A DNA stretch of 64,000 nucleotides from Alphaproteobacteria bacterium (GCA_965228895.1 OZ245842.1:4640001-4704000), one strand, 5' to 3'; positions 1-64,000 are shown, numbered from the stretch's first letter. Numbers and translations are program-made. Notes: generated by a model from the sequence alone, not told the origin.

Positions 1-330
1 GCGGTCAATGCCGGCTTCTCCGGCGGCGAGAAGAAGCGCATGGAGGTCCTCCAGATGGCGCTCTTGGAACCGTCGCTCGCGATCCTCGACGAGACCGATT
101 CCGGCCTCGATATCGACGCGCTGAAGATCGTCGCCGACGGCGTTAACGCGCTTCGCCGCGCCGATCGCGCCATGCTGGTCATCACCCACTATCAACGCCT
201 GCTCGACTACATCGTGCCCGACCACGTGCACGTGCTGTCGGCCGGGCGCATCATTCGTTCCGGCGACAAGTCGCTGGCGCTCGAGCTCGAAGAAAAGGGT
301 TATGCCGACATTGTGTCGGCAGCGGCCTGA
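1..330 (+). CDS. sufC: Fe-S cluster assembly ATPase SufC (5'-truncated)
   Basis: Frame open from base 1: [12 protein letters not shown] (ABC signature), [14 protein letters not shown] (Walker B/D-loop), ITHYQRLL; directly upstream of sufD. Confidence 0.96.
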
Positions 331-339
331 GGATCGGCG

Positions 340-1644
340 ATGACCACAAGCGTTCCCTTCATCGAGAACTACGGCGACCTGCGCGCCGGCCTGCCCGGCG
401 CTGATCTGCCGTGGCTCGACGCGTTGCGCGGCACCGGCCTCGATCGTTATGAAGCGCTCGGTCTGCCGACGCCCAAGGTCGAAGACTGGAAGTACACCAA
501 CCTTCGTTCTCTGACGGCACAGAGTTTTTCGCTCGCCTCTGCCGACCGGCCCGTCACCGTCGATGACGTCCCGGCGTTGGACTTCGAGGGCGACATCCAT
601 CGTGTCGCGCTGGTCAACGGCATGGTCAATGCCGAGTTGAGCGGCCTCGACACGCTGCCTGACGGCCTCACCATCTTGCCGCTCGATCAGGCAATCGCCG
701 GGGATCCTGGAATCGTCGAGGCCCATGTCGGCCACGTCGCGGCGCTTGGCCGCAAGCCGTTCGTCGCGCTCAACACCGCCTATCTCGGCACCGGCCTGGT
801 CATACGCGTGTCCGCCGGCACCACGATCGAAGCGCCCATCCACCTCGCCTTCATCGGCGCGGCGGGCGACGACCATCTGGTCTGGCACCCCCGGCTTCTG
901 ATTGTCGTCGAAGACGGCGCCAGCGCGACGCTCGTTGAGACCCATAGCGGCAGCGGCGCCTATTTCTCCAATGGCGTTAGCGAAGTCTGCATCGGCAACG
1001 ATGGCAGCTTGAACCACCTGAAGATCCAGAACGAAGGACCGCAGGCGTTCCACATCGCCGCCATCGAGGCGCGTATCGGTGCGCGTGCGTCCTATGAGAG
1101 CTTCATTCTGTCGACCGGCGCGTCCCTGTCGCGCAACCAGATCGGCGTTCTGTTCGCCGAGGAAGAGGCGCGTTGCCGGATCAACGGCGCTTACCTGATG
1201 CGCGACAACCAGCATGTCGACACGACGAGCATCATCGACCACGCCGTGCCCAACTGCAAAAGTAACCAGGTCTTCAAGGGCGTGTTGGACGACAAGTCGC
1301 GCGCGGTGTTCCAAGGCAAAGTCATTGTCCGCAAGGATGCCCAGCACACCGACGGTCATCAGTTGAACAAGACCTTGCTGCTGTCCGACCGCGCGGAGAT
1401 CGATGCCAAGCCGGAGCTTGAAATCTACGCCGATGACGTGACCTGCGGTCATGGCGCGACGGCCGGCGAGATCGACGAGAACGCCCTCTTTTATCTGCGG
1501 TCGCGCGGCATCGATAAGGAAACGGCGCGCTCGATGCTGATTGATGCCTTCATCGATGAAGCGCTCCAGGAAATCTCCCGCGAGGATCTGCGCGATACGT
1601 TCCGTCATGTCGTCGCAGCGTGGCAAAAAGGCGCGGCATCATGA
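340..1644 (+). CDS. sufD: Fe-S cluster assembly protein SufD
   Basis: EDWKYT, FQGKVIV, KPELEIYADDVTCGHGAT, FYLRSRGI motifs; operon context. Confidence 0.95.
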   Translation: MTTSVPFIENYGDLRAGLPGADLPWLDALRGTGLDRYEALGLPTPKVEDWKYTNLRSLTAQSFSLASADRPVTVDDVPALDFEGDIHRVALVNGMVNAELSGLDTLPDGLTILPLDQAIAGDPGIVEAHVGHVAALGRKPFVALNTAYLGTGLVIRVSAGTTIEAPIHLAFIGAAGDDHLVWHPRLLIVVEDGASATLVETHSGSGAYFSNGVSEVCIGNDGSLNHLKIQNEGPQAFHIAAIEARIGARASYESFILSTGASLSRNQIGVLFAEEEARCRINGAYLMRDNQHVDTTSIIDHAVPNCKSNQVFKGVLDDKSRAVFQGKVIVRKDAQHTDGHQLNKTLLLSDRAEIDAKPELEIYADDVTCGHGATAGEIDENALFYLRSRGIDKETARSMLIDAFIDEALQEISREDLRDTFRHVVAAWQKGAAS

Positions 1645-2897
1645 ACAAGGCTGCCGTTTCGCCCGCCTTGGCCAACGCGCCGCTGGATATCGCGCGGATC
1701 CGCAGCGATTTTCCGATCCTGTCGCGCGAAGTCTACGGCAAGCCGCTGGTGTTTCTGGATAGCGCGGCGAGCGCCCAGAAACCGCAGGTGGTTATCGATG
1801 CGGAACGGCATTGTTATGAAGAGGAGTATGCCAACGTCCACCGCGGCGTTTACTACCTGAGCCAGGCTGCAACGGAGAAGTTCGAGGCGACGCGCACCCG
1901 CGTGCGCGACTTCATCAACGCAGCAAGCGACGACGAGATCGTCTTCACCCGCGGCGGTACCGAAGCGGTCAACCTGGTCGCCGCGAGTTACGCGCGCCAT
2001 CATCTTGAACCCGGCGACGAGATCCTGGTTTCCGAACTGGAGCACCATTCCAACATCGTTCCGTGGCAGCTGGTCGCTGAGGAAAAGGGCCTGGTCATCG
2101 TGCCGATTCCGATCCTGGATGACGGCCAGATCGACATGGCGGCCTATCGCGACGCCCTTGGCCCGCGCAGCAAGATCGTGGCGATTACCCAGATGTCGAA
2201 CGCGCTGGGTATCGTGACGCCGATCCATGAAATCATCCGCCTGGCCCACGGCGCCGGCGCACGCGTGCTGGTCGACGGCTGTCAGGCCATCACCCATAGC
2301 ACCGTCGATGTGCAAGATCTCGACTGCGATTTCTACGTCTTCTCGGGCCACAAGATTTACGGACCGACAGGTGCTGGCGCGCTCTACGCCAAGGCTGAGC
2401 TGCTCGACATGATGGCGCCCTACCAGGGTGGCGGCGAAATGATCGCGCGGGTGTCGCTCGAGAAATCGACGTTCAAGAAAGGTGCGGCGAAGTTCGAGGC
2501 TGGCACGCCGGCGATCGCCCAGGTGATCGCGCTGAAGGCCGCACTCGACTACGTCGCCGATCTCGGCATGGACCGCATCGCCGATCACGAGCACCTGCTG
2601 CTGGAATACGCGACCGATCGGTTGTCGGCGATCGACGGTCTGACGATCTACGGCACCGCGCCGGCCAAGGCGAGCATCGTGTCTTTCACAATGGCCGATA
2701 TCCACCCGCACGATATCGGCACCATCGTCGACCGCGAGGGTGTCGCTGTCAGGGTCGGGCACCATTGCGCCCAGCCGGTGATGCAACGCTACGATATCGC
2801 GGCGACCGTGCGCGCCTCGTTCGGGCTCTACAACACGACTGATGATATCGACCGGCTGGTCGATGCCTTGGGCGTGGTGAAGGAGATGTTCGGCTGA
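1641..2897 (+). CDS. sufS: Cysteine desulfurase SufS
   Basis: LDSAASAQKP, EHHSN, SGHK (PLP lysine), RVGHHCAQP (group II catalytic Cys); ATG overlaps the sufD stop (ATGA). Confidence 0.96.
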   Translation: MNKAAVSPALANAPLDIARIRSDFPILSREVYGKPLVFLDSAASAQKPQVVIDAERHCYEEEYANVHRGVYYLSQAATEKFEATRTRVRDFINAASDDEIVFTRGGTEAVNLVAASYARHHLEPGDEILVSELEHHSNIVPWQLVAEEKGLVIVPIPILDDGQIDMAAYRDALGPRSKIVAITQMSNALGIVTPIHEIIRLAHGAGARVLVDGCQAITHSTVDVQDLDCDFYVFSGHKIYGPTGAGALYAKAELLDMMAPYQGGGEMIARVSLEKSTFKKGAAKFEAGTPAIAQVIALKAALDYVADLGMDRIADHEHLLLEYATDRLSAIDGLTIYGTAPAKASIVSFTMADIHPHDIGTIVDREGVAVRVGHHCAQPVMQRYDIAATVRASFGLYNTTDDIDRLVDALGVVKEMFG

Positions 2898-3358
2898 TGG
2901 ACGAACTGCGCGAACTCTACCAGGAGGTCATCCTGGACCACGGCCGGAACCCCCGGAACTTCGGTCATCCGGCGGCATGCAACCGCCAGGCGGAAGGTGA
3001 CAACCCTTTATGCGGCGACCAACTGACGGTCTACTTGATGGTGGACGACGCCGGCGTTGTCGAGGATGTGGCCTTTGAAGGTCGCGGATGCGCGATTTCC
3101 ATGGCTTCGGCGTCGATGATGACCGAGCTGGTCAAGGGCAAGACCGCGGCGGACGCCGAGGCCTTGTTTGAGAAATTCCATCATCTTGTGACCGATGACA
3201 CGGTCGATCTGAACAGCGCGGCGGAAGATGAGGACCTGGAGAAGCTGGTCGTGCTCTCCGGCGTCCGGCAATTCCCCATGCGGGTCAAGTGTGCCACCTT
3301 GGCCTGGCATACGATGACCGCCGCAATCGAAGGCAAGGCGACGGTGACGACGGAGTGA
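2897..3358 (+). CDS. sufU: SUF-system NifU-family protein SufU
   Basis: LYQEVILDH, NPLCGD, GCAISMAS, RVKCATLAW, with the SufU-type insertion between Cys2 and Cys3. Confidence 0.92.
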   Translation: MDELRELYQEVILDHGRNPRNFGHPAACNRQAEGDNPLCGDQLTVYLMVDDAGVVEDVAFEGRGCAISMASASMMTELVKGKTAADAEALFEKFHHLVTDDTVDLNSAAEDEDLEKLVVLSGVRQFPMRVKCATLAWHTMTAAIEGKATVTTE

Positions 3359-3360
3359 TT

Positions 3361-3837
3361 ATGGACGAGACCCGCACCCAGCCAGGCAGCCCGCTGCCCG
3401 CAACCGACCCGGCGCCTGCGCCGAGTCCGGCGCCGGCGACTGCCACGGACACGGAAACCGTGGGCCAACAGGCCCACGAGAGCTGGAAACCGGACTACGA
3501 GGCCGATCCGACCAAGATCGTGCAGAAAGAAGGCGAGCCGCTGATCAGCGACATCGTCGATGCGATACGCACGGTGTTCGACCCTGAAATTCCTGTGAAC
3601 ATCTACGATCTCGGCCTGATTTATGCCATCGATTCGCGTCAGGATGGCTCGGTAAAGGTCGAGATGACCCTGACGGCGCCGGGTTGTCCGGTGGCCGAGG
3701 AGATACCAATTTGGGTACGCGACGCCATCGCGACCGTTGAAGGCACGACCGACATCGATGTCGAGATTGTCTGGGACCCGCCGTGGGACCCCTCGATGTT
3801 GTCGGAATATGCTAAGATAGAACTTGGGTTGTTCTAG
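3361..3837 (+). CDS. sufT: DUF59/SufT Fe-S assembly factor
   Basis: DPEIPVNIYDLGLIY, MTLTAPGCP, VWDPPW motifs; Pro/Ala-rich N-terminal extension; ATG at 3361. Confidence 0.9.
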   Translation: MDETRTQPGSPLPATDPAPAPSPAPATATDTETVGQQAHESWKPDYEADPTKIVQKEGEPLISDIVDAIRTVFDPEIPVNIYDLGLIYAIDSRQDGSVKVEMTLTAPGCPVAEEIPIWVRDAIATVEGTTDIDVEIVWDPPWDPSMLSEYAKIELGLF

Positions 3838-3862
3838 GCCCTTAAGGAGTGGAACGAGGACC

Positions 3863-4207
3863 ATGTTTGGAAGTCCCGACAGCAAACTCTTTACCTTGAC
3901 CGACAAGGCCGCCGAGCGTGCCAAGATTCTGCTCGCGCAGAACGATCAGGCGATCGGTCTGAAGGTCGGCATCAAAACGGCCGGCTGCAGCGGCTTTTCC
4001 TACACCATGGACTATGCCGAAGAAGCGACCGGCAAGGAGGATGTGGTTGAGGAGAAGGGCATCAAGATCCTGATCGAGCCGACCGCGACCATGTTCCTGA
4101 TCGGCACCGAACTGGACTGGCACGAGGACAAGCTTGAGTCCCGCTTCGTCTTCAACAATCCCAACGCCAAAGGCATGTGCGGCTGCGGCGAATCCTTCAC
4201 GGTTTGA
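3863..4207 (+). CDS. sufA: A-type Fe-S carrier (SufA/IscA, HesB family)
   Basis: GCSG and C-terminal CGCGESF motifs; GAGG RBS before ATG 3863. Confidence 0.92.
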   Translation: MFGSPDSKLFTLTDKAAERAKILLAQNDQAIGLKVGIKTAGCSGFSYTMDYAEEATGKEDVVEEKGIKILIEPTATMFLIGTELDWHEDKLESRFVFNNPNAKGMCGCGESFTV

Positions 4208-4251
4208 TTCAACGACATAACCCCAAGGGCGCGCCTCAGAGGTTCACGCGA

Positions 4252-6210
4252 ATGAACATCAGCCGGTTTGTTTCAGTACTGGCCGTGTTTGTCGGTGTGT
4301 TGGCTGTGACCGAGGCGCACGCGCTGTCGGAAGCCGACCAAGCGCTCTACGCCCAGGCGTTCGAGGAAGTCGAGGAAGGCAACTGGCAGGACGCCTATGG
4401 TCTTGCGGCGCGCGCCAGCGACCAGCGGCTGGCCGAAGTCATCTATTGGCTCGATTTGCAGGACACGGAAACCGAAGAGCCGTTCAGCGAAATCCTCGGC
4501 TTCATGCTCGACCATCCCGATTGGCCGCGGCTGAGGACCCTGCGCGGCATCGCTGAAGAGGCGATGCCCGACGATTTACCGGCAAACGACGTCATCGCCT
4601 ATTTCGGCGCCTACCCGCCGGTCGAAACCGCCGGCATTGTGCGTTACGGCTTGGCCCTGATCCGCAGCGGACAGGATGCTGAGGCGACCGCCCTGGTTCG
4701 CAGTGCCTGGGTCGCGGACGACTTCTCCGCCTCCGAAGAGGCGGACTTCCTGAAGTATTTCAGATCGCGTCTGACCCTGGACGATCACCTGGCGCGGCTG
4801 GACCGGCTGTTGTGGGAAGGCAAGACGTTCTCCGCCAAGCGCATGCTGAACCGGGTCGGCCAGGATCAGGCCGCGCTGGCATTCGCGCGCATCACGCTCA
4901 GATCGGCTGAGCCGGGCGTCGACGGCGCGATCAACCGCGTGCCGGCCGAGCTACGCGATGACCCCGGCCTGATCTTCGAGCGGCTGCGTTGGCGCCGGGT
5001 TAAGGGTTTCGATGACTCGGCCGCCGAACTCCTGATGCCGTCACCGGACGAGTTGGTCTATCCCGATCTTTGGGCGCGGGAGCGCCTGATCCTCGCGCGG
5101 CGCTATCTGGATAACGACGATGCCGCGACGGCCTACCGCCTGCTCGCCGACCACGGCAACACCAACGGCGCCTTCCACCACGAGGTCGATTGGCTTGCCG
5201 GCTGGGTCGCGCTGAGGAAACTCGACGAGCCGGCCGTCGCGCTCGATCACTTCATGACGTTTTATGAAGGCGTCGGCTACCCGATCAGCCGCTCGCGCGG
5301 CGCGTACTGGGCGGGACGTGCCGCCGAAGCCATGGGCGACATGGAGCAGGCACGGGTCTGGTACGATCTGGCCGCCGATCACGGCAACACGTTCTATGGT
5401 CAACTCGGCGCCGAAAAACTGGATGTCGCACCGCGTTTCGCCGAGGTGCCGGAACCCACCGAGGCCGAGGTCAATGCCTTCGCCGCCGATGAATTGGTGA
5501 CTCTGGTGCGCCTGCTGGACGAGGTCGGCGCGCGCGATCAGGTACGCCGTTTCCTGCTGCATATCGGCGACCGCGCGGATTCACCGGCAACGCTGCATCT
5601 GAGCGCCCAGCTTGCCCTGGTGCTGGGTCGTCCCGATCTTGCCGTAAGCATTGCAAAAGCCGGTGTCAGGCGTGGCACCGTGCTGGTTTACGCAGGCTAT
5701 CCGATGATCGACCTGCCCACGGAGTCAACGGTCGATCCGGCGCTGGCGCTTGCGGTCATTCGCCAGGAGAGCTCGTTTGATCCGGGCGCCATCAGTTCCG
5801 CCGGCGCGCGCGGCCTGATGCAGTTGATGCCGGCGACCGCACAAGGCGTTGCCGACGATCTCGGCATCTATCACACGCGCGCCAAGCTCACGAGCGATCC
5901 CCTGCACAACATGCGCCTGGGCACTGCCTATATGGCCGAACTGCTGGACGCTCAGGGCGGCTCCTACGTCCGCGCCATCGCCGCCTACAACGCGGGTCCG
6001 TCGCGGGTTTACCGCTGGATCAACGAGTACGGCGACCCCACCGCACCCGGCACCGACATCGTCGACTGGATCGAGCAGATCCCGTTCAGCGAGACCCGCA
6101 ACTACGTCCAACGCGTGCTCGAAGCTCTCATCGTCTACCGCGTTCTACACGGCGTCCAAACCGCCAGCCTGAACGACTCCCTCACCGGCCACTGCGCCGC
6201 GATGTGCTAG
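4252..6210 (+). CDS. slt: Soluble lytic murein transglycosylase (Slt70-like)
   Basis: Signal peptide, helical N-terminal region, IRQES (catalytic Glu), GLMQLMP, AYNAGP, ETRNYV. Confidence 0.93.
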   Translation: MNISRFVSVLAVFVGVLAVTEAHALSEADQALYAQAFEEVEEGNWQDAYGLAARASDQRLAEVIYWLDLQDTETEEPFSEILGFMLDHPDWPRLRTLRGIAEEAMPDDLPANDVIAYFGAYPPVETAGIVRYGLALIRSGQDAEATALVRSAWVADDFSASEEADFLKYFRSRLTLDDHLARLDRLLWEGKTFSAKRMLNRVGQDQAALAFARITLRSAEPGVDGAINRVPAELRDDPGLIFERLRWRRVKGFDDSAAELLMPSPDELVYPDLWARERLILARRYLDNDDAATAYRLLADHGNTNGAFHHEVDWLAGWVALRKLDEPAVALDHFMTFYEGVGYPISRSRGAYWAGRAAEAMGDMEQARVWYDLAADHGNTFYGQLGAEKLDVAPRFAEVPEPTEAEVNAFAADELVTLVRLLDEVGARDQVRRFLLHIGDRADSPATLHLSAQLALVLGRPDLAVSIAKAGVRRGTVLVYAGYPMIDLPTESTVDPALALAVIRQESSFDPGAISSAGARGLMQLMPATAQGVADDLGIYHTRAKLTSDPLHNMRLGTAYMAELLDAQGGSYVRAIAAYNAGPSRVYRWINEYGDPTAPGTDIVDWIEQIPFSETRNYVQRVLEALIVYRVLHGVQTASLNDSLTGHCAAMC

Positions 6211-6234
6211 AGACAATTGTTGTAAGGCGGTCTG

Positions 6235-6702
6235 TCAGGCACGTTCGATACGACCGGCGTAGCATCCTTGCTTGGCGTTATGGGCGTGGATGTAGGACGT
6301 TCGCGGGTTCTCGAACAGCCGCTCGACGGTCGGCCTGATCTCGTCATCGAACGCAAGATCGGCCTCGACCAACATACCCGTGGCATCGAAGGCGCGCAGC
6401 GATTGCGGATAGGCGCGCATGACCTCCGGCACGTCGTTATCGCCGACAAAGGTCTGCTCAGCGCCTTCCAGGACGTAGATCGCGTGACTTGCCCGGTACG
6501 GTGTGTCGGCAGTTTGGCTGACATGGTTGAGCAGGAGAACCGCCTCGCCCGGCCTGGCGTTGCGCATCTCGATTCGGTCCGTGTAGGCGGTCGCCTCATC
6601 GGCGACATAGCGCCTGACGCCCCGCTTAGCGAGCTCATCGTCGGAGAGGCCATAGAGATGCCGAAACGGATCGGCCGAGAGGCCGATGATACGAAAACCC
6701 AT
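6235..6702 (-). CDS. DUF1203-family protein
   Basis: GEAVLLLNH, PYRASHAIYV, YIHAHNAKQGCYA resemble DUF1203. Confidence 0.75.
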   Translation of the reverse strand: MGFRIIGLSADPFRHLYGLSDDELAKRGVRRYVADEATAYTDRIEMRNARPGEAVLLLNHVSQTADTPYRASHAIYVLEGAEQTFVGDNDVPEVMRAYPQSLRAFDATGMLVEADLAFDDEIRPTVERLFENPRTSYIHAHNAKQGCYAGRIERA

Positions 6703-6792
6703 GATCGTTACTCCGCAAGCAATGGAGCTAACGATCTAGGTCTCCAGCCCCGACGCCTGCCACCCGTTTCTTGCTGCGACAGACGCGGGCGT

Positions 6793-8364
6793 TTACCCGC
6801 CGGCGACGACTTTTGCCCATGGCGACATGATGAAGGCGGCGCCATCGTGGGTGCCGTCGTGATTGTCGCAAACCGCGTTCGGACAGGCATAAAGCGTCGG
6901 ATTCACCGCATACGGCAGATCGACCGTCGCGTGTTCGGCGGCCAGAGCCTGGCGGATCGTCTCGTCGAGCCGAGTGTCGACGGCAATCGCGGCCTCGGCG
7001 CTGACATCAATGCGCGGCTGAGCAAACGCGCGATCGAGTTCCCAGCCGAAGTCGCTGACAAACGAGATCAACTGGAACACAGACGCCATGATGCGCCGGC
7101 CGCCCGAAGCACCAAGGCCCATCAGGCCAGAGCCGTCGGCGCGCGTCACCACGGTCGGCGCCATGTTGCTCAACGGCCGCTTGCCGGGCCCAACGCTGTT
7201 GGGACGGCCCGGTCGCGGATCGAACCACATGATGCCGTTGTTCATCAGGATACCGGTGCCCGGCAGCATCACGCGGCTACCGAAGACCGACAGCAGGGTC
7301 TGGGTCAAAGCGACGATACTGCCGTCACGGTCGATGACGGTGAAATGCGTGGTGCAGCTTTCGCCTGCCTTGTCGTTGTCCCCGAGGGCCGCGAAACGTT
7401 TCTCATAGGCGCCCTCCATGGCCGCCGCATAGGCCAGATAGGCGCTAGCGTCGGGTCCCTCGCCAGGCGTCCAGGACGCTTCCAACCGCTGGAAGCTGTC
7501 GATCAACGTGGGGCCTGCGTTCAACCCGGCGGGCACATTGATGGTGACATCGCGATACTTGCCTTGAACCGCATCACCCGCGCTTGCCTGATAACCGGCG
7601 AGATCCTCGCCTGTCAGGGTGCCGCCCAGGGCCGCCATGTCGCTGGCAATCGATGATGCGATCTCGCCCCGGTAGAAATCCTCAGGACCCGCCTCGGCCA
7701 AACGTTTGAGCGTCGCAAGATAGGCATCGTTCCGCCGTGTCGTCAGATCAGCCGCGTTCAGGCTCAGCGCGGGCAGACCACCGGGCAGGAAAAAGTCGCG
7801 CGAAGCCGCGTATCTCGCGAGGCCCGGCGCTTCAAGCGCGATCCTGAGTGTGGCGTACCAGTCGATCTTCATGCCGCGCTCAGCCAATGCGATCGCCGGA
7901 GTCAGAACGTCCGACCAGCTCATGGTGCCGAACTTTTCGAGCGCCAGGGCATGGCCGGCGACAAGACTGGGCACGCCAATCGAGAGCGGTCCCTGCACGT
8001 TGCAATCGTCGATCACGCGAGGCCAGCCGAACAGGTCGGCGTCGGTGTCCTGGCCGCTGTCGAGCGGATAAGCGGCGGGGTCCAGGCCGCGCGGCGATAC
8101 TGTACCGAAGTCAATGGCGTGGGTTTTCTTGGTCTTGGCGTCGTAAAACACGAGATAACCACACGCGCCCAGATTGCTCATCCACGGTTCGGCGACACCG
8201 ATCGCCATGCCGGTGGCGATCGCCGCGTCGACCGCATTGCCGCCGGCATCAAGTACGGCCGCTCCGATCTCCGAGGCCTCGTGGTGTTGGCTTGCCACCA
8301 ATCCGCCGGCCGAGCGGACGGCCGGTTTGGTGACAGTCCAGGATTCGTGTATCGGCACGGACAT
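6793..8364 (-). CDS. ggt: Gamma-glutamyltransferase family protein
   Basis: GGNAVDAAIA, TTHFTVID (N-terminal nucleophile Thr), PGKRPLSNM, GASGG. Confidence 0.9.
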   Translation of the reverse strand: MSVPIHESWTVTKPAVRSAGGLVASQHHEASEIGAAVLDAGGNAVDAAIATGMAIGVAEPWMSNLGACGYLVFYDAKTKKTHAIDFGTVSPRGLDPAAYPLDSGQDTDADLFGWPRVIDDCNVQGPLSIGVPSLVAGHALALEKFGTMSWSDVLTPAIALAERGMKIDWYATLRIALEAPGLARYAASRDFFLPGGLPALSLNAADLTTRRNDAYLATLKRLAEAGPEDFYRGEIASSIASDMAALGGTLTGEDLAGYQASAGDAVQGKYRDVTINVPAGLNAGPTLIDSFQRLEASWTPGEGPDASAYLAYAAAMEGAYEKRFAALGDNDKAGESCTTHFTVIDRDGSIVALTQTLLSVFGSRVMLPGTGILMNNGIMWFDPRPGRPNSVGPGKRPLSNMAPTVVTRADGSGLMGLGASGGRRIMASVFQLISFVSDFGWELDRAFAQPRIDVSAEAAIAVDTRLDETIRQALAAEHATVDLPYAVNPTLYACPNAVCDNHDGTHDGAAFIMSPWAKVVAGG

Positions 8365-8460
8365 GGCTGGCTCTCCTCAAACGATGTTGCGCGCGAGCCT
8401 ACGTCGGCTAAGCTCCGGCGTCATCCTGCCTCCGCATATCCCGAAGACGGAGTTCCGTAC

Positions 8461-9759
8461 GTGGACCACCCCTTGTTTGCCGACGACATGAAACTTACGC
8501 CCTATTGGTGGGACGATGCGCCGCGTCCCGACGTCCCCAAGAACGCCCTGCCGGATCAGGTCGACGTCGCGATCATCGGCGCCGGCTATACCGGCCTGAC
8601 CGCCGCGCTTGTTCTGGCGCGCGCGGGTCGCAGCGTGCTGGTCTTGGAAAAAGGCGAGATTGGCGTCGGCTGCAGCTCACGCAACGGCGGCCAGATCGGC
8701 TCCGGCGTTAAACCGGGGCTGGACGAACTCACCAAGCGTTATGGCCGCGATGGCGCCGGCGCCATGCTGCGTGAAGGCTACGCCTCGCTCGACTACGTTA
8801 CCGAGTTTGTGAAGGCCGAAGGAATCGACTGCGACTTTCGAACCTGCGGCCGTTTCATCGGCGCCCACCGGGCCAATCGTTACGAGCAAATGGCGCGCAA
8901 TTTCGAATCCGTCAAAAACGTCGTGCCGATCGAATGGGAGATGGTGCCCAAGGCCGAGATGCACAACGAGATTGGCTCAGACGCCTATTTCGGCGGCGCG
9001 ATCATGCCGCATCATGCCGGCCTGCAGCCGGCCAAGTACGTCAACGGGCTCTACGAGCGCGCCGCAGCGGCCGGCGCCCAGATCGAGACGGAGACCCTGG
9101 TCATCGGCATCGACAAGGAGAGCGACGGGTCGTCGGTCGTCACCGACCGGGGCAAGGTCAAGGCCCGCGAGGTCATCGTTGCCACCAATGGTTACACAAC
9201 ACGGCTGACCCCAGGCTTGCAGCGCCGGTTGATCCCGATCGGCAGCTACATGATCGCGACCGAAGAGATTCCCGACGATCTGATGGCGCGCCTGTCACCC
9301 AAAGGCCGGGTCATGAACGACAGCCGCAAAGTCGTCTATTACTTCACCACCTCGCCTGACAGAAAACGCATGGTGTTTGGTGGACGGGTTGCCTTGAAGG
9401 AGACCGACCCAAAGATCAGCGGGCCACGTCTGCACGCGGTCATGACCGGCATCTGGCCGGAACTAAAAGACACCAAGATCAGCCACTCCTGGATGGGCTT
9501 TGTCGCCTACACCTTCGATCACCTGCCCCATATCGGCCAGCGCGACGGCGTCTGGTTCTCGATGGGTTATTGCGGTTCGGGCGTCGCCTGGGCGAGCTAT
9601 CTGGGCCACAAACTGGCGCATAAGGTCCTGGGTACCGAGGAAGGCAAGACGGCCTTTGACGGCATCAGCTTCCCGACCCGCCCGCTCTACACGGGCGATC
9701 CGTGGTTCCTGGGCGTTGCCGTTGCCTATTACCAGGCGCTGGACCGCTGGGGGCCGTGA
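8461..9759 (+). CDS. FAD-dependent amine/amino-acid oxidoreductase (DAO/PuuB-like)
   Basis: GAGYTG dinucleotide-binding motif, SSRNGG, ATNGY, GYCGSGV; start GTG 8461 or ATG 8488. Confidence 0.85.
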   Translation: MDHPLFADDMKLTPYWWDDAPRPDVPKNALPDQVDVAIIGAGYTGLTAALVLARAGRSVLVLEKGEIGVGCSSRNGGQIGSGVKPGLDELTKRYGRDGAGAMLREGYASLDYVTEFVKAEGIDCDFRTCGRFIGAHRANRYEQMARNFESVKNVVPIEWEMVPKAEMHNEIGSDAYFGGAIMPHHAGLQPAKYVNGLYERAAAAGAQIETETLVIGIDKESDGSSVVTDRGKVKAREVIVATNGYTTRLTPGLQRRLIPIGSYMIATEEIPDDLMARLSPKGRVMNDSRKVVYYFTTSPDRKRMVFGGRVALKETDPKISGPRLHAVMTGIWPELKDTKISHSWMGFVAYTFDHLPHIGQRDGVWFSMGYCGSGVAWASYLGHKLAHKVLGTEEGKTAFDGISFPTRPLYTGDPWFLGVAVAYYQALDRWGP

Positions 9760-9786
9760 TCAGCTTCTTGGATTACCGATGCGGCT

Positions 9787-9855
9787 CCGGCCCACTCCCC
9801 CGCCCGGCCACCCATGGCAGCATCCTCGAGGTGGCCGGGCGGGGGAGTGGGCCGG
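9787..9855. repeat. GC-rich palindromic repeat family A, copy 1 (REP-like)
   Basis: Perfect 26-bp inverted repeat CCGGCCCACTCCCCCGCCCGGCCACC around a 17-nt loop CATGGCAGCATCCTCGA; lies between convergent genes. Confidence 0.92.
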
Positions 9856-9875
9856 TGTTGCAGCTACACCAAGAC

Positions 9876-10457
9876 TCAGCCCGCCGCCGCGATGTCGGCG
9901 ACGTGATCCCTAGCGATTTGGTGGATGACGTCCAGGCTGAATCCGTCGGGGTCCTGGGTGTGGCGTAGCCACATGCCGTAGATCAGCGCGACGATCGCCT
10001 GGGCCCTGACCTCCACCTTGTCGGCGGCGACGACCTTTTCCAGCCGCGGCCGCAGCAAACCGAGCAGGGTTTCGTCCAGCTCGCACTGAATGCGGGTGAA
10101 ATCCGGATTGCCGGGCACCTGGGCATAGAAGCTGAGCCAGGCGCTAATCGCTTCCGGCGACCGCTGAGACGGGGCGAAATTGCCGTCGATGATGGCAATC
10201 AACGCCTCTTCCGGCGTCGTCGCACCGGCCAGCAGCGCCTCGGCGCCAGCCATGGATTCGGCCGCCAGCGACTGCATGGTCGCTTCCAGCAGCTCGCCCT
10301 TGCCGTCGAAATAGTGATTGACCAGGCCGACTGACAGTCCGGCGCGGCGGCTGATTTTGGCCACTGTCGCATCGCGGAAGCCGTCCTGGTGAATCGACTC
10401 GATGGTCGCTTCGATCAATTGCCGGCGTCGCACCGGCTCCATACCTACCTTGGGCAT
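9876..10457 (-). CDS. betI: TetR-family choline-responsive repressor BetI
   Basis: Typical N-terminus MPKVGMEPVRRRQLIEAT, HYFDGK HTH, WLSFY, GMWLR; beside a betaine-type ABC transporter. Confidence 0.9.
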   Translation of the reverse strand: MPKVGMEPVRRRQLIEATIESIHQDGFRDATVAKISRRAGLSVGLVNHYFDGKGELLEATMQSLAAESMAGAEALLAGATTPEEALIAIIDGNFAPSQRSPEAISAWLSFYAQVPGNPDFTRIQCELDETLLGLLRPRLEKVVAADKVEVRAQAIVALIYGMWLRHTQDPDGFSLDVIHQIARDHVADIAAAG

Positions 10458-10481
10458 GGCGCGTTTATCGTACGGGACGCA

Positions 10482-12605
10482 CTAATGGTCAATCAGGCCG
10501 AGATCCCGCTTCTTCTGTTTGGCCCACGCCTGAATGACGCGGTCGGCGACCATCGCCATCAGCGCCATGCTGCCGCCGGCGATGAAACCCTGGCCGAACT
10601 TGGCGTTGGTCAGGCTGTCATAGACCCACTGGCCCAAGCCGCGCGTACCGACCAGGGCTGCGATGACCAGCATGGCGAGCGCGAACATGATGACCTGGTT
10701 CAGCCCCAGCATGATTTCGGGAATTGCGAGCGGCAGTTTCACGCGCCACAGGATCTGATTTTCGGTGCATCCCATGCTGCGTGCGGCCTCGACAGCGGAG
10801 GGGTCGACATGACGCAGGCCGTACTCCGTGTAACGGATCGCCGGCACGATCGAATACATAATGATCGCCAGCAGCGCGGAAAAATCGCCGACCAGGAAAA
10901 CCATGATGACGGGGATCAGGAAGACGAACAGCGGCATCGTCTGCAGCGTGTCGTTGATGGGTCGAACAATCGCCGAGACGCGGTCGCTCTGCGCCGCCCA
11001 GATACCGATCGCACCGCCCAGCAGGAAGCAGATGATGACCGACGTCGCCGCCAGGTAGAACGACAACATCGCGCGCGGCCACGCTCCGGTGACCAGCATG
11101 AAAGCAAGCGCCAGGCACGCAAACAAGCCGACACGCCAGCCGCCGACCTGGAACGCGATCAACGTGACCGCGCCGATGAAGACGGGCCACGGCGTCCCTG
11201 TCGAGCCGAAGAAAAACAGCATGCTCAGAAGCCCGACCACGACGCCGGCGCGCCAGCCGAACTTGCGCACCGCCGCGGACCCGGCCAACAGCGCAATGAA
11301 CCAATAGACGGCGGCCGCCGTCGCCGTCATCTCGAAACCCCAGTTGTCGGGCCGCGCGATACGTTCCAGTCCGGCTTTCATGGGCAGCATGAAGAAATAG
11401 AGCGTGTAGGTCTTGATACCGTCGGTCAGCCAGAAGAAGTTCCGGGTGAACCAGCTGACCCAGCCATTCAGGATCTCGGCGGGATAGAAAACCCATGCCG
11501 TCGGGTAGCTGCCGAACTCTGGGATCAGGCGGGCGAGCACGACACCAATCAGCGTCGCCATGATGACCGCCAGGAGATAGGGGTGACGATGCATCAGGCC
11601 GCCCTTGCGCGCGACATGGATCTCACCTGTGCGTTCGGCAAAACCACGGCTGATGCGGTCCATCATCATCGCCATCAAGACAATGACGATACCGGCCAAC
11701 AGGCTCTGGCCGGTCTGCGCCTTGCGCATGGTCGACAGCACTTCCCAACCGATATCGGCAAAGCCGCCGATGATGGCCGCGATAATCACCATGGAGAGTG
11801 CGGCCATGATCGTCTGGTTGACACCAACCATGATGGTCGGCAGCGCCGACGGCACGCGGACCATGAACATCAGCTGGAACTCGCTGCAGCCGGACATGCG
11901 GCCGGACTCGATGACGTCGTCCTGCACGCGCGACAGGCCCAGCATACAGTTTCTGACCATCGGCGGGCTGGCATAGATGGCGCTCGCCACCATGCCGACC
12001 ACGGGGCCGACGCCGAACAGGATCAAAATCGGCACCAGATAGGCGAAGGTCGGCACCGTCTGCATGACATCCAGCGTCGGTTCGATGATGCGGCGCGCCC
12101 ATCGGAACTTGTAGGCCATCAAGCCCATCGAAAAGCCCAGCGCGAGCGATAGCGGCACGGACATGCCGACCAGCGCCAAGGTGCTCATGCTCTCGTCCCA
12201 GTAGCCGACGATCAGCATGTAAGCCATGGCGGCGACGCAAAACGCAGAAAGCCGCCAGCCCTTTGCCGCGTAGGCCATGATGGCGACGATAGCAATGGTC
12301 GCCGGCCACGGCAGCCAATGGAGCAGGCCCTCGAGCCATTCCATGGGATAGGAAAGCACCATGGAAACGAACCGGAAGATCACCTTGAAGGTGTCGGTGA
12401 ACCAGTCCATGGCGACGTCAAGCCAGCTGGCGAGCGGGACGATCCATGCGTTGGGATAACGCATCGCCCAAGCCAGATCGTCGCGGAACACGAGAAAGCC
12501 GATCGCGATAACGGCGAAGGCCAACCATGCCAGAAGCTGGGGATTGGCGAGTTTGCCGGTGCCGGCAAACGGGGATTCAGGTCGATCCCGTGTCGCGATG
12601 CTCAT
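10482..12605 (-). CDS. proW: Glycine betaine/proline-type ABC permease with two tandem ProW domains
   Basis: Two QTxP motifs (MQTVPTFAYL, LQTMPLFVFL) and two EAA-like loops; 707 aa. Confidence 0.88.
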   Translation of the reverse strand: MSIATRDRPESPFAGTGKLANPQLLAWLAFAVIAIGFLVFRDDLAWAMRYPNAWIVPLASWLDVAMDWFTDTFKVIFRFVSMVLSYPMEWLEGLLHWLPWPATIAIVAIMAYAAKGWRLSAFCVAAMAYMLIVGYWDESMSTLALVGMSVPLSLALGFSMGLMAYKFRWARRIIEPTLDVMQTVPTFAYLVPILILFGVGPVVGMVASAIYASPPMVRNCMLGLSRVQDDVIESGRMSGCSEFQLMFMVRVPSALPTIMVGVNQTIMAALSMVIIAAIIGGFADIGWEVLSTMRKAQTGQSLLAGIVIVLMAMMMDRISRGFAERTGEIHVARKGGLMHRHPYLLAVIMATLIGVVLARLIPEFGSYPTAWVFYPAEILNGWVSWFTRNFFWLTDGIKTYTLYFFMLPMKAGLERIARPDNWGFEMTATAAAVYWFIALLAGSAAVRKFGWRAGVVVGLLSMLFFFGSTGTPWPVFIGAVTLIAFQVGGWRVGLFACLALAFMLVTGAWPRAMLSFYLAATSVIICFLLGGAIGIWAAQSDRVSAIVRPINDTLQTMPLFVFLIPVIMVFLVGDFSALLAIIMYSIVPAIRYTEYGLRHVDPSAVEAARSMGCTENQILWRVKLPLAIPEIMLGLNQVIMFALAMLVIAALVGTRGLGQWVYDSLTNAKFGQGFIAGGSMALMAMVADRVIQAWAKQKKRDLGLIDH

Positions 12606-13663
12606 GTCAGGGCCTCATCGTCATCGCTGGCCAGCGCCGAGAGCACGGCCTGCGGCGAGACCTGGCCGACCACGCTGCCGGCGTCGGCAACCGCGATAGC
12701 GCCGAGGCCTTCGGAAAATTTCGGCATCAGGTGTTCCAACGTCATGTCGGGCGGCACCGCTTGGCTGACGTCCAGACCGTTGGTCGGCTGGGTCATGATA
12801 TCGCCGGCCGTGATCACCTTCACCCGCGGCACGTCCTGGGTAAACTCCTCGACGTAGTCATCGGCGGGCGTCATCACGACCTCCGCCGGCGTGCCGATCT
12901 GCACGACCTTGCCGTCCTTCATGATCGCGATGCGGTCACCCAGCCTTAGCGCTTCCAGGAAGTCGTGGGTGATGAAGACAATCGTCTTGTGCAGCAACTT
13001 TTGCAGGCGCATGAACTCGTCCTGCATCTGACGCCGGATCAAGGGGTCGAGCGCCGAAAACGGCTCATCGAGAAACCACAGTTCCGGCTCCACCGCCAGG
13101 GATCGCGCGATGCCGACACGCTGTTGCTGACCGCCGGAGAGCTGGCGCGGATAACTGCCCTCGCGCCCATCGAGCCCAACCAGTTCGATCATTTCCATGG
13201 CGCGCGCCATGCGATGTTCCTTGTCGATGCCCTGAACCTGCAAGGGAAAGGCGACGTTTTCCAGCACGTTCAAGTGGGGCAGCAAACCGAAATTCTGGAA
13301 CACCATGCCCATCTTGTGGCGCCGGATGTCGATCAGCTGTTCCTTGGAGACACGAAGCAGGTCTTCGCCGTCGAGCAGGACCTCACCGGCCGTCGGTTCG
13401 ACCAGGCGCGACAGGCAGCGGACCATCGTCGACTTGCCCGAGCCCGACAGCCCCATGATGATAAAGATCTCGCCGACATGGACGTCGAACGACACGTCGC
13501 AAGCCGCGCCGATATGGCCGCTTTCCTGGATCTCCTGAATCAGAGCGCCGGTATTGGCGACCTGACCGTTGCCGTTGTCAAAGAAACCGTCGGCTTCCGG
13601 TCCATAGACCTTCCAGACGTTACGGCACACCAGTTTGATGTCGCGCTCGCTGCTTTCGACCAT
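12602..13663 (-). CDS. proV: Glycine betaine-type ABC ATP-binding protein
   Basis: GLSGSGKS, LSGGQQQRVG, LDEPFSALDPLIRRQMQDE; start placed at ATG 13663. Confidence 0.92.
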   Translation of the reverse strand: MVESSERDIKLVCRNVWKVYGPEADGFFDNGNGQVANTGALIQEIQESGHIGAACDVSFDVHVGEIFIIMGLSGSGKSTMVRCLSRLVEPTAGEVLLDGEDLLRVSKEQLIDIRRHKMGMVFQNFGLLPHLNVLENVAFPLQVQGIDKEHRMARAMEMIELVGLDGREGSYPRQLSGGQQQRVGIARSLAVEPELWFLDEPFSALDPLIRRQMQDEFMRLQKLLHKTIVFITHDFLEALRLGDRIAIMKDGKVVQIGTPAEVVMTPADDYVEEFTQDVPRVKVITAGDIMTQPTNGLDVSQAVPPDMTLEHLMPKFSEGLGAIAVADAGSVVGQVSPQAVLSALASDDDEALT

Positions 13664-14048
13664 TGCCCTCTTTCGCCCACCCGCCGGACTATTGCTGTCC
13701 GCGACGCGTGATTTGCCCATACTTTTTGTCTGTTGGCCGGCATTGCCGGCGAATCGTCCGATAGTTAGCCACGACCAACGCTCAAGGTCCACACACGCAA
13801 CCGACAGCATGGCGGACCCCATGCCGCTTCAGCGCCTCGCGTGGTTGTATCGCGCCGCCGTCTATCCCTTCGAGATTGCACCATGCCATCGGCAAACACC
13901 CATCTGAAGCGCCATTGCGATCGCCCGAAATGGTTGGCCGTTCATCAATAGTAACCAACTCAGCCATTTGCCATACTTCGTTGTCTTGTGTCGGTTAGGA
14001 CGTGTTGTCACGGCCACGGGCACAAGACGGTTCGTCTGGGGGCTTTTG

Positions 14049-15644
14049 TTGCAACTCGAACGGTCGATTGGCCTTGTTGGTCTGACCTTCGTCGCGGTTG
14101 GCGGCGTGTTGGGTTCCGGTTGGCTGTTTGCGCCGCTTCTGGCGGCCGAGCAGGCCGGACCCGCCGCGATTTTAGCCTGGGTCATCGGCGCGATCGCCGT
14201 CCTGCTGCTGGCGATGACGTTTGCTGAAGTCACCGCGATCCTCCCCGTCGCCGGCGGCCTGGCGCGTATACCCTATTTCAGTCACGGCAACGTGGTGGCC
14301 GCGCTCATGGGCTGGACCGCCTGGATCGGCTATGCGGTGATGGCGCCGATCGAGGTCTCGATCATGCTGAACTACTTGGGACCGGAGGTGCCCTGGGCGT
14401 TTGGCCCGAGTTCGACGCGCGACGCTATCGCGCTGTCGCCCTATGGTATGGGGCTGGTCGTGATCATGATGGCTGTCATGACCCTGATCAACGCGTTTGG
14501 CGTGGCGTTCTTCGCCCGCGTCAACACATCACTGACATGGCTCAAGATCATTCTACCCGTGGTCGTCGGCATCATTCTGATCGCGAGCCGGTTTGAGACG
14601 TCGAACTTCCACGATGTCGGCGGCTTCGCGCCGTTTGGCGTAGCCGGGGTGCTGGCCGCCGTGACGACCGGCGGCGTCGTGTTTGCCTTTATCGGCTTTC
14701 GCCACGCTATCGACATGGCCGGCGAGACAAAGAACCCGCAGGTAACCATCCCGATTGCGCTCATCCTGGCCGTTGGGATCTGTGCCGCCATCTACCTGCT
14801 GCTGCAGGTCGCGTTTATTGGCGCCATGGACCAACAGGAGCTCGCCAGAGGCTGGAAAGGGATCAGCTTCGATCATGATGGCGGGCCCTTGGCGGCCATT
14901 GCGCAGACGCTGGCGCTGTTGTGGCTTGTCTCCTTGATTATCGGCGGCGCGGTGATCTCGCCCTTCGGTTCGGCACTGATCGCGGTTGGCTCCAACGGAC
15001 GCCTTGTGCTGGCGCTCGCCAACAACGGTTTTTTCGGCGCGGCATTGACAAAACTCTCATCACGCGGCGTGCCGTTGAATGCCTTTCTTCTCAACCTGGC
15101 CGTCGGAACCTTTGCGGTTATCGTGCTGCCGTTCCATCAACTCGTCGCCTTGAATTCATCGGCCATCACGCTTTCCTTGGCATCGGGCCCGCTGGCACTA
15201 CTGGCGCTTCGCCACCTGGCGCCCGATCACGAGCGCTGGTTCCGGCTGCCCGCCGCGCCTCTCTTGGCAGGTCTGGCCTTTATCTTCGCGACTCTGATTG
15301 TCTATTGGTCAGGCTGGGACACGTTGAGGAGTCTTGGTCTGGCCATGGCCGTCGGCGTCGTCTTCTTCATCTGGCGCCATCGCAAGACCGGGCTTGAAGG
15401 GCTTGAGCTGCAGGGTGCCGTCTGGCTTGTTCCCTATATCGCGGGCATCGGTCTGGTATCGGCCTTCGGCCAGTTCGACGGCACCGGCGACATACCTCTG
15501 GGCTGGGACATGGTTATCCTTGCGGCTCTTGCGGCGGGACTTCTCATGCTTGCCGTTCGCGGACGCATCACCCGCGAGAAGTTTCAGAGGCGCCGGCGCG
15601 TTAGCCTGGGGAAAGCGGACCCGCCACCGCAAGATATACAATAA
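14049..15644 (+). CDS. APC-family amino acid permease (YveA/AspP-like)
   Basis: GSGWLF TM1 motif, FAFIGF, GETKNPQ, many TM segments; start uncertain (TTG 14049, frame open from 13968). Confidence 0.85.
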   Translation: MQLERSIGLVGLTFVAVGGVLGSGWLFAPLLAAEQAGPAAILAWVIGAIAVLLLAMTFAEVTAILPVAGGLARIPYFSHGNVVAALMGWTAWIGYAVMAPIEVSIMLNYLGPEVPWAFGPSSTRDAIALSPYGMGLVVIMMAVMTLINAFGVAFFARVNTSLTWLKIILPVVVGIILIASRFETSNFHDVGGFAPFGVAGVLAAVTTGGVVFAFIGFRHAIDMAGETKNPQVTIPIALILAVGICAAIYLLLQVAFIGAMDQQELARGWKGISFDHDGGPLAAIAQTLALLWLVSLIIGGAVISPFGSALIAVGSNGRLVLALANNGFFGAALTKLSSRGVPLNAFLLNLAVGTFAVIVLPFHQLVALNSSAITLSLASGPLALLALRHLAPDHERWFRLPAAPLLAGLAFIFATLIVYWSGWDTLRSLGLAMAVGVVFFIWRHRKTGLEGLELQGAVWLVPYIAGIGLVSAFGQFDGTGDIPLGWDMVILAALAAGLLMLAVRGRITREKFQRRRRVSLGKADPPPQDIQ

Positions 15645-15837
15645 CGGTCAAATATTCAGACAAGCCTTCCAGCAAGATTCCGTGCTAAACTTCCCTGATC
15701 GCAAGGCGGCTCCTCCATCGCTCGGCTATTACTTGCCAACCCGTGATCGACGATCATCCGACATGATGGCGGAGGTTGGAGCCCATAACGGCGGTCGATG
15801 TGGACTTGTCGGTATCTGGTGACGTCGTGGAGGTGTA

Positions 15838-16200
15838 ATGGGTTCTTCGATTCTGGTTGTCGATGACAGCAAGCTCGCCCGCCTTATGGTGACCAACCTG
15901 ATTGCCGAGCGGTGGCCGCAAGCCGAGATCGAGGAAGCGGAAAGTGCGGATCAGGCCTTTCTCGCCATCGAAAAGCATATCCCCGACCACGTGATCATCG
16001 ACCACAACATGCCGGGCATGGACGGTCTTGACCTGGCGCGTCAGCTACGCGACGTCGCGCCGCAAGCCAGCCTGACCTTGTTGACCGCGAACATCCAGGT
16101 ATCGATCCGCGAACAGGCGGAAGCGCTGGGCTGCCGGTTTATCGCCAAACCCGTCAACGAGGACAAAATCTCAGATCTGCTGGCGGAGCTTGGCGACTGA
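15838..16200 (+). CDS. Single-domain response regulator (CheY-like)
   Basis: ILVVDDS, IDHNMP (phospho-Asp), LTAN, AKP; GGAGG RBS. Confidence 0.9.
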   Translation: MGSSILVVDDSKLARLMVTNLIAERWPQAEIEEAESADQAFLAIEKHIPDHVIIDHNMPGMDGLDLARQLRDVAPQASLTLLTANIQVSIREQAEALGCRFIAKPVNEDKISDLLAELGD

Positions 16201-16204
16201 GCCG

Positions 16205-16813
16205 ATGACGCAGTACTTCACGGCGGACGAGAGCGACGCTTTCACCGAGATTTTCAACATCGGTGCGGGCAAGGCCGCCAACGCGCTTAGCGAATTGCTC
16301 GACACGCCGATCGAGTTCACGGTTCCCTACTGCGTTATCCTGCCGGTCGATCACGCGGCCGACTTCCTGCGTGATCGCTTTGGCACCAATATCAGCATGA
16401 TCAGCCAGGACTTTTCCGGTCCGTTCGACGGATCGGCCTTGCTGATGTTCCAGGAGGCGAGCAGCCTGAAACTCGCCCAGAGCGTTCTGGGCGGCGACGA
16501 GCCGGTCGAGACCTTGACCGAGTTGGAACGCGAAGCGCTGACGGAAATCGGCAACATCGTGCTGAATGCCTGCCTCAGCAGTTTCGGCGATCTGCTCGAC
16601 CGCGAAGTCGCGACCTCGTTGCCGCGCTTTTCGCTCGGCGACAGTGCGGAACTGCTGAACCACACCAGCGGTTATGACCTGGTCCTGATCGTCAAGGTCG
16701 ATTTCCGGGTTCGCGGTGGCGAGATCGAAGGTTATGTCACCTTCGTTTTGAATGTTGATTCGGTGAAGGCCTTTCGCGAGGCCGCCAGCCGGTTGATGGA
16801 GAGCCTGCACTGA
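16205..16813 (+). CDS. cheC: CheC-family phosphatase
   Basis: Two (D/E)xxxExxN active-site motifs: DAFTEIFNIG and EALTEIGNIV. Confidence 0.85.
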   Translation: MTQYFTADESDAFTEIFNIGAGKAANALSELLDTPIEFTVPYCVILPVDHAADFLRDRFGTNISMISQDFSGPFDGSALLMFQEASSLKLAQSVLGGDEPVETLTELEREALTEIGNIVLNACLSSFGDLLDREVATSLPRFSLGDSAELLNHTSGYDLVLIVKVDFRVRGGEIEGYVTFVLNVDSVKAFREAASRLMESLH

Positions 16814-16821
16814 GGCATTGA

Positions 16822-19197
16822 ATGGCAAGCGCGCGCGCTGAGCTGGAGAACAATTCGGATGCGATCGACCTGTTCGGCGCGGCACTGGGGCGTTGCGACA
16901 ACGGTGTCACATTGCTTGATAGTCACCAGAAGGTCATCTTCTGGAATGACTGGATGGCCAACGCCAGCAACATTGAAGCCGATCAGGCACTAGGCCGGAA
17001 TCTCAGTCAGCTTTTCCCCGAAGCCGCCTTACGACGCGTCAACCGTGCGATAGCTGCCGCACTGGAGGATCGCCAGGCATCGGTCCTGTCGCGCGCCCTC
17101 AACCCAACGCTGTTTCCGCTTTTTCATCGAACGGCAAAAGGCAAACGCGGCGGCGCCATCGAGCATCAGGCGGTCATCAAACCGCTCAATACCGTCGCCG
17201 GACGATATTGTTTGCTGCAGATCTTCGATGTGTCCGACGCCGTCCACCGCGAACGGTATCTGAAGGATCAGGCGGCGACACTCAGCCGACTGGCCGACGA
17301 GCTGACGGCAAGCGAACAGCGTTTGCGTCGGCTGTTGGAAGCAAGCCCGACAGGCGTCGCGATCATTGGCGGCGACGGTGTCATACAGTTCGCCAATCAC
17401 CGACTTGCGGAACTGTTCCTGGCCACCGCCGGCACGGTTTCCGGACGCCACATCGGCGACTTTTTTGTTGAGCCGCTCGACCTGGTCGAACAGATCGGAA
17501 AGGGCGTCGAACGGCTGGAAGTTCAGTTTCGCCGCAACGACGGATCCAATCTCTGGGCCCAGGTCACTGGCGAAGAGATTCGTTACCAGGACGCGACGGC
17601 TGTCCTGTGTTGGGTCTATGACATTTCCGAACAGAAGGAAGCCGAGCTGGTTCTGACGGGCGAACGAGACCGCGCGCAACACATCGCCCAGACCAAGACC
17701 GACTTCCTGGCCATGGTCAGCCACGAGATCCGTACGCCGTTGAACGGCATTCTGGGCATGGCCCACATGCTGGGCGACACCGGTCTGGAGACGCGCCAGC
17801 GCGAGTTTGTCGACACGATCCAGTATTCCGGCGAAGCCCTGTTGACCATCCTGAACGAAGTGCTGGACCTGTCGAAGTTCGAGGCCGGCGGCTTGAAACT
17901 GGAAGAGAGCGACGTCGATGTGCGCCGTCTCGTCGACAGCATGTTGATGCTGATGTCCGCGCGTGCCAGCGAAAAAGACCTGGACCTCAGCGCGCTGATT
18001 GAAGACGACGTCTGTCATGTGGTGGTCGGCGACGCCGGCCGGCTGCGCCAGGTTCTGCTGAACCTGATTGGTAACGCCATCAAGTTTACCGAACGTGGCT
18101 CGGTCGCTGTCTCGGTCGAGCAGCTCAGAGAAGCCGACGATGTCGTCACGTTGAGATTTTCGGTGACCGACAGCGGCATCGGCGTGCCGGAAGACGTTCG
18201 CAGCAAGCTGTTCACGGAGTTCTACCAGGTCGATCCGTCAATCTCTCGCCGGTTCGGTGGCACGGGGTTGGGGCTTGCGATCTGCCGGCGCATCGTCGAG
18301 GCGATGGGCGGTACGATCGGCGTTGACAGCACGCCAGGTGACGGTAGTCATTTCTGGTTCGAAGTTGCGCTGAAAAAGGGCGATCCCGAACGCGCGGCGT
18401 CGCCAAGGGCAGTCCGCGCCGCCGTCGCCGACGTGCCGCAGCTCAAGGTCCTGTTGGTCGAAGACAACGAGATCAATCAGAAGGTCGCCTTGGGCATGCT
18501 GGCGCGCGACAACCATGATGTCAGCGTGACAGCCAGCGGTCAGGGCGCCATCGATCACGTACAACGCCAGGCGTTTGACCTGGTCCTGATGGATATTCAG
18601 CTGCCGGGGATGGACGGCCTGGAGGCAACCCGGCGTATCCGCGCTCTGGACGATGTCGCCAAAGCGAACACGCCAATTGTCGCGCTGACAGCCAACGCCA
18701 TGCCCGAGGATGTCCAAACCTGTCTGGCTGCGGGCATGAACGATGTCTTGGCCAAGCCGATTGACCCCGGGCGGTTGAACAAGGCCATTCTGGATGTCGC
18801 TGACCTGCCGGGTCCCGCCAGCGACAATCGTGGCCCTGTTGCCGTCGTCGGCGGCATCGACTGGTCAACGATTGACGGGCTGACCGATACCATCGGCGCC
18901 GACAAACTTGTCGAACTGTTCGACCTGTTCGATACGTCCTGGAGGGAAACGCTGGACGAGATGGCGGGCGCCATCGGCACCGGCGACCGTGACGGCCTGC
19001 GGCAGTTGGCGCACCGGTTGAAGGGCAGCGCGCTCAATCTCGGTTTACACGCCGTCAGCGATGCGACGATCGCAATCGAAGACGCCATTCGTCAAGACGC
19101 GCCGATTGACGAAATCAAACCGATGGTAAGGACACTTGAAGAGCTCTGTCGCGATACACAATCGGCCCTTAACAAGGTACGCCCTGTCGGCGCGTGA
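16822..19197 (+). CDS. Soluble hybrid sensor kinase PAS-PAS-HisKA-HATPase-REC-Hpt
   Basis: SHEIRTPLNG H-box, NLIGNAIKFT, DSGIG, GGTGLGL, LMDIQLP (REC), AHRLKGSA (Hpt); no TM segment visible. Confidence 0.92.
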   Translation: MASARAELENNSDAIDLFGAALGRCDNGVTLLDSHQKVIFWNDWMANASNIEADQALGRNLSQLFPEAALRRVNRAIAAALEDRQASVLSRALNPTLFPLFHRTAKGKRGGAIEHQAVIKPLNTVAGRYCLLQIFDVSDAVHRERYLKDQAATLSRLADELTASEQRLRRLLEASPTGVAIIGGDGVIQFANHRLAELFLATAGTVSGRHIGDFFVEPLDLVEQIGKGVERLEVQFRRNDGSNLWAQVTGEEIRYQDATAVLCWVYDISEQKEAELVLTGERDRAQHIAQTKTDFLAMVSHEIRTPLNGILGMAHMLGDTGLETRQREFVDTIQYSGEALLTILNEVLDLSKFEAGGLKLEESDVDVRRLVDSMLMLMSARASEKDLDLSALIEDDVCHVVVGDAGRLRQVLLNLIGNAIKFTERGSVAVSVEQLREADDVVTLRFSVTDSGIGVPEDVRSKLFTEFYQVDPSISRRFGGTGLGLAICRRIVEAMGGTIGVDSTPGDGSHFWFEVALKKGDPERAASPRAVRAAVADVPQLKVLLVEDNEINQKVALGMLARDNHDVSVTASGQGAIDHVQRQAFDLVLMDIQLPGMDGLEATRRIRALDDVAKANTPIVALTANAMPEDVQTCLAAGMNDVLAKPIDPGRLNKAILDVADLPGPASDNRGPVAVVGGIDWSTIDGLTDTIGADKLVELFDLFDTSWRETLDEMAGAIGTGDRDGLRQLAHRLKGSALNLGLHAVSDATIAIEDAIRQDAPIDEIKPMVRTLEELCRDTQSALNKVRPVGA

Positions 19198-19226
19198 TAG
19201 GGGCTGTGGATCTAGACCAGCAATGC

Positions 19227-21956
19227 TCAGGCAGAAGTCGGCGTTGTTCCTGAGAATGCCAGGCGCATCAAACCGTCGGGATCCAGGATCAAGACGATGC
19301 GCCCATCGCCCAACGTCGAAACGCCGCCGATACCTGGGATTGACGCGATACCGGGGTGGCTCTCCTTGACGTAGATGTCTCGGCGGTTGATGACACGATC
19401 GACGCTAACACCAAGCCGCCGCGGCCCCAGCGCCAACACCACGACGCGGTGCTCGCCATTGACAGCGGTCGTCGACGGCACGTTCAGCAGGTCGCCCAGA
19501 CCAACCACCGGCAGCGGCGCTTCCTGTGCGCCGCCAGCGCGTTCGCCCGCCGCATCGGGACTGACGACCTGATGAACGAAACGTTCAGGGATAGCAAACA
19601 CCTGATCACCCTGCTGCACCACAACGGTGGTTTGAATCGCGGCTGAAAGCGGCAGATCCATGATGAACCGCGTGCCTTTGCCTGAGCTTGTTCGAACCCG
19701 TATCGCGCCGCCCAACCGAACGATCGCGCGGTCCACCACGTCCATGCCGACACCACGGCCCGACGTCTCGGTCACCGCTTTGACGGTCGAGAATCCGGGT
19801 GCGAAGATCAGACGGCTGACGTCATCGTCAGCCATGTCGGCGACGGCTTTCTGGCTTGCCAGACCCAGCTCAACGGCACGGGCACGGATCCGGTCCAGGT
19901 CGATTCCCCGCCCATCATCGCTGAGTTCGATAATCACGCGGTCACCTTGTTGCTCCGCCGATAGCGCAATCGTTGCCTGCTCAGGTTTGCCGAGCGCACG
20001 CCGTTCCTCCGGGCGCTCGATGCCGTGATCAACGGCATTGCGGACCATGTGGTTCAGCGGATCCGACAGAACATCGACCATGCCCTTGTCGATCCGCGCA
20101 TCCCGGCTTTCGACGAGCACGCGAACGTCTTTCTCGTGGCGTCGTGCGAGATCGCGTGCGACGCGCGGGAAACGCTGCAGCAGCACGTCGACCGGAACCA
20201 CCCGCAAATCAAGGGCATCACCCTGGAGCAGTTTCAACGTTCGGCCGAGGTCGTCGGTCAAACCGGTCAGCCGGCCGTTCCACTGTTCGAAGCGGTTTAC
20301 GAGATCACCACAATCGATGCCCGCTTCGTCCGCCTGGCGCAGCACGCTGATCAGGGCCGGCATGAGCTCTTTGCTGCCCGTGGCGTGTTCGTAGCCCGCC
20401 TGGATGTGCACGAGATCGCCGATGCGGTTCATGAATGAGTCAAGCGCTTGTCCGGTCACCCGCACCACGTGATCGCCTGGACGCGTATCGGCCTTACGCT
20501 GGCGAGTCTGGCGTTCGCGGCCGTCACAGACATGAAACGCTGTCAACGCATGCGTCGGGTCAATCGACGACAACGCCTCTGCCAATTCGTCCTCTGGCGT
20601 GCGCATGGCGATCAACAAGCGCGTAGCCGGTTGACCATCGACATCGACAATGCGGCTGCCGATAAGCTCGCCATGCTCGGGAACCCATGCAGCCAGCTGA
20701 TCGGCAAATTGCGCATCGCTCTCCAGTTGCGCATCCAACTCCACCAATTGGATCGTCGGATCATCGGCAGCGGTACGAAGGCGGTCAGACGCATCGCCGG
20801 GCAGCAGCGCAAGAAGGTTCATGTCAACGCCAAGCGTCTGCAGCCGATCACCGAGAACCGGATCGACCAAACCGTCTGTCGCGGCGCGCAAGGCCTTGAC
20901 CAGGTCATCGGCCTTCGATGTCGGCAAATCGCCCGGCGGCTCCAGCGCAACGGTGGCGGCGATCGCCTCGGCCGCATCCAACATGAGTTCCTTCAACTCG
21001 TTGCCGATCGCGCCACGACGCAGAATGTCGGCACACAGGCGAGCGACACGCCCACTATGAGTCAGTTCCAGGAGATCGGTATGATCGGCGATGGCCTCCA
21101 TCGCGAGCGCCGGTGCATCGGGGTCGTCATCGCGGGCTTCGCCACTGAACAGGGCGGCGGCCCTGGCACAGAGTTTGCCGGTATCACCCGCGCCACGTTG
21201 TGCGACCATATCCAGCAAGACGTGACGACCGGCATCGCGCCCGGTCAGTTCCTCCAGTGTGGCCAGGCTGACGGCGGTGTCGCGCAACAAGGCAACGCCG
21301 GGTCCATCGCGGTGCACCGCACGGCTCAACCCGCGAACGCGACGGCGGAATCCGTGCAGGCCGAGCTCGCCGGCGACACTATCCAGCTTGACGAGATCGT
21401 CATCGAGCGCGCGCATGGCATCCGGCGACGACGAGGCCATGGCATCGACCAAGGCGGTCATGGTCGCCAGCACGCGATCGGCGAAACTCGCCAGTTCGTC
21501 GTCGGCTGATTCGACAGCTTCTTCGCGGGCCGTTGCCTTTACCTTATCCGGCTCGGGTTCCGTTGCCGTTGCGCCAGCCGCAGGGTTTTGCAGCGCTGCG
21601 ACCAGATCGTCGGGCGCCGGGCCATCGGCACGTTCGGCAACGGCACGCTCCTGCATCGACCGCAACGCATCGAGCGCGCGTACAAGCACGCCAACCAACG
21701 GCGCGGCCAGTACGGCTTTGCCTTCGCGCACGGGCGCCAGCGCCGATTCAGCCGCATGCGCCAAAACTTCCATGCCCGCCATGCCCATCGCCGCGGCGAG
21801 ACCTTTCAGCGAATGAAACGCCCGGAACAATGACGCAATCGTTTCGTCGTCGACCGACGCGGCGTCGAAACCACCCAGCATGGTCTCAAGCGCGTCCAGA
21901 TGCTCCTGGGTTTCGACCTCAAACTGCTGCCATAGCACTTCGGTGATATCGGCCAT
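19227..21956 (-). CDS. cheA: Chemosensory histidine kinase CheA
   Basis: FRAFHSLKG (P1), HMVRNAVDHGIE, DDGRG, IFAPGFST, SGRGVGMDVV, C-terminal CheW-like domain. Confidence 0.93.
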   Translation of the reverse strand: MADITEVLWQQFEVETQEHLDALETMLGGFDAASVDDETIASLFRAFHSLKGLAAAMGMAGMEVLAHAAESALAPVREGKAVLAAPLVGVLVRALDALRSMQERAVAERADGPAPDDLVAALQNPAAGATATEPEPDKVKATAREEAVESADDELASFADRVLATMTALVDAMASSSPDAMRALDDDLVKLDSVAGELGLHGFRRRVRGLSRAVHRDGPGVALLRDTAVSLATLEELTGRDAGRHVLLDMVAQRGAGDTGKLCARAAALFSGEARDDDPDAPALAMEAIADHTDLLELTHSGRVARLCADILRRGAIGNELKELMLDAAEAIAATVALEPPGDLPTSKADDLVKALRAATDGLVDPVLGDRLQTLGVDMNLLALLPGDASDRLRTAADDPTIQLVELDAQLESDAQFADQLAAWVPEHGELIGSRIVDVDGQPATRLLIAMRTPEDELAEALSSIDPTHALTAFHVCDGRERQTRQRKADTRPGDHVVRVTGQALDSFMNRIGDLVHIQAGYEHATGSKELMPALISVLRQADEAGIDCGDLVNRFEQWNGRLTGLTDDLGRTLKLLQGDALDLRVVPVDVLLQRFPRVARDLARRHEKDVRVLVESRDARIDKGMVDVLSDPLNHMVRNAVDHGIERPEERRALGKPEQATIALSAEQQGDRVIIELSDDGRGIDLDRIRARAVELGLASQKAVADMADDDVSRLIFAPGFSTVKAVTETSGRGVGMDVVDRAIVRLGGAIRVRTSSGKGTRFIMDLPLSAAIQTTVVVQQGDQVFAIPERFVHQVVSPDAAGERAGGAQEAPLPVVGLGDLLNVPSTTAVNGEHRVVVLALGPRRLGVSVDRVINRRDIYVKESHPGIASIPGIGGVSTLGDGRIVLILDPDGLMRLAFSGTTPTSA

Positions 21957-21959
21957 GGC

Positions 21960-22364
21960 CTAGGTGAGTCCCAGCGCACGCCGCGCAGCCTTGAGAATGT
22001 CGTGGCCGCGCTTGGAGTCGAGATCCAGACTCAAGGCTCCGGACGGTTTACCGACAACGTCGGCCGCGCCCAAACGCCGCGCCTCGACCGCCTGTGGCGA
22101 TGCGATCTGCGCAATCGACGACACAACGATCACCTTGGCGCGGCTGAACAAAGAAAGCCGTTTCAATGCCTCGATACCATCCATGACCGGCATTTCGATA
22201 TCCAGCAGGATGAGATCGGGATCGAGCTCGCGCGCCTGCTCGATTGCCTCCGCGCCGTTCGCCGCCTGCCCCACCACATCAAAGGTCTCGTCGGCCGAGA
22301 CGAGGTCGGCGAGCACGGCACGCATCATGGTCGAATCGTCGACGATAAGGATAGATTTCGTCAT
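21960..22364 (-). CDS. Stand-alone receiver protein of CheB-REC type
   Basis: IVDDS, LDIEMPVMDG, GAADVVGKPS; ATG at 22364 overlaps the cheB stop; no methylesterase domain. Confidence 0.85.
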   Translation of the reverse strand: MTKSILIVDDSTMMRAVLADLVSADETFDVVGQAANGAEAIEQARELDPDLILLDIEMPVMDGIEALKRLSLFSRAKVIVVSSIAQIASPQAVEARRLGAADVVGKPSGALSLDLDSKRGHDILKAARRALGLT

Positions 22365-23425
22365 GGCGAAACCGCCTCTTCTTGCGCCGCCGACAGGGTG
22401 GACAGCCGACGAATGATACCGCCAATCGTCAACACGTCGCTCGCCGCACCGTTGTCGATCGCCGCGCGCGGCATGCCGTCGACAACACAGCTTTCCGGCG
22501 ACTGCACGAGAACCGGGAGACCTTTGTCCGCGAAAGCGCGCGCACCTTCGGCGCCGTCCTGACCCATCCCGGTCAAGATTACCGCGACCGGATGTTTGGC
22601 ACACGCCAGCGCCGTCTTCAGAACCAGGTCGGCCCACGGGTGTACCGGTTGGTCACCCGGCGTCGCATGCATGATGGCCATGGCGCCGCTGGTGTCGGTG
22701 GAAATCTTACTGTCCGTGCCGCCGGGGAGCACCACGATGGCGCCATCTTGAAGAATCATGCCGCTTTCGGCTTCGACCACCTCACGCCCGCTTCGCGTCG
22801 CAAGGTGCGTGGCGAAGTCATGGGTGAAACCGCTTGGCATGTGCTGCGCTATGACAATCGGTGGGCCACCGGGATCCAGGCCGGTGACGAACTCCGTCAA
22901 GGCCCGAGGTCCGCCGGTCGATGCGGCCACGACGATGAGATCGGGCCGCCTTCGCAACGTGACGGTCGACGGCGCCGAAACCACCTTTTCCTGCGCCGAC
23001 GGCTGCCGGCGGACCGGCGCCTCTTGGCTGACCCAATGACGTACCTTGGCTGCCAGCTCTCTCTGGATCCAGGCCATGTCCAGATCAGCCAGATCGCTTC
23101 CCTTCGCCACGACATCGACCGCGCCCAGATCAAGCGCGCGAATGGTGGCACGCGCGCCATCACGCGTCTCCGTGCTGACCATGATGACGGGACAGAGCTG
23201 GTCAGCCGCGATCGTCTTGAGCGCGGCCATGCCATCCATGCCGGGCATGATGATATCAAGCGTCATGATATCCGGGCGAATGCGGCGCGCCAGATCGATC
23301 GCCTCTTCGCCGTCACGGCCCTCACCAACAACGGAGATGCCGTCGGCCTCCAGCATCTGCCGTATCGCGATGCGCATGAATGCGGAGTCGTCGACAACGA
23401 CGGCGCGGATCGTCTCGCCCGTCAT
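22361..23425 (-). CDS. cheB: Chemotaxis methylesterase CheB
   Basis: REC domain plus ASTGG, QHMP, LTGMGQDGA catalytic triad motifs. Confidence 0.93.
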   Translation of the reverse strand: MTGETIRAVVVDDSAFMRIAIRQMLEADGISVVGEGRDGEEAIDLARRIRPDIMTLDIIMPGMDGMAALKTIAADQLCPVIMVSTETRDGARATIRALDLGAVDVVAKGSDLADLDMAWIQRELAAKVRHWVSQEAPVRRQPSAQEKVVSAPSTVTLRRRPDLIVVAASTGGPRALTEFVTGLDPGGPPIVIAQHMPSGFTHDFATHLATRSGREVVEAESGMILQDGAIVVLPGGTDSKISTDTSGAMAIMHATPGDQPVHPWADLVLKTALACAKHPVAVILTGMGQDGAEGARAFADKGLPVLVQSPESCVVDGMPRAAIDNGAASDVLTIGGIIRRLSTLSAAQEEAVSP

Positions 23426-24744
23426 GCCGCCCGCCCTTCCTGAAGGATACGCCGCGTGTCGACCAAGTGGATGGCGTGCGCCGATCCTGCAATCTGGCCG
23501 GCGACAAAAGGCTGGTCCGAGGTCTCGACCCGCCCCGACCCGACATCATCGATCTGACCCAGGGCATCGCACATGAAGGCGATATCGCCTTCTGGTGTCG
23601 CCATGACCGCTGCCACGCCGCCACGCCTACGCGGTGCCATGTAGACGCGATGAAGGTCGACCGCCGGCAAGGTTTCACCGTGCAGGGCGACAAATCCGTC
23701 GAACTTTGAGAGTTTTCTAGGCAGGGGCGCGAAATCCAGCGGTGTTCCGACGGCGCGTACCAGGTCAGCCGTCAGCCCGTACCACGTTTCGTTGACACGG
23801 ACGGTCAACAGCCGCATGCGATCGCCGGTCGTTGTCTCGCGTTTCTTGGCAAGCGGGAGGGTCGGGCCGCGGCTGCTCTCAACCGGTCGCTCGAACTGCC
23901 GCGCCAGGTTCTGCAGGCCAAGCCGTTCAGCGGTCGATCCGTCATCAAGATGAAGCCGTTCATCGTCACCGTCGACGACATGACGGCACGATTTGATCCC
24001 GTGCACGGCATCGACGGCGAAACCGATTTCCTGGCCAGCGGAAACAACGACCGCGACCGCGGTCGGTTGCGGCGCGTCATCGACACCAAGTTCCTTCGCC
24101 AACGACACGATCATGCAGCCATCGTCGCGTGAGCGCCCCAGCAGCGAAGGCGAACCCTCGACGCGATGAATGACCGTCGGCATGTCGGTTAGTCGTTTAA
24201 CGAGTTGAGGCACAACCGCAAACGTCCGGCCCGCGCATTCGAGGATCAACCTGTCCTCGATTACGGTCATATCGTCATCGCGTCGAGCCTCCGCGATACC
24301 CCAGGCCGGCTCGTTGATCTGTCCGTGGCGCTCGACCTGCGGCTCAAATGTCAGGGCCTCGGCCACAACCACGCGATACGCTTCGCCACGATACCGCACA
24401 TGGCCATCAAACAGGTTCGAGGTAGCCGTTTCCTGCTCGCTTGAACTGGCAACCCTGTGACGCGACACCATTGTCTCGACGGCCGAGACGCTCATCGCCG
24501 TGCCGCCCGCGCCATTGTCGACCAGGATAAGAAGATCGGCGTTGCCGGTCTCGGCTTGCGGGTCGAGACGCCGCGCCAGACTTTGCTGTGGAACGGCCTT
24601 GATGAATGCTGCGGAGACCCCGTCGACATAGTCGGGTGCGAAGGGTAGCGGCGCCACACCGGCCCTCGGCGCGATCCCCAGAACGCAGGACGCTCGCAGG
24701 GCATAACCTTGTCTGGCGTCGCGAAACAAGAGGAACGCCGGCAT
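23422..24744 (-). CDS. cheW: Divergent multi-domain CheW-like protein (probably three CheW repeats)
   Basis: Three CheW-like starts (FLLFRDARQGYAL, LILECAGRTFAV, LLTVRVNETWYGL), GFAVDAV, LHGETLPAVDL; between cheR and cheB. Confidence 0.7.
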   Translation of the reverse strand: MPAFLLFRDARQGYALRASCVLGIAPRAGVAPLPFAPDYVDGVSAAFIKAVPQQSLARRLDPQAETGNADLLILVDNGAGGTAMSVSAVETMVSRHRVASSSEQETATSNLFDGHVRYRGEAYRVVVAEALTFEPQVERHGQINEPAWGIAEARRDDDMTVIEDRLILECAGRTFAVVPQLVKRLTDMPTVIHRVEGSPSLLGRSRDDGCMIVSLAKELGVDDAPQPTAVAVVVSAGQEIGFAVDAVHGIKSCRHVVDGDDERLHLDDGSTAERLGLQNLARQFERPVESSRGPTLPLAKKRETTTGDRMRLLTVRVNETWYGLTADLVRAVGTPLDFAPLPRKLSKFDGFVALHGETLPAVDLHRVYMAPRRRGGVAAVMATPEGDIAFMCDALGQIDDVGSGRVETSDQPFVAGQIAGSAHAIHLVDTRRILQEGRAA

Positions 24745-24750
24745 CCCACG

Positions 24751-25641
24751 TCAATCCAGTTTTCGGTAAATGACGGCGTTATCGGCTTGGCAGCGCTCGT
24801 ATCGCTCGGCATCAGCGATTCGATCGGTGACGCCCAGCAGCAACAAGCCACCTTGCGCCAATGATCGGGTCAACAGGTCCTGTGTATGCGCCTGGCCCTC
24901 GTCTTCGAAGTACATCATGACATTGCGGCACAAGACGATGTCAAAGTCATCGCCGGGCGGGCGGTCACCCATAAGGTTGTGCTGGTGGAACCGAACGAGC
25001 GCGGAGAGTTCAGGGCGCACGCTCTTTCGGTAGGGCTGCGCACCATCAACGTCTGAAAAGTAGACCATGTTTTCAGCTGGCATCTGCCTGAACGAGTCGA
25101 GTCCCGGCCCACCATAGACACCATCCCTGGCCTTCTGGATCATCTGCGTGCTGATGTCGGTACCCAGAATATCAATGGCCCACGCTTTGGAATCCAGGCC
25201 GGCCTGCAAGAAGGCACGCAGCACAAGAATGGCGAGGGTATAGGCTTCTTCGCCGGAAGCGCATCCAGCCGACCAGATGGCCAGGCGGCGGTCACCAGAC
25301 CGATCACGCTCGTCGATCAGCTCGGGCAGGCCACGCACGCTCAGCATGTCGAGCTGCGCGGGATCGCGGAAGAAGAAGGTCTCATGAACAGTGACGCCCT
25401 CGACCAGCGCCAGCCATTCGGGATCGTGGTCCGATCGACTGACCATGCGATCGACCCAGTCGATGGCCTCGTCAGGCGAGAACCGGGCGACGGCCGAGTT
25501 CAGTTTACGCATCAACAGTTCGTCGCGGCGAAAGCCGCAGCGTTCGCGAAGATCAGCAAACAACCGCTCTGCGCACGCCTCCAAACGACCGTCTGGCATC
25601 TGCAGGCCCGGGGTAGCCACGCTTGTCATCATTTCCGGCAC
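24751..25641 (-). CDS. cheR: Chemotaxis methyltransferase CheR
   Basis: ETFFFRD, IWSAGCASGEEAY, GTDIS, CRNVMMYF; start uncertain. Confidence 0.93.
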   Translation of the reverse strand: MPEMMTSVATPGLQMPDGRLEACAERLFADLRERCGFRRDELLMRKLNSAVARFSPDEAIDWVDRMVSRSDHDPEWLALVEGVTVHETFFFRDPAQLDMLSVRGLPELIDERDRSGDRRLAIWSAGCASGEEAYTLAILVLRAFLQAGLDSKAWAIDILGTDISTQMIQKARDGVYGGPGLDSFRQMPAENMVYFSDVDGAQPYRKSVRPELSALVRFHQHNLMGDRPPGDDFDIVLCRNVMMYFEDEGQAHTQDLLTRSLAQGGLLLLGVTDRIADAERYERCQADNAVIYRKLD

Positions 25642-25648
25642 GTTTGCC

Positions 25649-27154
25649 TCAAGTGGTTTTGAATCGGTCGACCTGATCGCGCGAACGTTGGGCGAGTTTC
25701 GAAAGCTCGATCATGGTTGCGGTAATCTCTTCTGCCGCGGTCGCGTTGCCTTGGCCGATCTCGCGCAGCGATCCGACATTGACCTCAATGCGTGCGACTG
25801 CCGCGCGCTGCTCTTCAACGGCGGTCGCAACGGATCTGACCATGGCATCGGACTCAGACACCCGCTCGGCAATCTGGTCCATGGAGTGTCCCATGGTCTC
25901 GGCCGATTCGACGCTGCGCGCGGCATCCGCCTCGGCCTGTTTGGCAAGCGCCAGGATTTCCTGTGCCGATTCCGCGGCATCCTCGGCAAGCTGTCCAACC
26001 TGTTGCGCGACGACCGCGAAACCCTTGCCCTGATCGCCAGCACGCGCGGCCTCGATCGAAGCATTCAGCGACAGCATATGGGTCTCATTGGCGATCCGCG
26101 TGATCGCGTCAGAAATCCTGTTGATGCGTTTGCTATCCTCGGCAATGCCCCGCGATGTCCGCAGCATGGCTTCCATGCGCTGGCCGCCGTCCTCGACCAG
26201 GCGCGCGGCTGCGGCGGCCTGTTGGGAGGCCTCGCGCGTTGTCTGCGCCGCCTCGGTGATCGATAAGCTGGTCTGCTGCATGGCGTCGACAATCTGGTTC
26301 AAGTCGTCGATTTGCGTCTGAGCGCCTTCGGCGACCTGGCCGATGGCGTTGCTGGCCTGGGTCGCGCCACCGGCGACCTGTGTGGTGTTTTGCGACAGTT
26401 CGCGCAAGGCGGCCTGCGTCTGCTCCATCAGCGTGTTGAACGACGCCGATGCCTTGCCGATCTCGTCATCGCGCTCGTAGACATGGCGGCGCGTGAAGTC
26501 GAGCTCGTCGGCGACTTCTTCGAGCAGCCGGCTTAGTTCGCTGACTGGCCTGACGATATGGCTGCGTACCAAAATGCCGGCGAAGACGGTCAGCAGCAGG
26601 ATACTAACCACCGGACCGATGACGATCGGCAGCCTGGCATCCTGCAACAGCATCAACGTCGTTTCACGATCGGCGAAGACCCGTTCGGAAATATCGTCGG
26701 CCAACGTCTTGATCGCGCCCAGCGCATTGTTCAGCTCAACCGACTGCGCCTGGCCGATCTCCTGGGTTTCGGGATTGGCAATATAGTTCCTGAGTTCGTA
26801 GATCGATGTCAAAAGCTCGTTGTGGCCGGCCTGGATCCATTCCTGATCGGTCAAAACTTCCAGGGAGGCGCTGATTTCGGTCGTAAGCGCGGCCATTTCG
26901 CCACGCGCCTGCAACCGTGTCGCGCTATCGACACCCTGCCGCGCGCGCTGTTCCTGAAGCGACAACTCCAAAAGGTCGCCCTTCAGGTCCTGGATCAAAA
27001 TGATGTCTTCAAAGTAATCGTTGGTCAGCCGGTCGATCCTGAGCTCGACCTCGCGCAGTTGGACGATAGCGTTGGTGACCAAAGCCAAAGCCAGCAGCAC
27101 TGCCAAGAAGAGCAACGCGTAGAGCTTGGTACTGATCGACATCGAACGAAACAT
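25649..27154 (-). CDS. Methyl-accepting chemotaxis protein (TM-sensor-TM-HAMP-signalling domain)
   Basis: Two TM helices, HAMP (DEIG), hairpin tip LSLNASIEAARAGDQGKGFAVVA. Confidence 0.92.
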   Translation of the reverse strand: MFRSMSISTKLYALLFLAVLLALALVTNAIVQLREVELRIDRLTNDYFEDIILIQDLKGDLLELSLQEQRARQGVDSATRLQARGEMAALTTEISASLEVLTDQEWIQAGHNELLTSIYELRNYIANPETQEIGQAQSVELNNALGAIKTLADDISERVFADRETTLMLLQDARLPIVIGPVVSILLLTVFAGILVRSHIVRPVSELSRLLEEVADELDFTRRHVYERDDEIGKASASFNTLMEQTQAALRELSQNTTQVAGGATQASNAIGQVAEGAQTQIDDLNQIVDAMQQTSLSITEAAQTTREASQQAAAAARLVEDGGQRMEAMLRTSRGIAEDSKRINRISDAITRIANETHMLSLNASIEAARAGDQGKGFAVVAQQVGQLAEDAAESAQEILALAKQAEADAARSVESAETMGHSMDQIAERVSESDAMVRSVATAVEEQRAAVARIEVNVGSLREIGQGNATAAEEITATMIELSKLAQRSRDQVDRFKTT

Positions 27155-27347
27155 GGCAACCACCCCTTCGTCACGGCACAAGCGCCGTGACCATCCCCCT
27201 GCAGCGGTGTCTTTATCTCATAAGAGCGCGCTATAGTTAAAGCCGACCATAACCCATCGGTTGTGGCGTCAAAGGTCTGCCGCCCAGAAATCGGGCGCTA
27301 TATGATCGCCGTCACATACCCAAACGCCCAGAACGAGGACGTCAACA

Positions 27348-28484
27348 ATGCTGACCAAAAACCAGGTCCGGCAACTATATCGCGAAACCGACAAAGCTCG
27401 GGGCTTGCCGGGATTCGTTTACACGTCGGAAGATTTTGCCCGCGCGGAGTACGATAGGCTCTTTGCGCGCACCTGGATGTGTGCCGGCTATGCCCATGAG
27501 ATACCGCAACCTGGCGATGTATTACCGCGCGCCGTTGCGGGTGTTCCGGTCCTGTTCACCCATGATCGCGACGGCAACATCGGCTGTTTTCACAACATCT
27601 GCACCCACCGCGGCAGTTTGCTGGTCCCTGAAGCAAAAAGCGGCGCCCAGACACTTCAATGCCGCTATCACTCGTGGACCTTTGACCTGGCCGGCAACCT
27701 GCGCGCAACACCCCATTGGGGCGGCTATAACCAACCGAAGGCCGAGGGCTTCGACCGCAGTTGCCACGGACTCAAACCCGTACGCATGGCGCGCTGGCAC
27801 GATTGGCTTTTCGTCAACCTGGACGGCAACGCACCGCCGTTCGAGGAGTATGCCGCGCCGTTCCTGAAACACGTTCAGGAGTACGATCTCGATCAGGCGG
27901 CCTGGACGACCTGCCTTCCGTTCGACATCAACGGCAATTGGAAGCTGGTCGCCGAGAACTATCTAGAGGTGCTCCATCTGCCCTATGTACACACGGTGCT
28001 GGCCGAAGCCGCGCCGTTCCAAGAACACGACGTGATTACAGAGGGCGCCTGTTTGGGCACCGTCATTGACACCGGCCTGCCGGCAAGCTGGTCCGAGGAC
28101 GATCTGCCGCGTTGGCCGGGCATTGATGCGGATGCGCAGAACGCCAAGAACATGGCGTTGTTCCCCAACTTCAAACTGGTGATCGGCCCAGACCACTGCT
28201 GCAGCATGGTCGAGTTCCCTCAGGGCGCTTCGAAGTCACACCAGCGATGGGATTTCTACTTTGTCGGCGACGGCGGTCATGATGACCGATACAAAGTCGC
28301 CCGCGACGCGATCATCGAGTTCTACCGCAAGACCAATGTCGAGGACTTTGGGGCGGTTGAGGGGGTACATGCCGGCCACATGTCGCCCGCCATGACCGGC
28401 GCGCAATTCTCAGGTGTTTGGGAAGGTGCGGTGCACCACTTTCAGAAACTGGTTGCCGATGCCATGGTTGATGATCGGGATTAG
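27348..28484 (+). CDS. Rieske non-heme iron oxygenase alpha subunit (choline/carnitine/betaine oxygenase-like)
   Basis: CTHRG...CRYHSW Rieske motif; NWKLVAENYLEVLHLPYVH mononuclear Fe site. Confidence 0.88.
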   Translation: MLTKNQVRQLYRETDKARGLPGFVYTSEDFARAEYDRLFARTWMCAGYAHEIPQPGDVLPRAVAGVPVLFTHDRDGNIGCFHNICTHRGSLLVPEAKSGAQTLQCRYHSWTFDLAGNLRATPHWGGYNQPKAEGFDRSCHGLKPVRMARWHDWLFVNLDGNAPPFEEYAAPFLKHVQEYDLDQAAWTTCLPFDINGNWKLVAENYLEVLHLPYVHTVLAEAAPFQEHDVITEGACLGTVIDTGLPASWSEDDLPRWPGIDADAQNAKNMALFPNFKLVIGPDHCCSMVEFPQGASKSHQRWDFYFVGDGGHDDRYKVARDAIIEFYRKTNVEDFGAVEGVHAGHMSPAMTGAQFSGVWEGAVHHFQKLVADAMVDDRD

Positions 28485-28510
28485 CGCATCACTTGCTTAC
28501 GCGAGGCGGT

Positions 28511-28581
28511 GCCGGCCCACTCCCCCGCCCGGCCACCCATGGCAGCATCCTCGGGGTGGCCGGGCGGGGGAGACGGCCGGC
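28511..28581. repeat. GC-rich palindromic repeat family A, copy 2
   Basis: Same left arm and ATGGCAGCATCCTCG loop as 9787-9855; right arm has a 2-nt mismatch (GAGAC vs GAGTG). Confidence 0.9.
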
Positions 28582-28675
28582 GATGCCAACGAAACAGTGA
28601 ATACTCTAGCCACCGTCGACAAGCGCGCGCCGCAATGCTAGAGCCGAAGAAACACACAACCGAGGGACCGACGCC

Positions 28676-29557
28676 ATGAACACCGATGTTTTCATTACCT
28701 GTGCCCTGACAGGAGCCGGCGACACGGTGGACAAGAGCGACAAGGTGCCGGTCACGCCCGAGCAGATCGCCAACGACGCCATCGAAGCGGCCAAAGCTGG
28801 CGCCGCGATCGCCCACATCCATGTGCGTGACATCGAGACCGGTCAAGGCAATCGCGACCCCGAACTGTTCCGCGAAACCGTTGCACGCATTCGCGACAGC
28901 GACACCGACGTCATCATCAACCTGACCACCGGCATGGGCGGCGACTTCGTGCCCGATCCCGACGACCCCACGAAGCTGGCCGAAGGTTCCGACATGGCAT
29001 CGGCCGAAGACCGCGTGATCCACATCGAAGAGCTGTTGCCGGAGATCTGCAGCCTGGACGTCGCGACCATGAACTTCACGCACGGCGCCTTCATGAACGT
29101 GCCCCAGGTGCTGCGCGTCATGGCCGACCGCATCAAGGCGGCCGGCGTCAAACCGGAGCTGGAGTGTTTCGACCTTGGCCATGTGCGACTGGCCAACCAG
29201 TTGATCCAGGAGGGCCATATCGCCGAACCGCCGCTGTTCCAGCTGTGCATGGGCGTGCCGTGGGGCGCGCCGTCCGACCCGGAATCGGTCATCGCGATGC
29301 GTAACCTGTTGCCGGAAAACGCCATGTGGTCGGGCTTCGGCATCAGCCGCATGCAAATGCCGATGGCGGCACAGATGGTGATTCTGGGCGGCAATGTGCG
29401 GGTCGGCCTGGAGGACAATCTCTATCTGTCGCGCGGTGTGCTGGCCAGCAACGGTCAGTTGGTCGAACGCGCGGTCGATATCGTGGAGAACTTGGGCGCG
29501 CGTGTTATGTCGCCCGCCGAAACGCGCGAAAAACTAGGCCTGACGCAACAGCATTAG
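28676..29557 (+). CDS. Beta-keto acid cleavage enzyme (BKACE/DUF849; Kce/CdhC-like)
   Basis: ITCALTGA, PVTPEQIA, AHIHVRD, KPELECFD, RVGLEDN. Confidence 0.9.
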   Translation: MNTDVFITCALTGAGDTVDKSDKVPVTPEQIANDAIEAAKAGAAIAHIHVRDIETGQGNRDPELFRETVARIRDSDTDVIINLTTGMGGDFVPDPDDPTKLAEGSDMASAEDRVIHIEELLPEICSLDVATMNFTHGAFMNVPQVLRVMADRIKAAGVKPELECFDLGHVRLANQLIQEGHIAEPPLFQLCMGVPWGAPSDPESVIAMRNLLPENAMWSGFGISRMQMPMAAQMVILGGNVRVGLEDNLYLSRGVLASNGQLVERAVDIVENLGARVMSPAETREKLGLTQQH

Positions 29558-29570
29558 GACCGGTTGATCG

Positions 29571-30803
29571 TCACTCCAGCAGCGCGGCTTCATAGGGAAA
29601 CTGCGATAGCCGTTCGTGACCGTCCTGGGTGATGAGCACCTGCTGTTCCAGCTTCACGCCATCACGCTCACCCACCGCGCCGATATAGCTCTCGACACAG
29701 ATCACCATGCCGGGCTCGATCGTGCCATCGTAGACGAAGCTGTCGCGAAAGACCGGTTTGACTTGCGGATACTCGTCACACATGCCGACGCCATGGATCA
29801 CGCAGGCATAGGCGTTCTGCCGGAACTCTTCGGGGACCGGCCAGGCTTGCTCGCGGATCTCGCCCAGCGTGATGCCCGGGCGCATCAGTTTCAGGTTCGT
29901 CTCGACCTCGTCCATCGCCAGCCGGTAAAGCTCTTTCTGGCGTTGCGTCGGCTTGGACGGACCGCAGTGGAAGGTCCGCGAGATATCCGCGAAGTAACCG
30001 TACGGCCCGACCATGTCGGTATCGAAGCCGACGAGGTCGCCGTCCTCGACCTTCCGCGGCGATGCCTCCTGAAGCCACGGATTGATCCGCGGTCCGGAGG
30101 CCAGCATGCGCCCCTCGTGCCAATCGCCGTTGTTGGCGAGGTTGGTGTAGTTCAGCAGCGCCCATAGCTGGACCTCGCTGACACCCGGTCGCAGGGCGTC
30201 CTTCATCTTGGCCGCCCCCAGTTCGGCGACGGCGACGGCCCATTTGATGCAGGCAACTTCGTCGGGCGACTTGATCACGCGCGCCTCCTCGGCGATCGAA
30301 ACGCCGTCGCCGACATCCAGGCCGCGCTGCATCAGCGCCTGGGTGACGCTGGGATTGGTGTATTCGATCATGACGCGGCGGTTGTCGGTGCCGATTTCAC
30401 CCAAGTAGTCGACGACATCGCCGGCCAGCAGCCGCGCTTCATCGGGCAGCTCCTGTGCACCGTCGAAGAACGAGTGGGCCCGACCGGCGCGCGTCTCGTC
30501 GACACCGGGCGGATCGCCGAAACTGTTGTAGATGACGACCGGGCCCTCCTGCGGCACGAACAGGTAGGTCGACGGAATGTGAGACTGGAAGAGCCCGTAG
30601 GTGCGATAATCGACCGCGTAGCGCAGGCTGATCGGGTTGACCAGGATGCACATAGCGGCGTCGTGGCGCTTCAGGGCTTCTCTGATCCGGCCCAGGCGAT
30701 AAGCAAACAAACGGTCGAAATCGATCGCCGGCATATCCCGGTACCGGGAGAGATCGCTCCAGTCGTCATTCGAGACAATCGCGTCGATGGTGTGATCAGA
30801 CAT
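29571..30803 (-). CDS. dddP: M24B-family enzyme, DddP-like (putative DMSP lyase)
   Basis: ASGPRINPWLQE, FDTDMVG, DISRT, HGVGMCDEYP, CVES, KLEQQVLIT match DddP motifs as recalled; activity not proven. Confidence 0.7.
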   Translation of the reverse strand: MSDHTIDAIVSNDDWSDLSRYRDMPAIDFDRLFAYRLGRIREALKRHDAAMCILVNPISLRYAVDYRTYGLFQSHIPSTYLFVPQEGPVVIYNSFGDPPGVDETRAGRAHSFFDGAQELPDEARLLAGDVVDYLGEIGTDNRRVMIEYTNPSVTQALMQRGLDVGDGVSIAEEARVIKSPDEVACIKWAVAVAELGAAKMKDALRPGVSEVQLWALLNYTNLANNGDWHEGRMLASGPRINPWLQEASPRKVEDGDLVGFDTDMVGPYGYFADISRTFHCGPSKPTQRQKELYRLAMDEVETNLKLMRPGITLGEIREQAWPVPEEFRQNAYACVIHGVGMCDEYPQVKPVFRDSFVYDGTIEPGMVICVESYIGAVGERDGVKLEQQVLITQDGHERLSQFPYEAALLE

Positions 30804-30912
30804 GATGACGTCCCGCAGCCATGCATTACCGTCTCGCACAATCACGCCCGAACCAGCGTCGTGTCAAAGCTTTGTCGTCATCGATGTTGGGGACGGCCCT
30901 TAAGGGCGTCGG

Positions 30913-31665
30913 TCAGGATCCCGCTTGATCGGGATCCCAGACAATCTCGCGCGCACCCAGGATCGGCCCCAGCCCTTCGGGCTGCACGATGATGGCACAG
31001 CCGAAGTCATGACCGCCGTCGGCGGCAAGCGCTTCCCACGGCAAGGTGATCGCCATGGCCTCACCGTTCCACATGCCGATCGCCGTCAATTCCTCAACGA
31101 CGTTGGCATGGTAGAGCGTGCGCCCGGCGTTCTCGCCGGACAGCACATCGGTCTCGTCATCCAACAGGTAGCGCACGAACCAGATCGTCGCTTCGCCATC
31201 ATACTCGGCGGCCGGGATGGAGACGGTCAGCGCCTTCTTCTCGGACCAGGTCAACCCGATGTTCAGGTCGACGGTCTTCTCGTTTCTGGCGTCAGTGATC
31301 GCCTCCATCACCTGACCACGCGCCGACCCCACAACATGCTCGGCACCGTTCACCACCATCTGCGGCGTATAGACCATGGGCGAACCAAGCGATCGGGCAT
31401 AGGAACGTTGGCGGTTGGTGAAGTCGCTGGTCGCGAACCGATCACGCCAGCCAAGGTAGTCCCAGTAATCGACGTGAAACGCGAGTGCGAGCACGTCGTC
31501 ATGCTGACGCAGCTCGGCAAGCAGCAAATCCGCCGGCGGGCATGAACTGCAGCCTTCCGACGTAAACAACTCGACGACGACGGGCGAGCTGTCGGCCTTG
31601 GCAACCGCCGGCACGCCGGTCATCAGAACGAGGGCCGACGCAGCGGCCAGAAAAAGCTTTCGCAT
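30913..31665 (-). CDS. DUF1223 thioredoxin-like exported protein
   Basis: Signal peptide, VVELFTSEGCSSCPPAD, HVDYWDYLGWRD, YTPQMVVNG. Confidence 0.88.
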   Translation of the reverse strand: MRKLFLAAASALVLMTGVPAVAKADSSPVVVELFTSEGCSSCPPADLLLAELRQHDDVLALAFHVDYWDYLGWRDRFATSDFTNRQRSYARSLGSPMVYTPQMVVNGAEHVVGSARGQVMEAITDARNEKTVDLNIGLTWSEKKALTVSIPAAEYDGEATIWFVRYLLDDETDVLSGENAGRTLYHANVVEELTAIGMWNGEAMAITLPWEALAADGGHDFGCAIIVQPEGLGPILGAREIVWDPDQAGS

Positions 31666-31771
31666 GGGCTTGATACTGAGTAGCAGGTCCGTAACCGGCA
31701 ACTCACGTTGTGGTTATGGTGCCGTCTTGAAATCGCTGAGAACGGCAGGATTCTAAGCATAACGCGATGCC

Positions 31772-32383
31772 ATGGGAACGCCGATTGTGATCTATCTCGT
31801 ACGACACGGTCAGACTGTCTGGAACCGGGCGGACCGCCGCCAAGGCCAGCGCGACTCGCCTCTGACAATGCGAGGCATTAACCAGGCAAGAGCCGTAGGA
31901 CACCTGCTGAACGACCTCCTGGGCGAAGCAGTTCTGCCGATCGTCAGCAGCCCGCTGGGCCGGGCATGGCAGACCGCCGTCATCATCGCGGAGGTTCGCG
32001 GCGTCGCCACCGGTGAGATCACGCACGACCAGCGGCTCGCGGAAGTCAGCTACGGACGGTGGGAAGGGCTGACGACAACGCAAATCCGCGAGACGGACCC
32101 GGAGGTATGGAAGCACCGCCAAACCGATCGCTGGTCAATCCCCGCCCCAGGCGGCGAGTCGAATGCCGACCTGCAGCAGCGGGTCGGCGCCTGGCATTCG
32201 GAGCGGGATAGAACGAAGGATATTATTGTGGTTGGCCATGGCGCCTTGAACCGCGCCCTGGTCGGCTTGGTCGCGGGCCTGAAGCCGGACCAGGCGCTTG
32301 CCCTGCCGGAAGATCAAGAGAGTATCTTTCGGTTATCCGAGGGGTTTTATGACATCGTCAGCGCCACCGGCGACGAACGCTAA
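31772..32383 (+). CDS. Histidine phosphatase (phosphoglycerate mutase family)
   Basis: LVRHGQT, SSPLGRAWQT, GGES, VGHG. Confidence 0.9.
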   Translation: MGTPIVIYLVRHGQTVWNRADRRQGQRDSPLTMRGINQARAVGHLLNDLLGEAVLPIVSSPLGRAWQTAVIIAEVRGVATGEITHDQRLAEVSYGRWEGLTTTQIRETDPEVWKHRQTDRWSIPAPGGESNADLQQRVGAWHSERDRTKDIIVVGHGALNRALVGLVAGLKPDQALALPEDQESIFRLSEGFYDIVSATGDER

Positions 32384-32401
32384 GTGAGGGAACTGCAGCG
32401 C

Positions 32402-32995
32402 ATGTTAACAATCCGTCCCCTGACACCGGCCTTGATGGACGATATGGGCGCGGTACTGCGCGGCAGTTGGGGCGCCAGCTGCTGGTGCATGTTCCCCCGC
32501 CTGACCGAAGCGCAGACCCGCGCGCTTCCGGGCGACGGACCCATGACGCAACGCCGGCGCAATGCCATGACAAAACTGGCAAGGCGTCGCCGTGCGCCAG
32601 GGCTGCTCGCGTTCGACAACGATGAAGCCGTCGGTTGGGTAGCGCTTGGTCCGCGCGGTGAATTCGGCCGCATCGACGCATCACGCGCGACACCGCGTGT
32701 CGACGATGTCGACGTCTGGATCATTCCCTGCGTCACCGTCGCCAAATCGGCGCGCGGGCGCGGCATCGCGGTGGCGCTGATCCAGGCTGCCGTCGCCTAT
32801 GCCGCCGAAAAGGGCGCTCCAGCGGTCGAAGCCTATCCACGGGCCGGTGCCGAGCGCACCGGCGATGGCAACGCCTATTTCGGGACCGAGCCGTTATTCC
32901 GGCGCGCCGGGTTCAAGGTGCTTCGCAAACCCCTGAAGGACCGACCGCGCAACTGGCTGCCGCGTGTCGTCATGCGTATCAACACGGCATCATGA
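32402..32995 (+). CDS. GNAT-family N-acetyltransferase
   Basis: CWCM, ARGRGIA motif A, VEAYP, FRRAGF. Confidence 0.82.
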   Translation: MLTIRPLTPALMDDMGAVLRGSWGASCWCMFPRLTEAQTRALPGDGPMTQRRRNAMTKLARRRRAPGLLAFDNDEAVGWVALGPRGEFGRIDASRATPRVDDVDVWIIPCVTVAKSARGRGIAVALIQAAVAYAAEKGAPAVEAYPRAGAERTGDGNAYFGTEPLFRRAGFKVLRKPLKDRPRNWLPRVVMRINTAS

Positions 32996-33095
32996 CGCGG
33001 GCGCGCTGTTCGTTGCGGCATTCATCGCGTCGTTTCCGCCCGGCTCGGTCTCGCTATGCATGATGGTGACAGCTGTGGATTTGGGTTGGTGAACC

Positions 33096-33860
33096 TCAAA
33101 CCCGGTCCATCCAGTCGGCGCAACGGGCGGCGACCGTATCCCATCCCGGCTCCAGGAAGATGAAGTGAGCCTGGCCCGGCGCCTCATAAAACGTCGCGCG
33201 GTTGCCATAGAGGTCAGCGATCTGACGGCCAACGATCGTCGGGACGGCACGGTCCTCGGCACCCGAAACCACAAGGACCGGGCAGGTTACCTTGTCGATC
33301 TCGACCTCGGTCGCGCGGTGATCGTCGAACATCCAAAAGAACATCTCGAACATGACACGCCCGGACTCCGGCCCCAGTTTGTCGAAGACGGCGTGCTGTG
33401 TTTCTTCGTCGAGCTTGTTGAGCGCGAACGGCGCAATCAAGTCGAAGTCGATGCGCATGGGCGCTTCCCAGAACGGGCCGCCGGCCATCAAGCCCCGCGC
33501 TACGGCGCGTTGATCATCGGTCGATGGCAAGACGCCCCACGGCGCATTCGAGTTCAACAGCACCAGCCCCTTGGCTAAGCCGCGCGCCGCGAGTTTTTGG
33601 GCAATCAAGGCGCCGACCGCGTGGCCGCCGATGATGGGCGGCGAGTCCAACGTCTCGACAAAGGCCGCGATGTCGTCGGTGTAGTCGAGGATGCTGGTCT
33701 CCGCCAAGGCCGGATCGGGCTCGGCTGCCGGATCGTTGTCATGGAAACGCAGCGCCGGCGTGTGGCTCGTCCAACCGCGGTTGGCAAAATAGCCGGCGAA
33801 CTTCTCCATACACCAGGGTCCGCCAAAGGCGCCGTGAATCATGACAACGTGCTTTTCCAT
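33096..33860 (-). CDS. Alpha/beta-hydrolase fold protein with Ala at the nucleophile position
   Basis: IHGAFGG, GHAVG in place of GHSxG, SGAEDRAVP, C-terminal His (AH). Confidence 0.8.
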   Translation of the reverse strand: MEKHVVMIHGAFGGPWCMEKFAGYFANRGWTSHTPALRFHDNDPAAEPDPALAETSILDYTDDIAAFVETLDSPPIIGGHAVGALIAQKLAARGLAKGLVLLNSNAPWGVLPSTDDQRAVARGLMAGGPFWEAPMRIDFDLIAPFALNKLDEETQHAVFDKLGPESGRVMFEMFFWMFDDHRATEVEIDKVTCPVLVVSGAEDRAVPTIVGRQIADLYGNRATFYEAPGQAHFIFLEPGWDTVAARCADWMDRV

Positions 33861-34106
33861 GCATACTCTCCGGATACCGCGAACAACAATCCTAAGGGCC
33901 GCAATCGGATGCCGCCAGCGTCGCCGCCGGCTTTGCGGCCATTCTATCGCCGACGTGTAGTCATGTGATGTGACGCGACGACCGCATCGGGTCTAGGCTT
34001 TATGCGTCACGACATGTGGTTCGACGCCGGGCAGCGCCCGCAAGACGTTCCCGTTCGCGTGTCCCCATCGCGACCCCTTGGTTCAACGTTCCAGGGAGGC
34101 GCCTTA

Positions 34107-34904
34107 ATGACGCACCAGGAAATTGAGTCCGGTCTTTTGACCAGCTCCGCGCTGCCGGAAGTCCGTAAGATTACCGTGGCGGACCTTAAGGAGTCGCTGC
34201 GCCTGGGCCTTGATGACTTCAGGGCCAAACCCAGCCACCTCGTCTTCCTCGGCATCATCTATCCCGTTGTCGGCCTGATCGTCGCCCGCCTTGCGATCAG
34301 CTTCGGCGATGCCCTGCCACTGCTCTATCCGCTTGTCGCCGGTTTTGCTCTGATGGGCCCGGTCATGGGGATCGGTCTCTATGAGCTCAGCAGGCGCCGT
34401 GAAAAAGGGCTCGAAATCGCGTGGCGGCATGCGTTCGATGTCTTGAGATCGCCCGCCATCGGATCGATCGCCGCACTAAGCATGCTGCTGCTCGCGGTCT
34501 TCCTTGTTTGGCTCGTCGTTGCGGAGATTGTCTTTCGCATGACGTTCGGAGCCAGCGATCCCACGTCCTTTGGTTCGTTTCTGGAATGGACGATCACGAC
34601 ACCCGAAGGCTGGACCATGATCGTTGTCGGCAATGCGGTGGGATGTCTGTTTGCCATCGTAGTCTTGACCATCAGCGTGGTTTCGTTCCCGCTGATGCTT
34701 GACCGTGGCGTCAATGCGCACACGGCCGTTCTGACCTCGGCCAAAGCGGTCTTCGCCAACATCCCGACCATGATCGTCTGGGGTCTGATTATTGCCGTTA
34801 CCTTGGCCATTGGGTCGATACCGCTTTTTGTCGGACTGGCCGTCGTGGTGCCGATCCTTGCCCATGCGAGCTGGCATCTCTATCGGCGTGTCGTTGTGCC
34901 CTGA
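34107..34904 (+). CDS. DUF2189 membrane protein
   Basis: GFALMGP, GLYELSRRRE, PILAHASWHLYRR; GGAGG RBS before ATG 34107. Confidence 0.82.
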   Translation: MTHQEIESGLLTSSALPEVRKITVADLKESLRLGLDDFRAKPSHLVFLGIIYPVVGLIVARLAISFGDALPLLYPLVAGFALMGPVMGIGLYELSRRREKGLEIAWRHAFDVLRSPAIGSIAALSMLLLAVFLVWLVVAEIVFRMTFGASDPTSFGSFLEWTITTPEGWTMIVVGNAVGCLFAIVVLTISVVSFPLMLDRGVNAHTAVLTSAKAVFANIPTMIVWGLIIAVTLAIGSIPLFVGLAVVVPILAHASWHLYRRVVVP

Positions 34905-35009
34905 GACGCCAACACGAGAGAGCAAGCACCGCAGGGCGTTCCCACCGTGCGGGGAATTATGCGAAGATAGCGACCGATAACCGTCCGGCGATACCTTTGC
35001 GATGCTTGT

Positions 35010-36113
35010 ATGACAGTACCGTTCCCTTTGATCGAAGCCAGCGGCTCACCGCTGGAGCGCGGGCGGCAGATCGGCCGCCAGGCCGGTGACCGTATTGCCG
35101 TCAGTGTCGGCATCTACGAGCGTGCTCTGGCGCGCGGTAACCTCACGTGGCCCGAAGTGCAGGTCATCGCGCAACGGTACCTGCCTCGGCTTGAGTCCTA
35201 TGAGCCGCGCTATGTCGAGGAGATCCGAGGCATTGCCGAAGGCGCCGACCGGCCGATCGAGGACATCGTCGCGCTAAACGCGCGAACCGAACTGCTCTAC
35301 GACAAGAGCCTGCGCGACGACCCGACACCCGACGGCTGCACCGGCGCCATCGCCCTGCCCGACATCACCGCCGACGGCCATATGCTGCACGGACAGAACT
35401 GGGACTGGATGGATGACTGCAAGGACTCCGCCATTGTCGTGCGCCAGGAACTGGAGGACGGCACGCGCCTTCTGGTCTTTGTCGAAGCCGGCATTGTCGC
35501 CCGGGCCGGGTTCAACAGTCATGGCATTGCCGTCACCGGCAACTTTCTCGCCTGTCCGCAACTGCCGGCCGACGGCGCCGTTCCTCTGCCGTTGATGCGC
35601 CGCAAGATCATCGAGTCCCGCAGTTTCGCCGAAGCGCTGAAGCACGTTCTGCGAACGCCGCGCTCCTTCGCCAACAATCTCATGATCTCCGATGCCGCGG
35701 GCGAAGCGGTCGACCTGGAGACGACGCCTGAGGAAGTCTTCTGGGAAAAGCCGGACGGCGGCCTTTTGGTGCACGCCAACCACTTCCGCACCGAGGCCGC
35801 GCGCGCCCGCGTTGTCGACACCGGGCTCGCCATTTCACCCAGCTCGATCTATCGCGACAGCCGGGTTGAGCGGCGCCTGCGACAGAGTGCCGGCAGCATC
35901 GCACGCGGTGATTTGGAAGATGCCTTTGCCGACACCTATGGTGCGCCATCGGCGGTCTTGGCATCGCCCGGTGCCGACGAGGAGGCCAACGTCAAACAGC
36001 CGTCATCCACCGTCGCCACCGTCATCATGGACACGACCGCCGGCGTCATGTGGGTAGCGCCCGCACCCTATGCGGGCGAAATCACGTTCACCGAGTACCG
36101 CCTGAACGACTGA
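35010..36113 (+). CDS. C45-family Ntn acyltransferase/peptidase
   Basis: LNARTE, DGCT (autoproteolytic Cys), GQNWDW, HANH. Confidence 0.85.
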   Translation: MTVPFPLIEASGSPLERGRQIGRQAGDRIAVSVGIYERALARGNLTWPEVQVIAQRYLPRLESYEPRYVEEIRGIAEGADRPIEDIVALNARTELLYDKSLRDDPTPDGCTGAIALPDITADGHMLHGQNWDWMDDCKDSAIVVRQELEDGTRLLVFVEAGIVARAGFNSHGIAVTGNFLACPQLPADGAVPLPLMRRKIIESRSFAEALKHVLRTPRSFANNLMISDAAGEAVDLETTPEEVFWEKPDGGLLVHANHFRTEAARARVVDTGLAISPSSIYRDSRVERRLRQSAGSIARGDLEDAFADTYGAPSAVLASPGADEEANVKQPSSTVATVIMDTTAGVMWVAPAPYAGEITFTEYRLND

Positions 36114-36187
36114 TCGCCGACGAGGGTAGAACGGGCCTGTCCATCAGGCGCCCTCCTGAAAGCGTGGGTTGCGGGCAGAAAAAGCCC

Positions 36188-36201
36188 TTGATCCGCATCA
36201 A
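36188..36201. promoter_or_regulatory. FNR/FixK-type binding site
   Basis: Perfect TTGAT-CCGC-ATCAA in the intergenic region ~240 bp upstream of the V-ATPase operon. Confidence 0.7.
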
Positions 36202-36441
36202 TGCGGCTTGTCCAGCGACACGCTACGCAGGAATGGCAACCATAATGTGTTGCAAAACTGTCATGGGCGACGGATAGCGTCGTCAGCGCCTTCACGTCAC
36301 CTGTTTGGGACCATTCTGGCATGCTCAACATTCCAGCGATGACGCTGGTCACCCGCGACGCCCACCACCGCCCCTTGACGAAATGTGCCGCCAGCTCGGC
36401 CATAGCGAAATCGGCATGATGCGCGCCATCGGAGGGACAGG

Positions 36442-37830
36442 ATGACGTTGGATCTGGTTCGGTACTCGCGCGTCCTTGAGATTGTTGGCGACATCATCAA
36501 GGTGTATGTGCCGATGCCCGCTGCCGGCGAGCCCCCGGTGGTTCGCCTGCGCGACCTGGCGATGGTCGAGGACGAGGGGTCGGCAAAGTCGCTCGCCCAG
36601 GTCATCTCGGTCGAGCGCGACGCCGTCGCCCTCCAGGTTTTCGCCGGCACCAAGGGCATTTCGACCCAGGCCTCGATCCGGTTTCTCGGCCACCCCCTGC
36701 ACGTCACCTACTCGCCCAACATTCTGGGCCGCGTGTTTCGCGGCGATGGCCAGCCGTTGGGCGCGGGGCCTGATCTTGAGATGGATCCGAAGGTCGCCAT
36801 CGGCGGACCATCGGTCAATCCCATGCAGCGCAGTCTGGCGTCCAGGATGATCCGCACGGACGTGCCGATGATCGATGTCTTCAATTGCCTGGTCGAAAGC
36901 CAGAAGATCCCGATCTTCTCGGCCGCCGGCGAACCCTATAACCCGCTGCTGGCGCGGATCGGTATCCAGGCCGATGCCGATGTCGTGGTGTTCGGCGGCA
37001 TGGGCCTGATTTTTGACGACTATCACTTCTTTGCCCGATCGTTCGAGGATGCGGGCGTCTTTGCCCGCACGGTGATGTTCGTGAACCAGGCCTCTGACCC
37101 GATTGTCGAACGCCTGCTGGTGCCGGACATGGCGCTCGCGGTCGCCGAACACTTCGCCGTGGAGGAAGGCAAACGCGTTCTCGTCCTGTTGACCGACATG
37201 ACCTCGTTCGCGGACGCGTTGAAAGAGATCGGCATCGCCATGGAGCGCGTGCCCTCCAACCGCGGCTACATGGGCGATCTCTATTCACAGCTGGCGCGCC
37301 GGTACGAGAAGGCATGCAACTACACGATCGGCGGATCGGTGACGATCCTCAGCGTGACGACGATGCCGGGCGACGACGTCACCCATCCGGTACCCGACAA
37401 CACCGGTTACATCACCGAAGGCCAGTTCTATTTGCATGATGGTGCGCTCGACCCCTTTGGGTCGTTGTCGCGTCTGAAGCAGCATGTGATCGGCAAGGTG
37501 ACTCGCGAAGACCATGCGCAGATCATGAACACGATGATCCGCTTCTACGCCGGCGCGCGGGATGCGGCCCAGAAACAGGCCATGGCGTTTGAGCTGTCCG
37601 ACTTCGATAGGCAATTGCTGAAGTTCGGCGAGCTGTTCCGCGAGCGCTTCATGGACATCAATACTTCCATGCCGCTGGAGGACGCGCTCGATCTGTCATG
37701 GAGGACGCTCGCCGACTGCTTCAAGCCGGAACAGCTCCTGATGCGCCAGTCGCTGGTGGAAAAGTACTTTCCCGGCGCCGAGCGAGACTTAGCCGATACG
37801 GCGTCGCGCGAGGGCGCAGACGCCGCATGA
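36442..37830 (+). CDS. ntpB: V/A-type ATPase subunit B
   Basis: SQKIPIFS, VLVLLTDMT, RGYMGDLYSQLARRYE, TMPGDDVTHPVPDNTGYITEGQ. Confidence 0.95.
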   Translation: MTLDLVRYSRVLEIVGDIIKVYVPMPAAGEPPVVRLRDLAMVEDEGSAKSLAQVISVERDAVALQVFAGTKGISTQASIRFLGHPLHVTYSPNILGRVFRGDGQPLGAGPDLEMDPKVAIGGPSVNPMQRSLASRMIRTDVPMIDVFNCLVESQKIPIFSAAGEPYNPLLARIGIQADADVVVFGGMGLIFDDYHFFARSFEDAGVFARTVMFVNQASDPIVERLLVPDMALAVAEHFAVEEGKRVLVLLTDMTSFADALKEIGIAMERVPSNRGYMGDLYSQLARRYEKACNYTIGGSVTILSVTTMPGDDVTHPVPDNTGYITEGQFYLHDGALDPFGSLSRLKQHVIGKVTREDHAQIMNTMIRFYAGARDAAQKQAMAFELSDFDRQLLKFGELFRERFMDINTSMPLEDALDLSWRTLADCFKPEQLLMRQSLVEKYFPGAERDLADTASREGADAA

Positions 37831-37881
37831 CCTGAACACATGCAAGCGATCGTATCGCAAGCAAGGAGAGGCCAGTAAACG

Positions 37882-38487
37882 GTGGCACGGTTACAGCTCA
37901 ACAAGGCGGCACTCGCCAAGGAAGAGAGCAAGCTGGACTCGTTCAGGCGGTTCCTGCCATCGCTGGATATGAAGCGCCAGCAGTTGAATGCCGCGCGGGC
38001 CGGCGCGGTCGAATCGGTCGCGATCACGCGCCGCGAGATCGATCACCTAAAGCGCAGTGTCAAAAAGAATCTGCCGATGCTGGCGAACAAGAACATCGAC
38101 CTGACGGACATCGTGAAGGTCAGCAAGGTCGACATCGCGACGCAAAACGTTCTGGGCACCCAACTGCCCGTTCTGCAAAACGTCGACATCGACATTCGGC
38201 CCTATGCGCTTATGGCCAGGCCCCATTGGGTCGATCGTCTGGTCGATGACCTCCGTCACATGCTTGAACTCAGGCTTCGCTTGCGTGTCGAGGAACGCCG
38301 CGTCGACCTGCTTGCAGCCGCCCTGCGCACCGTCACCCAGCGGGTCAATCTGTTCGACAAGATTCTCATTCCCCAAGCCCAGACGAACATCAAGCGCATC
38401 AGGATCTATTTGGGCGATGCTGAGCGCGCGGCGGTCGTGCGCTCGAAGATCGCCAAGAACAAACACCGCAAGGCGCACGCGGCATGA
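37882..38487 (+). CDS. ntpD: V/A-type ATPase subunit D
   Basis: LPSLDMKRQQL, TQRVNLFDKILIP; GTG start after AGGAG. Confidence 0.92.
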   Translation: MARLQLNKAALAKEESKLDSFRRFLPSLDMKRQQLNAARAGAVESVAITRREIDHLKRSVKKNLPMLANKNIDLTDIVKVSKVDIATQNVLGTQLPVLQNVDIDIRPYALMARPHWVDRLVDDLRHMLELRLRLRVEERRVDLLAAALRTVTQRVNLFDKILIPQAQTNIKRIRIYLGDAERAAVVRSKIAKNKHRKAHAA

Positions 38488-40283
38488 CGCTGATCGCCCT
38501 TAAAAAGGTAACCCTATGCGGCCTTCTGACCGAGAAGGCGGCCATCCTGGATCGCTTGCAGGATCTGGGTTGTCTGCATCTGGTCGCGCTGCGGCCGCCG
38601 CCTGCCGAACCGGAAAACGCGACCCCGCGAAGGGCCGAGGAATCATATCGGGCGCTTCGCTTTCTGATGGATATGCCGAACAAACGACGGCAAATTCCTC
38701 GAGATCCCAACTTTGATATTCGAGAAGTGACGCGCGCAGCGCTCGATATCAAGCAGCGTCTGCGCCACCTGTCCGACCGGCGCGACTTTCTGGAACAGCG
38801 CATCAAGGGTCTTGAACCGTGGGGTGATCTGTTTTTCCCGCCGCATGAGGCGTTGGCCCATTACCGCCTGTGGTTTTATGCCCTGCCGTCCGGAAAGGCG
38901 CGCCTGCTCAACGACCTCGATGTGCCGTGGCAGGTCGTGCACAGGGACCCGCGGCGCACCTATGTCGTGCTGATCGCCCGCGACGAGCCGCCAGACGATA
39001 TCTTGCCCGTTGCCCGCACCCATACCGGGGCGCTGCCGCTCAATGAGTTGCGGCTGCAACTGGACGAGTGCGAGAGCGAGATCGAATCCCTGACCGCTGA
39101 TCGCCTGGCGCTCACCCGGTACATCTACCTCATGAGCGTCAACATGGCCGAGGCCGAGGACGCGTCGGCGCGCGCCTTTGCCGGCGAACAAACGCTCGAT
39201 GGCGACGGCGTCGTCGCGGTGCAGGGCTGGGCGCCGGCGGACCGGTGCGGCGACGTGCGGGACTTCGCTGGTCAACATGACCTGGCGTGCCTGATTGAAG
39301 ACCCCGGCCCTGACGACGATCCGCCCACACTGCTGGACAATCCGCCGGCCTTGGCGGCAGGCACCGATCTTTCGCTGTTCTATCAGGTGCCGGGTTACCG
39401 CACCTGGGACCCCTCGATCATCCTGTTGTTTTCTTTTGCGCTGTTCTTCGGAATGATCGTCGCCGATGCCGGCTACGCCCTGGTCATGCTGCTGTTGCTT
39501 GGCATGTTCTGGAACAAACTTGGCCGCACGCCCACGGGCCAACGCTACCGGTCCTTCGGGCTTATCGTGCTTGGCGTGGCACTGTTCTACGGCATCCTTG
39601 CCGGCGGTTATTTCGGCATTGCGCTGCCGCCGGGATCGGTCCTCGACAGGATCGACCTCATCGACATGAACAACATCGAGACCATGATGAGGCTGTCGAT
39701 CATCATCGGCGCGCTCCACCTGATTCTTGCCAACGGCGTGCTTGCCTACAACAACCGCCGTCATCCAGCGGCGCTCGCCAAACTGGGCTGGATCGCCGTG
39801 ATCATCGGCGGGCTTGGACTGTGGCTGGCAGGCGGCGGGAGCTCGCTGGAACTCGCCGCTGGCGCCCTGTTGGGCGCCGGCCTGCTGACCATCTTTCTGT
39901 TCAGCAGCAAGCGACCCATCGACAAACCCCTCGACGTTGCACGCCGCGGCATCGACGGCCTGCTCGCCCTGACCAAGATAAGCAGCATGTTCGGCGACGT
40001 CCTGAGCTATATGCGCCTCTTTGCACTCGGTCTTTCGAGCACCTCTCTGGCGCTGACCTTCAATGACCTGGCCGTTCAGGTGCACGATGCCGTGCCCGGC
40101 ATCGGGCTTTTGTTCAGTCTGATGATCCTGCTGCTTGGTCACACGATGAACCTGGCGCTCGCGGTCATGAGCGGTGTGGTGCATGGGCTCAGGTTGAATT
40201 TCATGGAATTTTACAACTGGGGAATGCCGGAAGAGGGCCATACGTTCGAGGCCTTCGCCCGCACCAAGGTGAGTCATGAATGA
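38484..40283 (+). CDS. ntpI: V/A-type ATPase subunit I (a)
   Basis: PPTLLDN, FFGMIVADAGY, DVLSYMRLFALG (essential Arg), HGLRLNFMEF. Confidence 0.93.
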   Translation: MTLIALKKVTLCGLLTEKAAILDRLQDLGCLHLVALRPPPAEPENATPRRAEESYRALRFLMDMPNKRRQIPRDPNFDIREVTRAALDIKQRLRHLSDRRDFLEQRIKGLEPWGDLFFPPHEALAHYRLWFYALPSGKARLLNDLDVPWQVVHRDPRRTYVVLIARDEPPDDILPVARTHTGALPLNELRLQLDECESEIESLTADRLALTRYIYLMSVNMAEAEDASARAFAGEQTLDGDGVVAVQGWAPADRCGDVRDFAGQHDLACLIEDPGPDDDPPTLLDNPPALAAGTDLSLFYQVPGYRTWDPSIILLFSFALFFGMIVADAGYALVMLLLLGMFWNKLGRTPTGQRYRSFGLIVLGVALFYGILAGGYFGIALPPGSVLDRIDLIDMNNIETMMRLSIIIGALHLILANGVLAYNNRRHPAALAKLGWIAVIIGGLGLWLAGGGSSLELAAGALLGAGLLTIFLFSSKRPIDKPLDVARRGIDGLLALTKISSMFGDVLSYMRLFALGLSSTSLALTFNDLAVQVHDAVPGIGLLFSLMILLLGHTMNLALAVMSGVVHGLRLNFMEFYNWGMPEEGHTFEAFARTKVSHE

Positions 40284-40731
40284 AGTCATCATCGCGCTGG
40301 GATGGTTCGGTATCTACGGCCCCATGGCGCTTGGCGCGATCGGCAGCATCATAGGCTGTGCCATCGCCGGCCAGGCCGCGATCGGCGCGATGCTGGAAAC
40401 CGAAAGCGGCTATGGCCGGTACGTCGGCGTATCCGCCATGCCGTCATCGCAGATCATTTACGGTATCGTCATCATGTTCACGTTGAACCGCGATGTCACG
40501 GTGGACGCTTCCGGCGGCCTCTTCGCGGTCGGCATCCTTGCCGGCGTCGCGTTGATGTTTAGTGGAATCAAGCAGGGCCAGTGCTGCGCGTCGGCGATCA
40601 ACGCGACCAAGGAGAAGCCGGAGATTTTCGGCCTGTCGCTGGCACCGGCGGCGATCGTGGAAGGCTTCGCCGTCTTTGCGTTCATCTTCGCACTCGTGAT
40701 CAGCGCGGGTATCCCAGGGGCCGGCGGATGA
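40276..40731 (+). CDS. ntpK: V/A-type ATPase subunit K (4-TM proteolipid)
   Basis: Four hydrophobic helices; PSSQIIYG, FSGIKQG, IVEGFAV. Confidence 0.92.
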   Translation: MNEVIIALGWFGIYGPMALGAIGSIIGCAIAGQAAIGAMLETESGYGRYVGVSAMPSSQIIYGIVIMFTLNRDVTVDASGGLFAVGILAGVALMFSGIKQGQCCASAINATKEKPEIFGLSLAPAAIVEGFAVFAFIFALVISAGIPGAGG

Positions 40732-41420
40732 GCAACAACCATCGACAGGAGATCATTTCGTCCGGCGTGGATTCGCTCATCAAGCGGTTGCGCGAGGAAG
40801 GTACGTCGGCCGGCAAGCAGGAAGCCGAGAAGATCGTCGCGGCGGCTGAAGCGAAAGCGCAAGCCATTCTTGAGAAAGCCAACGCCGAGGCGCGCGCTAC
40901 CGTCGTGGCTGCCCGCAAGGAAGCCGATGAGCTGAAGAACGCCGGCGCGGACGCCCTGAAGGTCGCCATGCGCGACACGGTTCTGGATATGAAGATGACG
41001 CTGATGCAGCGCTTCAGCAGCGACGTGGAACGCCTGGTTTCGCGTCATCTCCAGGACAAGGATGTCTTGAGGCAAATGGTGATCGAGGTTGCCGGACGCG
41101 TCGCCGACGACGCCAACCTGAGCGAAGGCGAAGCAATCGACATTGTCCTTCCCGAGCACGTTGTTGGGTTGGATGAGCTTCGCCAGGATTCCGAGGAGCT
41201 GGAACACGGCAAGCTGACGGACCTGGCGCTTGGGCTGACAGTCGACCTGCTGCGCGATGGCGTAACGTTTTCGGTCGTCGACGATGCGCAGTCGGGCCTG
41301 CGTGTCCGTCTTGTTGGCAATGACATCACACTGGACTTGACCGACAAGGCGGTCGCGAACCTCTTGCTGCAACATCTGCAACCGCGCTTCCGGCTCATCC
41401 TCGATGGCGTCGTCAAGTGA
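40728..41420 (+). CDS. ntpE: V/A-type ATPase subunit E
   Basis: LIKRLREEG followed by an Ala/Glu/Lys coiled coil, C-terminal LQPRF; ATGA overlap with K. Confidence 0.82.
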   Translation: MSNNHRQEIISSGVDSLIKRLREEGTSAGKQEAEKIVAAAEAKAQAILEKANAEARATVVAARKEADELKNAGADALKVAMRDTVLDMKMTLMQRFSSDVERLVSRHLQDKDVLRQMVIEVAGRVADDANLSEGEAIDIVLPEHVVGLDELRQDSEELEHGKLTDLALGLTVDLLRDGVTFSVVDDAQSGLRVRLVGNDITLDLTDKAVANLLLQHLQPRFRLILDGVVK

Positions 41421-41438
41421 TGTGGGATTAGCGCAAGA

Positions 41439-42134
41439 ATGGCCGACGCCTATCTCTATGTCATGTTGATCTCGAGCTTGCCGCAGCCGATTTCGTTGTT
41501 CGGCGCCAAGCAAACGCCGATCTCACGGATCAAGCTGGAGCGCAGATTGCGCATGCTGACGCCTGAAGATGCGGCGACCTTGGCCATCATCGTGGACGCC
41601 GTTGCGTGGTACCGCCTGCCCATGAGTTTGTCCGAAGAAGAGACGCTAGAGCGCGGTCGTCACGCGATGGCGGAGGTCGAGCATGAAACATTGCGCAACA
41701 TCATTCGCGACCGTCTGGAGTTGCGGACATGCGTCGCGGCCCTGCGTCGCCGTCACAAGGGCGAGCCGGCGCCCGCACCGAATCCGCCCTGGGGCTACGG
41801 CCGTTGGACCCGGCGTATCGCGGCGAACTGGGGAGAGCCTGGATTTCGCGTCGAGGGGGCTTTCCCTTGGATCCGCGAAGCCGACCAACTGCTCAAGGCT
41901 GGCGATTCGCTCGGTCTTGAACGTCTTCTGATGCGTCAGGTCTGGACAAAGCTCAACCGCTACCGCGCACTTCACTTGTTCGACTTCGAGGCGGTCGTGA
42001 TCTATGCGCTGCGCTGGCACATCATCGACCGATGGACACACTATGACGGCGCCGTCGCCGGCGAACGCTTTGACCGGCTTGTCGACGCTGCCCTGGGTGC
42101 GCAGGCGGTGCTACCATGGGACAGGACGGTATGA
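41439..42134 (+). CDS. DUF2764-like protein (putative V-ATPase subunit C equivalent)
   Basis: YVMLISSLP N-terminus and FDFEAVVIYALRWHIIDRW C-terminus; position between E and A as in Chlamydiae/Bacteroidota-type operons. Confidence 0.75.
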   Translation: MADAYLYVMLISSLPQPISLFGAKQTPISRIKLERRLRMLTPEDAATLAIIVDAVAWYRLPMSLSEEETLERGRHAMAEVEHETLRNIIRDRLELRTCVAALRRRHKGEPAPAPNPPWGYGRWTRRIAANWGEPGFRVEGAFPWIREADQLLKAGDSLGLERLLMRQVWTKLNRYRALHLFDFEAVVIYALRWHIIDRWTHYDGAVAGERFDRLVDAALGAQAVLPWDRTV

Positions 42135-44029
42135 CGGACCGCCGGGATAACGCTCCCGTATCCCGATCCCCGGCGGACGACAGTCCGCACGGTGGCGCCA
42201 TCAACGCGAGCGCGCGTGTTATCAACGTGCAAGACGACCTCGTGACAATCGAGGCCCTGCAACAAGACGACGGCTCCTTCTCCCGGCTGGTCAAGAACGA
42301 GGTCATTTTTATCTGCCCGACCAGGCTCAATGCCGAGGGCGAGCAGGAGCGTCTGGAGGCGGAGATCCTACGGGTTCACGGCCGAACGGCCGACGCCCAG
42401 GTCTACGAGAGCACGGATGGCGTCGGCGCCGGCGATCCCGTTGAGCAGAGCGGCCTGTTGCTTTCCGTCACACTGGCGCCGGGCCTTCTGGGCCAGGTCT
42501 ATGACGGTCTTCAAAACCCGCTGAAGAACCTTGCCGATCAGCACGGCGTTTTTCTACCGCGCGGCGTTCAGCTTGCCGCCGTCGATCAGGAGAAGAAATG
42601 GCCCTTCTCACCGGTCGCGCGCCCGGGTGACAAAGTAAGGGCCGGCGATGTCTTGGGGACCGTGCCCGAAGGCCGCTACGTCCACAAGATCATGGTCCCC
42701 TTCGACTGGCCGGGCGTTTACGACGTGAGCTGGATCCAGGAGGAGAACGTCAACGTGAACCAGACGGTCGTGCGTCTGCGCGATGATGCCGGTCACGAAC
42801 GGGACGTGTCGCTCAGCCAGCGCTGGCCGGTGCGCCGATCCATCGATTCCTCGCTGGTACGCCAGGGCGCATCACACCGTCTGTTTCCCGATGAACCCTT
42901 GATCACGACGCAACGGCTGATCGATACGTTTTTTCCCATCGCGCGCGGCGGCACCGCATGCATTCCCGGGCCGTTCGGCGCCGGCAAGACCGTGCTGCAG
43001 AACCTGATTTCGCGCTACTCAGCGGTCGACATCGTGATCGTCGTCGCCTGCGGTGAACGGGCCGGCGAGGTGGTGGAGACGATCACCGAATTCCCGCGGC
43101 TGAACGACCCCCAGACCGGCGGTGCGCTGATGGACCGCACCGTCATCATCTGCAACACGTCGTCCATGCCGGTCGCCGCGCGCGAGGCGTCGATCTATAC
43201 CGGGCTGACGCTGGGCGAGTACTACCGGCAGATGGGCTACGACGTGTTGCTGATCGCCGATTCAACATCGCGCTGGGCGCAGGCAATGCGCGAGACGTCC
43301 GGGCGTCTGGAAGAGATCCCGGGCGAAGAGGCCTTTCCGGCTTATCTCGATTCGTCGATCAAGTCGGTCTACGAGCGTGCCGGTGTCATGCAGACGAACG
43401 ACGGATCGGTCGGCAGCCTGACCATGATCGGCACGGTGTCGCCGGCCGGCGGCAATTTCGACGAACCGGTAACCCAGTCAACCCTTGCGACGGTCAAGGC
43501 CTTCTTAGGCCTGTCGGCCGAGCGTGCCTATAAACGGTTCTATCCCGCCGTTGACCCCCTGCTCTCCTGGTCGCGCTATCTCGACCAGATGGCGGACTGG
43601 TATCACGACAACCTGGGCACCGAGTGGATCGCGTCGGTCAAGGACATGCAGGCCCTGCTTCATACCGGCGATTCGATCCTTCAGATGATGCAGGTCACAG
43701 GCGAGGAAGGCATCACGTTGGAGGACTTTGTCACCTACGAGAAGGCGTTGTTTGTCGACATGGTCTATCTGCAGCAGGATGCGTTCGACGACGTCGACGC
43801 ATCGGCTTCCCTTGACCGGCAGAAAACCACATTCGCCAAGATCCGCGAAATTGTGAAGCAGGACTACGCCTTCACGGACAAGCATGACGTGCGCGACCAC
43901 TTCACGCGGCTGACGGGGCTGTTCAAGAACTTCAACTACGCCAGCAGCGATTCGCCCGACTACGACTCACTGCTCAAGCAGATCGATGCGTTGACCGCGG
44001 CAAAGCGTGCCGTTGCATCGACCGGTTGA
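42131..44029 (+). CDS. ntpA: V/A-type ATPase subunit A (catalytic)
   Basis: GPFGAGKT Walker [39 protein letters not shown]. Confidence 0.96.
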
Positions 44030-44055
44030 GGCGATCTGGGGCCAGCTGCCCTAAC

Positions 44056-44222
44056 AAAAAAGGGGCCAGCGCTAGAGCGGATCATGGTTGGATGGAACCG
44101 CTTGACGGTCCCATCCAACCATGTGAATCCGCTCTTTATCGATGAGTAGAGCAGATTCACCCGTCTTGATGTCATCGCGAAGCGATTCCATCAAGACAGG
44201 ATCTGCTCTACCGCTGGCCCCT
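44056..44222 (-). terminator. Intrinsic terminator interrupted by a repeat insertion
   Basis: Arms AGGGGCCAGCG (44061-44071) and CGCTGGCCCCT (44212-44222) with an A6 tract at 44056-44061 (U-tract on the minus strand), downstream of the minus-strand SBP gene. Confidence 0.7.
44073..44210. mobile_element. TA-flanked MITE-like repeat family B, copy 1 (138 bp)
   Basis: TAGAGCGGATC...GATCTGCTCTA terminal inverted repeats, two internal hairpins, near-identical to 45780-45917. Confidence 0.82.
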
Positions 44223-44248
44223 GTTTCGTTGCGGCATCTCAACCGAAC

Positions 44249-45415
44249 TTAGAAACCGGCTTTGATCTCGTCGAACATGTTGATGTACTTCTCGCGCACA
44301 TCCGGTTCGATCTCACCGAAGAATCGGCTGTTGGCCATCATGGTCTCGGGGTCGGTGATGCCGAGATCCTCGAGCGTAGCCGGATCGACCAGGGCGAAGG
44401 TCTCTTTGTTCGAATGGCCGTAGCCGTACATTTCGACCAGGTTCTTGCCGGATTCCGGTGAAATCCAGGCGTCGATGAACTCGTAGGCCTTGGCTTCGTC
44501 GCCGGGACCTTCGACCCCCAGCGTCAGACCGCAGACCCACGTCCAGATGCCCTCCTTCGGGTTCATGTAGACGACGTCGACGCCCTGGTTCTTGAGCTCC
44601 ACCACCGCGCTGTTCCAGGCATAGGAAGCGACCAGTTCACCGGATGCCAGGCCCTGCTCGACACTGGTCTGATCGGTCCAATAATAGCGCAGGATCTCAC
44701 GCTGTTTCTTCAGCAGCACCTGTGCCTCGGCCAGCTCCTCTTCCGTCATGTCGAAAACGTTCTCGGCGCCGATGACCGAACCGACCACCGCCATAACGCC
44801 GTCGACGGAGTCGAAGATCCCGAGACGCCCGGCATACTTCTCGTCGAACAGGATGGCCCAGGACTCGTTCTTTTGGTCTGGCGTATCGACATACTCGGGC
44901 GCCAGATCGGGCCGGAACAGCACCGAGGAATTGCCCCAGTCGGCGGGGATGAAGTAGGTTTTGCCATCCTCGCCGATGCTGCCCGGCAGATCCTTCAAAC
45001 TTGGGAACACGTTGCCGAAGTTCGACAGCCGGCTGGTATCGATCGGCCGGATGACTCCGGCATCGCGCCAGCGTCGGGTGCTGTAGGTGCAGGGGTGTGC
45101 AACATCCGGATAGAATCCGGCACGCAGTTTCTGCAACGCTTCTTCTTCTTCGCCGAACAGCGTGTAAGCGGGGGTTGCACCATACTTTTCGACGAAGGGC
45201 ACGTAGAACTCCGGCAGCTCGTAACCACCCCAATCGAACACGTGCAGGGACTCGTCGATCGGCAACGAGTCCTGGGCGCGTACGCCACCCGGCCCAAATG
45301 TCATCGTCATCATGCCGACGCCGGCGGCGGCCAGCGCGCCGGTCGCCTGTCGCCGCGTCAGATCGCAGTTGTCGATGCGCGACCGAAACTCTTGAATGTC
45401 CATGGACTTCACCAC
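44249..45415 (-). CDS. PotD/PotF-family ABC substrate-binding protein with Tat-like signal
   Basis: LTRRQ twin-Arg leader, FDWGGY, PADWG, YAWN, PKEG, DAWISPE. Confidence 0.88.
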   Translation of the reverse strand: MVKSMDIQEFRSRIDNCDLTRRQATGALAAAGVGMMTMTFGPGGVRAQDSLPIDESLHVFDWGGYELPEFYVPFVEKYGATPAYTLFGEEEEALQKLRAGFYPDVAHPCTYSTRRWRDAGVIRPIDTSRLSNFGNVFPSLKDLPGSIGEDGKTYFIPADWGNSSVLFRPDLAPEYVDTPDQKNESWAILFDEKYAGRLGIFDSVDGVMAVVGSVIGAENVFDMTEEELAEAQVLLKKQREILRYYWTDQTSVEQGLASGELVASYAWNSAVVELKNQGVDVVYMNPKEGIWTWVCGLTLGVEGPGDEAKAYEFIDAWISPESGKNLVEMYGYGHSNKETFALVDPATLEDLGITDPETMMANSRFFGEIEPDVREKYINMFDEIKAGF

Positions 45416-45594
45416 GATACCGTCCTCCCTCTAGGTTCGCCATTCAGCCTAGACCAGACAGCCAAGTTGAATCCACGCACTGGCCCTGCACGTTTGACGT
45501 TAAGATTTGTCACCATAAAGGAGGTTCGGGATGAGGAGGGGTCGGCAGAAACCGACGTGGAGGCCGCCGCGCCCACATCGCGCTGTAAAGAAAA

Positions 45595-45681
45595 TGGTGC
45601 CCCCAGGGAGACTCGAACTCCCACGTCCTTGCGGACAACAGATTTTGAGTCTGCCGCGTCTACCAATTCCGCCACAGGGGC
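45595..45681 (-). tRNA. tRNA-Leu (CAA)
   Basis: GCCCCTG acceptor stem, GGAATTGGTAGAC D-arm, anticodon arm GCAGA-CTCAAAA-TCTGT, long variable arm, GTTCGAGTC, encoded CCA; 87 nt. Confidence 0.97.
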
Positions 45682-45779
45682 CCCGAAATCAGGGCGGCGA
45701 GCATACGCGCGCGCTGGCCGCGGTCAAGAGCCGTGGAGAGGTCTATCAGATAGTCTTGGACGGGTGGCGCAAGGGGTCC

Positions 45780-45917
45780 TAGAGCGGATCATGGTTAGAT
45801 GGGACCGCTTGACGGTTCCATCTAACCATGTGAATCCGCTCTTTATCTATGAGTAGAGCAGATTCACCTGTCTTGATGTCATCGCGAAGCGATTCCATCA
45901 AAACAGGATCTGCTCTA
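45780..45917. mobile_element. TA-flanked MITE-like repeat family B, copy 2 (138 bp)
   Basis: CTAGAGCGGATC...GATCTGCTCTAG; same length and orientation as copy 1, with a compensatory G-C/A-T change in the first hairpin. Confidence 0.82.
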
Positions 45918-45945
45918 GCCTCCCCTCGCAAAGGGGAGGAACAAC

Positions 45946-46809
45946 ATGTCAGACATTTCCGTTATAGGGCTTGGCAAGATGGGGGCGGCACTCGCCGCCA
46001 CGCTGTTGGAAAGCGGCCGGTCGGTGACCGTTTGGAACCGCTCACCGGATAAGGCCGCCGCTCTCGTCGAGGCCGGCGCATCGCTTGCCTCGTCACCGGA
46101 AGACGCGATCGCGGCGAGCGACGCGACCATTGTCTGTATCAAGACCCACAAGACGACAACCGACCTGCTGAAACCTCTCTCCGGTCATCTGAATGGCAAG
46201 ACGATCCTGGATCTGTCGACCGGCGGCGCGGAAGAAGCCATTGAACTGGTCGACACGCTGACGGCCGCAGGCGCCACATGGCATATCGGCATGATCAACG
46301 CCTATCCCTCCGGCATCGGCAAGGAAGAGACGGCCATTCTGTGCGCCGGCCCGCCTGAGGTGTGGGACCGCTGGGGCGATGCCATCCGCGTGCTCGGCGG
46401 CGCGTCTGCTCATGTCGGCACAGAGGCAGCCGCGGTGCCCGGCCTCTTCGCCGCTATGTTCACCGCGCGCCAGGGGTTCATGTTCGGGCTTATTTACGGC
46501 GGCGCGGTCTGCCGCAAGGCCGGCCTGCCGATGGAGGCGTTTGCCGCGCAGGTGCCGGTGACCCTTGGCATGGCCGGGAACTATGCCGACCTCTTCATGC
46601 GTACCGCACCCACCCGCGACTACGACGATCCCGGCGCGACGGTCGCGGTCTACCTCGCCGCGCTCAATGACGTCCTCGCAACGTTCGAAGGGACCGGCAC
46701 GACCGACGCCTTTCCACGCCTGATGCGCGATCTCGCCCAGCGCGGTGTCGACGAAGGTTATGAAGCCAAGGAACTGACCGCCCTGGTCGAGATGCTGGCG
46801 AACGACTAG
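45946..46809 (+). CDS. NAD(P)-dependent oxidoreductase, imine reductase (IRED)-like
   Basis: GLGKMGAALAATLLESGRSVTVWNRSPDK; lacks the catalytic Lys of beta-hydroxyacid dehydrogenases. Confidence 0.78.
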   Translation: MSDISVIGLGKMGAALAATLLESGRSVTVWNRSPDKAAALVEAGASLASSPEDAIAASDATIVCIKTHKTTTDLLKPLSGHLNGKTILDLSTGGAEEAIELVDTLTAAGATWHIGMINAYPSGIGKEETAILCAGPPEVWDRWGDAIRVLGGASAHVGTEAAAVPGLFAAMFTARQGFMFGLIYGGAVCRKAGLPMEAFAAQVPVTLGMAGNYADLFMRTAPTRDYDDPGATVAVYLAALNDVLATFEGTGTTDAFPRLMRDLAQRGVDEGYEAKELTALVEMLAND

Positions 46810-46813
46810 CGGC

Positions 46814-47605
46814 TTACCAGCTATTTCTGAGCTCACGCAGCTTCAGAAACACGGTCTTCGCGTCCGGCTCGTCGGGCAGGTCCGGGAACGCCTCGCGCAG
46901 GCGGGCGATGACGCTCGGACTGTGCAGGCGGAAGAAGGTGTTGACCTCCTTTTCCATCGCCATGGTCGAGACCAGGGCCGCGTCGGGGTCCTGATCGGCG
47001 ACACCCTTCAGGACCTCGGCGGCACGCGCGTTGTCGGGCTCGCGGTCCAGCGTGAACTCCAGATTGTTCGCGATGTAGTCGTGGCCGGGATAGATCAGCG
47101 TTGAATCCGGCAGCTTGGCCAGCTGGCCCGCGAACGTATCGTAGAGCTCCTCGGGATGGCCGCCATGGTGGCAGTTGCCGGCGCCGGCGTTGAACAACGT
47201 GTCGCCGCAGAACAGCGCCGGCTGGTCGGTGCGCGACAACAGGCACACATGGCTCATGGTGTGGCCCGGCGTATCCAGCGCCTCGAGCTCGACGGTCTTG
47301 CCGATCTTGACGACGTCGCCGGCGTTCAAGCCCACGTCGATACCGTCGATGCGGCCTTTGGCGTTGGCGTGCGCCAGGAGCTTGGCGCCGGTCGCCGCGA
47401 TCATCGCCTTGTTGCCGCCGGTGTGGTCTTCGTGCTCGTGGGTATTGAGGATCTGGGTGATCGTCCAGCCTTTGTCCTTGGCGCGCGCCAGACACTTCTT
47501 GTGGTCCAGCGGATCGACCGCCAGCGCCTCGCCGGTCTCCGGGCAGGCGATCAGGTAGTTGAAGTTGCGATAGGCATTGCCTGTCCAGACCTGGTCAACA
47601 ATCAC
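46814..47605 (-). CDS. gloB: Hydroxyacylglutathione hydrolase (glyoxalase II)
   Basis: NFNYLI, THEHEDHTGG, TPGHT, CGDTLF, GHDY, NTFFR, LRELRNSW. Confidence 0.88.
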   Translation of the reverse strand: MIVDQVWTGNAYRNFNYLIACPETGEALAVDPLDHKKCLARAKDKGWTITQILNTHEHEDHTGGNKAMIAATGAKLLAHANAKGRIDGIDVGLNAGDVVKIGKTVELEALDTPGHTMSHVCLLSRTDQPALFCGDTLFNAGAGNCHHGGHPEELYDTFAGQLAKLPDSTLIYPGHDYIANNLEFTLDREPDNARAAEVLKGVADQDPDAALVSTMAMEKEVNTFFRLHSPSVIARLREAFPDLPDEPDAKTVFLKLRELRNSW

Positions 47606-47654
47606 GGCTCATGTCCTCATGTTGGGGTTCGAACCAGCTTAGCACCGCATGCCC

Positions 47655-49250
47655 TCAGGACGCCAAACCGGGCAACGCGGCCGTCATCGCGGCGATCACG
47701 GAATCGGCGCTATCGGTGCCGTCGGCACGGCAACCGATCCGGCCGTCGGGTCGGATCCAAAAGACGGCGCGGTCGATGACGCCGAGCCTGTTGTGCATGT
47801 CGAGATCGCTGTCGAGATAGAGAACGCTCTCGCCGGCATCGAGCGCGCGCCTGGCTGCTGCCGTCTCGGTATCGTGGGCGACGACGATGACATCGACATC
47901 GCCGGCGTTCTGCTCGGCGAAAGCCAGTGCCGAGGCGGCCAGACGATCGGCTTCCGGTCCGCCGTCGCACGCGTTGACCAGGAGCGTATGGCCGGGTGTC
48001 GCGAGCAAGGATGTCAGGTAACAGGCATTCCCGTTTATGTGGCGCAGCCGCAAGTCCGCGTGGATGAAGTCGCCGGGCCCGGGCCCGATACCCGGCCGCT
48101 CGCCACTGGCGACAATACTGGAATCATAGGCACCCATGATCTGGCTGTAACCGTTGGCGCCGTCACGTATGGCGGCGGCCGTGGCAACGGCAAACTCCCG
48201 GATGGCGCGGGAGCGTTCTACCGGATCCTCGATGATCCAGCGGCAGTCGTTCTTATGACCGGTCTCGCACGTCGCCTCGGCGACCGGCCGGCGTTCGGAT
48301 TCGTATGTATCGAGGAGGCCGGTTTCCGCGTGGCCCTTAGCCACGGCCGCCAACTTCCAACCCAGGTTGATGGCGTCTTGCAGCCCTGTGTTGAGACCGG
48401 CCGCGCTGGCCGGTGACATCGAATGGGTGGCGTCGCCCGCCAGAATGACGCGACCCTTGCGATAGGTCGACGCCAGGCGCGCGGCGCAATGAAAGGCGTT
48501 GTCGGAGATCGCTGGACCAAGCACGGCATCGGGAATGCGTTCACGCAGATAATCGCGGGCAAAACTCCAGGAGTCGGCCAAGGGTTCACGGGTGATCGTG
48601 TAAATCCGGTAAGCCTTTTTGGTTCTGTAGACCGCCATCAACACGGGATCGAGGAAGTTGACACCATAGGTCTCGCCGAACGACCAACCATCGATCTGGG
48701 CGTCCAGCACGTGCCAGTGAAGGCTTATGTCGTAGCCGTCAAACGTGACGCCGACCGCCTCGCGCGTTGTGCTGTGGACGCCGTCGGCTCCGACCAGCCA
48801 CGCTGCCTCAGCGGTCTGATCATGGCCGGCCCGGTCACGCAAGGTCGCGGTAATGCCCTTCCCGTCCTGCGCGACATCGCTCAACGCCAAACCCCGCTCG
48901 ACAACGACACCCAGCGCTTCCAGGCGCGTCGTCAGGATCGGTATCAGCACGTCCTCGCCCAGATTGATGCTCCACGGCCACCGCTGCTCCGGCGAGCGCG
49001 CCGAGAGCACCGTGCGGCCTTCGAACGAAAACACCACCGCCTCCGACGGCACGCTCTCGGCGATGACGTCATCGAGCACGCCCATCTGTTCGGCGGCATA
49101 AAGGGTCGATGGCTTGACGACGAGGGCGCGCGGACCGGTCGGCACCATGGCGTCACGTTCGATGACACGGATGTCGACGCCGCGTTTGGCCAGTTCGATG
49201 GCCAGCGCAAGACCGGTCGGACCGGCGCCGCAAATCAACACATCGGTCAT
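47655..49250 (-). CDS. FAD-dependent monooxygenase (class A aromatic hydroxylase type)
   Basis: GAGPTG, GADGVHS, LAGDATH, GLNTGLQDA, YESERRP, IRPDG. Confidence 0.88.
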   Translation of the reverse strand: MTDVLICGAGPTGLALAIELAKRGVDIRVIERDAMVPTGPRALVVKPSTLYAAEQMGVLDDVIAESVPSEAVVFSFEGRTVLSARSPEQRWPWSINLGEDVLIPILTTRLEALGVVVERGLALSDVAQDGKGITATLRDRAGHDQTAEAAWLVGADGVHSTTREAVGVTFDGYDISLHWHVLDAQIDGWSFGETYGVNFLDPVLMAVYRTKKAYRIYTITREPLADSWSFARDYLRERIPDAVLGPAISDNAFHCAARLASTYRKGRVILAGDATHSMSPASAAGLNTGLQDAINLGWKLAAVAKGHAETGLLDTYESERRPVAEATCETGHKNDCRWIIEDPVERSRAIREFAVATAAAIRDGANGYSQIMGAYDSSIVASGERPGIGPGPGDFIHADLRLRHINGNACYLTSLLATPGHTLLVNACDGGPEADRLAASALAFAEQNAGDVDVIVVAHDTETAAARRALDAGESVLYLDSDLDMHNRLGVIDRAVFWIRPDGRIGCRADGTDSADSVIAAMTAALPGLAS

Positions 49251-49337
49251 GACATAGAGCACCCCTTCGCGCACCGGCGATCCCGGCATGAACCTCCTAT
49301 GCTATCACTGGTGGACCATGCAAGGGGGAGGCGTCAC

Positions 49338-50258
49338 ATGGATCATGATGATGAACGCGACTTCGTCGGTTATGGCCGCAACCCGCCGGATGCCGACTGG
49401 CCCGGCGGCGCGCGGCTCGCGATCAACTTCGTCATCAACTACGAGGAAGGGTCGGAGTACTCGCTGAGCCGGGGCGACGGCGATGACGAGGTCACGCTGA
49501 CCGAGGCCCACGCCCCTATCGTAGCGGCGGGCACGCCGGATCTCGCCGCGCGCAGCATGTTCGAATACGGCAGCCGTGTCGGCTTCTGGCGCCTCTATCG
49601 CCTGTTTGTCGAGCGCGGTCTCACACCGACCATCTTCGGCTGCGCCATGGCGCTGGAAAAAAATTCCGAAGCCGCGGCGGCGATCCGCGAAGCCGGTTTC
49701 GATGTGTGCTGCCACGGCTGGCGCTGGATCGAACACTTTCGCCTGAGCGAAGCCGAAGAACGTGACCACATCCATCGCGCCATTCAATCCCTGGAAACGA
49801 CCGTCGGCGCGCGGCCGCTGGGCTGGTACTGCCGCTACGGTCCCGGCGTCAACACCCGCCGCCTGTTGGTCGAGGAAGGCGGCTTCCTCTATGACTCCGA
49901 CGCCTACAATGACGAGTGGCCCTATTGGACGTCGGTCGATGGCGCACCGCACCTGGTGGTGCCCTATTCCCTGACCAACAACGACGGCCAGTTCGCCCGG
50001 GGCGGTTTCGCCACCGGTGACGATTTCTTCCATTTCTGCCGCGACGCCTTTGACATGCTCTACGGCGAAGGCGCGTCGGCCCCGCGCATGATGTCGGTCG
50101 GCCTGCACTGCCGGCTGATCGGCCATCCCGCGCGCGCAGCCGGTCTCGCCCGTTTTCTCGATTACGTTACAGGTTTCGACGACGTCTGGATCGCAAGGCG
50201 TCTGGATATCGCGCAGCACTGGCGCGAACGCCACCCGCCGCCGTCAGGCCGTGTCTGA
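49338..50258 (+). CDS. puuE: Allantoinase PuuE-like polysaccharide deacetylase family protein
   Basis: RDFVGYGRNPP, WPGGARLA, NYEEG, EYGSRVG, HGWRW, VGLHCRLIG. Confidence 0.82.
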   Translation: MDHDDERDFVGYGRNPPDADWPGGARLAINFVINYEEGSEYSLSRGDGDDEVTLTEAHAPIVAAGTPDLAARSMFEYGSRVGFWRLYRLFVERGLTPTIFGCAMALEKNSEAAAAIREAGFDVCCHGWRWIEHFRLSEAEERDHIHRAIQSLETTVGARPLGWYCRYGPGVNTRRLLVEEGGFLYDSDAYNDEWPYWTSVDGAPHLVVPYSLTNNDGQFARGGFATGDDFFHFCRDAFDMLYGEGASAPRMMSVGLHCRLIGHPARAAGLARFLDYVTGFDDVWIARRLDIAQHWRERHPPPSGRV

Positions 50259-50420
50259 CTATCGCGCCAGACCCAGCCATGCCTTGACCACGCGCGGCAG
50301 CGATCGCCGTTCCGGTGCGACCGGTGCTGGTTCCAGCCGCCAGTCCGTGGGCTGGCGGCCATACCGGAAGGCGGCCGTACGCGTGGCCTCAAAGACCGAG
50401 TCGGCAAGTATGTGAAACAT
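50259..50420 (-). CDS. Small hypothetical protein, 53 aa (not in ORF track)
   Basis: GAGGA RBS 7 nt before ATG; MFHILADSVFEATRTAAFRYGRQPTDWRLEPAPVAPERRSLPRVVKAWLGLAR; divergent from LysR. Confidence 0.65.
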   Translation of the reverse strand: MFHILADSVFEATRTAAFRYGRQPTDWRLEPAPVAPERRSLPRVVKAWLGLAR

Positions 50421-50512
50421 GGCGGTTTCCTCACGTTGAGAGCCCCATCGGGTGTTCCATGAAGATAGGGATCACCCACTAATCGTGGAAACGAATTAGT
50501 TTGATACCAATC

Positions 50513-50527
50513 ATCACGAACTGTTAT
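50513..50527. promoter_or_regulatory. Candidate LysR recognition site
   Basis: Imperfect palindrome ATCA-N7-TTAT containing T-N11-A, directly before the LysR start in an AT-rich divergent promoter. Confidence 0.35.
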
Positions 50528-50535
50528 TAAACTTC

Positions 50536-51399
50536 ATGGCCAGGGATCTGGAAATCAACCTGTTGCGCGCGCTTGTCGCCGTCGCCGGCAACGAGAGCTT
50601 TACGCAGGCAGCCGCCTTTCTGGGCCGCACCCAGTCAGCCGTCAGCATGCAGATTAAACGCCTGGAGGAGATCGTCGGGCTGCGCCTGTTCGAGCGGACC
50701 AAGAAGTCGGTGAAGATTACCGCGGAGGGCGAGACGCTTCTGGTCTATGCCCACCGCATGCTGCGCATGAACGATGAGGCGCTGTCGCGCCTGATCGCGC
50801 CGGACGCGGACGGGCTGGTGCGCCTGGGCGCGCCCGACGACTATGCGACCTGTCTGCTGCCGGCAGTGCTGGCGTCATTCTCCAAGGCGCATCCGTTGGT
50901 GCGTCTGGAAGTCATCTGCGACAACGGCGTCGATCTTCTGAAGCTGTTGGACGACGGCAAGCTGGACCTGGTCCTGGCGACACACCCGGTCACCGGCATC
51001 GCCGGCCAGGTGATCCGCCGCGAACCCCTGCACTGGGTCGCGTCCCCCGGCTTCTGTCACGACGAAACGGAACCGCTGCCGCTGATCCTGTTTTCGCAGG
51101 GCTGTGTCTGCCGCGAGATCGCGTTGCGCGCCCTCGACAGCATGGATGTGGCATGGCGGATCGCCTATTCGACCCGCAGCATCGCGCTGATCCGAAACGC
51201 CGTCGAAAACCGATCCGGCGTCACGGTTATGGAGGCGTCGACCATACCCGACGACTTCGAGATCCTGGACGGCAAGAACGGCTTTCCCGCCTTGCAGGAT
51301 GTCGTCATATCGCTGCATCGTCGCAGCAGCGACGAGACGCCGGCAACAGCCATGGCCGCCGACCACCTTACGCGCGATCTCAAGTCGGTGAGGGTCTAG
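50536..51399 (+). CDS. LysR-family regulator (LrhA/HexA-like)
   Basis: SFTQAA, TQSAVSMQIKRLEE HTH, RLGAPDDY. Confidence 0.93.
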   Translation: MARDLEINLLRALVAVAGNESFTQAAAFLGRTQSAVSMQIKRLEEIVGLRLFERTKKSVKITAEGETLLVYAHRMLRMNDEALSRLIAPDADGLVRLGAPDDYATCLLPAVLASFSKAHPLVRLEVICDNGVDLLKLLDDGKLDLVLATHPVTGIAGQVIRREPLHWVASPGFCHDETEPLPLILFSQGCVCREIALRALDSMDVAWRIAYSTRSIALIRNAVENRSGVTVMEASTIPDDFEILDGKNGFPALQDVVISLHRRSSDETPATAMAADHLTRDLKSVRV

Positions 51400-51460
51400 A
51401 GCGGATTCACCTGTCTTGATGTCATCGCGAAGCGATTCCATCAAAACAGGATCTGCTCTA
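51397..51460. mobile_element. Repeat family B, single-module copy 3 (64 bp)
   Basis: TAGAGCGGATTCACCTG...GATCTGCTCTA, equal to the left terminus fused to the second module; its TAG is the LysR stop codon. Confidence 0.8.
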
Positions 51461-51473
51461 GGGCGGATTTCCC

Positions 51474-52211
51474 TCAGGGAACCGTCTCGTCGGGCGCGCC
51501 AATCACCGCCGACGTCGGCATGATGATCGTCAGTGTGGGCGACAGGTCGAGCGACACCACCCCCATGTCCGTCACCAGATCCAGAACATGACCACCGAAC
51601 GTCCTATCCTTGCTGACACCGTGCAGGTGCCAGACCGGCGCGTTGATGCCGGCAAGCCAATCCGGAAACCAGAAGCCCACGAGCGTCATCTCGACATCGT
51701 TGGCCGTCCATACCGCCTGACTGGCAAGCGCCTCCACCAATGACGGATAGGGTTCAACCTGGCGCGCGGGAACGCGATAGGTCAGCGACCGGAAGGTACC
51801 GTCGATCCTGACCGCGATCGGCACGTTCGACGCGCCGATCCTTTCGGAAAGAATGGCGGCCAGGCCCGCCATGTCGAGCCCGTCGGGCAGCGCGAGTTCA
51901 TCGTCCACATCAAAGGGCGTCACCGCGGCGAACGGCGTCTCGGTTTCCGGCGGCGCGATATCCAGCGACCCGTCATGACGTGCACGCCAGAACGTACCGT
52001 CAACGACGATCATCTCACCGTCCAATGCGTTGAAGGTGCCGAGCCCCAGATCGCCATAGCCGGCCATCTCGGCAACCGTCATCGCGCCGTCGTAGAGACC
52101 GCCGGCGAGCGCATCCAACGTCGAATACTGCGTAACGGTGTCGCTGTCCTGGGCGGCTGCCGGCAAGGCCCAGACCAACAACGCCGACACCATGCAGAAC
52201 AGGCGGAGCAT
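51474..52211 (-). CDS. budA: Alpha-acetolactate decarboxylase family protein with signal peptide
   Basis: QYSTLDAL, GDLGLGTFNALDGEM, TPFA, HLH...GGHV Zn ligands; N-terminal hydrophobic leader ending AAA-Q; start uncertain. Confidence 0.8.
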   Translation of the reverse strand: MLRLFCMVSALLVWALPAAAQDSDTVTQYSTLDALAGGLYDGAMTVAEMAGYGDLGLGTFNALDGEMIVVDGTFWRARHDGSLDIAPPETETPFAAVTPFDVDDELALPDGLDMAGLAAILSERIGASNVPIAVRIDGTFRSLTYRVPARQVEPYPSLVEALASQAVWTANDVEMTLVGFWFPDWLAGINAPVWHLHGVSKDRTFGGHVLDLVTDMGVVSLDLSPTLTIIMPTSAVIGAPDETVP

Positions 52212-52375
52212 GCCAAGCACCAAAAAAGGTCTCCCTGGACTCAAACTGACGCGGATCATCGTCTGAGGGTCTCCAGGAAACAAGCGCACAGGTGACGGCA
52301 GGCCCGATTGAGGTTATCACGCACGCGGTATCTCATACCGAACGGGCCGCTCGGCTGAACTCTGGATCCCCCTCC

Positions 52376-52960
52376 ATGCTCCATCGCCTTTATGCCTGGA
52401 CCATGCGACTGGCCGAACACCGGTTGGCACCCTACTGGCTGTTTGTCGTGGCGGTGGCGGAGGCGTCGGTTTTCCCGATCCCCGTCGAAGGCATCCTGCT
52501 GCCGATGATGTTCGCCCGGCCGCGCAAGGGATGGTGGTACTCGACCATCGCGACGGCCGGCACCATCGTTGGCGGCGCCATCGGTTTTGCCATCGGTTAC
52601 CTGCTCTACGACTCCGTGGGCAAGGCGATTTTGGAGTTCTATGGCCATACCGACGCCTACAAGAACTTCGCCGAGCTCTACCGCGAATGGGGCGGCTGGA
52701 TCGTGTTTGCCGGGGGTTTCACGCCGATCCCCTATAAGGTCGTCTCGATCGCCAGCGGCGTCGTCCATATGGACTTCTTCATCTTCATCCTGGCGTCGTT
52801 GATCTCGCGCGGCCTGCGCTTCTATATCCAGGCAGCAATCCTGTGGTGGTTCGGCGAAGCGGCCCGCACGTTTGTCGAAAAGAATCTGGTCTACGTCACA
52901 CTCGGGGCGTTTTTGTTGCTTATCGCCGGCTTTGCCGTGATCGAATGGCTATGGCACTGA
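52376..52960 (+). CDS. yqaA: YqaA/DedA-family membrane protein
   Basis: AEASVFPIP, GFTPIPYKV, RGLRF. Confidence 0.85.
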   Translation: MLHRLYAWTMRLAEHRLAPYWLFVVAVAEASVFPIPVEGILLPMMFARPRKGWWYSTIATAGTIVGGAIGFAIGYLLYDSVGKAILEFYGHTDAYKNFAELYREWGGWIVFAGGFTPIPYKVVSIASGVVHMDFFIFILASLISRGLRFYIQAAILWWFGEAARTFVEKNLVYVTLGAFLLLIAGFAVIEWLWH

Positions 52961-52988
52961 GGCAACCGTCCGACCATATGGAGGTTCG

Positions 52989-53501
52989 ATGAGCGGTATC
53001 GTCACATCGGTTCTGGACCGGCCCCGTCTTGTCGGCCTTTTGCTGGCGCTGGCCAGCGCGGCCATGCTGGGCGGCGCGTTTTACTTCCAGCATGTCGAGG
53101 GATTGGCGCCCTGCCCCCTGTGCATCGCCCAGCGCTGGGCGCATGCGGTGGTCTTGGCGATCGGCCTGATCCTGGCGCTGGGCATCGGCGGCAAGAGCTT
53201 CGCCCGGCCCTGGCTCGCGGCGCTGACCCTGGCGCTTCTGGGCAGCGCCGGTATCGCCGCCTATCACGTCGGTGTCGAACAACAGTGGATCGAAAGCGCG
53301 TTCTGCGGTGTCAGCGAAGGCGCCGACACGATCGAGGACCTGAAAGCCCAGCTTTGGGAAACCGAGGTCGTGCGCTGCGACGAGGTCCCGTGGTCCCTGT
53401 TCGGCATTTCCATGGCCGGCTACAATCTGCTGATCTCGCTGGCATTGGCGGCGGTCGCGCTGGTTGCGACAACCCGCCCGCGATCGACGGAGGCGACATG
53501 A
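52989..53501 (+). CDS. dsbB: Disulfide bond formation protein DsbB
   Basis: PCPLCIAQR, YHVGVE, second Cys pair (FCG...RCDE), GISMA. Confidence 0.88.
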   Translation: MSGIVTSVLDRPRLVGLLLALASAAMLGGAFYFQHVEGLAPCPLCIAQRWAHAVVLAIGLILALGIGGKSFARPWLAALTLALLGSAGIAAYHVGVEQQWIESAFCGVSEGADTIEDLKAQLWETEVVRCDEVPWSLFGISMAGYNLLISLALAAVALVATTRPRSTEAT

Positions 53502-54070
53502 CGGAAAAAGCGGCCAGGAAACGCCTTACCGGCCAGGACTGCTTGCCCGGCGATCCCGACCCCAGGGCCACGATCGAGGCGATGATCCGCGTCGATCACG
53601 CCGGTGAGTATGGCGCGCGGCGCATCTATGACGGTCAGCTCGCCGTGCTCGGCAAACACGCAGCCGGTGGCAGCATCAAGCACATGGCCGACCAGGAAAC
53701 CGAGCACCTGGAGACCTTCGACAAGCTGATCGTCGAACGGCAGGTGCGCCCGACCATCCTGGCGCCGGTCTGGCACGCCGCCGGCTTTGCGCTCGGCGCG
53801 GCCACCGCCGTGATGGGTGAGCGCGCCGCCATGGCCTGCACCGCCGCCGTCGAGGACGTGATCGACGAACACTACGCCAAACAGGCCGAGCAGCTCGGCG
53901 ATGACGAGGCGGACCTGAAGGCGACGATCGAACAGTTCCGCGCCGACGAACAGCAGCACCACGACACCGCCATCGACCACGGCGCCGAACAGGCGCCGGG
54001 TTATGAGCTCTTGACCGGCGCCATCAAATCCGGCACCCGCCTCGCCATCTGGCTGTCGACGCGGGTATGA
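53498..54070 (+). CDS. coq7: Demethoxyubiquinone hydroxylase Coq7
   Basis: IRVDHAGEYGA, ETEH, AMACTAAVE, EQQH di-iron motifs. Confidence 0.92.
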   Translation: MTEKAARKRLTGQDCLPGDPDPRATIEAMIRVDHAGEYGARRIYDGQLAVLGKHAAGGSIKHMADQETEHLETFDKLIVERQVRPTILAPVWHAAGFALGAATAVMGERAAMACTAAVEDVIDEHYAKQAEQLGDDEADLKATIEQFRADEQQHHDTAIDHGAEQAPGYELLTGAIKSGTRLAIWLSTRV

Positions 54071-54690
54071 GCCCGCCCATCGCCAACCTTTCGGACGTTC
54101 AGCATCGGCGCAAAGCCGCCTTCGCCATAGGTCTCTTCGGCGTTCTGGCGGCCATCCTGGTGACCAGTTCGACCTGGGTGCTTGGTGGCCCGGTGCACGA
54201 GTTCATCGAACTCATCGGCTTCGTTTCCGTCATGATCTGTATCCTCGGGCGTACCTGGTGCACGCTCTATGTCGGCGGCAGGAAGAAGAGCAGTCTGGTC
54301 CAGCATGGGCCCTATTCGATCAGCCGCAATCCGCTTTATGTGTTTTCGGTTGTGGGTGCGGCCAGCGTCGGTCTCGCGAGCGGCAGCTTGTTCGTCGGGT
54401 TCTTGCTAGCCTTCGCGACCTTCCTAGTCTTGGACCAAGTGATACGGCGCGAAGAACGTTACCTTCGCGACGCATTCGGTACCGCCTACTGCGACTACAG
54501 CCAACGAGTGCCCCGTTGGTGGCCGCGTTTTTCCGCCTGGACCGATCTGGAACGCGTCGAGGCAAGACCTCGCCTGATGCTGATTACCTTCCGCGATGCC
54601 TGCCTCTTCCTGCTCGCGATACCGGTTCTGGAAAGCATCGAATGGCTGCAGGCCAGCCACCTGCTTCCTGTCCTGTTGCAGGTGCCATAG
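54067..54690 (+). CDS. Isoprenylcysteine carboxyl methyltransferase-family membrane protein
   Basis: GPYSISRNPLY, EERYL, FG..Y..Y...VPRW. Confidence 0.82.
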   Translation: MSPPIANLSDVQHRRKAAFAIGLFGVLAAILVTSSTWVLGGPVHEFIELIGFVSVMICILGRTWCTLYVGGRKKSSLVQHGPYSISRNPLYVFSVVGAASVGLASGSLFVGFLLAFATFLVLDQVIRREERYLRDAFGTAYCDYSQRVPRWWPRFSAWTDLERVEARPRLMLITFRDACLFLLAIPVLESIEWLQASHLLPVLLQVP

Positions 54691-54693
54691 CCG

Positions 54694-55656
54694 ATGACCA
54701 ACAACGTCGCGGCAATTGTGGCGCGCTACGACATCCATCCCGACATGCTCCCGATGCTTGAAGAGTTCGAGAGCCTGCCGGTCGCCGAGACGATCCAGGA
54801 AAACCGCGACATCTGGAGCGCGTTCTGCCGCAAGGCCATGCGTCCGCGCCCCGACGGCATGACCGTCACCGACGGCACCATCGCGACCGAGGCCTTCGAG
54901 ATCCCGATCCGCACCTACCGGCCCGCCGACGCGGCCAGTCCGTCGCCGGGCATCCTCTATATCCACGGCGGCGGCTTCATCTCCGGCGACCTCGACACCA
55001 ACGACACCGTGGCCTGGGGCCTCGCTGAGGAGACCGGCGCGGTCGTCGTCAGCACCCACTACCGCCTGGCGCCGGAACACCCCTTCCCCGCCGCCCACGA
55101 CGATTGTTATGCCGCGCTCTGCCATGTCGCGGAGAATGCCGCAGCCTTCGGCATCGATCCGGCGCACCTCGCCATCTGTGGCGACAGCGCCGGCGGCAAT
55201 CTGGCGGCGACCGTGACACTGGCCGCCCGCGACCGTGGCGGCCCGAAGATTGCGGCGCAAGCGATCCTTTATCCGGGCTTCCGCACCGACGGCACCTTGC
55301 CCAGCTTCACGACCTATGGCGAAGCGCCGATCCAGAACAAGGCCTCGACCGACAAGTACCGCGCCCTCTACATGCCGGACCCCAAGACCCACACCAACCC
55401 TTACGCATGCCCGCTCATGGCGAGCGACTACGGCAACCTGCCGCCGGCGCTGATCCACGTCGCCGGCGTCGACGCCGCGCGCGACGAGGGCGAACTCTAT
55501 GCCGAACGGTTGGCGGAGGCCGGCGTCGACGCCGCCTACCGGGTCGCCGAAGGCATGATCCACAGCTTCATGCGCGCCCGCTTCGACGGCCCGGCCGCCG
55601 CCGCGGAGTTCAACGTCGTGACGGACTTTCTGTATCGTTACCTGTTCGGTTCTTAG
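54694..55656 (+). CDS. HSL-family esterase/lipase
   Basis: HGGG, YRLAPEHPFP, GDSAGG, C-terminal HSF. Confidence 0.92.
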   Translation: MTNNVAAIVARYDIHPDMLPMLEEFESLPVAETIQENRDIWSAFCRKAMRPRPDGMTVTDGTIATEAFEIPIRTYRPADAASPSPGILYIHGGGFISGDLDTNDTVAWGLAEETGAVVVSTHYRLAPEHPFPAAHDDCYAALCHVAENAAAFGIDPAHLAICGDSAGGNLAATVTLAARDRGGPKIAAQAILYPGFRTDGTLPSFTTYGEAPIQNKASTDKYRALYMPDPKTHTNPYACPLMASDYGNLPPALIHVAGVDAARDEGELYAERLAEAGVDAAYRVAEGMIHSFMRARFDGPAAAAEFNVVTDFLYRYLFGS

Positions 55657-55712
55657 GATCTGATTTGCACCAGCGAAGTGATACCTGGAACACTCGCGCA
55701 AGGCACTGATAA

Positions 55713-56954
55713 CTAGTGCTTCTGCATCTGTTGCCAACGATGTGTCGGAATCCGCATGTTCCTGAAAGTGTAACCATATCCTCGGACTTTGTGCGTTTTC
55801 GTAGCGGACAGAGAGCTTGCGTTAACTCCTACAATCATCTGACGGGCGCGTTCGAACGCATCAACAAGGTCTCCGTTAATGATGATTGTCGCGAGCAATC
55901 CATCATGCGTGCGCTCTTTGTTGGAGCAATCCGAAAACCACGCCGTCAACGAGTAGATATCGGCCCGCCGTAGCAGTTCGCGGTTCTTCTTGAACTGTGG
56001 GGACCAATCCCGCAGCCATATCCGAGTTGGATATCCCATCAGACCAAACGACGCAGCAGTAGCCATAAGTCGGTCGGCATTCTGTCGGTACTCGATCCAG
56101 GGAAAGGTCATCACACTGCTATCTGCCTCGACAGGACGGGGTGCATGCCACACAAACAAGGGATGTTCATTGACCATCTGCTCACCTGGCCGGAGCATGG
56201 TTCTGAGCCAAGCAATCAACTTGTCCAAACGTTCGACACCATCGCGTCCGATCCGTCGGAATGGTCGGTCCAGAAACCGATCCATTTGATCTTGAGCATG
56301 CCAAGCCACTTCCCGAAAGTGATCATCGCACCGCTCCAAGGAGTCGTTGATGTTCTTCAACATCGATCTTTCAAGCTGCTTGCTTAAGTCGGGATTTTTC
56401 TGCTTCTGCCGCTCGATCTCATCAAGCTCCCATTCACGGCCATCCCAAAGCTGCTTTTCGAATGCAGCCATTTGCGCAGCGGACTTATAGAGTCTCGGGT
56501 TCTCGGCCAAGTCCCGGTTCCCAACCCATACACGCGCGCGATTCTCTGCCTCTCGAACGTCCCACGCTGTAAGGCCCGTTGCAGCGCTTTCAGCAATCGC
56601 CGCTGCGGCAGGACCAAATTTATCGTCATCAGATGAAATCACCCTTGCCCAGAAGTAGAGGCCGCTGGTCCCCAGTCTTAGCCGCTCCGGATCTGGCTCA
56701 GACCCTTTTGGCAACTGGCTTGATGTCCACGTTAACGTCGGGAGATCGGCCTCGCCCTCGGCACGCTTCAGCTCGCGAAAAACCGGTTCGTAACCAGACT
56801 CAGCGACTCTCCTCACCAACTCCGTCTCGATTTTGTCGGGCCGGTACTGCCGCGTTGCCGGCCTCAGCTCGTTTAGTAAACGAAGTAGGGGAAGGCTCGA
56901 CCAATCAAGCGATTCGTCACCGTGGAGACTAGCTGGGCCCCATCTGTTAGGCAT
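55713..56954 (-). CDS. Hypothetical protein (low-GC orphan, 413 aa)
   Basis: Long ORF filling the gap between the esterase and mscS, atypical base composition, candidate own promoter; no recognisable motif. Confidence 0.7.
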   Translation of the reverse strand: MPNRWGPASLHGDESLDWSSLPLLRLLNELRPATRQYRPDKIETELVRRVAESGYEPVFRELKRAEGEADLPTLTWTSSQLPKGSEPDPERLRLGTSGLYFWARVISSDDDKFGPAAAAIAESAATGLTAWDVREAENRARVWVGNRDLAENPRLYKSAAQMAAFEKQLWDGREWELDEIERQKQKNPDLSKQLERSMLKNINDSLERCDDHFREVAWHAQDQMDRFLDRPFRRIGRDGVERLDKLIAWLRTMLRPGEQMVNEHPLFVWHAPRPVEADSSVMTFPWIEYRQNADRLMATAASFGLMGYPTRIWLRDWSPQFKKNRELLRRADIYSLTAWFSDCSNKERTHDGLLATIIINGDLVDAFERARQMIVGVNASSLSATKTHKVRGYGYTFRNMRIPTHRWQQMQKH

Positions 56955-56992
56955 GGCTCAACAGGATATATGTTCATGCAATGTTCCGAATG

Positions 56993-57023
56993 ATCATAGC
57001 TGCGATGAATTGACAACTCAATT
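56993..57023 (-). promoter_or_regulatory. Sigma70-type promoter with overlapping palindrome
   Basis: Minus strand TTGAGT(57021-57016)-N17-TATGAT(56998-56993); palindrome AATTGA-CAAC-TCAATT (57008-57023) covers the -35. Confidence 0.55.
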
Positions 57024-57072
57024 AATACTTGCATGTCAGGCCAAAACTTAACGCGCTTAGCGAATCTGACCC

Positions 57073-57912
57073 CTACTCCGCTGCGTCGTGCACCATGTGC
57101 ACCGTGCGCTGCGGGAACGGGATTTCGATGTTCTTGGCGTCGAGCTTTTCCTTGAACGCCTTGGTCAGGTCCCAGCGGATCGGCCAGACGTGCTCCTGCT
57201 CGGTCCACAGGCGGATCGTCACGTCGACGGCGCTGTCGCCGAGATTGGAGATCATGACCTGGGCCTCCGGGTCTTTCAGCACACGCGGCTCGCCGGCGAT
57301 GACCTCATGGATAGCGGCCATGGCGTCATCCATGTTCTCGCCATAACCGATGCCGATGGTCCAGTCGACGCGGCGGATGTCATGATGGCTGTAGTTCTTG
57401 ACCGTGGTGCCCCAGACATCGCTGTTGGCCAGGATGACCTGCACGTTGTCGGGTGTGGTGAGCTCGGTTAGAAACAGCCCAATGCTCTCGACCGTGCCGG
57501 ACTCACCGCCCGCTTCGACATAATCGCCGACGTTAATCGGGCGGAAGAACAGCAACATGATGCCGGCCGCCATATCCGAGAGCGTGCCCTGCAACGCCAG
57601 ACCGATGGCCAGACCCGCCGCGCCGAGGACCGCGAGCAGGCTCGCCGTCTGGATGCCGAACTGGTTGAGCACCGCGACGCCGACCAGGACCAGCACGACA
57701 TAGCGGACGGCGCTGGACAGGAACTTCTGCAGCGTCGGATCGATGTTGTCGACCCGTGAGAGCGCCCGGGCTGTCGCGCGGCGTGCCCAGCCGGCAACGA
57801 TAAAGCCGGCGACAACAAGGGCCAACGCCCCCAAGAGACTGAGGCCGTAGTCGACCGCGATGGCCGACAAATCCGTCGTCAGCTTGCTGATATCTTCTTG
57901 TGAGAAATCCAT
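57073..57912 (-). CDS. mscS: Small-conductance mechanosensitive channel
   Basis: GAAGLAIGLALQGTL TM3, RPINVGD, IEIPFPQR. Confidence 0.93.
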   Translation of the reverse strand: MDFSQEDISKLTTDLSAIAVDYGLSLLGALALVVAGFIVAGWARRATARALSRVDNIDPTLQKFLSSAVRYVVLVLVGVAVLNQFGIQTASLLAVLGAAGLAIGLALQGTLSDMAAGIMLLFFRPINVGDYVEAGGESGTVESIGLFLTELTTPDNVQVILANSDVWGTTVKNYSHHDIRRVDWTIGIGYGENMDDAMAAIHEVIAGEPRVLKDPEAQVMISNLGDSAVDVTIRLWTEQEHVWPIRWDLTKAFKEKLDAKNIEIPFPQRTVHMVHDAAE

Positions 57913-58012
57913 CGAACACTCCCGCCTAACGAAAAGCTTGCAGCGGGAGGTTCTGTTTCAGATTTCGAGGTTTAGTTCAATGGCAAGGAAACCTTGCCTA
58001 CGCGCGGCCGTT

Positions 58013-58083
58013 GCCAGCCCACTCCCCCTCCCGGCCACCCATGGCAGCATCCTCGGGGTGGCCGGGAGGGGGAGTGGGCCGGC
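58013..58083. repeat. GC-rich palindromic repeat family A, copy 3
   Basis: CCCACTCCCCCTCCCGGCCACCC-ATGGCAGCATCCTCG-GGGTGGCCGGGAGGGGGAGTGGG; compensatory T-A pair where copies 1 and 2 have G-C. Confidence 0.9.
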
Positions 58084-58107
58084 CAGGCGAGCCAGACAAC
58101 TATGCCT

Positions 58108-58668
58108 CTAGTCGGTCTCCAGCTCGCTATCCCAATAGAGATAGTCGCGCCAATCCTCGTGCAAAAAATTGGGCGGGAAACCCCGCCCGTTTTCGCGCAA
58201 CTGATAGGTGTTGGGCGCAAGCGGCTTAAGGCGCGGCAGCATGCCGGCCTCGCGGGGCATCCGGTTGCCCTTGCGCATGTTGCAGCCGCTGCACGCGGTG
58301 ACGACGTTTTCCCAGCTCGTGCGCCCGCCTTTCGAACGCGGGATGACGTGGTCGAAGGTCAGTTCCCGGGTCTCACGGCGGTCGCCGCAATACTGGCAGG
58401 CGAACATGTCGCGCAGGAAGACGTTGAAGCGGGTGAAGGCCGGGCGCTTGTTAAGCGGGATGAACTCCTTGAGCGCGATAACGCTGGGCAAACGCATCTC
58501 GAACGAGGGCGACCGCACGACGCGATCGTACTCACTCAGCGTCATGACCCGTTCCATGAACACCGCCTTCACCGCGTCCTGCCATGACCAGAGCGACAAC
58601 GGGAAATAGCTGAGCGGCCGAAAATCGGCGTTCAGCACCAAGGCCGGGCATGCTTCGGGCGGTGCCAT
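58108..58668 (-). CDS. HNH endonuclease family protein
   Basis: LVLNADFRPLS, CQYCG, TFDHVIPRSKGG, CSGCN. Confidence 0.9.
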   Translation of the reverse strand: MAPPEACPALVLNADFRPLSYFPLSLWSWQDAVKAVFMERVMTLSEYDRVVRSPSFEMRLPSVIALKEFIPLNKRPAFTRFNVFLRDMFACQYCGDRRETRELTFDHVIPRSKGGRTSWENVVTACSGCNMRKGNRMPREAGMLPRLKPLAPNTYQLRENGRGFPPNFLHEDWRDYLYWDSELETD

Positions 58669-58913
58669 CCGCGCTCTCCATCTCCTTCACGTCACGTTGG
58701 CGGCCGGGCCGATCCCGGCGGCGGGCGTATCATAACCAAGTCCGGGCGGACGTTAACACCGTAAATTGTCTGTTCGATGACAGATGCCCCCAGATGTTGG
58801 GTTCAGACGGGGTTCAGTCGCTGGGCGCGCGCGGCCGGGGACGGTGATGCACGGCGGACCGACAATGCTATAGGATGCCCGCCCCACTAGGTTCGTTTCC
58901 CGGAGACTGCTGT

Positions 58914-60137
58914 ATGCCCGCCGCCCTTGACGGAATCGTTGTGCTCGACCTCTCGCGCATTCTGGCCGGCCCCTGGTGTACCCAGGTCCTGGCCGATCTG
59001 GGCGCCGATGTGATCAAGGTCGAGCGGCCGGGCCGCGGCGACGACACGCGCCACTGGGGTCCGCCGTTCCTGAAAGACGGCGACGGCAACGACACGACGG
59101 AGGCCGCCTACTACCTCTCCGCCAACCGGGGCAAACGGTCGATCACCATCGACATGGCGAGCGAGGAAGGCGCCCAGATCGTGCGTGACCTCGCCAAGAA
59201 GGCGGACGTCCTGGTCGAGAACTACAAGCTCGGCGGGCTCAAGAAGTACGGCCTGGACTATGACAGCCTGAAGGACGAATGCCCCGGGCTGATCTATTGC
59301 TCGGTCACCGGCTTCGGCCAGACCGGCCCCTATGCGCCACGCGCCGGGTATGACTTTCTGGCCCAGGGCATGTCCGGCTTCATGTCGATCACCGGCGAAC
59401 GCGACGATCTGCCCGGCGGCGGGCCGCAGAAGGGCGGCGTCGCGATCTCGGACCTGACCACCGGCCTTTACTCGACCATCGCGATCCTGGCGGCGCTGAA
59501 CCATCGCCACAACACCGGCGAAGGCCAGCACATCGACATGGCGCTTCTGGATAGCTCGATCGCCTTGATGGCGAACCAGAACATGAACTACCTGACCTCC
59601 GGTGTGCCGCCGACGCGCTACGGCAACGCCCATCCGAACCTGTTGCCCTATCAGGTGTTCGAGACGGCGGACGATCCGATCATCATCGCCATCGGCAACG
59701 ACGATCAGTTCAAGAGGTTCTGCGACCTGGCCGGTGCGAGCGAGTTGGCCGCCGACGAACGCTACGCCACCAACCCCGCGCGCATCAGGAACCGCGATAC
59801 GCTGATGCCCCGGGTGGTCGAGCTGGTGAAGCAGGAGCCGCGCGCCTGGTGGGTCGAGAACCTGGAGCAGCGCAGCATTCCCTATGGCGTCGTCAACAAT
59901 TTCGAGCAGGTCTTCGCCGACCCCCAGGTTCAGGCCCGCGGCATGAAGTTCGAACTGCCGCATCCCACCGCCGGCACCATCCCGATGGTGCGAAGCCCGG
60001 TCAACCTGGAGGGTTCACCGCCGGTCTACAAACGCCCGCCGCCGCTTCTGGGCGAACACACCGACGAGGTGCTGGCGGAGTTTCTGGGCCTGTCCGAGGC
60101 GGAGATCACGAGTCTGAAGGACGATAAAGTGGTATAA
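58914..60137 (+). CDS. Class III CoA-transferase (CaiB/BaiF)
   Basis: LDLSRILAGP, DLGADVIKVE, ANRGKRS, GFGQTGP, PPLLGEHT. Confidence 0.93.
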   Translation: MPAALDGIVVLDLSRILAGPWCTQVLADLGADVIKVERPGRGDDTRHWGPPFLKDGDGNDTTEAAYYLSANRGKRSITIDMASEEGAQIVRDLAKKADVLVENYKLGGLKKYGLDYDSLKDECPGLIYCSVTGFGQTGPYAPRAGYDFLAQGMSGFMSITGERDDLPGGGPQKGGVAISDLTTGLYSTIAILAALNHRHNTGEGQHIDMALLDSSIALMANQNMNYLTSGVPPTRYGNAHPNLLPYQVFETADDPIIIAIGNDDQFKRFCDLAGASELAADERYATNPARIRNRDTLMPRVVELVKQEPRAWWVENLEQRSIPYGVVNNFEQVFADPQVQARGMKFELPHPTAGTIPMVRSPVNLEGSPPVYKRPPPLLGEHTDEVLAEFLGLSEAEITSLKDDKVV

Positions 60138-60160
60138 CCGCTACGCCCTACACGCCCTTT

Positions 60161-61384
60161 GTGGTTCCGGGTAGACTTCCCCCGAAAAAACGGGCGGAGT
60201 CCCGGCCTTTGAAGACAGTTCTTGTTCTCATCGTCCTCCTCATCGCCGGCGTTGCCGGGCTGCTCACCATCAAGCTCAGCCAAGAACCGGTGACGTGGGA
60301 CATGGACCCCACGCGGATGATCGTGCCGCTGGACAGGCCGGCGGTGTATGCGGCGGCGGGCGAGGACTTTCGCGCCGTCTTCGACTTCAACTATGTTTCA
60401 TCGGCAACAGAGCGCGAGATCCGACTCGGCAACTATGATCTCGCGGATCCTGGACTGATGGGCGTCGACCTGGATCCATCGGCGGTCATTCTGCTGCTCA
60501 ACACGGCAACCATCTACTTCTACAGCTGTTATCTCGACGCTTCGATCTCAGACATCGCTGCCAACAGCACGGAGTGTGACGCGGAGCTCGATTTTGAGAA
60601 CAGTTCGGCGTTCCTGACTGGCGCGCGCGACTTGGCCAAGGCGATGTGGCTGGAGGCCAACGCTTGGAACCGGGACGCCGTCGCCACCCTTTACAAGGAC
60701 GCGGGTGCGCAAATCGGCGGTGCGCTGGCGGGCGGCATATCGACATACGACGATGAGAACCGGCGCAAGGTCGCTGCGCTTGCGCGCGACTTCACGTTTG
60801 CGCGCATGGCGCGGCTGCGGTTGCTGAACGGCGACATCGACACGCCGCTGATCGACGGTAACTCGTTTAACCGATGGTGCGGCCCCGAGTTCGATGAGAC
60901 CTGTCCGGGCGGTCTTTCGACCTATCGCGCGATCAAACTCTACCTCGCAGGCCATCACAGAGACGCACGGACCACCGCCCTCGTCGCGCTGAAGGGCAGG
61001 CAGCCCTGGGTCTACCGCTCGCCTTACGAACATCCGCTGTTGTGGAATCTTGCCGCCTCGCGCCACGTCGGCGATGACGATGACAGCGACGTTCAACCGC
61101 TGATCGATGCCGCCTTGATCGAATGGCCCAACGATGCGCGCGTGACGCTCGAGGTCATGATCGGCGACGTCGACGCTGCCGGTCCGGACGATCCCATGTG
61201 GACGGCCTGCACGACGCCGGGCTGCCGCTTTTTTCTGGCCGAGTTCTTCGACGCCGCCGGCAACGCGGCCATGGCCGATGCGATGGCTTTGTCAGGGCTG
61301 GCACTGTGCGACGGCGTGCGCTCCGTCCTGTGCACGGCGCTGCGTACCTTCGACAGTCACACCGCGATGACCGGGTCTCCATGA
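60161..61384 (+). CDS. Hypothetical membrane-anchored/exported Cys-rich protein (paralog 1)
   Basis: N-terminal hydrophobic segment; shares ordered motifs with the next gene; start uncertain (GTG 60161 or TTG 60209). Confidence 0.72.
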   Translation: MVPGRLPPKKRAESRPLKTVLVLIVLLIAGVAGLLTIKLSQEPVTWDMDPTRMIVPLDRPAVYAAAGEDFRAVFDFNYVSSATEREIRLGNYDLADPGLMGVDLDPSAVILLLNTATIYFYSCYLDASISDIAANSTECDAELDFENSSAFLTGARDLAKAMWLEANAWNRDAVATLYKDAGAQIGGALAGGISTYDDENRRKVAALARDFTFARMARLRLLNGDIDTPLIDGNSFNRWCGPEFDETCPGGLSTYRAIKLYLAGHHRDARTTALVALKGRQPWVYRSPYEHPLLWNLAASRHVGDDDDSDVQPLIDAALIEWPNDARVTLEVMIGDVDAAGPDDPMWTACTTPGCRFFLAEFFDAAGNAAMADAMALSGLALCDGVRSVLCTALRTFDSHTAMTGSP

Positions 61385-62616
61385 AACTCCTGACGATTGT
61401 CCTTGTCATAGCTGGCTTGGCGTATGTGCAGACAGTGCACGGCCAAGATTTCGACCCGACCAATCAAATCCTGCCGTTTGCCCGAGAGCTACGACTCGTG
61501 GGTGATGGTGACTACGCCGAAGCCATAGATGCCCTCGCCGATACGTCCGCCGTTGTCCAGCAGTCCATCGCGGACCTCAATATCGACTGGGAGACCGTCG
61601 AACGCCGCGATCCGCGCCTCTCACCCTGGCTGACCGGCGTGATCAACCTCAACCTCGCGAACTACCTGTTTTGCCGGGCCTTGGGCAAACGCATGGGTGA
61701 CGGGCGTGTAACAGACACATGTACCGAAAACTGGGATAGCGATGCCTTGGCCATGTGGTGTCTGGTTCCGACGCAACTTGCGCGGGCTGCCTACAACGGG
61801 ATCGCGTTCGATGCCTGTGTGCGTGGAGGCGTACGGGAACTGGATGTCATTCAGACCAACCTCTGGCTTCTGGCGACCGCACTGTTTCTCGAGAGTGAAG
61901 GCAAGATTGAAACCGCGAAGGAGACCTACATCGAGATCCTGTCGTCTATCAACGAACTCAGCGACTACGAGCACCCACTCATGGTGCGTCGCTATGAAAG
62001 TACGACAGCCAATCTCCTGCTCGAAGACTACATCTACTATCGCTTCCACCGGCTGCGGTTGATGGCCCAAGAAAACGCCCGGTTCAAACCTGATTTTTGG
62101 TTTGATCTGCGAGAATGTCTGGTGGGCGACGAACCGCATTGCCCGGCGGCGACGTCGGGTCTGAGAGGACTGGCCCGCTATGTTGTGGGGTTTCGTCTCG
62201 CGGCCGGCGACGATTTGATCGATGCCGTCATGCGCCCGCAGTACTGGCTCGGCCTCGACGTCTACGAACATCCGCTGTTCTGGATCGCAGCCTTAGGTCA
62301 TCGCGGTGACGCGCGGTTCAGTATCGACGAATCCCTGCGCCACCAGTCCGAACTTGGTGACATGGTTACGCCCGATGTGCGTTACGTGCTCGACCTCTAC
62401 ACATCCGCTGCAACATTCGACGACGCGTTACCCGCTGCCTGCGGCACGGCGGGTTGCCGGTACTTCGTGGCGCAGTATCTCTATGGCGTTGACCGGATCG
62501 AAGAAGGCCATGCCGTCATCAAACAAGGGGCGGACGACTGTGCAACGACCGCCTCGCTCATGTGTGCCGCCCTGCGTTTCGCCGATCGTAAGATCGACTC
62601 TGGCGGTGTGCCATGA
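61381..62616 (+). CDS. Hypothetical exported Cys-rich protein (paralog 2)
   Basis: ATGA overlap with the previous stop; signal peptide MKLLTIVLVIAGLAYVQTVHG; YEHPLFW and ACGTAGCRYF motifs. Confidence 0.75.
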   Translation: MKLLTIVLVIAGLAYVQTVHGQDFDPTNQILPFARELRLVGDGDYAEAIDALADTSAVVQQSIADLNIDWETVERRDPRLSPWLTGVINLNLANYLFCRALGKRMGDGRVTDTCTENWDSDALAMWCLVPTQLARAAYNGIAFDACVRGGVRELDVIQTNLWLLATALFLESEGKIETAKETYIEILSSINELSDYEHPLMVRRYESTTANLLLEDYIYYRFHRLRLMAQENARFKPDFWFDLRECLVGDEPHCPAATSGLRGLARYVVGFRLAAGDDLIDAVMRPQYWLGLDVYEHPLFWIAALGHRGDARFSIDESLRHQSELGDMVTPDVRYVLDLYTSAATFDDALPAACGTAGCRYFVAQYLYGVDRIEEGHAVIKQGADDCATTASLMCAALRFADRKIDSGGVP

Positions 62617-62647
62617 TCGGCGGCAACGCCCACGAAAGGAGACGACC

Positions 62648-63010
62648 ATGCGCGCTATGATGATCACGCTCGCCTCGGCCTTGGCGCTGGCCACCTTCGC
62701 CCACGCCGGCCAGCCCGAGCTTGCCCTCGACGATTACCTCGCCTATGACGCGGACCAGCGGCAAGCCCACGTCATGGGACTCTGGGACGGGCTGATGGTG
62801 GCGGAAACCTATCACAAGACCCAGGAACTCGCCTGGCTCAGCGATTGCGGCGCCCATGGTGTTGACGTCGACGCAATGACCGAGGCGTTCGACAGTTACC
62901 TCGACGACCGGCCCGACGCCGCGGCCTTCAGCACGGGACACGCCTTCGTCTATGCCATGGCGCGCCACTGCGACAACGCGCCGCAGTTCTTGAAGGACCT
63001 GGCACGATAG
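62648..63010 (+). CDS. Small exported protein, Rap1a/Tai immunity-like
   Basis: AAGGAG RBS, signal peptide, pattern HVMGLWDG...C...YLDDRP...AMARHC. Confidence 0.55.
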   Translation: MRAMMITLASALALATFAHAGQPELALDDYLAYDADQRQAHVMGLWDGLMVAETYHKTQELAWLSDCGAHGVDVDAMTEAFDSYLDDRPDAAAFSTGHAFVYAMARHCDNAPQFLKDLAR

Positions 63011-63101
63011 GCGCCACGCACGCGACACGACACCACACCTGACTCTCGCCTCCGAACCCGATAACGTCGCCCAATCGCCACGCAACCTTGGGGAGGGTGT
63101 C

Positions 63102-64000
63102 ATGGGGGTCGTGATGGAGTTTCCGCGCAAGGTGAAAGTGCGCGAGAAGGGCGTTTGGATTCCGTTGCGTTCCGGCAAAAAGCTCGCCGCGCGCATCTGG
63201 CTGCCGGCCGACGCCAACAGCAAACCGGTGCCGGCGCTGCTGGAATACCTGCCCTACAGGAAGCGCGACATGACGCGGCCGGGCGACGAGCCCAAACACG
63301 CCTGGTTCGCCGGGCATGGTTACGCCAGCGTACGCGTCGATTTGCAGGGTGCGGGCGACAGTTTCGGCGTCATGCGTGACGAGTACGCTGCCCAGGAGCT
63401 GAAGGACGGCAAGGAGGTGATCGCCTGGCTTGCCAAGCAGCCGTGGTGCACAGGCAAGGTCGGCATGTTCGGCATCTCCTGGGGCGGCTTCAACTCGCTC
63501 CAGGTGGCAGCGCTGCGCCCGCCGGCGCTGAAAGCCATCGTCACCTCGTGCTCGACCGACGACCGCTATGCCTCGGACATGCACTATTCCGGCGGTTGTC
63601 TTTTGAATGACAACCTGGACTGGGGCACGACCTTCTTCTCGATCCTTGCCTTGCCCGGCGACCCCGAGATCATGGGGCCGGGCTGGCGCAAGAACTGGCT
63701 GGAGCGCCTCGACGGCATTCCCTGCCCGATCGAGACGTGGATGAAACACCAGCAGCGCGACGCCTATTGGAAACACGGCTCGGTCAACGAGAACTACCGC
63801 GACATCGAGTGCGCCGTCTTCGCCGTCGGCGGCTGGCTCGACGGCTATACCAACGCCATCCCGCGCCTGCTGAAAAATCTCAAGGTGCCGCGCCTCGGCC
63901 TGATCGGCCCGCACGCGCACCAGTGGGGCCAGTCGCTGCGCGCGCCGGGCCCGGCCATCGGCTTCCTGCAGGAGATGCTGCGCTGGTGGGACTATTGGCT
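63102..64000 (+). CDS. CocE/NonD-family hydrolase (3'-truncated)
   Basis: GGAGG RBS; LEYLPYRKRD, GYASVRVD, GMFGISWGG, VGGWLDGY; runs off the window end. Confidence 0.9.
   Translation, partial: MGVVMEFPRKVKVREKGVWIPLRSGKKLAARIWLPADANSKPVPALLEYLPYRKRDMTRPGDEPKHAWFAGHGYASVRVDLQGAGDSFGVMRDEYAAQELKDGKEVIAWLAKQPWCTGKVGMFGISWGGFNSLQVAALRPPALKAIVTSCSTDDRYASDMHYSGGCLLNDNLDWGTTFFSILALPGDPEIMGPGWRKNWLERLDGIPCPIETWMKHQQRDAYWKHGSVNENYRDIECAVFAVGGWLDGYTNAIPRLLKNLKVPRLGLIGPHAHQWGQSLRAPGPAIGFLQEMLRWWDYW

Follow-up and report, generated by a model that had tools for sequence, protein, structure and literature searches.

The 64,000-nt stretch of DNA analysed here (hereafter the window) comes from an alphaproteobacterium and carries a V-type rotary ATPase operon of seven intact genes. 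Their order is B-D-I-K-E-X-A, X being a divergent DUF2764 protein, and in sequence comparisons this order appears as the hallmark of a large, little-studied clade with the window copy as a typical member. We consider the chances slightly better than even that the locus encodes a complete V-ATPase of the DUF2764 class, with a permutation ancestral to its clade and a long residence in its lineage, which acts as an ATP-driven pump, probably for Na+.

Organization of the operon

The operon (36442-44029, plus strand, as are all seven genes) consists of seven intact, co-oriented ORFs and has the hallmarks of the V/A type, i.e., a catalytic A, a non-catalytic B, a D shaft and an I/K membrane sector. 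An earlier note on this DNA had described a V/A-type ATPase operon B-D-I-K-E-DUF2764-A with all frames intact, which is borne out by the profile matches and by the gene lengths, all seven of which match the homologue medians. Subunit B (36442..37830; 462 aa) matched PF00006, PF22919 and PF02874, scored 689.5 bits against the equivalog NF002555 (cutoff 431), and was 67-85% identical to the B genes at related loci. Subunit D, the central shaft (37882..38487; 201 aa), has a GTG start preceded by the ribosome-binding site AAGGAGAGG and matched PF01813 (E 2.7e-37) and NF002565 (204.5 bits, cutoff 189). Subunit I, the a-type membrane stator (38484..40283; 599 aa), was aligned with NF004429 over residues 4-594 (E 1.8e-61) and with PF01496 at its C-terminal end only (23.8 bits, cutoff 30.7); as it lies under all curated cutoffs, these matches establish homology and not equivalog status. 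Its C-terminal segment SYMRLFALGL contains an Arg that we take to be the stator arginine. Subunit K (40276..40731; 151 aa) is a four-helix proteolipid with one carboxylate, two PF00137 stretches and a score of 182.5 bits against NF007200 (cutoff 108).

The putative peripheral stalk subunit E (40728..41420; 230 aa) had weak matches to NF002424 (E 6e-22; 78 bits against a cutoff of 241) and to PF01991 of Pfam (E 0.0019, below cutoff), and aligned over 109 aa with the subunit E annotated in Parabacteroides at 30% identity (E 1.6e-9); its place within the operon also fits this assignment. The ATG at 40728 was taken as its start, not the longer ORF from 40581, and the resulting 230 aa equals the median of the relatives (230). 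X (41439..42134; 231 aa) was assigned from the DUF2764 profile and a Parabacteroides match. The catalytic subunit A (42131..44029; 632 aa) contains the Walker A motif GPFGAGKT, matched PF00006 (E 2.9e-66), PF22919 and the V/A-specific barrel-sandwich insert PF16886 (E 3.3e-24), scored 752 bits against NF003220 (cutoff 470), and shared 62-73% identity with A at 80 loci. Its start is most likely at 42131, creating an ATGA overlap, with another possible ATG at 42116.

The tight coupling by ATGA-type overlaps claimed in the earlier note was found at three junctions (D>I, K>E and X>A) but not at the others, where there are a 51-nt gap (B>D), an 8-nt overlap (I>K) and an 18-nt gap (E>X). With internal gaps of at most 51 nt, the operon leaves no space for a further gene, and no F, G/H or C/d genes were present in it. 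The flanking ORFs encode a DUF2189 protein, a C45 acyltransferase and a solute-binding protein; no family of flanking ORFs of at least 70 aa was common to several lineages, and therefore no linked F or G gene is indicated. The proposed absence of the F and G subunits from this locus stands.

The 328-nt intergenic region 5' of B (36114..36441, plus strand) is, from its position, the presumed promoter region. It contains GGAGGG 7 nt ahead of the ATG of B; a search of this region for sigma-70-like sites found none, and an Rfam search of it gave no match. A double-hairpin repeat of 139 nt (44072..44210, unstranded) lies just 3' of A and has a second copy at 45779-45917. The copies are 95% identical, with hairpin arms of 18-19 nt each, and the repeat had two matches in the 64-kb window against 0 expected. 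It may terminate the operon transcript. The repeated hairpin element flanks the gene neighbouring the operon, and a tRNA-Leu gene is located 1.5 kb downstream of the operon.

The DUF2764 protein

The match of X to DUF2764 was weak (17.9 bits, cutoff 24.1, E = 0.0026). However, 45 of 50 aligned X homologues matched DUF2764 at E <= 0.01, the best at 3.2e-11, and BLASTP against the annotated Parabacteroides DUF2764 protein gave 33% identity over 58 aa (E 6e-6). On these comparisons the DUF2764 assignment of X holds at the family level, and with it the placement of the operon in the F/G-less, DUF2764-containing kind, as had been suggested. The AF2 model of X had a pLDDT of 90.3. X was also considered as a V-ATPase subunit d/C by fold, and no significant similarity of this kind emerged: none of the PDB structures compared by Foldseek matched at E <= 0.001 (best E 0.43), and T. 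thermophilus Vo subunit d (8ywt_M) was at rank 24 (E 1.3, TM 0.28/0.22).

According to the complex model, X would bind D in its middle part. The modelled D-X complex scored 0.89 against 0.00 for the best control. Of 157 solved complexes 116 attained this mark, as did 2 of 215 mismatched pairs, although these benchmarks are only roughly valid because the alignments of this analysis were used. The model runs agreed in at least 96% of contacts, with a partner pLDDT of at least 88. The predicted interface comprises residues 57-139 of D, which from solved V/A-ATPases we take to be the membrane-side foot of the shaft. X is proposed to be a rotor adaptor on D. The invariant columns of both X and D are kept in the window copy.

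Gene order and distribution

The order B-D-I-K-E-X-A was complete in 71 of 80 related loci; seven others were interrupted by contig ends yet consistent, and two were exceptions. Two Rhodobacterales plasmids also carry the operon, both in this order. The annotated Parabacteroides record has E-DUF2764-A-B-D-I-K, presumably also the order of the operon in Chlamydiae, and this confirms that the window order is a circular permutation of E-X-A-B-D-I-K, as stated in the earlier note. The E-X-A-B-D-I-K order itself was absent from the window and from the 71 relatives. That the permutation is a peculiarity of the present genome is not supported, since it is the standard order of the clade. The earlier note had itself named an order already established elsewhere as counting against its reading, and in part this is what the survey found, B-D-I-K-E-X-A being widespread. 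The permutation would have arisen once, in the ancestor of the clade, and not in the present genome.

Among the carriers are Alpha-, Beta- and Gammaproteobacteria, Cyanobacteria, Gemmatimonadota, Planctomycetota and Myxococcota, and the cassette is an accessory trait, patchy, sometimes plasmid-borne and scattered among many aquatic bacteria. Loci of Roseibium (which we take to be the former Labrenzia), Synechococcus and Cyanobium are among the 80 relatives with this order. The V-ATPases reported from Labrenzia aggregata, Nitrosococcus, Synechococcus WH 5701 and the Black Sea Synechococcus probably belong to the clade of the window, and the relevant parts of these reports give presence only, without gene order, DUF2764 subunit, ion site or neighbours. 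The text of Table 1 in a 2008 paper lists V-type ATPases in an alphaproteobacterium (Labrenzia) and Synechococcus WH 5701 (PMC2359735). In a passage of another paper, the nearest carriers are given as Leptolyngbya, Methylococcaceae and Rhodospirillaceae, and the function is termed enigmatic (PMC7434838).

Phylogeny and origin

In the A tree (SH-aLRT support, quick search, names looked up for 20 representatives), the clade (99) sits inside a 30-row group that is split (100) from 43 other representatives. The names in this group include Chlamydiia, Phaeodactylibacter, Sunxiuqinia, Desulfobacterales and Acidobacteriota, and Lokiarchaeota is on the opposite side of the split. The A subunits of the window clade thus group with those of Chlamydiia and Bacteroidota and not with the archaeal, Thermus or Firmicutes types. 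In the A+B tree, the window joins other alphaproteobacterial copies with a long terminal branch (0.42), and in the best tree a single branch, with a weak support of 77, sets all 26 alphaproteobacterial rows apart from the rest.

The alphaproteobacterial host inferred in the earlier note is supported by SufS of the window, which is closest to proteins named Rhodospirillaceae or Rhodospirillales (73%) and Alphaproteobacteria. The housekeeping SufS and A have similar identities to their relatives, that of A with its nearest named relatives being 73-77%. The GC content of the operon (0.61-0.625) falls within that over the window (0.58-0.65), and its GC3 resembles that of the neighbouring genes. 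As the window copy groups with alphaproteobacterial copies and has host-like GC and GC3, a recent horizontal acquisition is not indicated. The cassette did undergo exchange between phyla, but at the level of the clade; the window copy looks long resident in its alphaproteobacterial lineage.

Ion-binding site of subunit K

When K was aligned to NtpK of Enterococcus hirae (2bl2), M55, S58, Q59, Q100 and E129 fell at L61, T64, Q65, Q110 and E139, so that all five Na+-binding positions of NtpK are kept in the window. The residue roles in this ligand set, L61 acting through its backbone, are taken from a part of PMC2359735. Because K retains every one of these positions, the ion of the window enzyme is probably Na+; the motif is compatible with H+ use too. 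S/T58, Q100 and E129 were kept in 72 of 72 relatives, while Gln at the NtpK Q65 position was kept in just 35 of them. At this position the nearest alphaproteobacterial relatives of the window carry F, M or V, and M is found in 13 of the 14 cyanobacterial K sequences among the 72. This variation suggests that the ion choice may differ within the clade.

Proposed function and alternative explanations

In the proposed mechanism, A3B3 would be the catalytic head and D the shaft; E would serve as peripheral stalk and I as membrane stator, the ring would be built of K, and X would stand in for the absent C/d and F rotor parts. ATP hydrolysis in A3B3 would rotate D-X and the K ring against I, expelling ions, and could keep up sodium or membrane potential when respiration fails, beside an F-type synthase presumably encoded at another site of the genome. 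Pump activity, ion specificity and direction of operation are all points that we infer. An ATP-driven ion pump is favoured by the repeated adjacency to ATP-making genes in relatives. At 11 of the 80 genome loci, as well as on both plasmids, arginine deiminase genes (arcA, arcB, arcC and antiporters) directly adjoin the operon. At locus L003 they share its orientation and lie 35 nt upstream of B, the arcC of Tateyamaria overlaps B, and the A+B tree requires at least six changes of this neighbour state. PPK2 adjoins the operon in five cyanobacterial loci. Neither arginine deiminase nor PPK2 genes were found within the 64 kb of the window, and the linkage argument is therefore borrowed from relatives. 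The window genes are marine-heterotroph-like, with a DddP-like protein (under the NCBIfam cutoff) and choline/betaine genes. According to a passage in PMC10197588, the related seven-gene enzyme of Bacteroides is dispensable in standard culture, essential in deoxycholate and has the Na+ residues. The cyanobacterial carriers are described in part of PMC9361551 as freshwater or brackish, not marine, which is a poor fit with simple extrusion of seawater Na+.

A second ATP synthase, driven by Na+ (or H+) and harvesting a sodium gradient built by other pumps, is an unlikely alternative. Bacterial V/A-type enzymes can make ATP, with Thermus named in a passage of PMC10197588, and synthesis of ATP from a Na+ gradient has been proposed for the chlamydial V-type enzymes in part of PMC7449678. 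The full Na+ site in K fits this role as well, and one site per four helices would be compatible with synthesis. However, the repeated linkage to the arginine deiminase pathway and PPK2 suits an ATP consumer better, the operon occurs patchily as an accessory trait, on plasmids too, the cyanobacterial relatives also have F0F1 (PMC7434838, in part), and the dispensability of the Bacteroides homologue in standard growth (PMC10197588, in part) points the same way. We regard as a little less probable still an ATP-driven proton pump that would maintain the cytoplasmic pH, i.e., an acid-stress module with ammonia-producing pathways. All five Na+-ligand positions are retained in K, acid-resistance neighbours are absent from the window, and acid stress is no obvious pressure on a marine-type heterotroph, although the arginine deiminase pathway doubles as an acid-resistance system, the Parabacteroides operon adjoins glutaminase A and glutamate decarboxylase, and half of the clade is without Gln at the NtpK Q65 position. 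Acquired V-type ATPases of acid-adapted nitrifiers are held to extrude protons in passages of PMC13109103 and PMC10427799, but these are archaeal-type.

Two further explanations concern the locus itself, and both are very improbable. An isolated rearrangement, a recently acquired foreign island or a chimeric assembly, limited to the present contig, might be suspected from the downstream tRNA-Leu, the hairpin element flanking the neighbouring gene, and the flanks, which are not syntenic with any related locus; this is already contradicted by the identical order in 71 of 80 loci and two plasmids, the uniform GC and GC3, the branching with alphaproteobacterial copies, and a divergence of A like that of SufS, and the contig on which the protein is recorded measures 5.53 Mb. 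Equally improbable is a decaying, non-functional remnant, which would account for E, I and X scoring under the curated family cutoffs and for the long terminal branch. The low scores are common to the whole clade and not to the window copy alone; the seven frames are intact and of typical length, translational coupling is kept, and so are Walker A, the K-ring Glu and the invariant X and D columns.

Comparison with known systems

The window operon has a close counterpart in the seven-gene V-ATPase of Bacteroidota and Chlamydiae (Bacteroides fragilis P207, Parabacteroides distasonis), which has the same seven subunit families without F, G and C/d, the DUF2764 protein between E and A, a duplicated K with one carboxylate and Na+-type ligands, and an A in the same major tree group. 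It differs in gene order, that of the window being a circular permutation opened between A and B, and in its carriers, those of the window clade being mostly aerobic or phototrophic aquatic bacteria. Identities between the window and Parabacteroides were 44% for A and B, 34% for K, 30% over 109 aa for E, 25% for D and 24% for I; X, with 231 aa against 292 aa in Parabacteroides, was alignable over 58 aa only. This type is biochemically uncharacterised according to a passage in PMC10197588, and the earlier note's view of the enzyme type as little characterised in function agrees with that paper and with part of PMC7434838.

The Ntp enzyme of E. hirae has the same proposed working, ATP hydrolysis expelling Na+, and its NtpK shares with K of the window the four-helix proteolipid form and the five ligand positions. 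The two are only distantly related (E 1.7e-8), and membership of the Ntp family is not claimed for the window enzyme. The Ntp operon has more subunits, including F, C and G, and a different order. The N-ATPase is found in marine and halotolerant bacteria as an accessory F-type ATPase for Na+. It has spread laterally, and as a rotary enzyme presumed to export Na+ beside the main F-type synthase (N-ATPase is mentioned in part of PMC10427799), it is a functional analogue of the window operon, from which it differs in being F-type, not V-type, and in its unrelated operon content.

Gene order across the clade

The V-type ATPase operon of the window is real and ordinary for its clade, and the clade itself is known but uncharacterised. 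A scan with the protein of the catalytic subunit A, limited to one genome per species, yielded 80 related loci (62-73% identity; designated by L numbers below). Alphaproteobacterial carriers were found among the Kiloniellales, Minwuiaceae, Rhodospirillales and Hyphomicrobiales and in Ruegeria, Marinibacterium and Roseibium, further proteobacterial ones in Thiodiazotropha, Endozoicomonas, Photobacterium, Nitrosomonas and Thiorhodococcus, and those outside the Proteobacteria comprised many Cyanobacteria as well as Gemmatimonadota, Planctomycetota and Myxococcota. When the gene order was read by tblastn of the seven window proteins, B-D-I-K-E-X-A, where X is a divergent DUF2764 protein, was complete in 71 of the 80 loci. 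Seven more were broken by contig ends, with the remaining genes consistent with this order; one of them, L077 from a Thiotrichales MAG, had a second K gene after A (L077:6158-6628). Real exceptions were limited to two loci: Thiorhodococcus fuscus (L035:1-5570) had D-I-K-E-X-A without B upstream and with a peptidase M48 gene in the place of B, and a MAG labelled Mycobacteriaceae (L074) had X-A only.

The same order was present on two Rhodobacterales plasmids, the 84-kb pDOK1-4-1 of Tateyamaria omphalii and a 323-kb MOBV plasmid of Qingshengfaniella alkalisoli, in which RefSeq lists several of the I, E and X genes as hypothetical. X of the Tateyamaria plasmid (L081:8370-9061) is annotated as two short reading frames (8370-8924 and 8930-9061) and may be interrupted there. 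The permuted order, an apparent oddity, is therefore the norm of a widespread clade (71/80 loci and two plasmids), of which the window operon is an intact member. No description of this order was found in the portions of the literature searched. At E <= 1e-10, ten proteins encoded in the flanks of the window operon had no match in 83 loci (80 from genomes and three from a plasmid collection), and because no flanking gene family was common to the carriers beyond single genera, the seven genes are regarded as the inherited unit.

Structure of the operon and its host

The seven reading frames lie on the + strand at 36442-44029 and are separated by small gaps or overlaps. B, D, K and A scored above the curated cutoffs of Pfam and NCBIfam. 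Subunit I was a full-length homologue of V-type subunit I (E 1.8e-61) scoring under every equivalog cutoff, subunit E gave a weak match to the V-type subunit E models (E 6e-22; 78 bits vs a cutoff of 241), and X (231 aa) matched DUF2764 under the gathering score (E 0.0026). A long reading frame from 40581 was discarded as an artefact for subunit E; the real start is the ATG at 40728, which overlaps the K stop as ATGA and gives a protein of 230 aa, the median length among relatives. The start of A is most likely 42131, with an ATGA overlap. B and D are 51 nt apart and E and X 18 nt, I and K overlap by 8 nt, and D/I, K/E and X/A each share an ATGA. Extra genes would not fit inside the operon, and the proteins of both flanks are unrelated. 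A tightly packed seven-gene operon, as originally observed, was thus confirmed, with corrections to start sites and junctions. An Rfam scan of 35900-46000 revealed no riboswitch or leader RNA upstream; its matches were a tRNA and a miRNA family, the latter sub-threshold (32 bits vs a gathering score of 66) and taken as chance. No promoter site upstream and no terminator after A were flagged in a sigma-70-based scan, a method that tells little about this host.

The window contains suf genes, choline/betaine transport genes with BetI, a DddP-like gene and a chemotaxis cluster. The closest matches of its SufS were labelled Pseudomonadota (93%), Rhodospirillaceae/Rhodospirillales (73%) and Alphaproteobacteria, and there is good support for a host among the Alphaproteobacteria, of the Rhodospirillales/Kiloniellales kind. 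The GC content of the operon (0.61-0.625) and the GC3 of its genes (0.77-0.82) resemble those of the remaining window, the A protein is on record from a contig of 5.53 Mb, and a chimeric contig is not indicated.

Relation to the DUF2764 class

In an annotated Parabacteroides record the order is E-DUF2764-A-B-D-I-K, and the window proteins shared with their counterparts there 44% identity in A and B, 34% in K, 30% over 109 aa in E, 25% in D and 24% in I; for X the match spans 58 aa only. DUF2764 was matched by 45 of 50 aligned X homologues (E <= 0.01). A search of 1.84 billion cluster representatives returned about one full-length representative for the clade, the next best being 42-50% identical. 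The trees of A and of A+B were quick searches under LG+G4 with SH-aLRT support only. In the former (73 A subunits; 91 of the 150 representatives fell outside 540-690 aa and were excluded), the clade (99*) fell inside a group of 30 rows, which was separated (100*) from a further 43 representatives. Names in this group were Chlamydiia, Phaeodactylibacter, Sunxiuqinia, Desulfobacterales, Deltaproteobacteria and Acidobacteriota, and a Lokiarchaeota sequence was placed on the opposite side of the split. Based on the Parabacteroides matches, the X homologues and this tree, the window enzyme belongs to the class with DUF2764 and without F and G, as had been proposed.

The circular permutation also stood: the order of the window corresponds to E-DUF2764-A-B-D-I-K, which is also the chlamydial order, after a break between A and B. 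The adjacency of A and B was also seen under joined matches in records of Peptoclostridium, Enterococcus and Rubrobacter. We infer the permuted arrangement to be derived, with gene order verified in one outgroup only. Such a permutation could arise if a tandem duplicate lost its ends, or through a circular intermediate that opened at a new point. The Parabacteroides record (L082, NZ_OY725750.1), filed as a plasmid, looks like a chromosomal piece, since it carries pheS, glsA and gadB besides the V-ATPase operon; the acid-resistance genes glsA and gadB are located just upstream of the operon.

Inheritance

The clade has crossed phyla and sits on plasmids. The A+B tree included 69 loci and the window, 11 of the 80 loci being excluded for lack of near-complete A and B. 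The six phylum labels on it required only five changes, the minimum possible, and Cyanobacteria and Gemmatimonadota formed near-clean groups. The window, on a long branch, was sister (support 93) to a starred group that comprised Kiloniellales, Rhodospirillales, Hyphomicrobiales, Marinibacterium and Ruegeria, and all 26 alphaproteobacterial rows fell on one side of a branch with weak support (77) when three unclassified rows were left free. An AU rejection of alphaproteobacterial monophyly (p 0.002) was discarded because a MAG labelled only 'Pseudomonadota' and nearly identical to Roseibium (L055) had been forced onto the opposite side. The pattern within the Alphaproteobacteria is compatible with long residence and losses. 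Window A was 73-77% identical to its nearest named relatives, similar to the 73% of SufS. The horizontal acquisition suggested by the earlier note therefore holds for the clade, which has crossed phyla, but a recent gain by this genome is unsupported by GC content, tree position and the SufS-like divergence.

Several labels were in conflict with the tree. The copy in a 'Kordiimonas' MAG (L049) was almost identical to that of Ruegeria, 'Salinisphaera sp. G21_0' (L058) was placed inside Endozoicomonas, and a Syntrophobacterales MAG (L036) inside the cyanobacterial group. These may be caused by bin contamination, mislabelling or very recent transfer.

The X subunit and the ion site of K

The model of X was all-helical (pLDDT 90.3), and a fold search against the PDB gave no significant match, to subunit d/C or otherwise; Thermus thermophilus subunit d appeared only at rank 24 (E 1.3). 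The predicted complex of X with the shaft subunit D scored 0.89, with the best control at 0.00; 116 of 157 solved complexes attained this mark, as did two of 215 mismatched pairs, counts which are only roughly applicable because own alignments were used. The prediction runs agreed in at least 96% of contacts, with a partner pLDDT of at least 88, and the predicted interface lies on D residues 57-139. These predictions support X as a putative part of the rotor on the shaft, where it would replace d/C and F. Lolkema et al. 2003 reportedly dealt with subunit composition.

K, the ring proteolipid, has four helices and a single carboxylate. In the alignment to the solved ring subunit NtpK of the Enterococcus hirae Na+-V-ATPase, L61, T64, Q65, Q110 and E139 correspond to M55, S58, Q59, Q100 and E129 of window K; the Na+-ligand roles of the NtpK residues are given in the section consulted of PMC2359735. 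Among 72 relatives S/T58, Q100 and E129 were invariant. Position 59 (40450-40452 in the window) was Q in 35 of the 72, M in 32, F in four and V in one. Cyanobacteria and Ruegeria mostly had Met, and Kiloniellales and Hyphomicrobiales mostly Phe; Gln predominated in Gammaproteobacteria, Roseibium, Gemmatimonadota and Parabacteroides. Unlike its nearest relatives, window K thus has the full set of Na+ ligands. Judged from the alignment, the Q/M/F/V variation may be a candidate switch of ion selectivity.

ATP-yielding neighbours and proposed function

Genes of the arginine deiminase pathway (arcA, arcB, arcC, a basic amino acid antiporter and YfcC) adjoined the cassette in 11 of the 80 loci from genomes and on the two plasmids, several of the carriers being unrelated to each other, and at least six changes of this state are needed on the tree. 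Such neighbours were located at L003:923-4242, L028:12180-18112 and L048:2504-3511, at the plasmid-collection positions L081:2561-3535 and L083:1-2965, and in L001, L004, L012, L050, L053, L058, L059 and L061. In a Rhodospirillales MAG (L003) the co-oriented arcA-arcB-arcC stop 35 nt short of B, the antiporter gene and arcABC are located downstream of A in Ruegeria (L028), arcC and B overlap in Tateyamaria, and arcB is upstream in five loci of the Endozoicomonadaceae clade (four labelled Endozoicomonas and one Salinisphaera). PPK2 was beside the operon in five cyanobacterial loci of picocyanobacteria and Aphanothece (L014:2979-3908, L026, L032, L019 and L054). Within its 64 kb the window has neither arginine deiminase pathway genes nor PPK2. 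The neighbourhoods of the relatives point to ATP consumption, and the literature searched, as far as its available sections extend, holds no description of such a linkage in these bacteria.

Taken together, the ion site, the predicted D-X contact, the neighbours of relatives and data on Bacteroides favour, with moderate confidence, an ATP-driven ion pump that would be Na+-coupled in this organism. According to the excerpts seen of PMC10197588, Bacteroides can do without its related enzyme in standard culture but requires it in deoxycholate, and this enzyme has the Na+ residues. A Na+-driven synthase, as proposed for Chlamydiae in the part of PMC7449678 consulted, would use the same ligand set and is to be weighed against the ATP consumption to which the neighbourhoods point; it appears unlikely here. 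A proton pump for pH homeostasis is to be weighed against the complete Na+ ligands of window K, and is slightly more doubtful still.

V-type ATPases of such bacteria have been noticed before, as far as the consulted parts of the sources go. Labrenzia aggregata, Nitrosococcus, Beggiatoa, Synechococcus WH 5701 and Kuenenia were listed in 2008 (PMC2359735, Table 1). Those of Black Sea Synechococcus were reported in 2020, with Leptolyngbya, Methylococcaceae and Rhodospirillaceae as closest carriers, and their presence alongside F0F1 was called enigmatic (PMC7434838); in picocyanobacteria they occurred in 9 of 67 freshwater, 5 of 17 brackish and no marine strains (PMC9361551). Tentatively, and with a good deal of doubt about the whole, the cassette could be a mobile backup membrane energiser, a minimal seven-subunit V-ATPase which aquatic respiring and phototrophic bacteria would couple to substrate-level sources of ATP; for Proteobacteria this source would be the arginine deiminase pathway, for picocyanobacteria PPK2/polyphosphate. 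It would maintain an ion gradient during anoxia or in the dark, with the ion toggled by Gln vs Met/Phe at the position of NtpK Q65, and DUF2764 would stand in for d/C as well as for F, as a rotor adaptor of a new kind.

Four points are worth keeping at the level of the clade: its fixed permuted order, the Q/M/F variation of the ion site, the contact predicted between D and X, and the recurrent linkage to ATP-yielding modules. A minimal enzyme spread over at least seven phyla and plasmids can now be tested as an ATP-driven pump, probably coupled to Na+, that may be fed by arginine fermentation or polyphosphate. The gain is a modest one and includes a single residue as candidate switch of the coupling ion and a role proposed for DUF2764. 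The culturable carriers Ruegeria, Roseibium, Tateyamaria, Endozoicomonas and Cyanobium make these ideas directly testable.

Other features of the window

The choline/betaine transport genes and BetI are located at 9876-13822, and the chemotaxis cluster at 16190-27181 encodes a CheC-like protein, a hybrid histidine kinase, CheA, CheY/CheB, CheR and a methyl-accepting protein. The DddP-like gene (29571-30845) scored 286.9 bits, under the NCBIfam cutoff of 600 bits. A 139-nt element with two hairpins is present in two 95% identical copies (44072-44210 and 45779-45917), which bracket a PotD-like binding-protein gene (44249-45415, - strand) and a tRNA-Leu(CAA) (45595-45681, - strand); it is without a matching Rfam family and looks like a MITE or a REP-type intergenic repeat. 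A 186-aa reading frame at 58108-58668 (- strand), of which residues 79-137 matched IscB/Cas9d endonuclease models (E 1e-11), is probably a stand-alone HNH-type nuclease domain.
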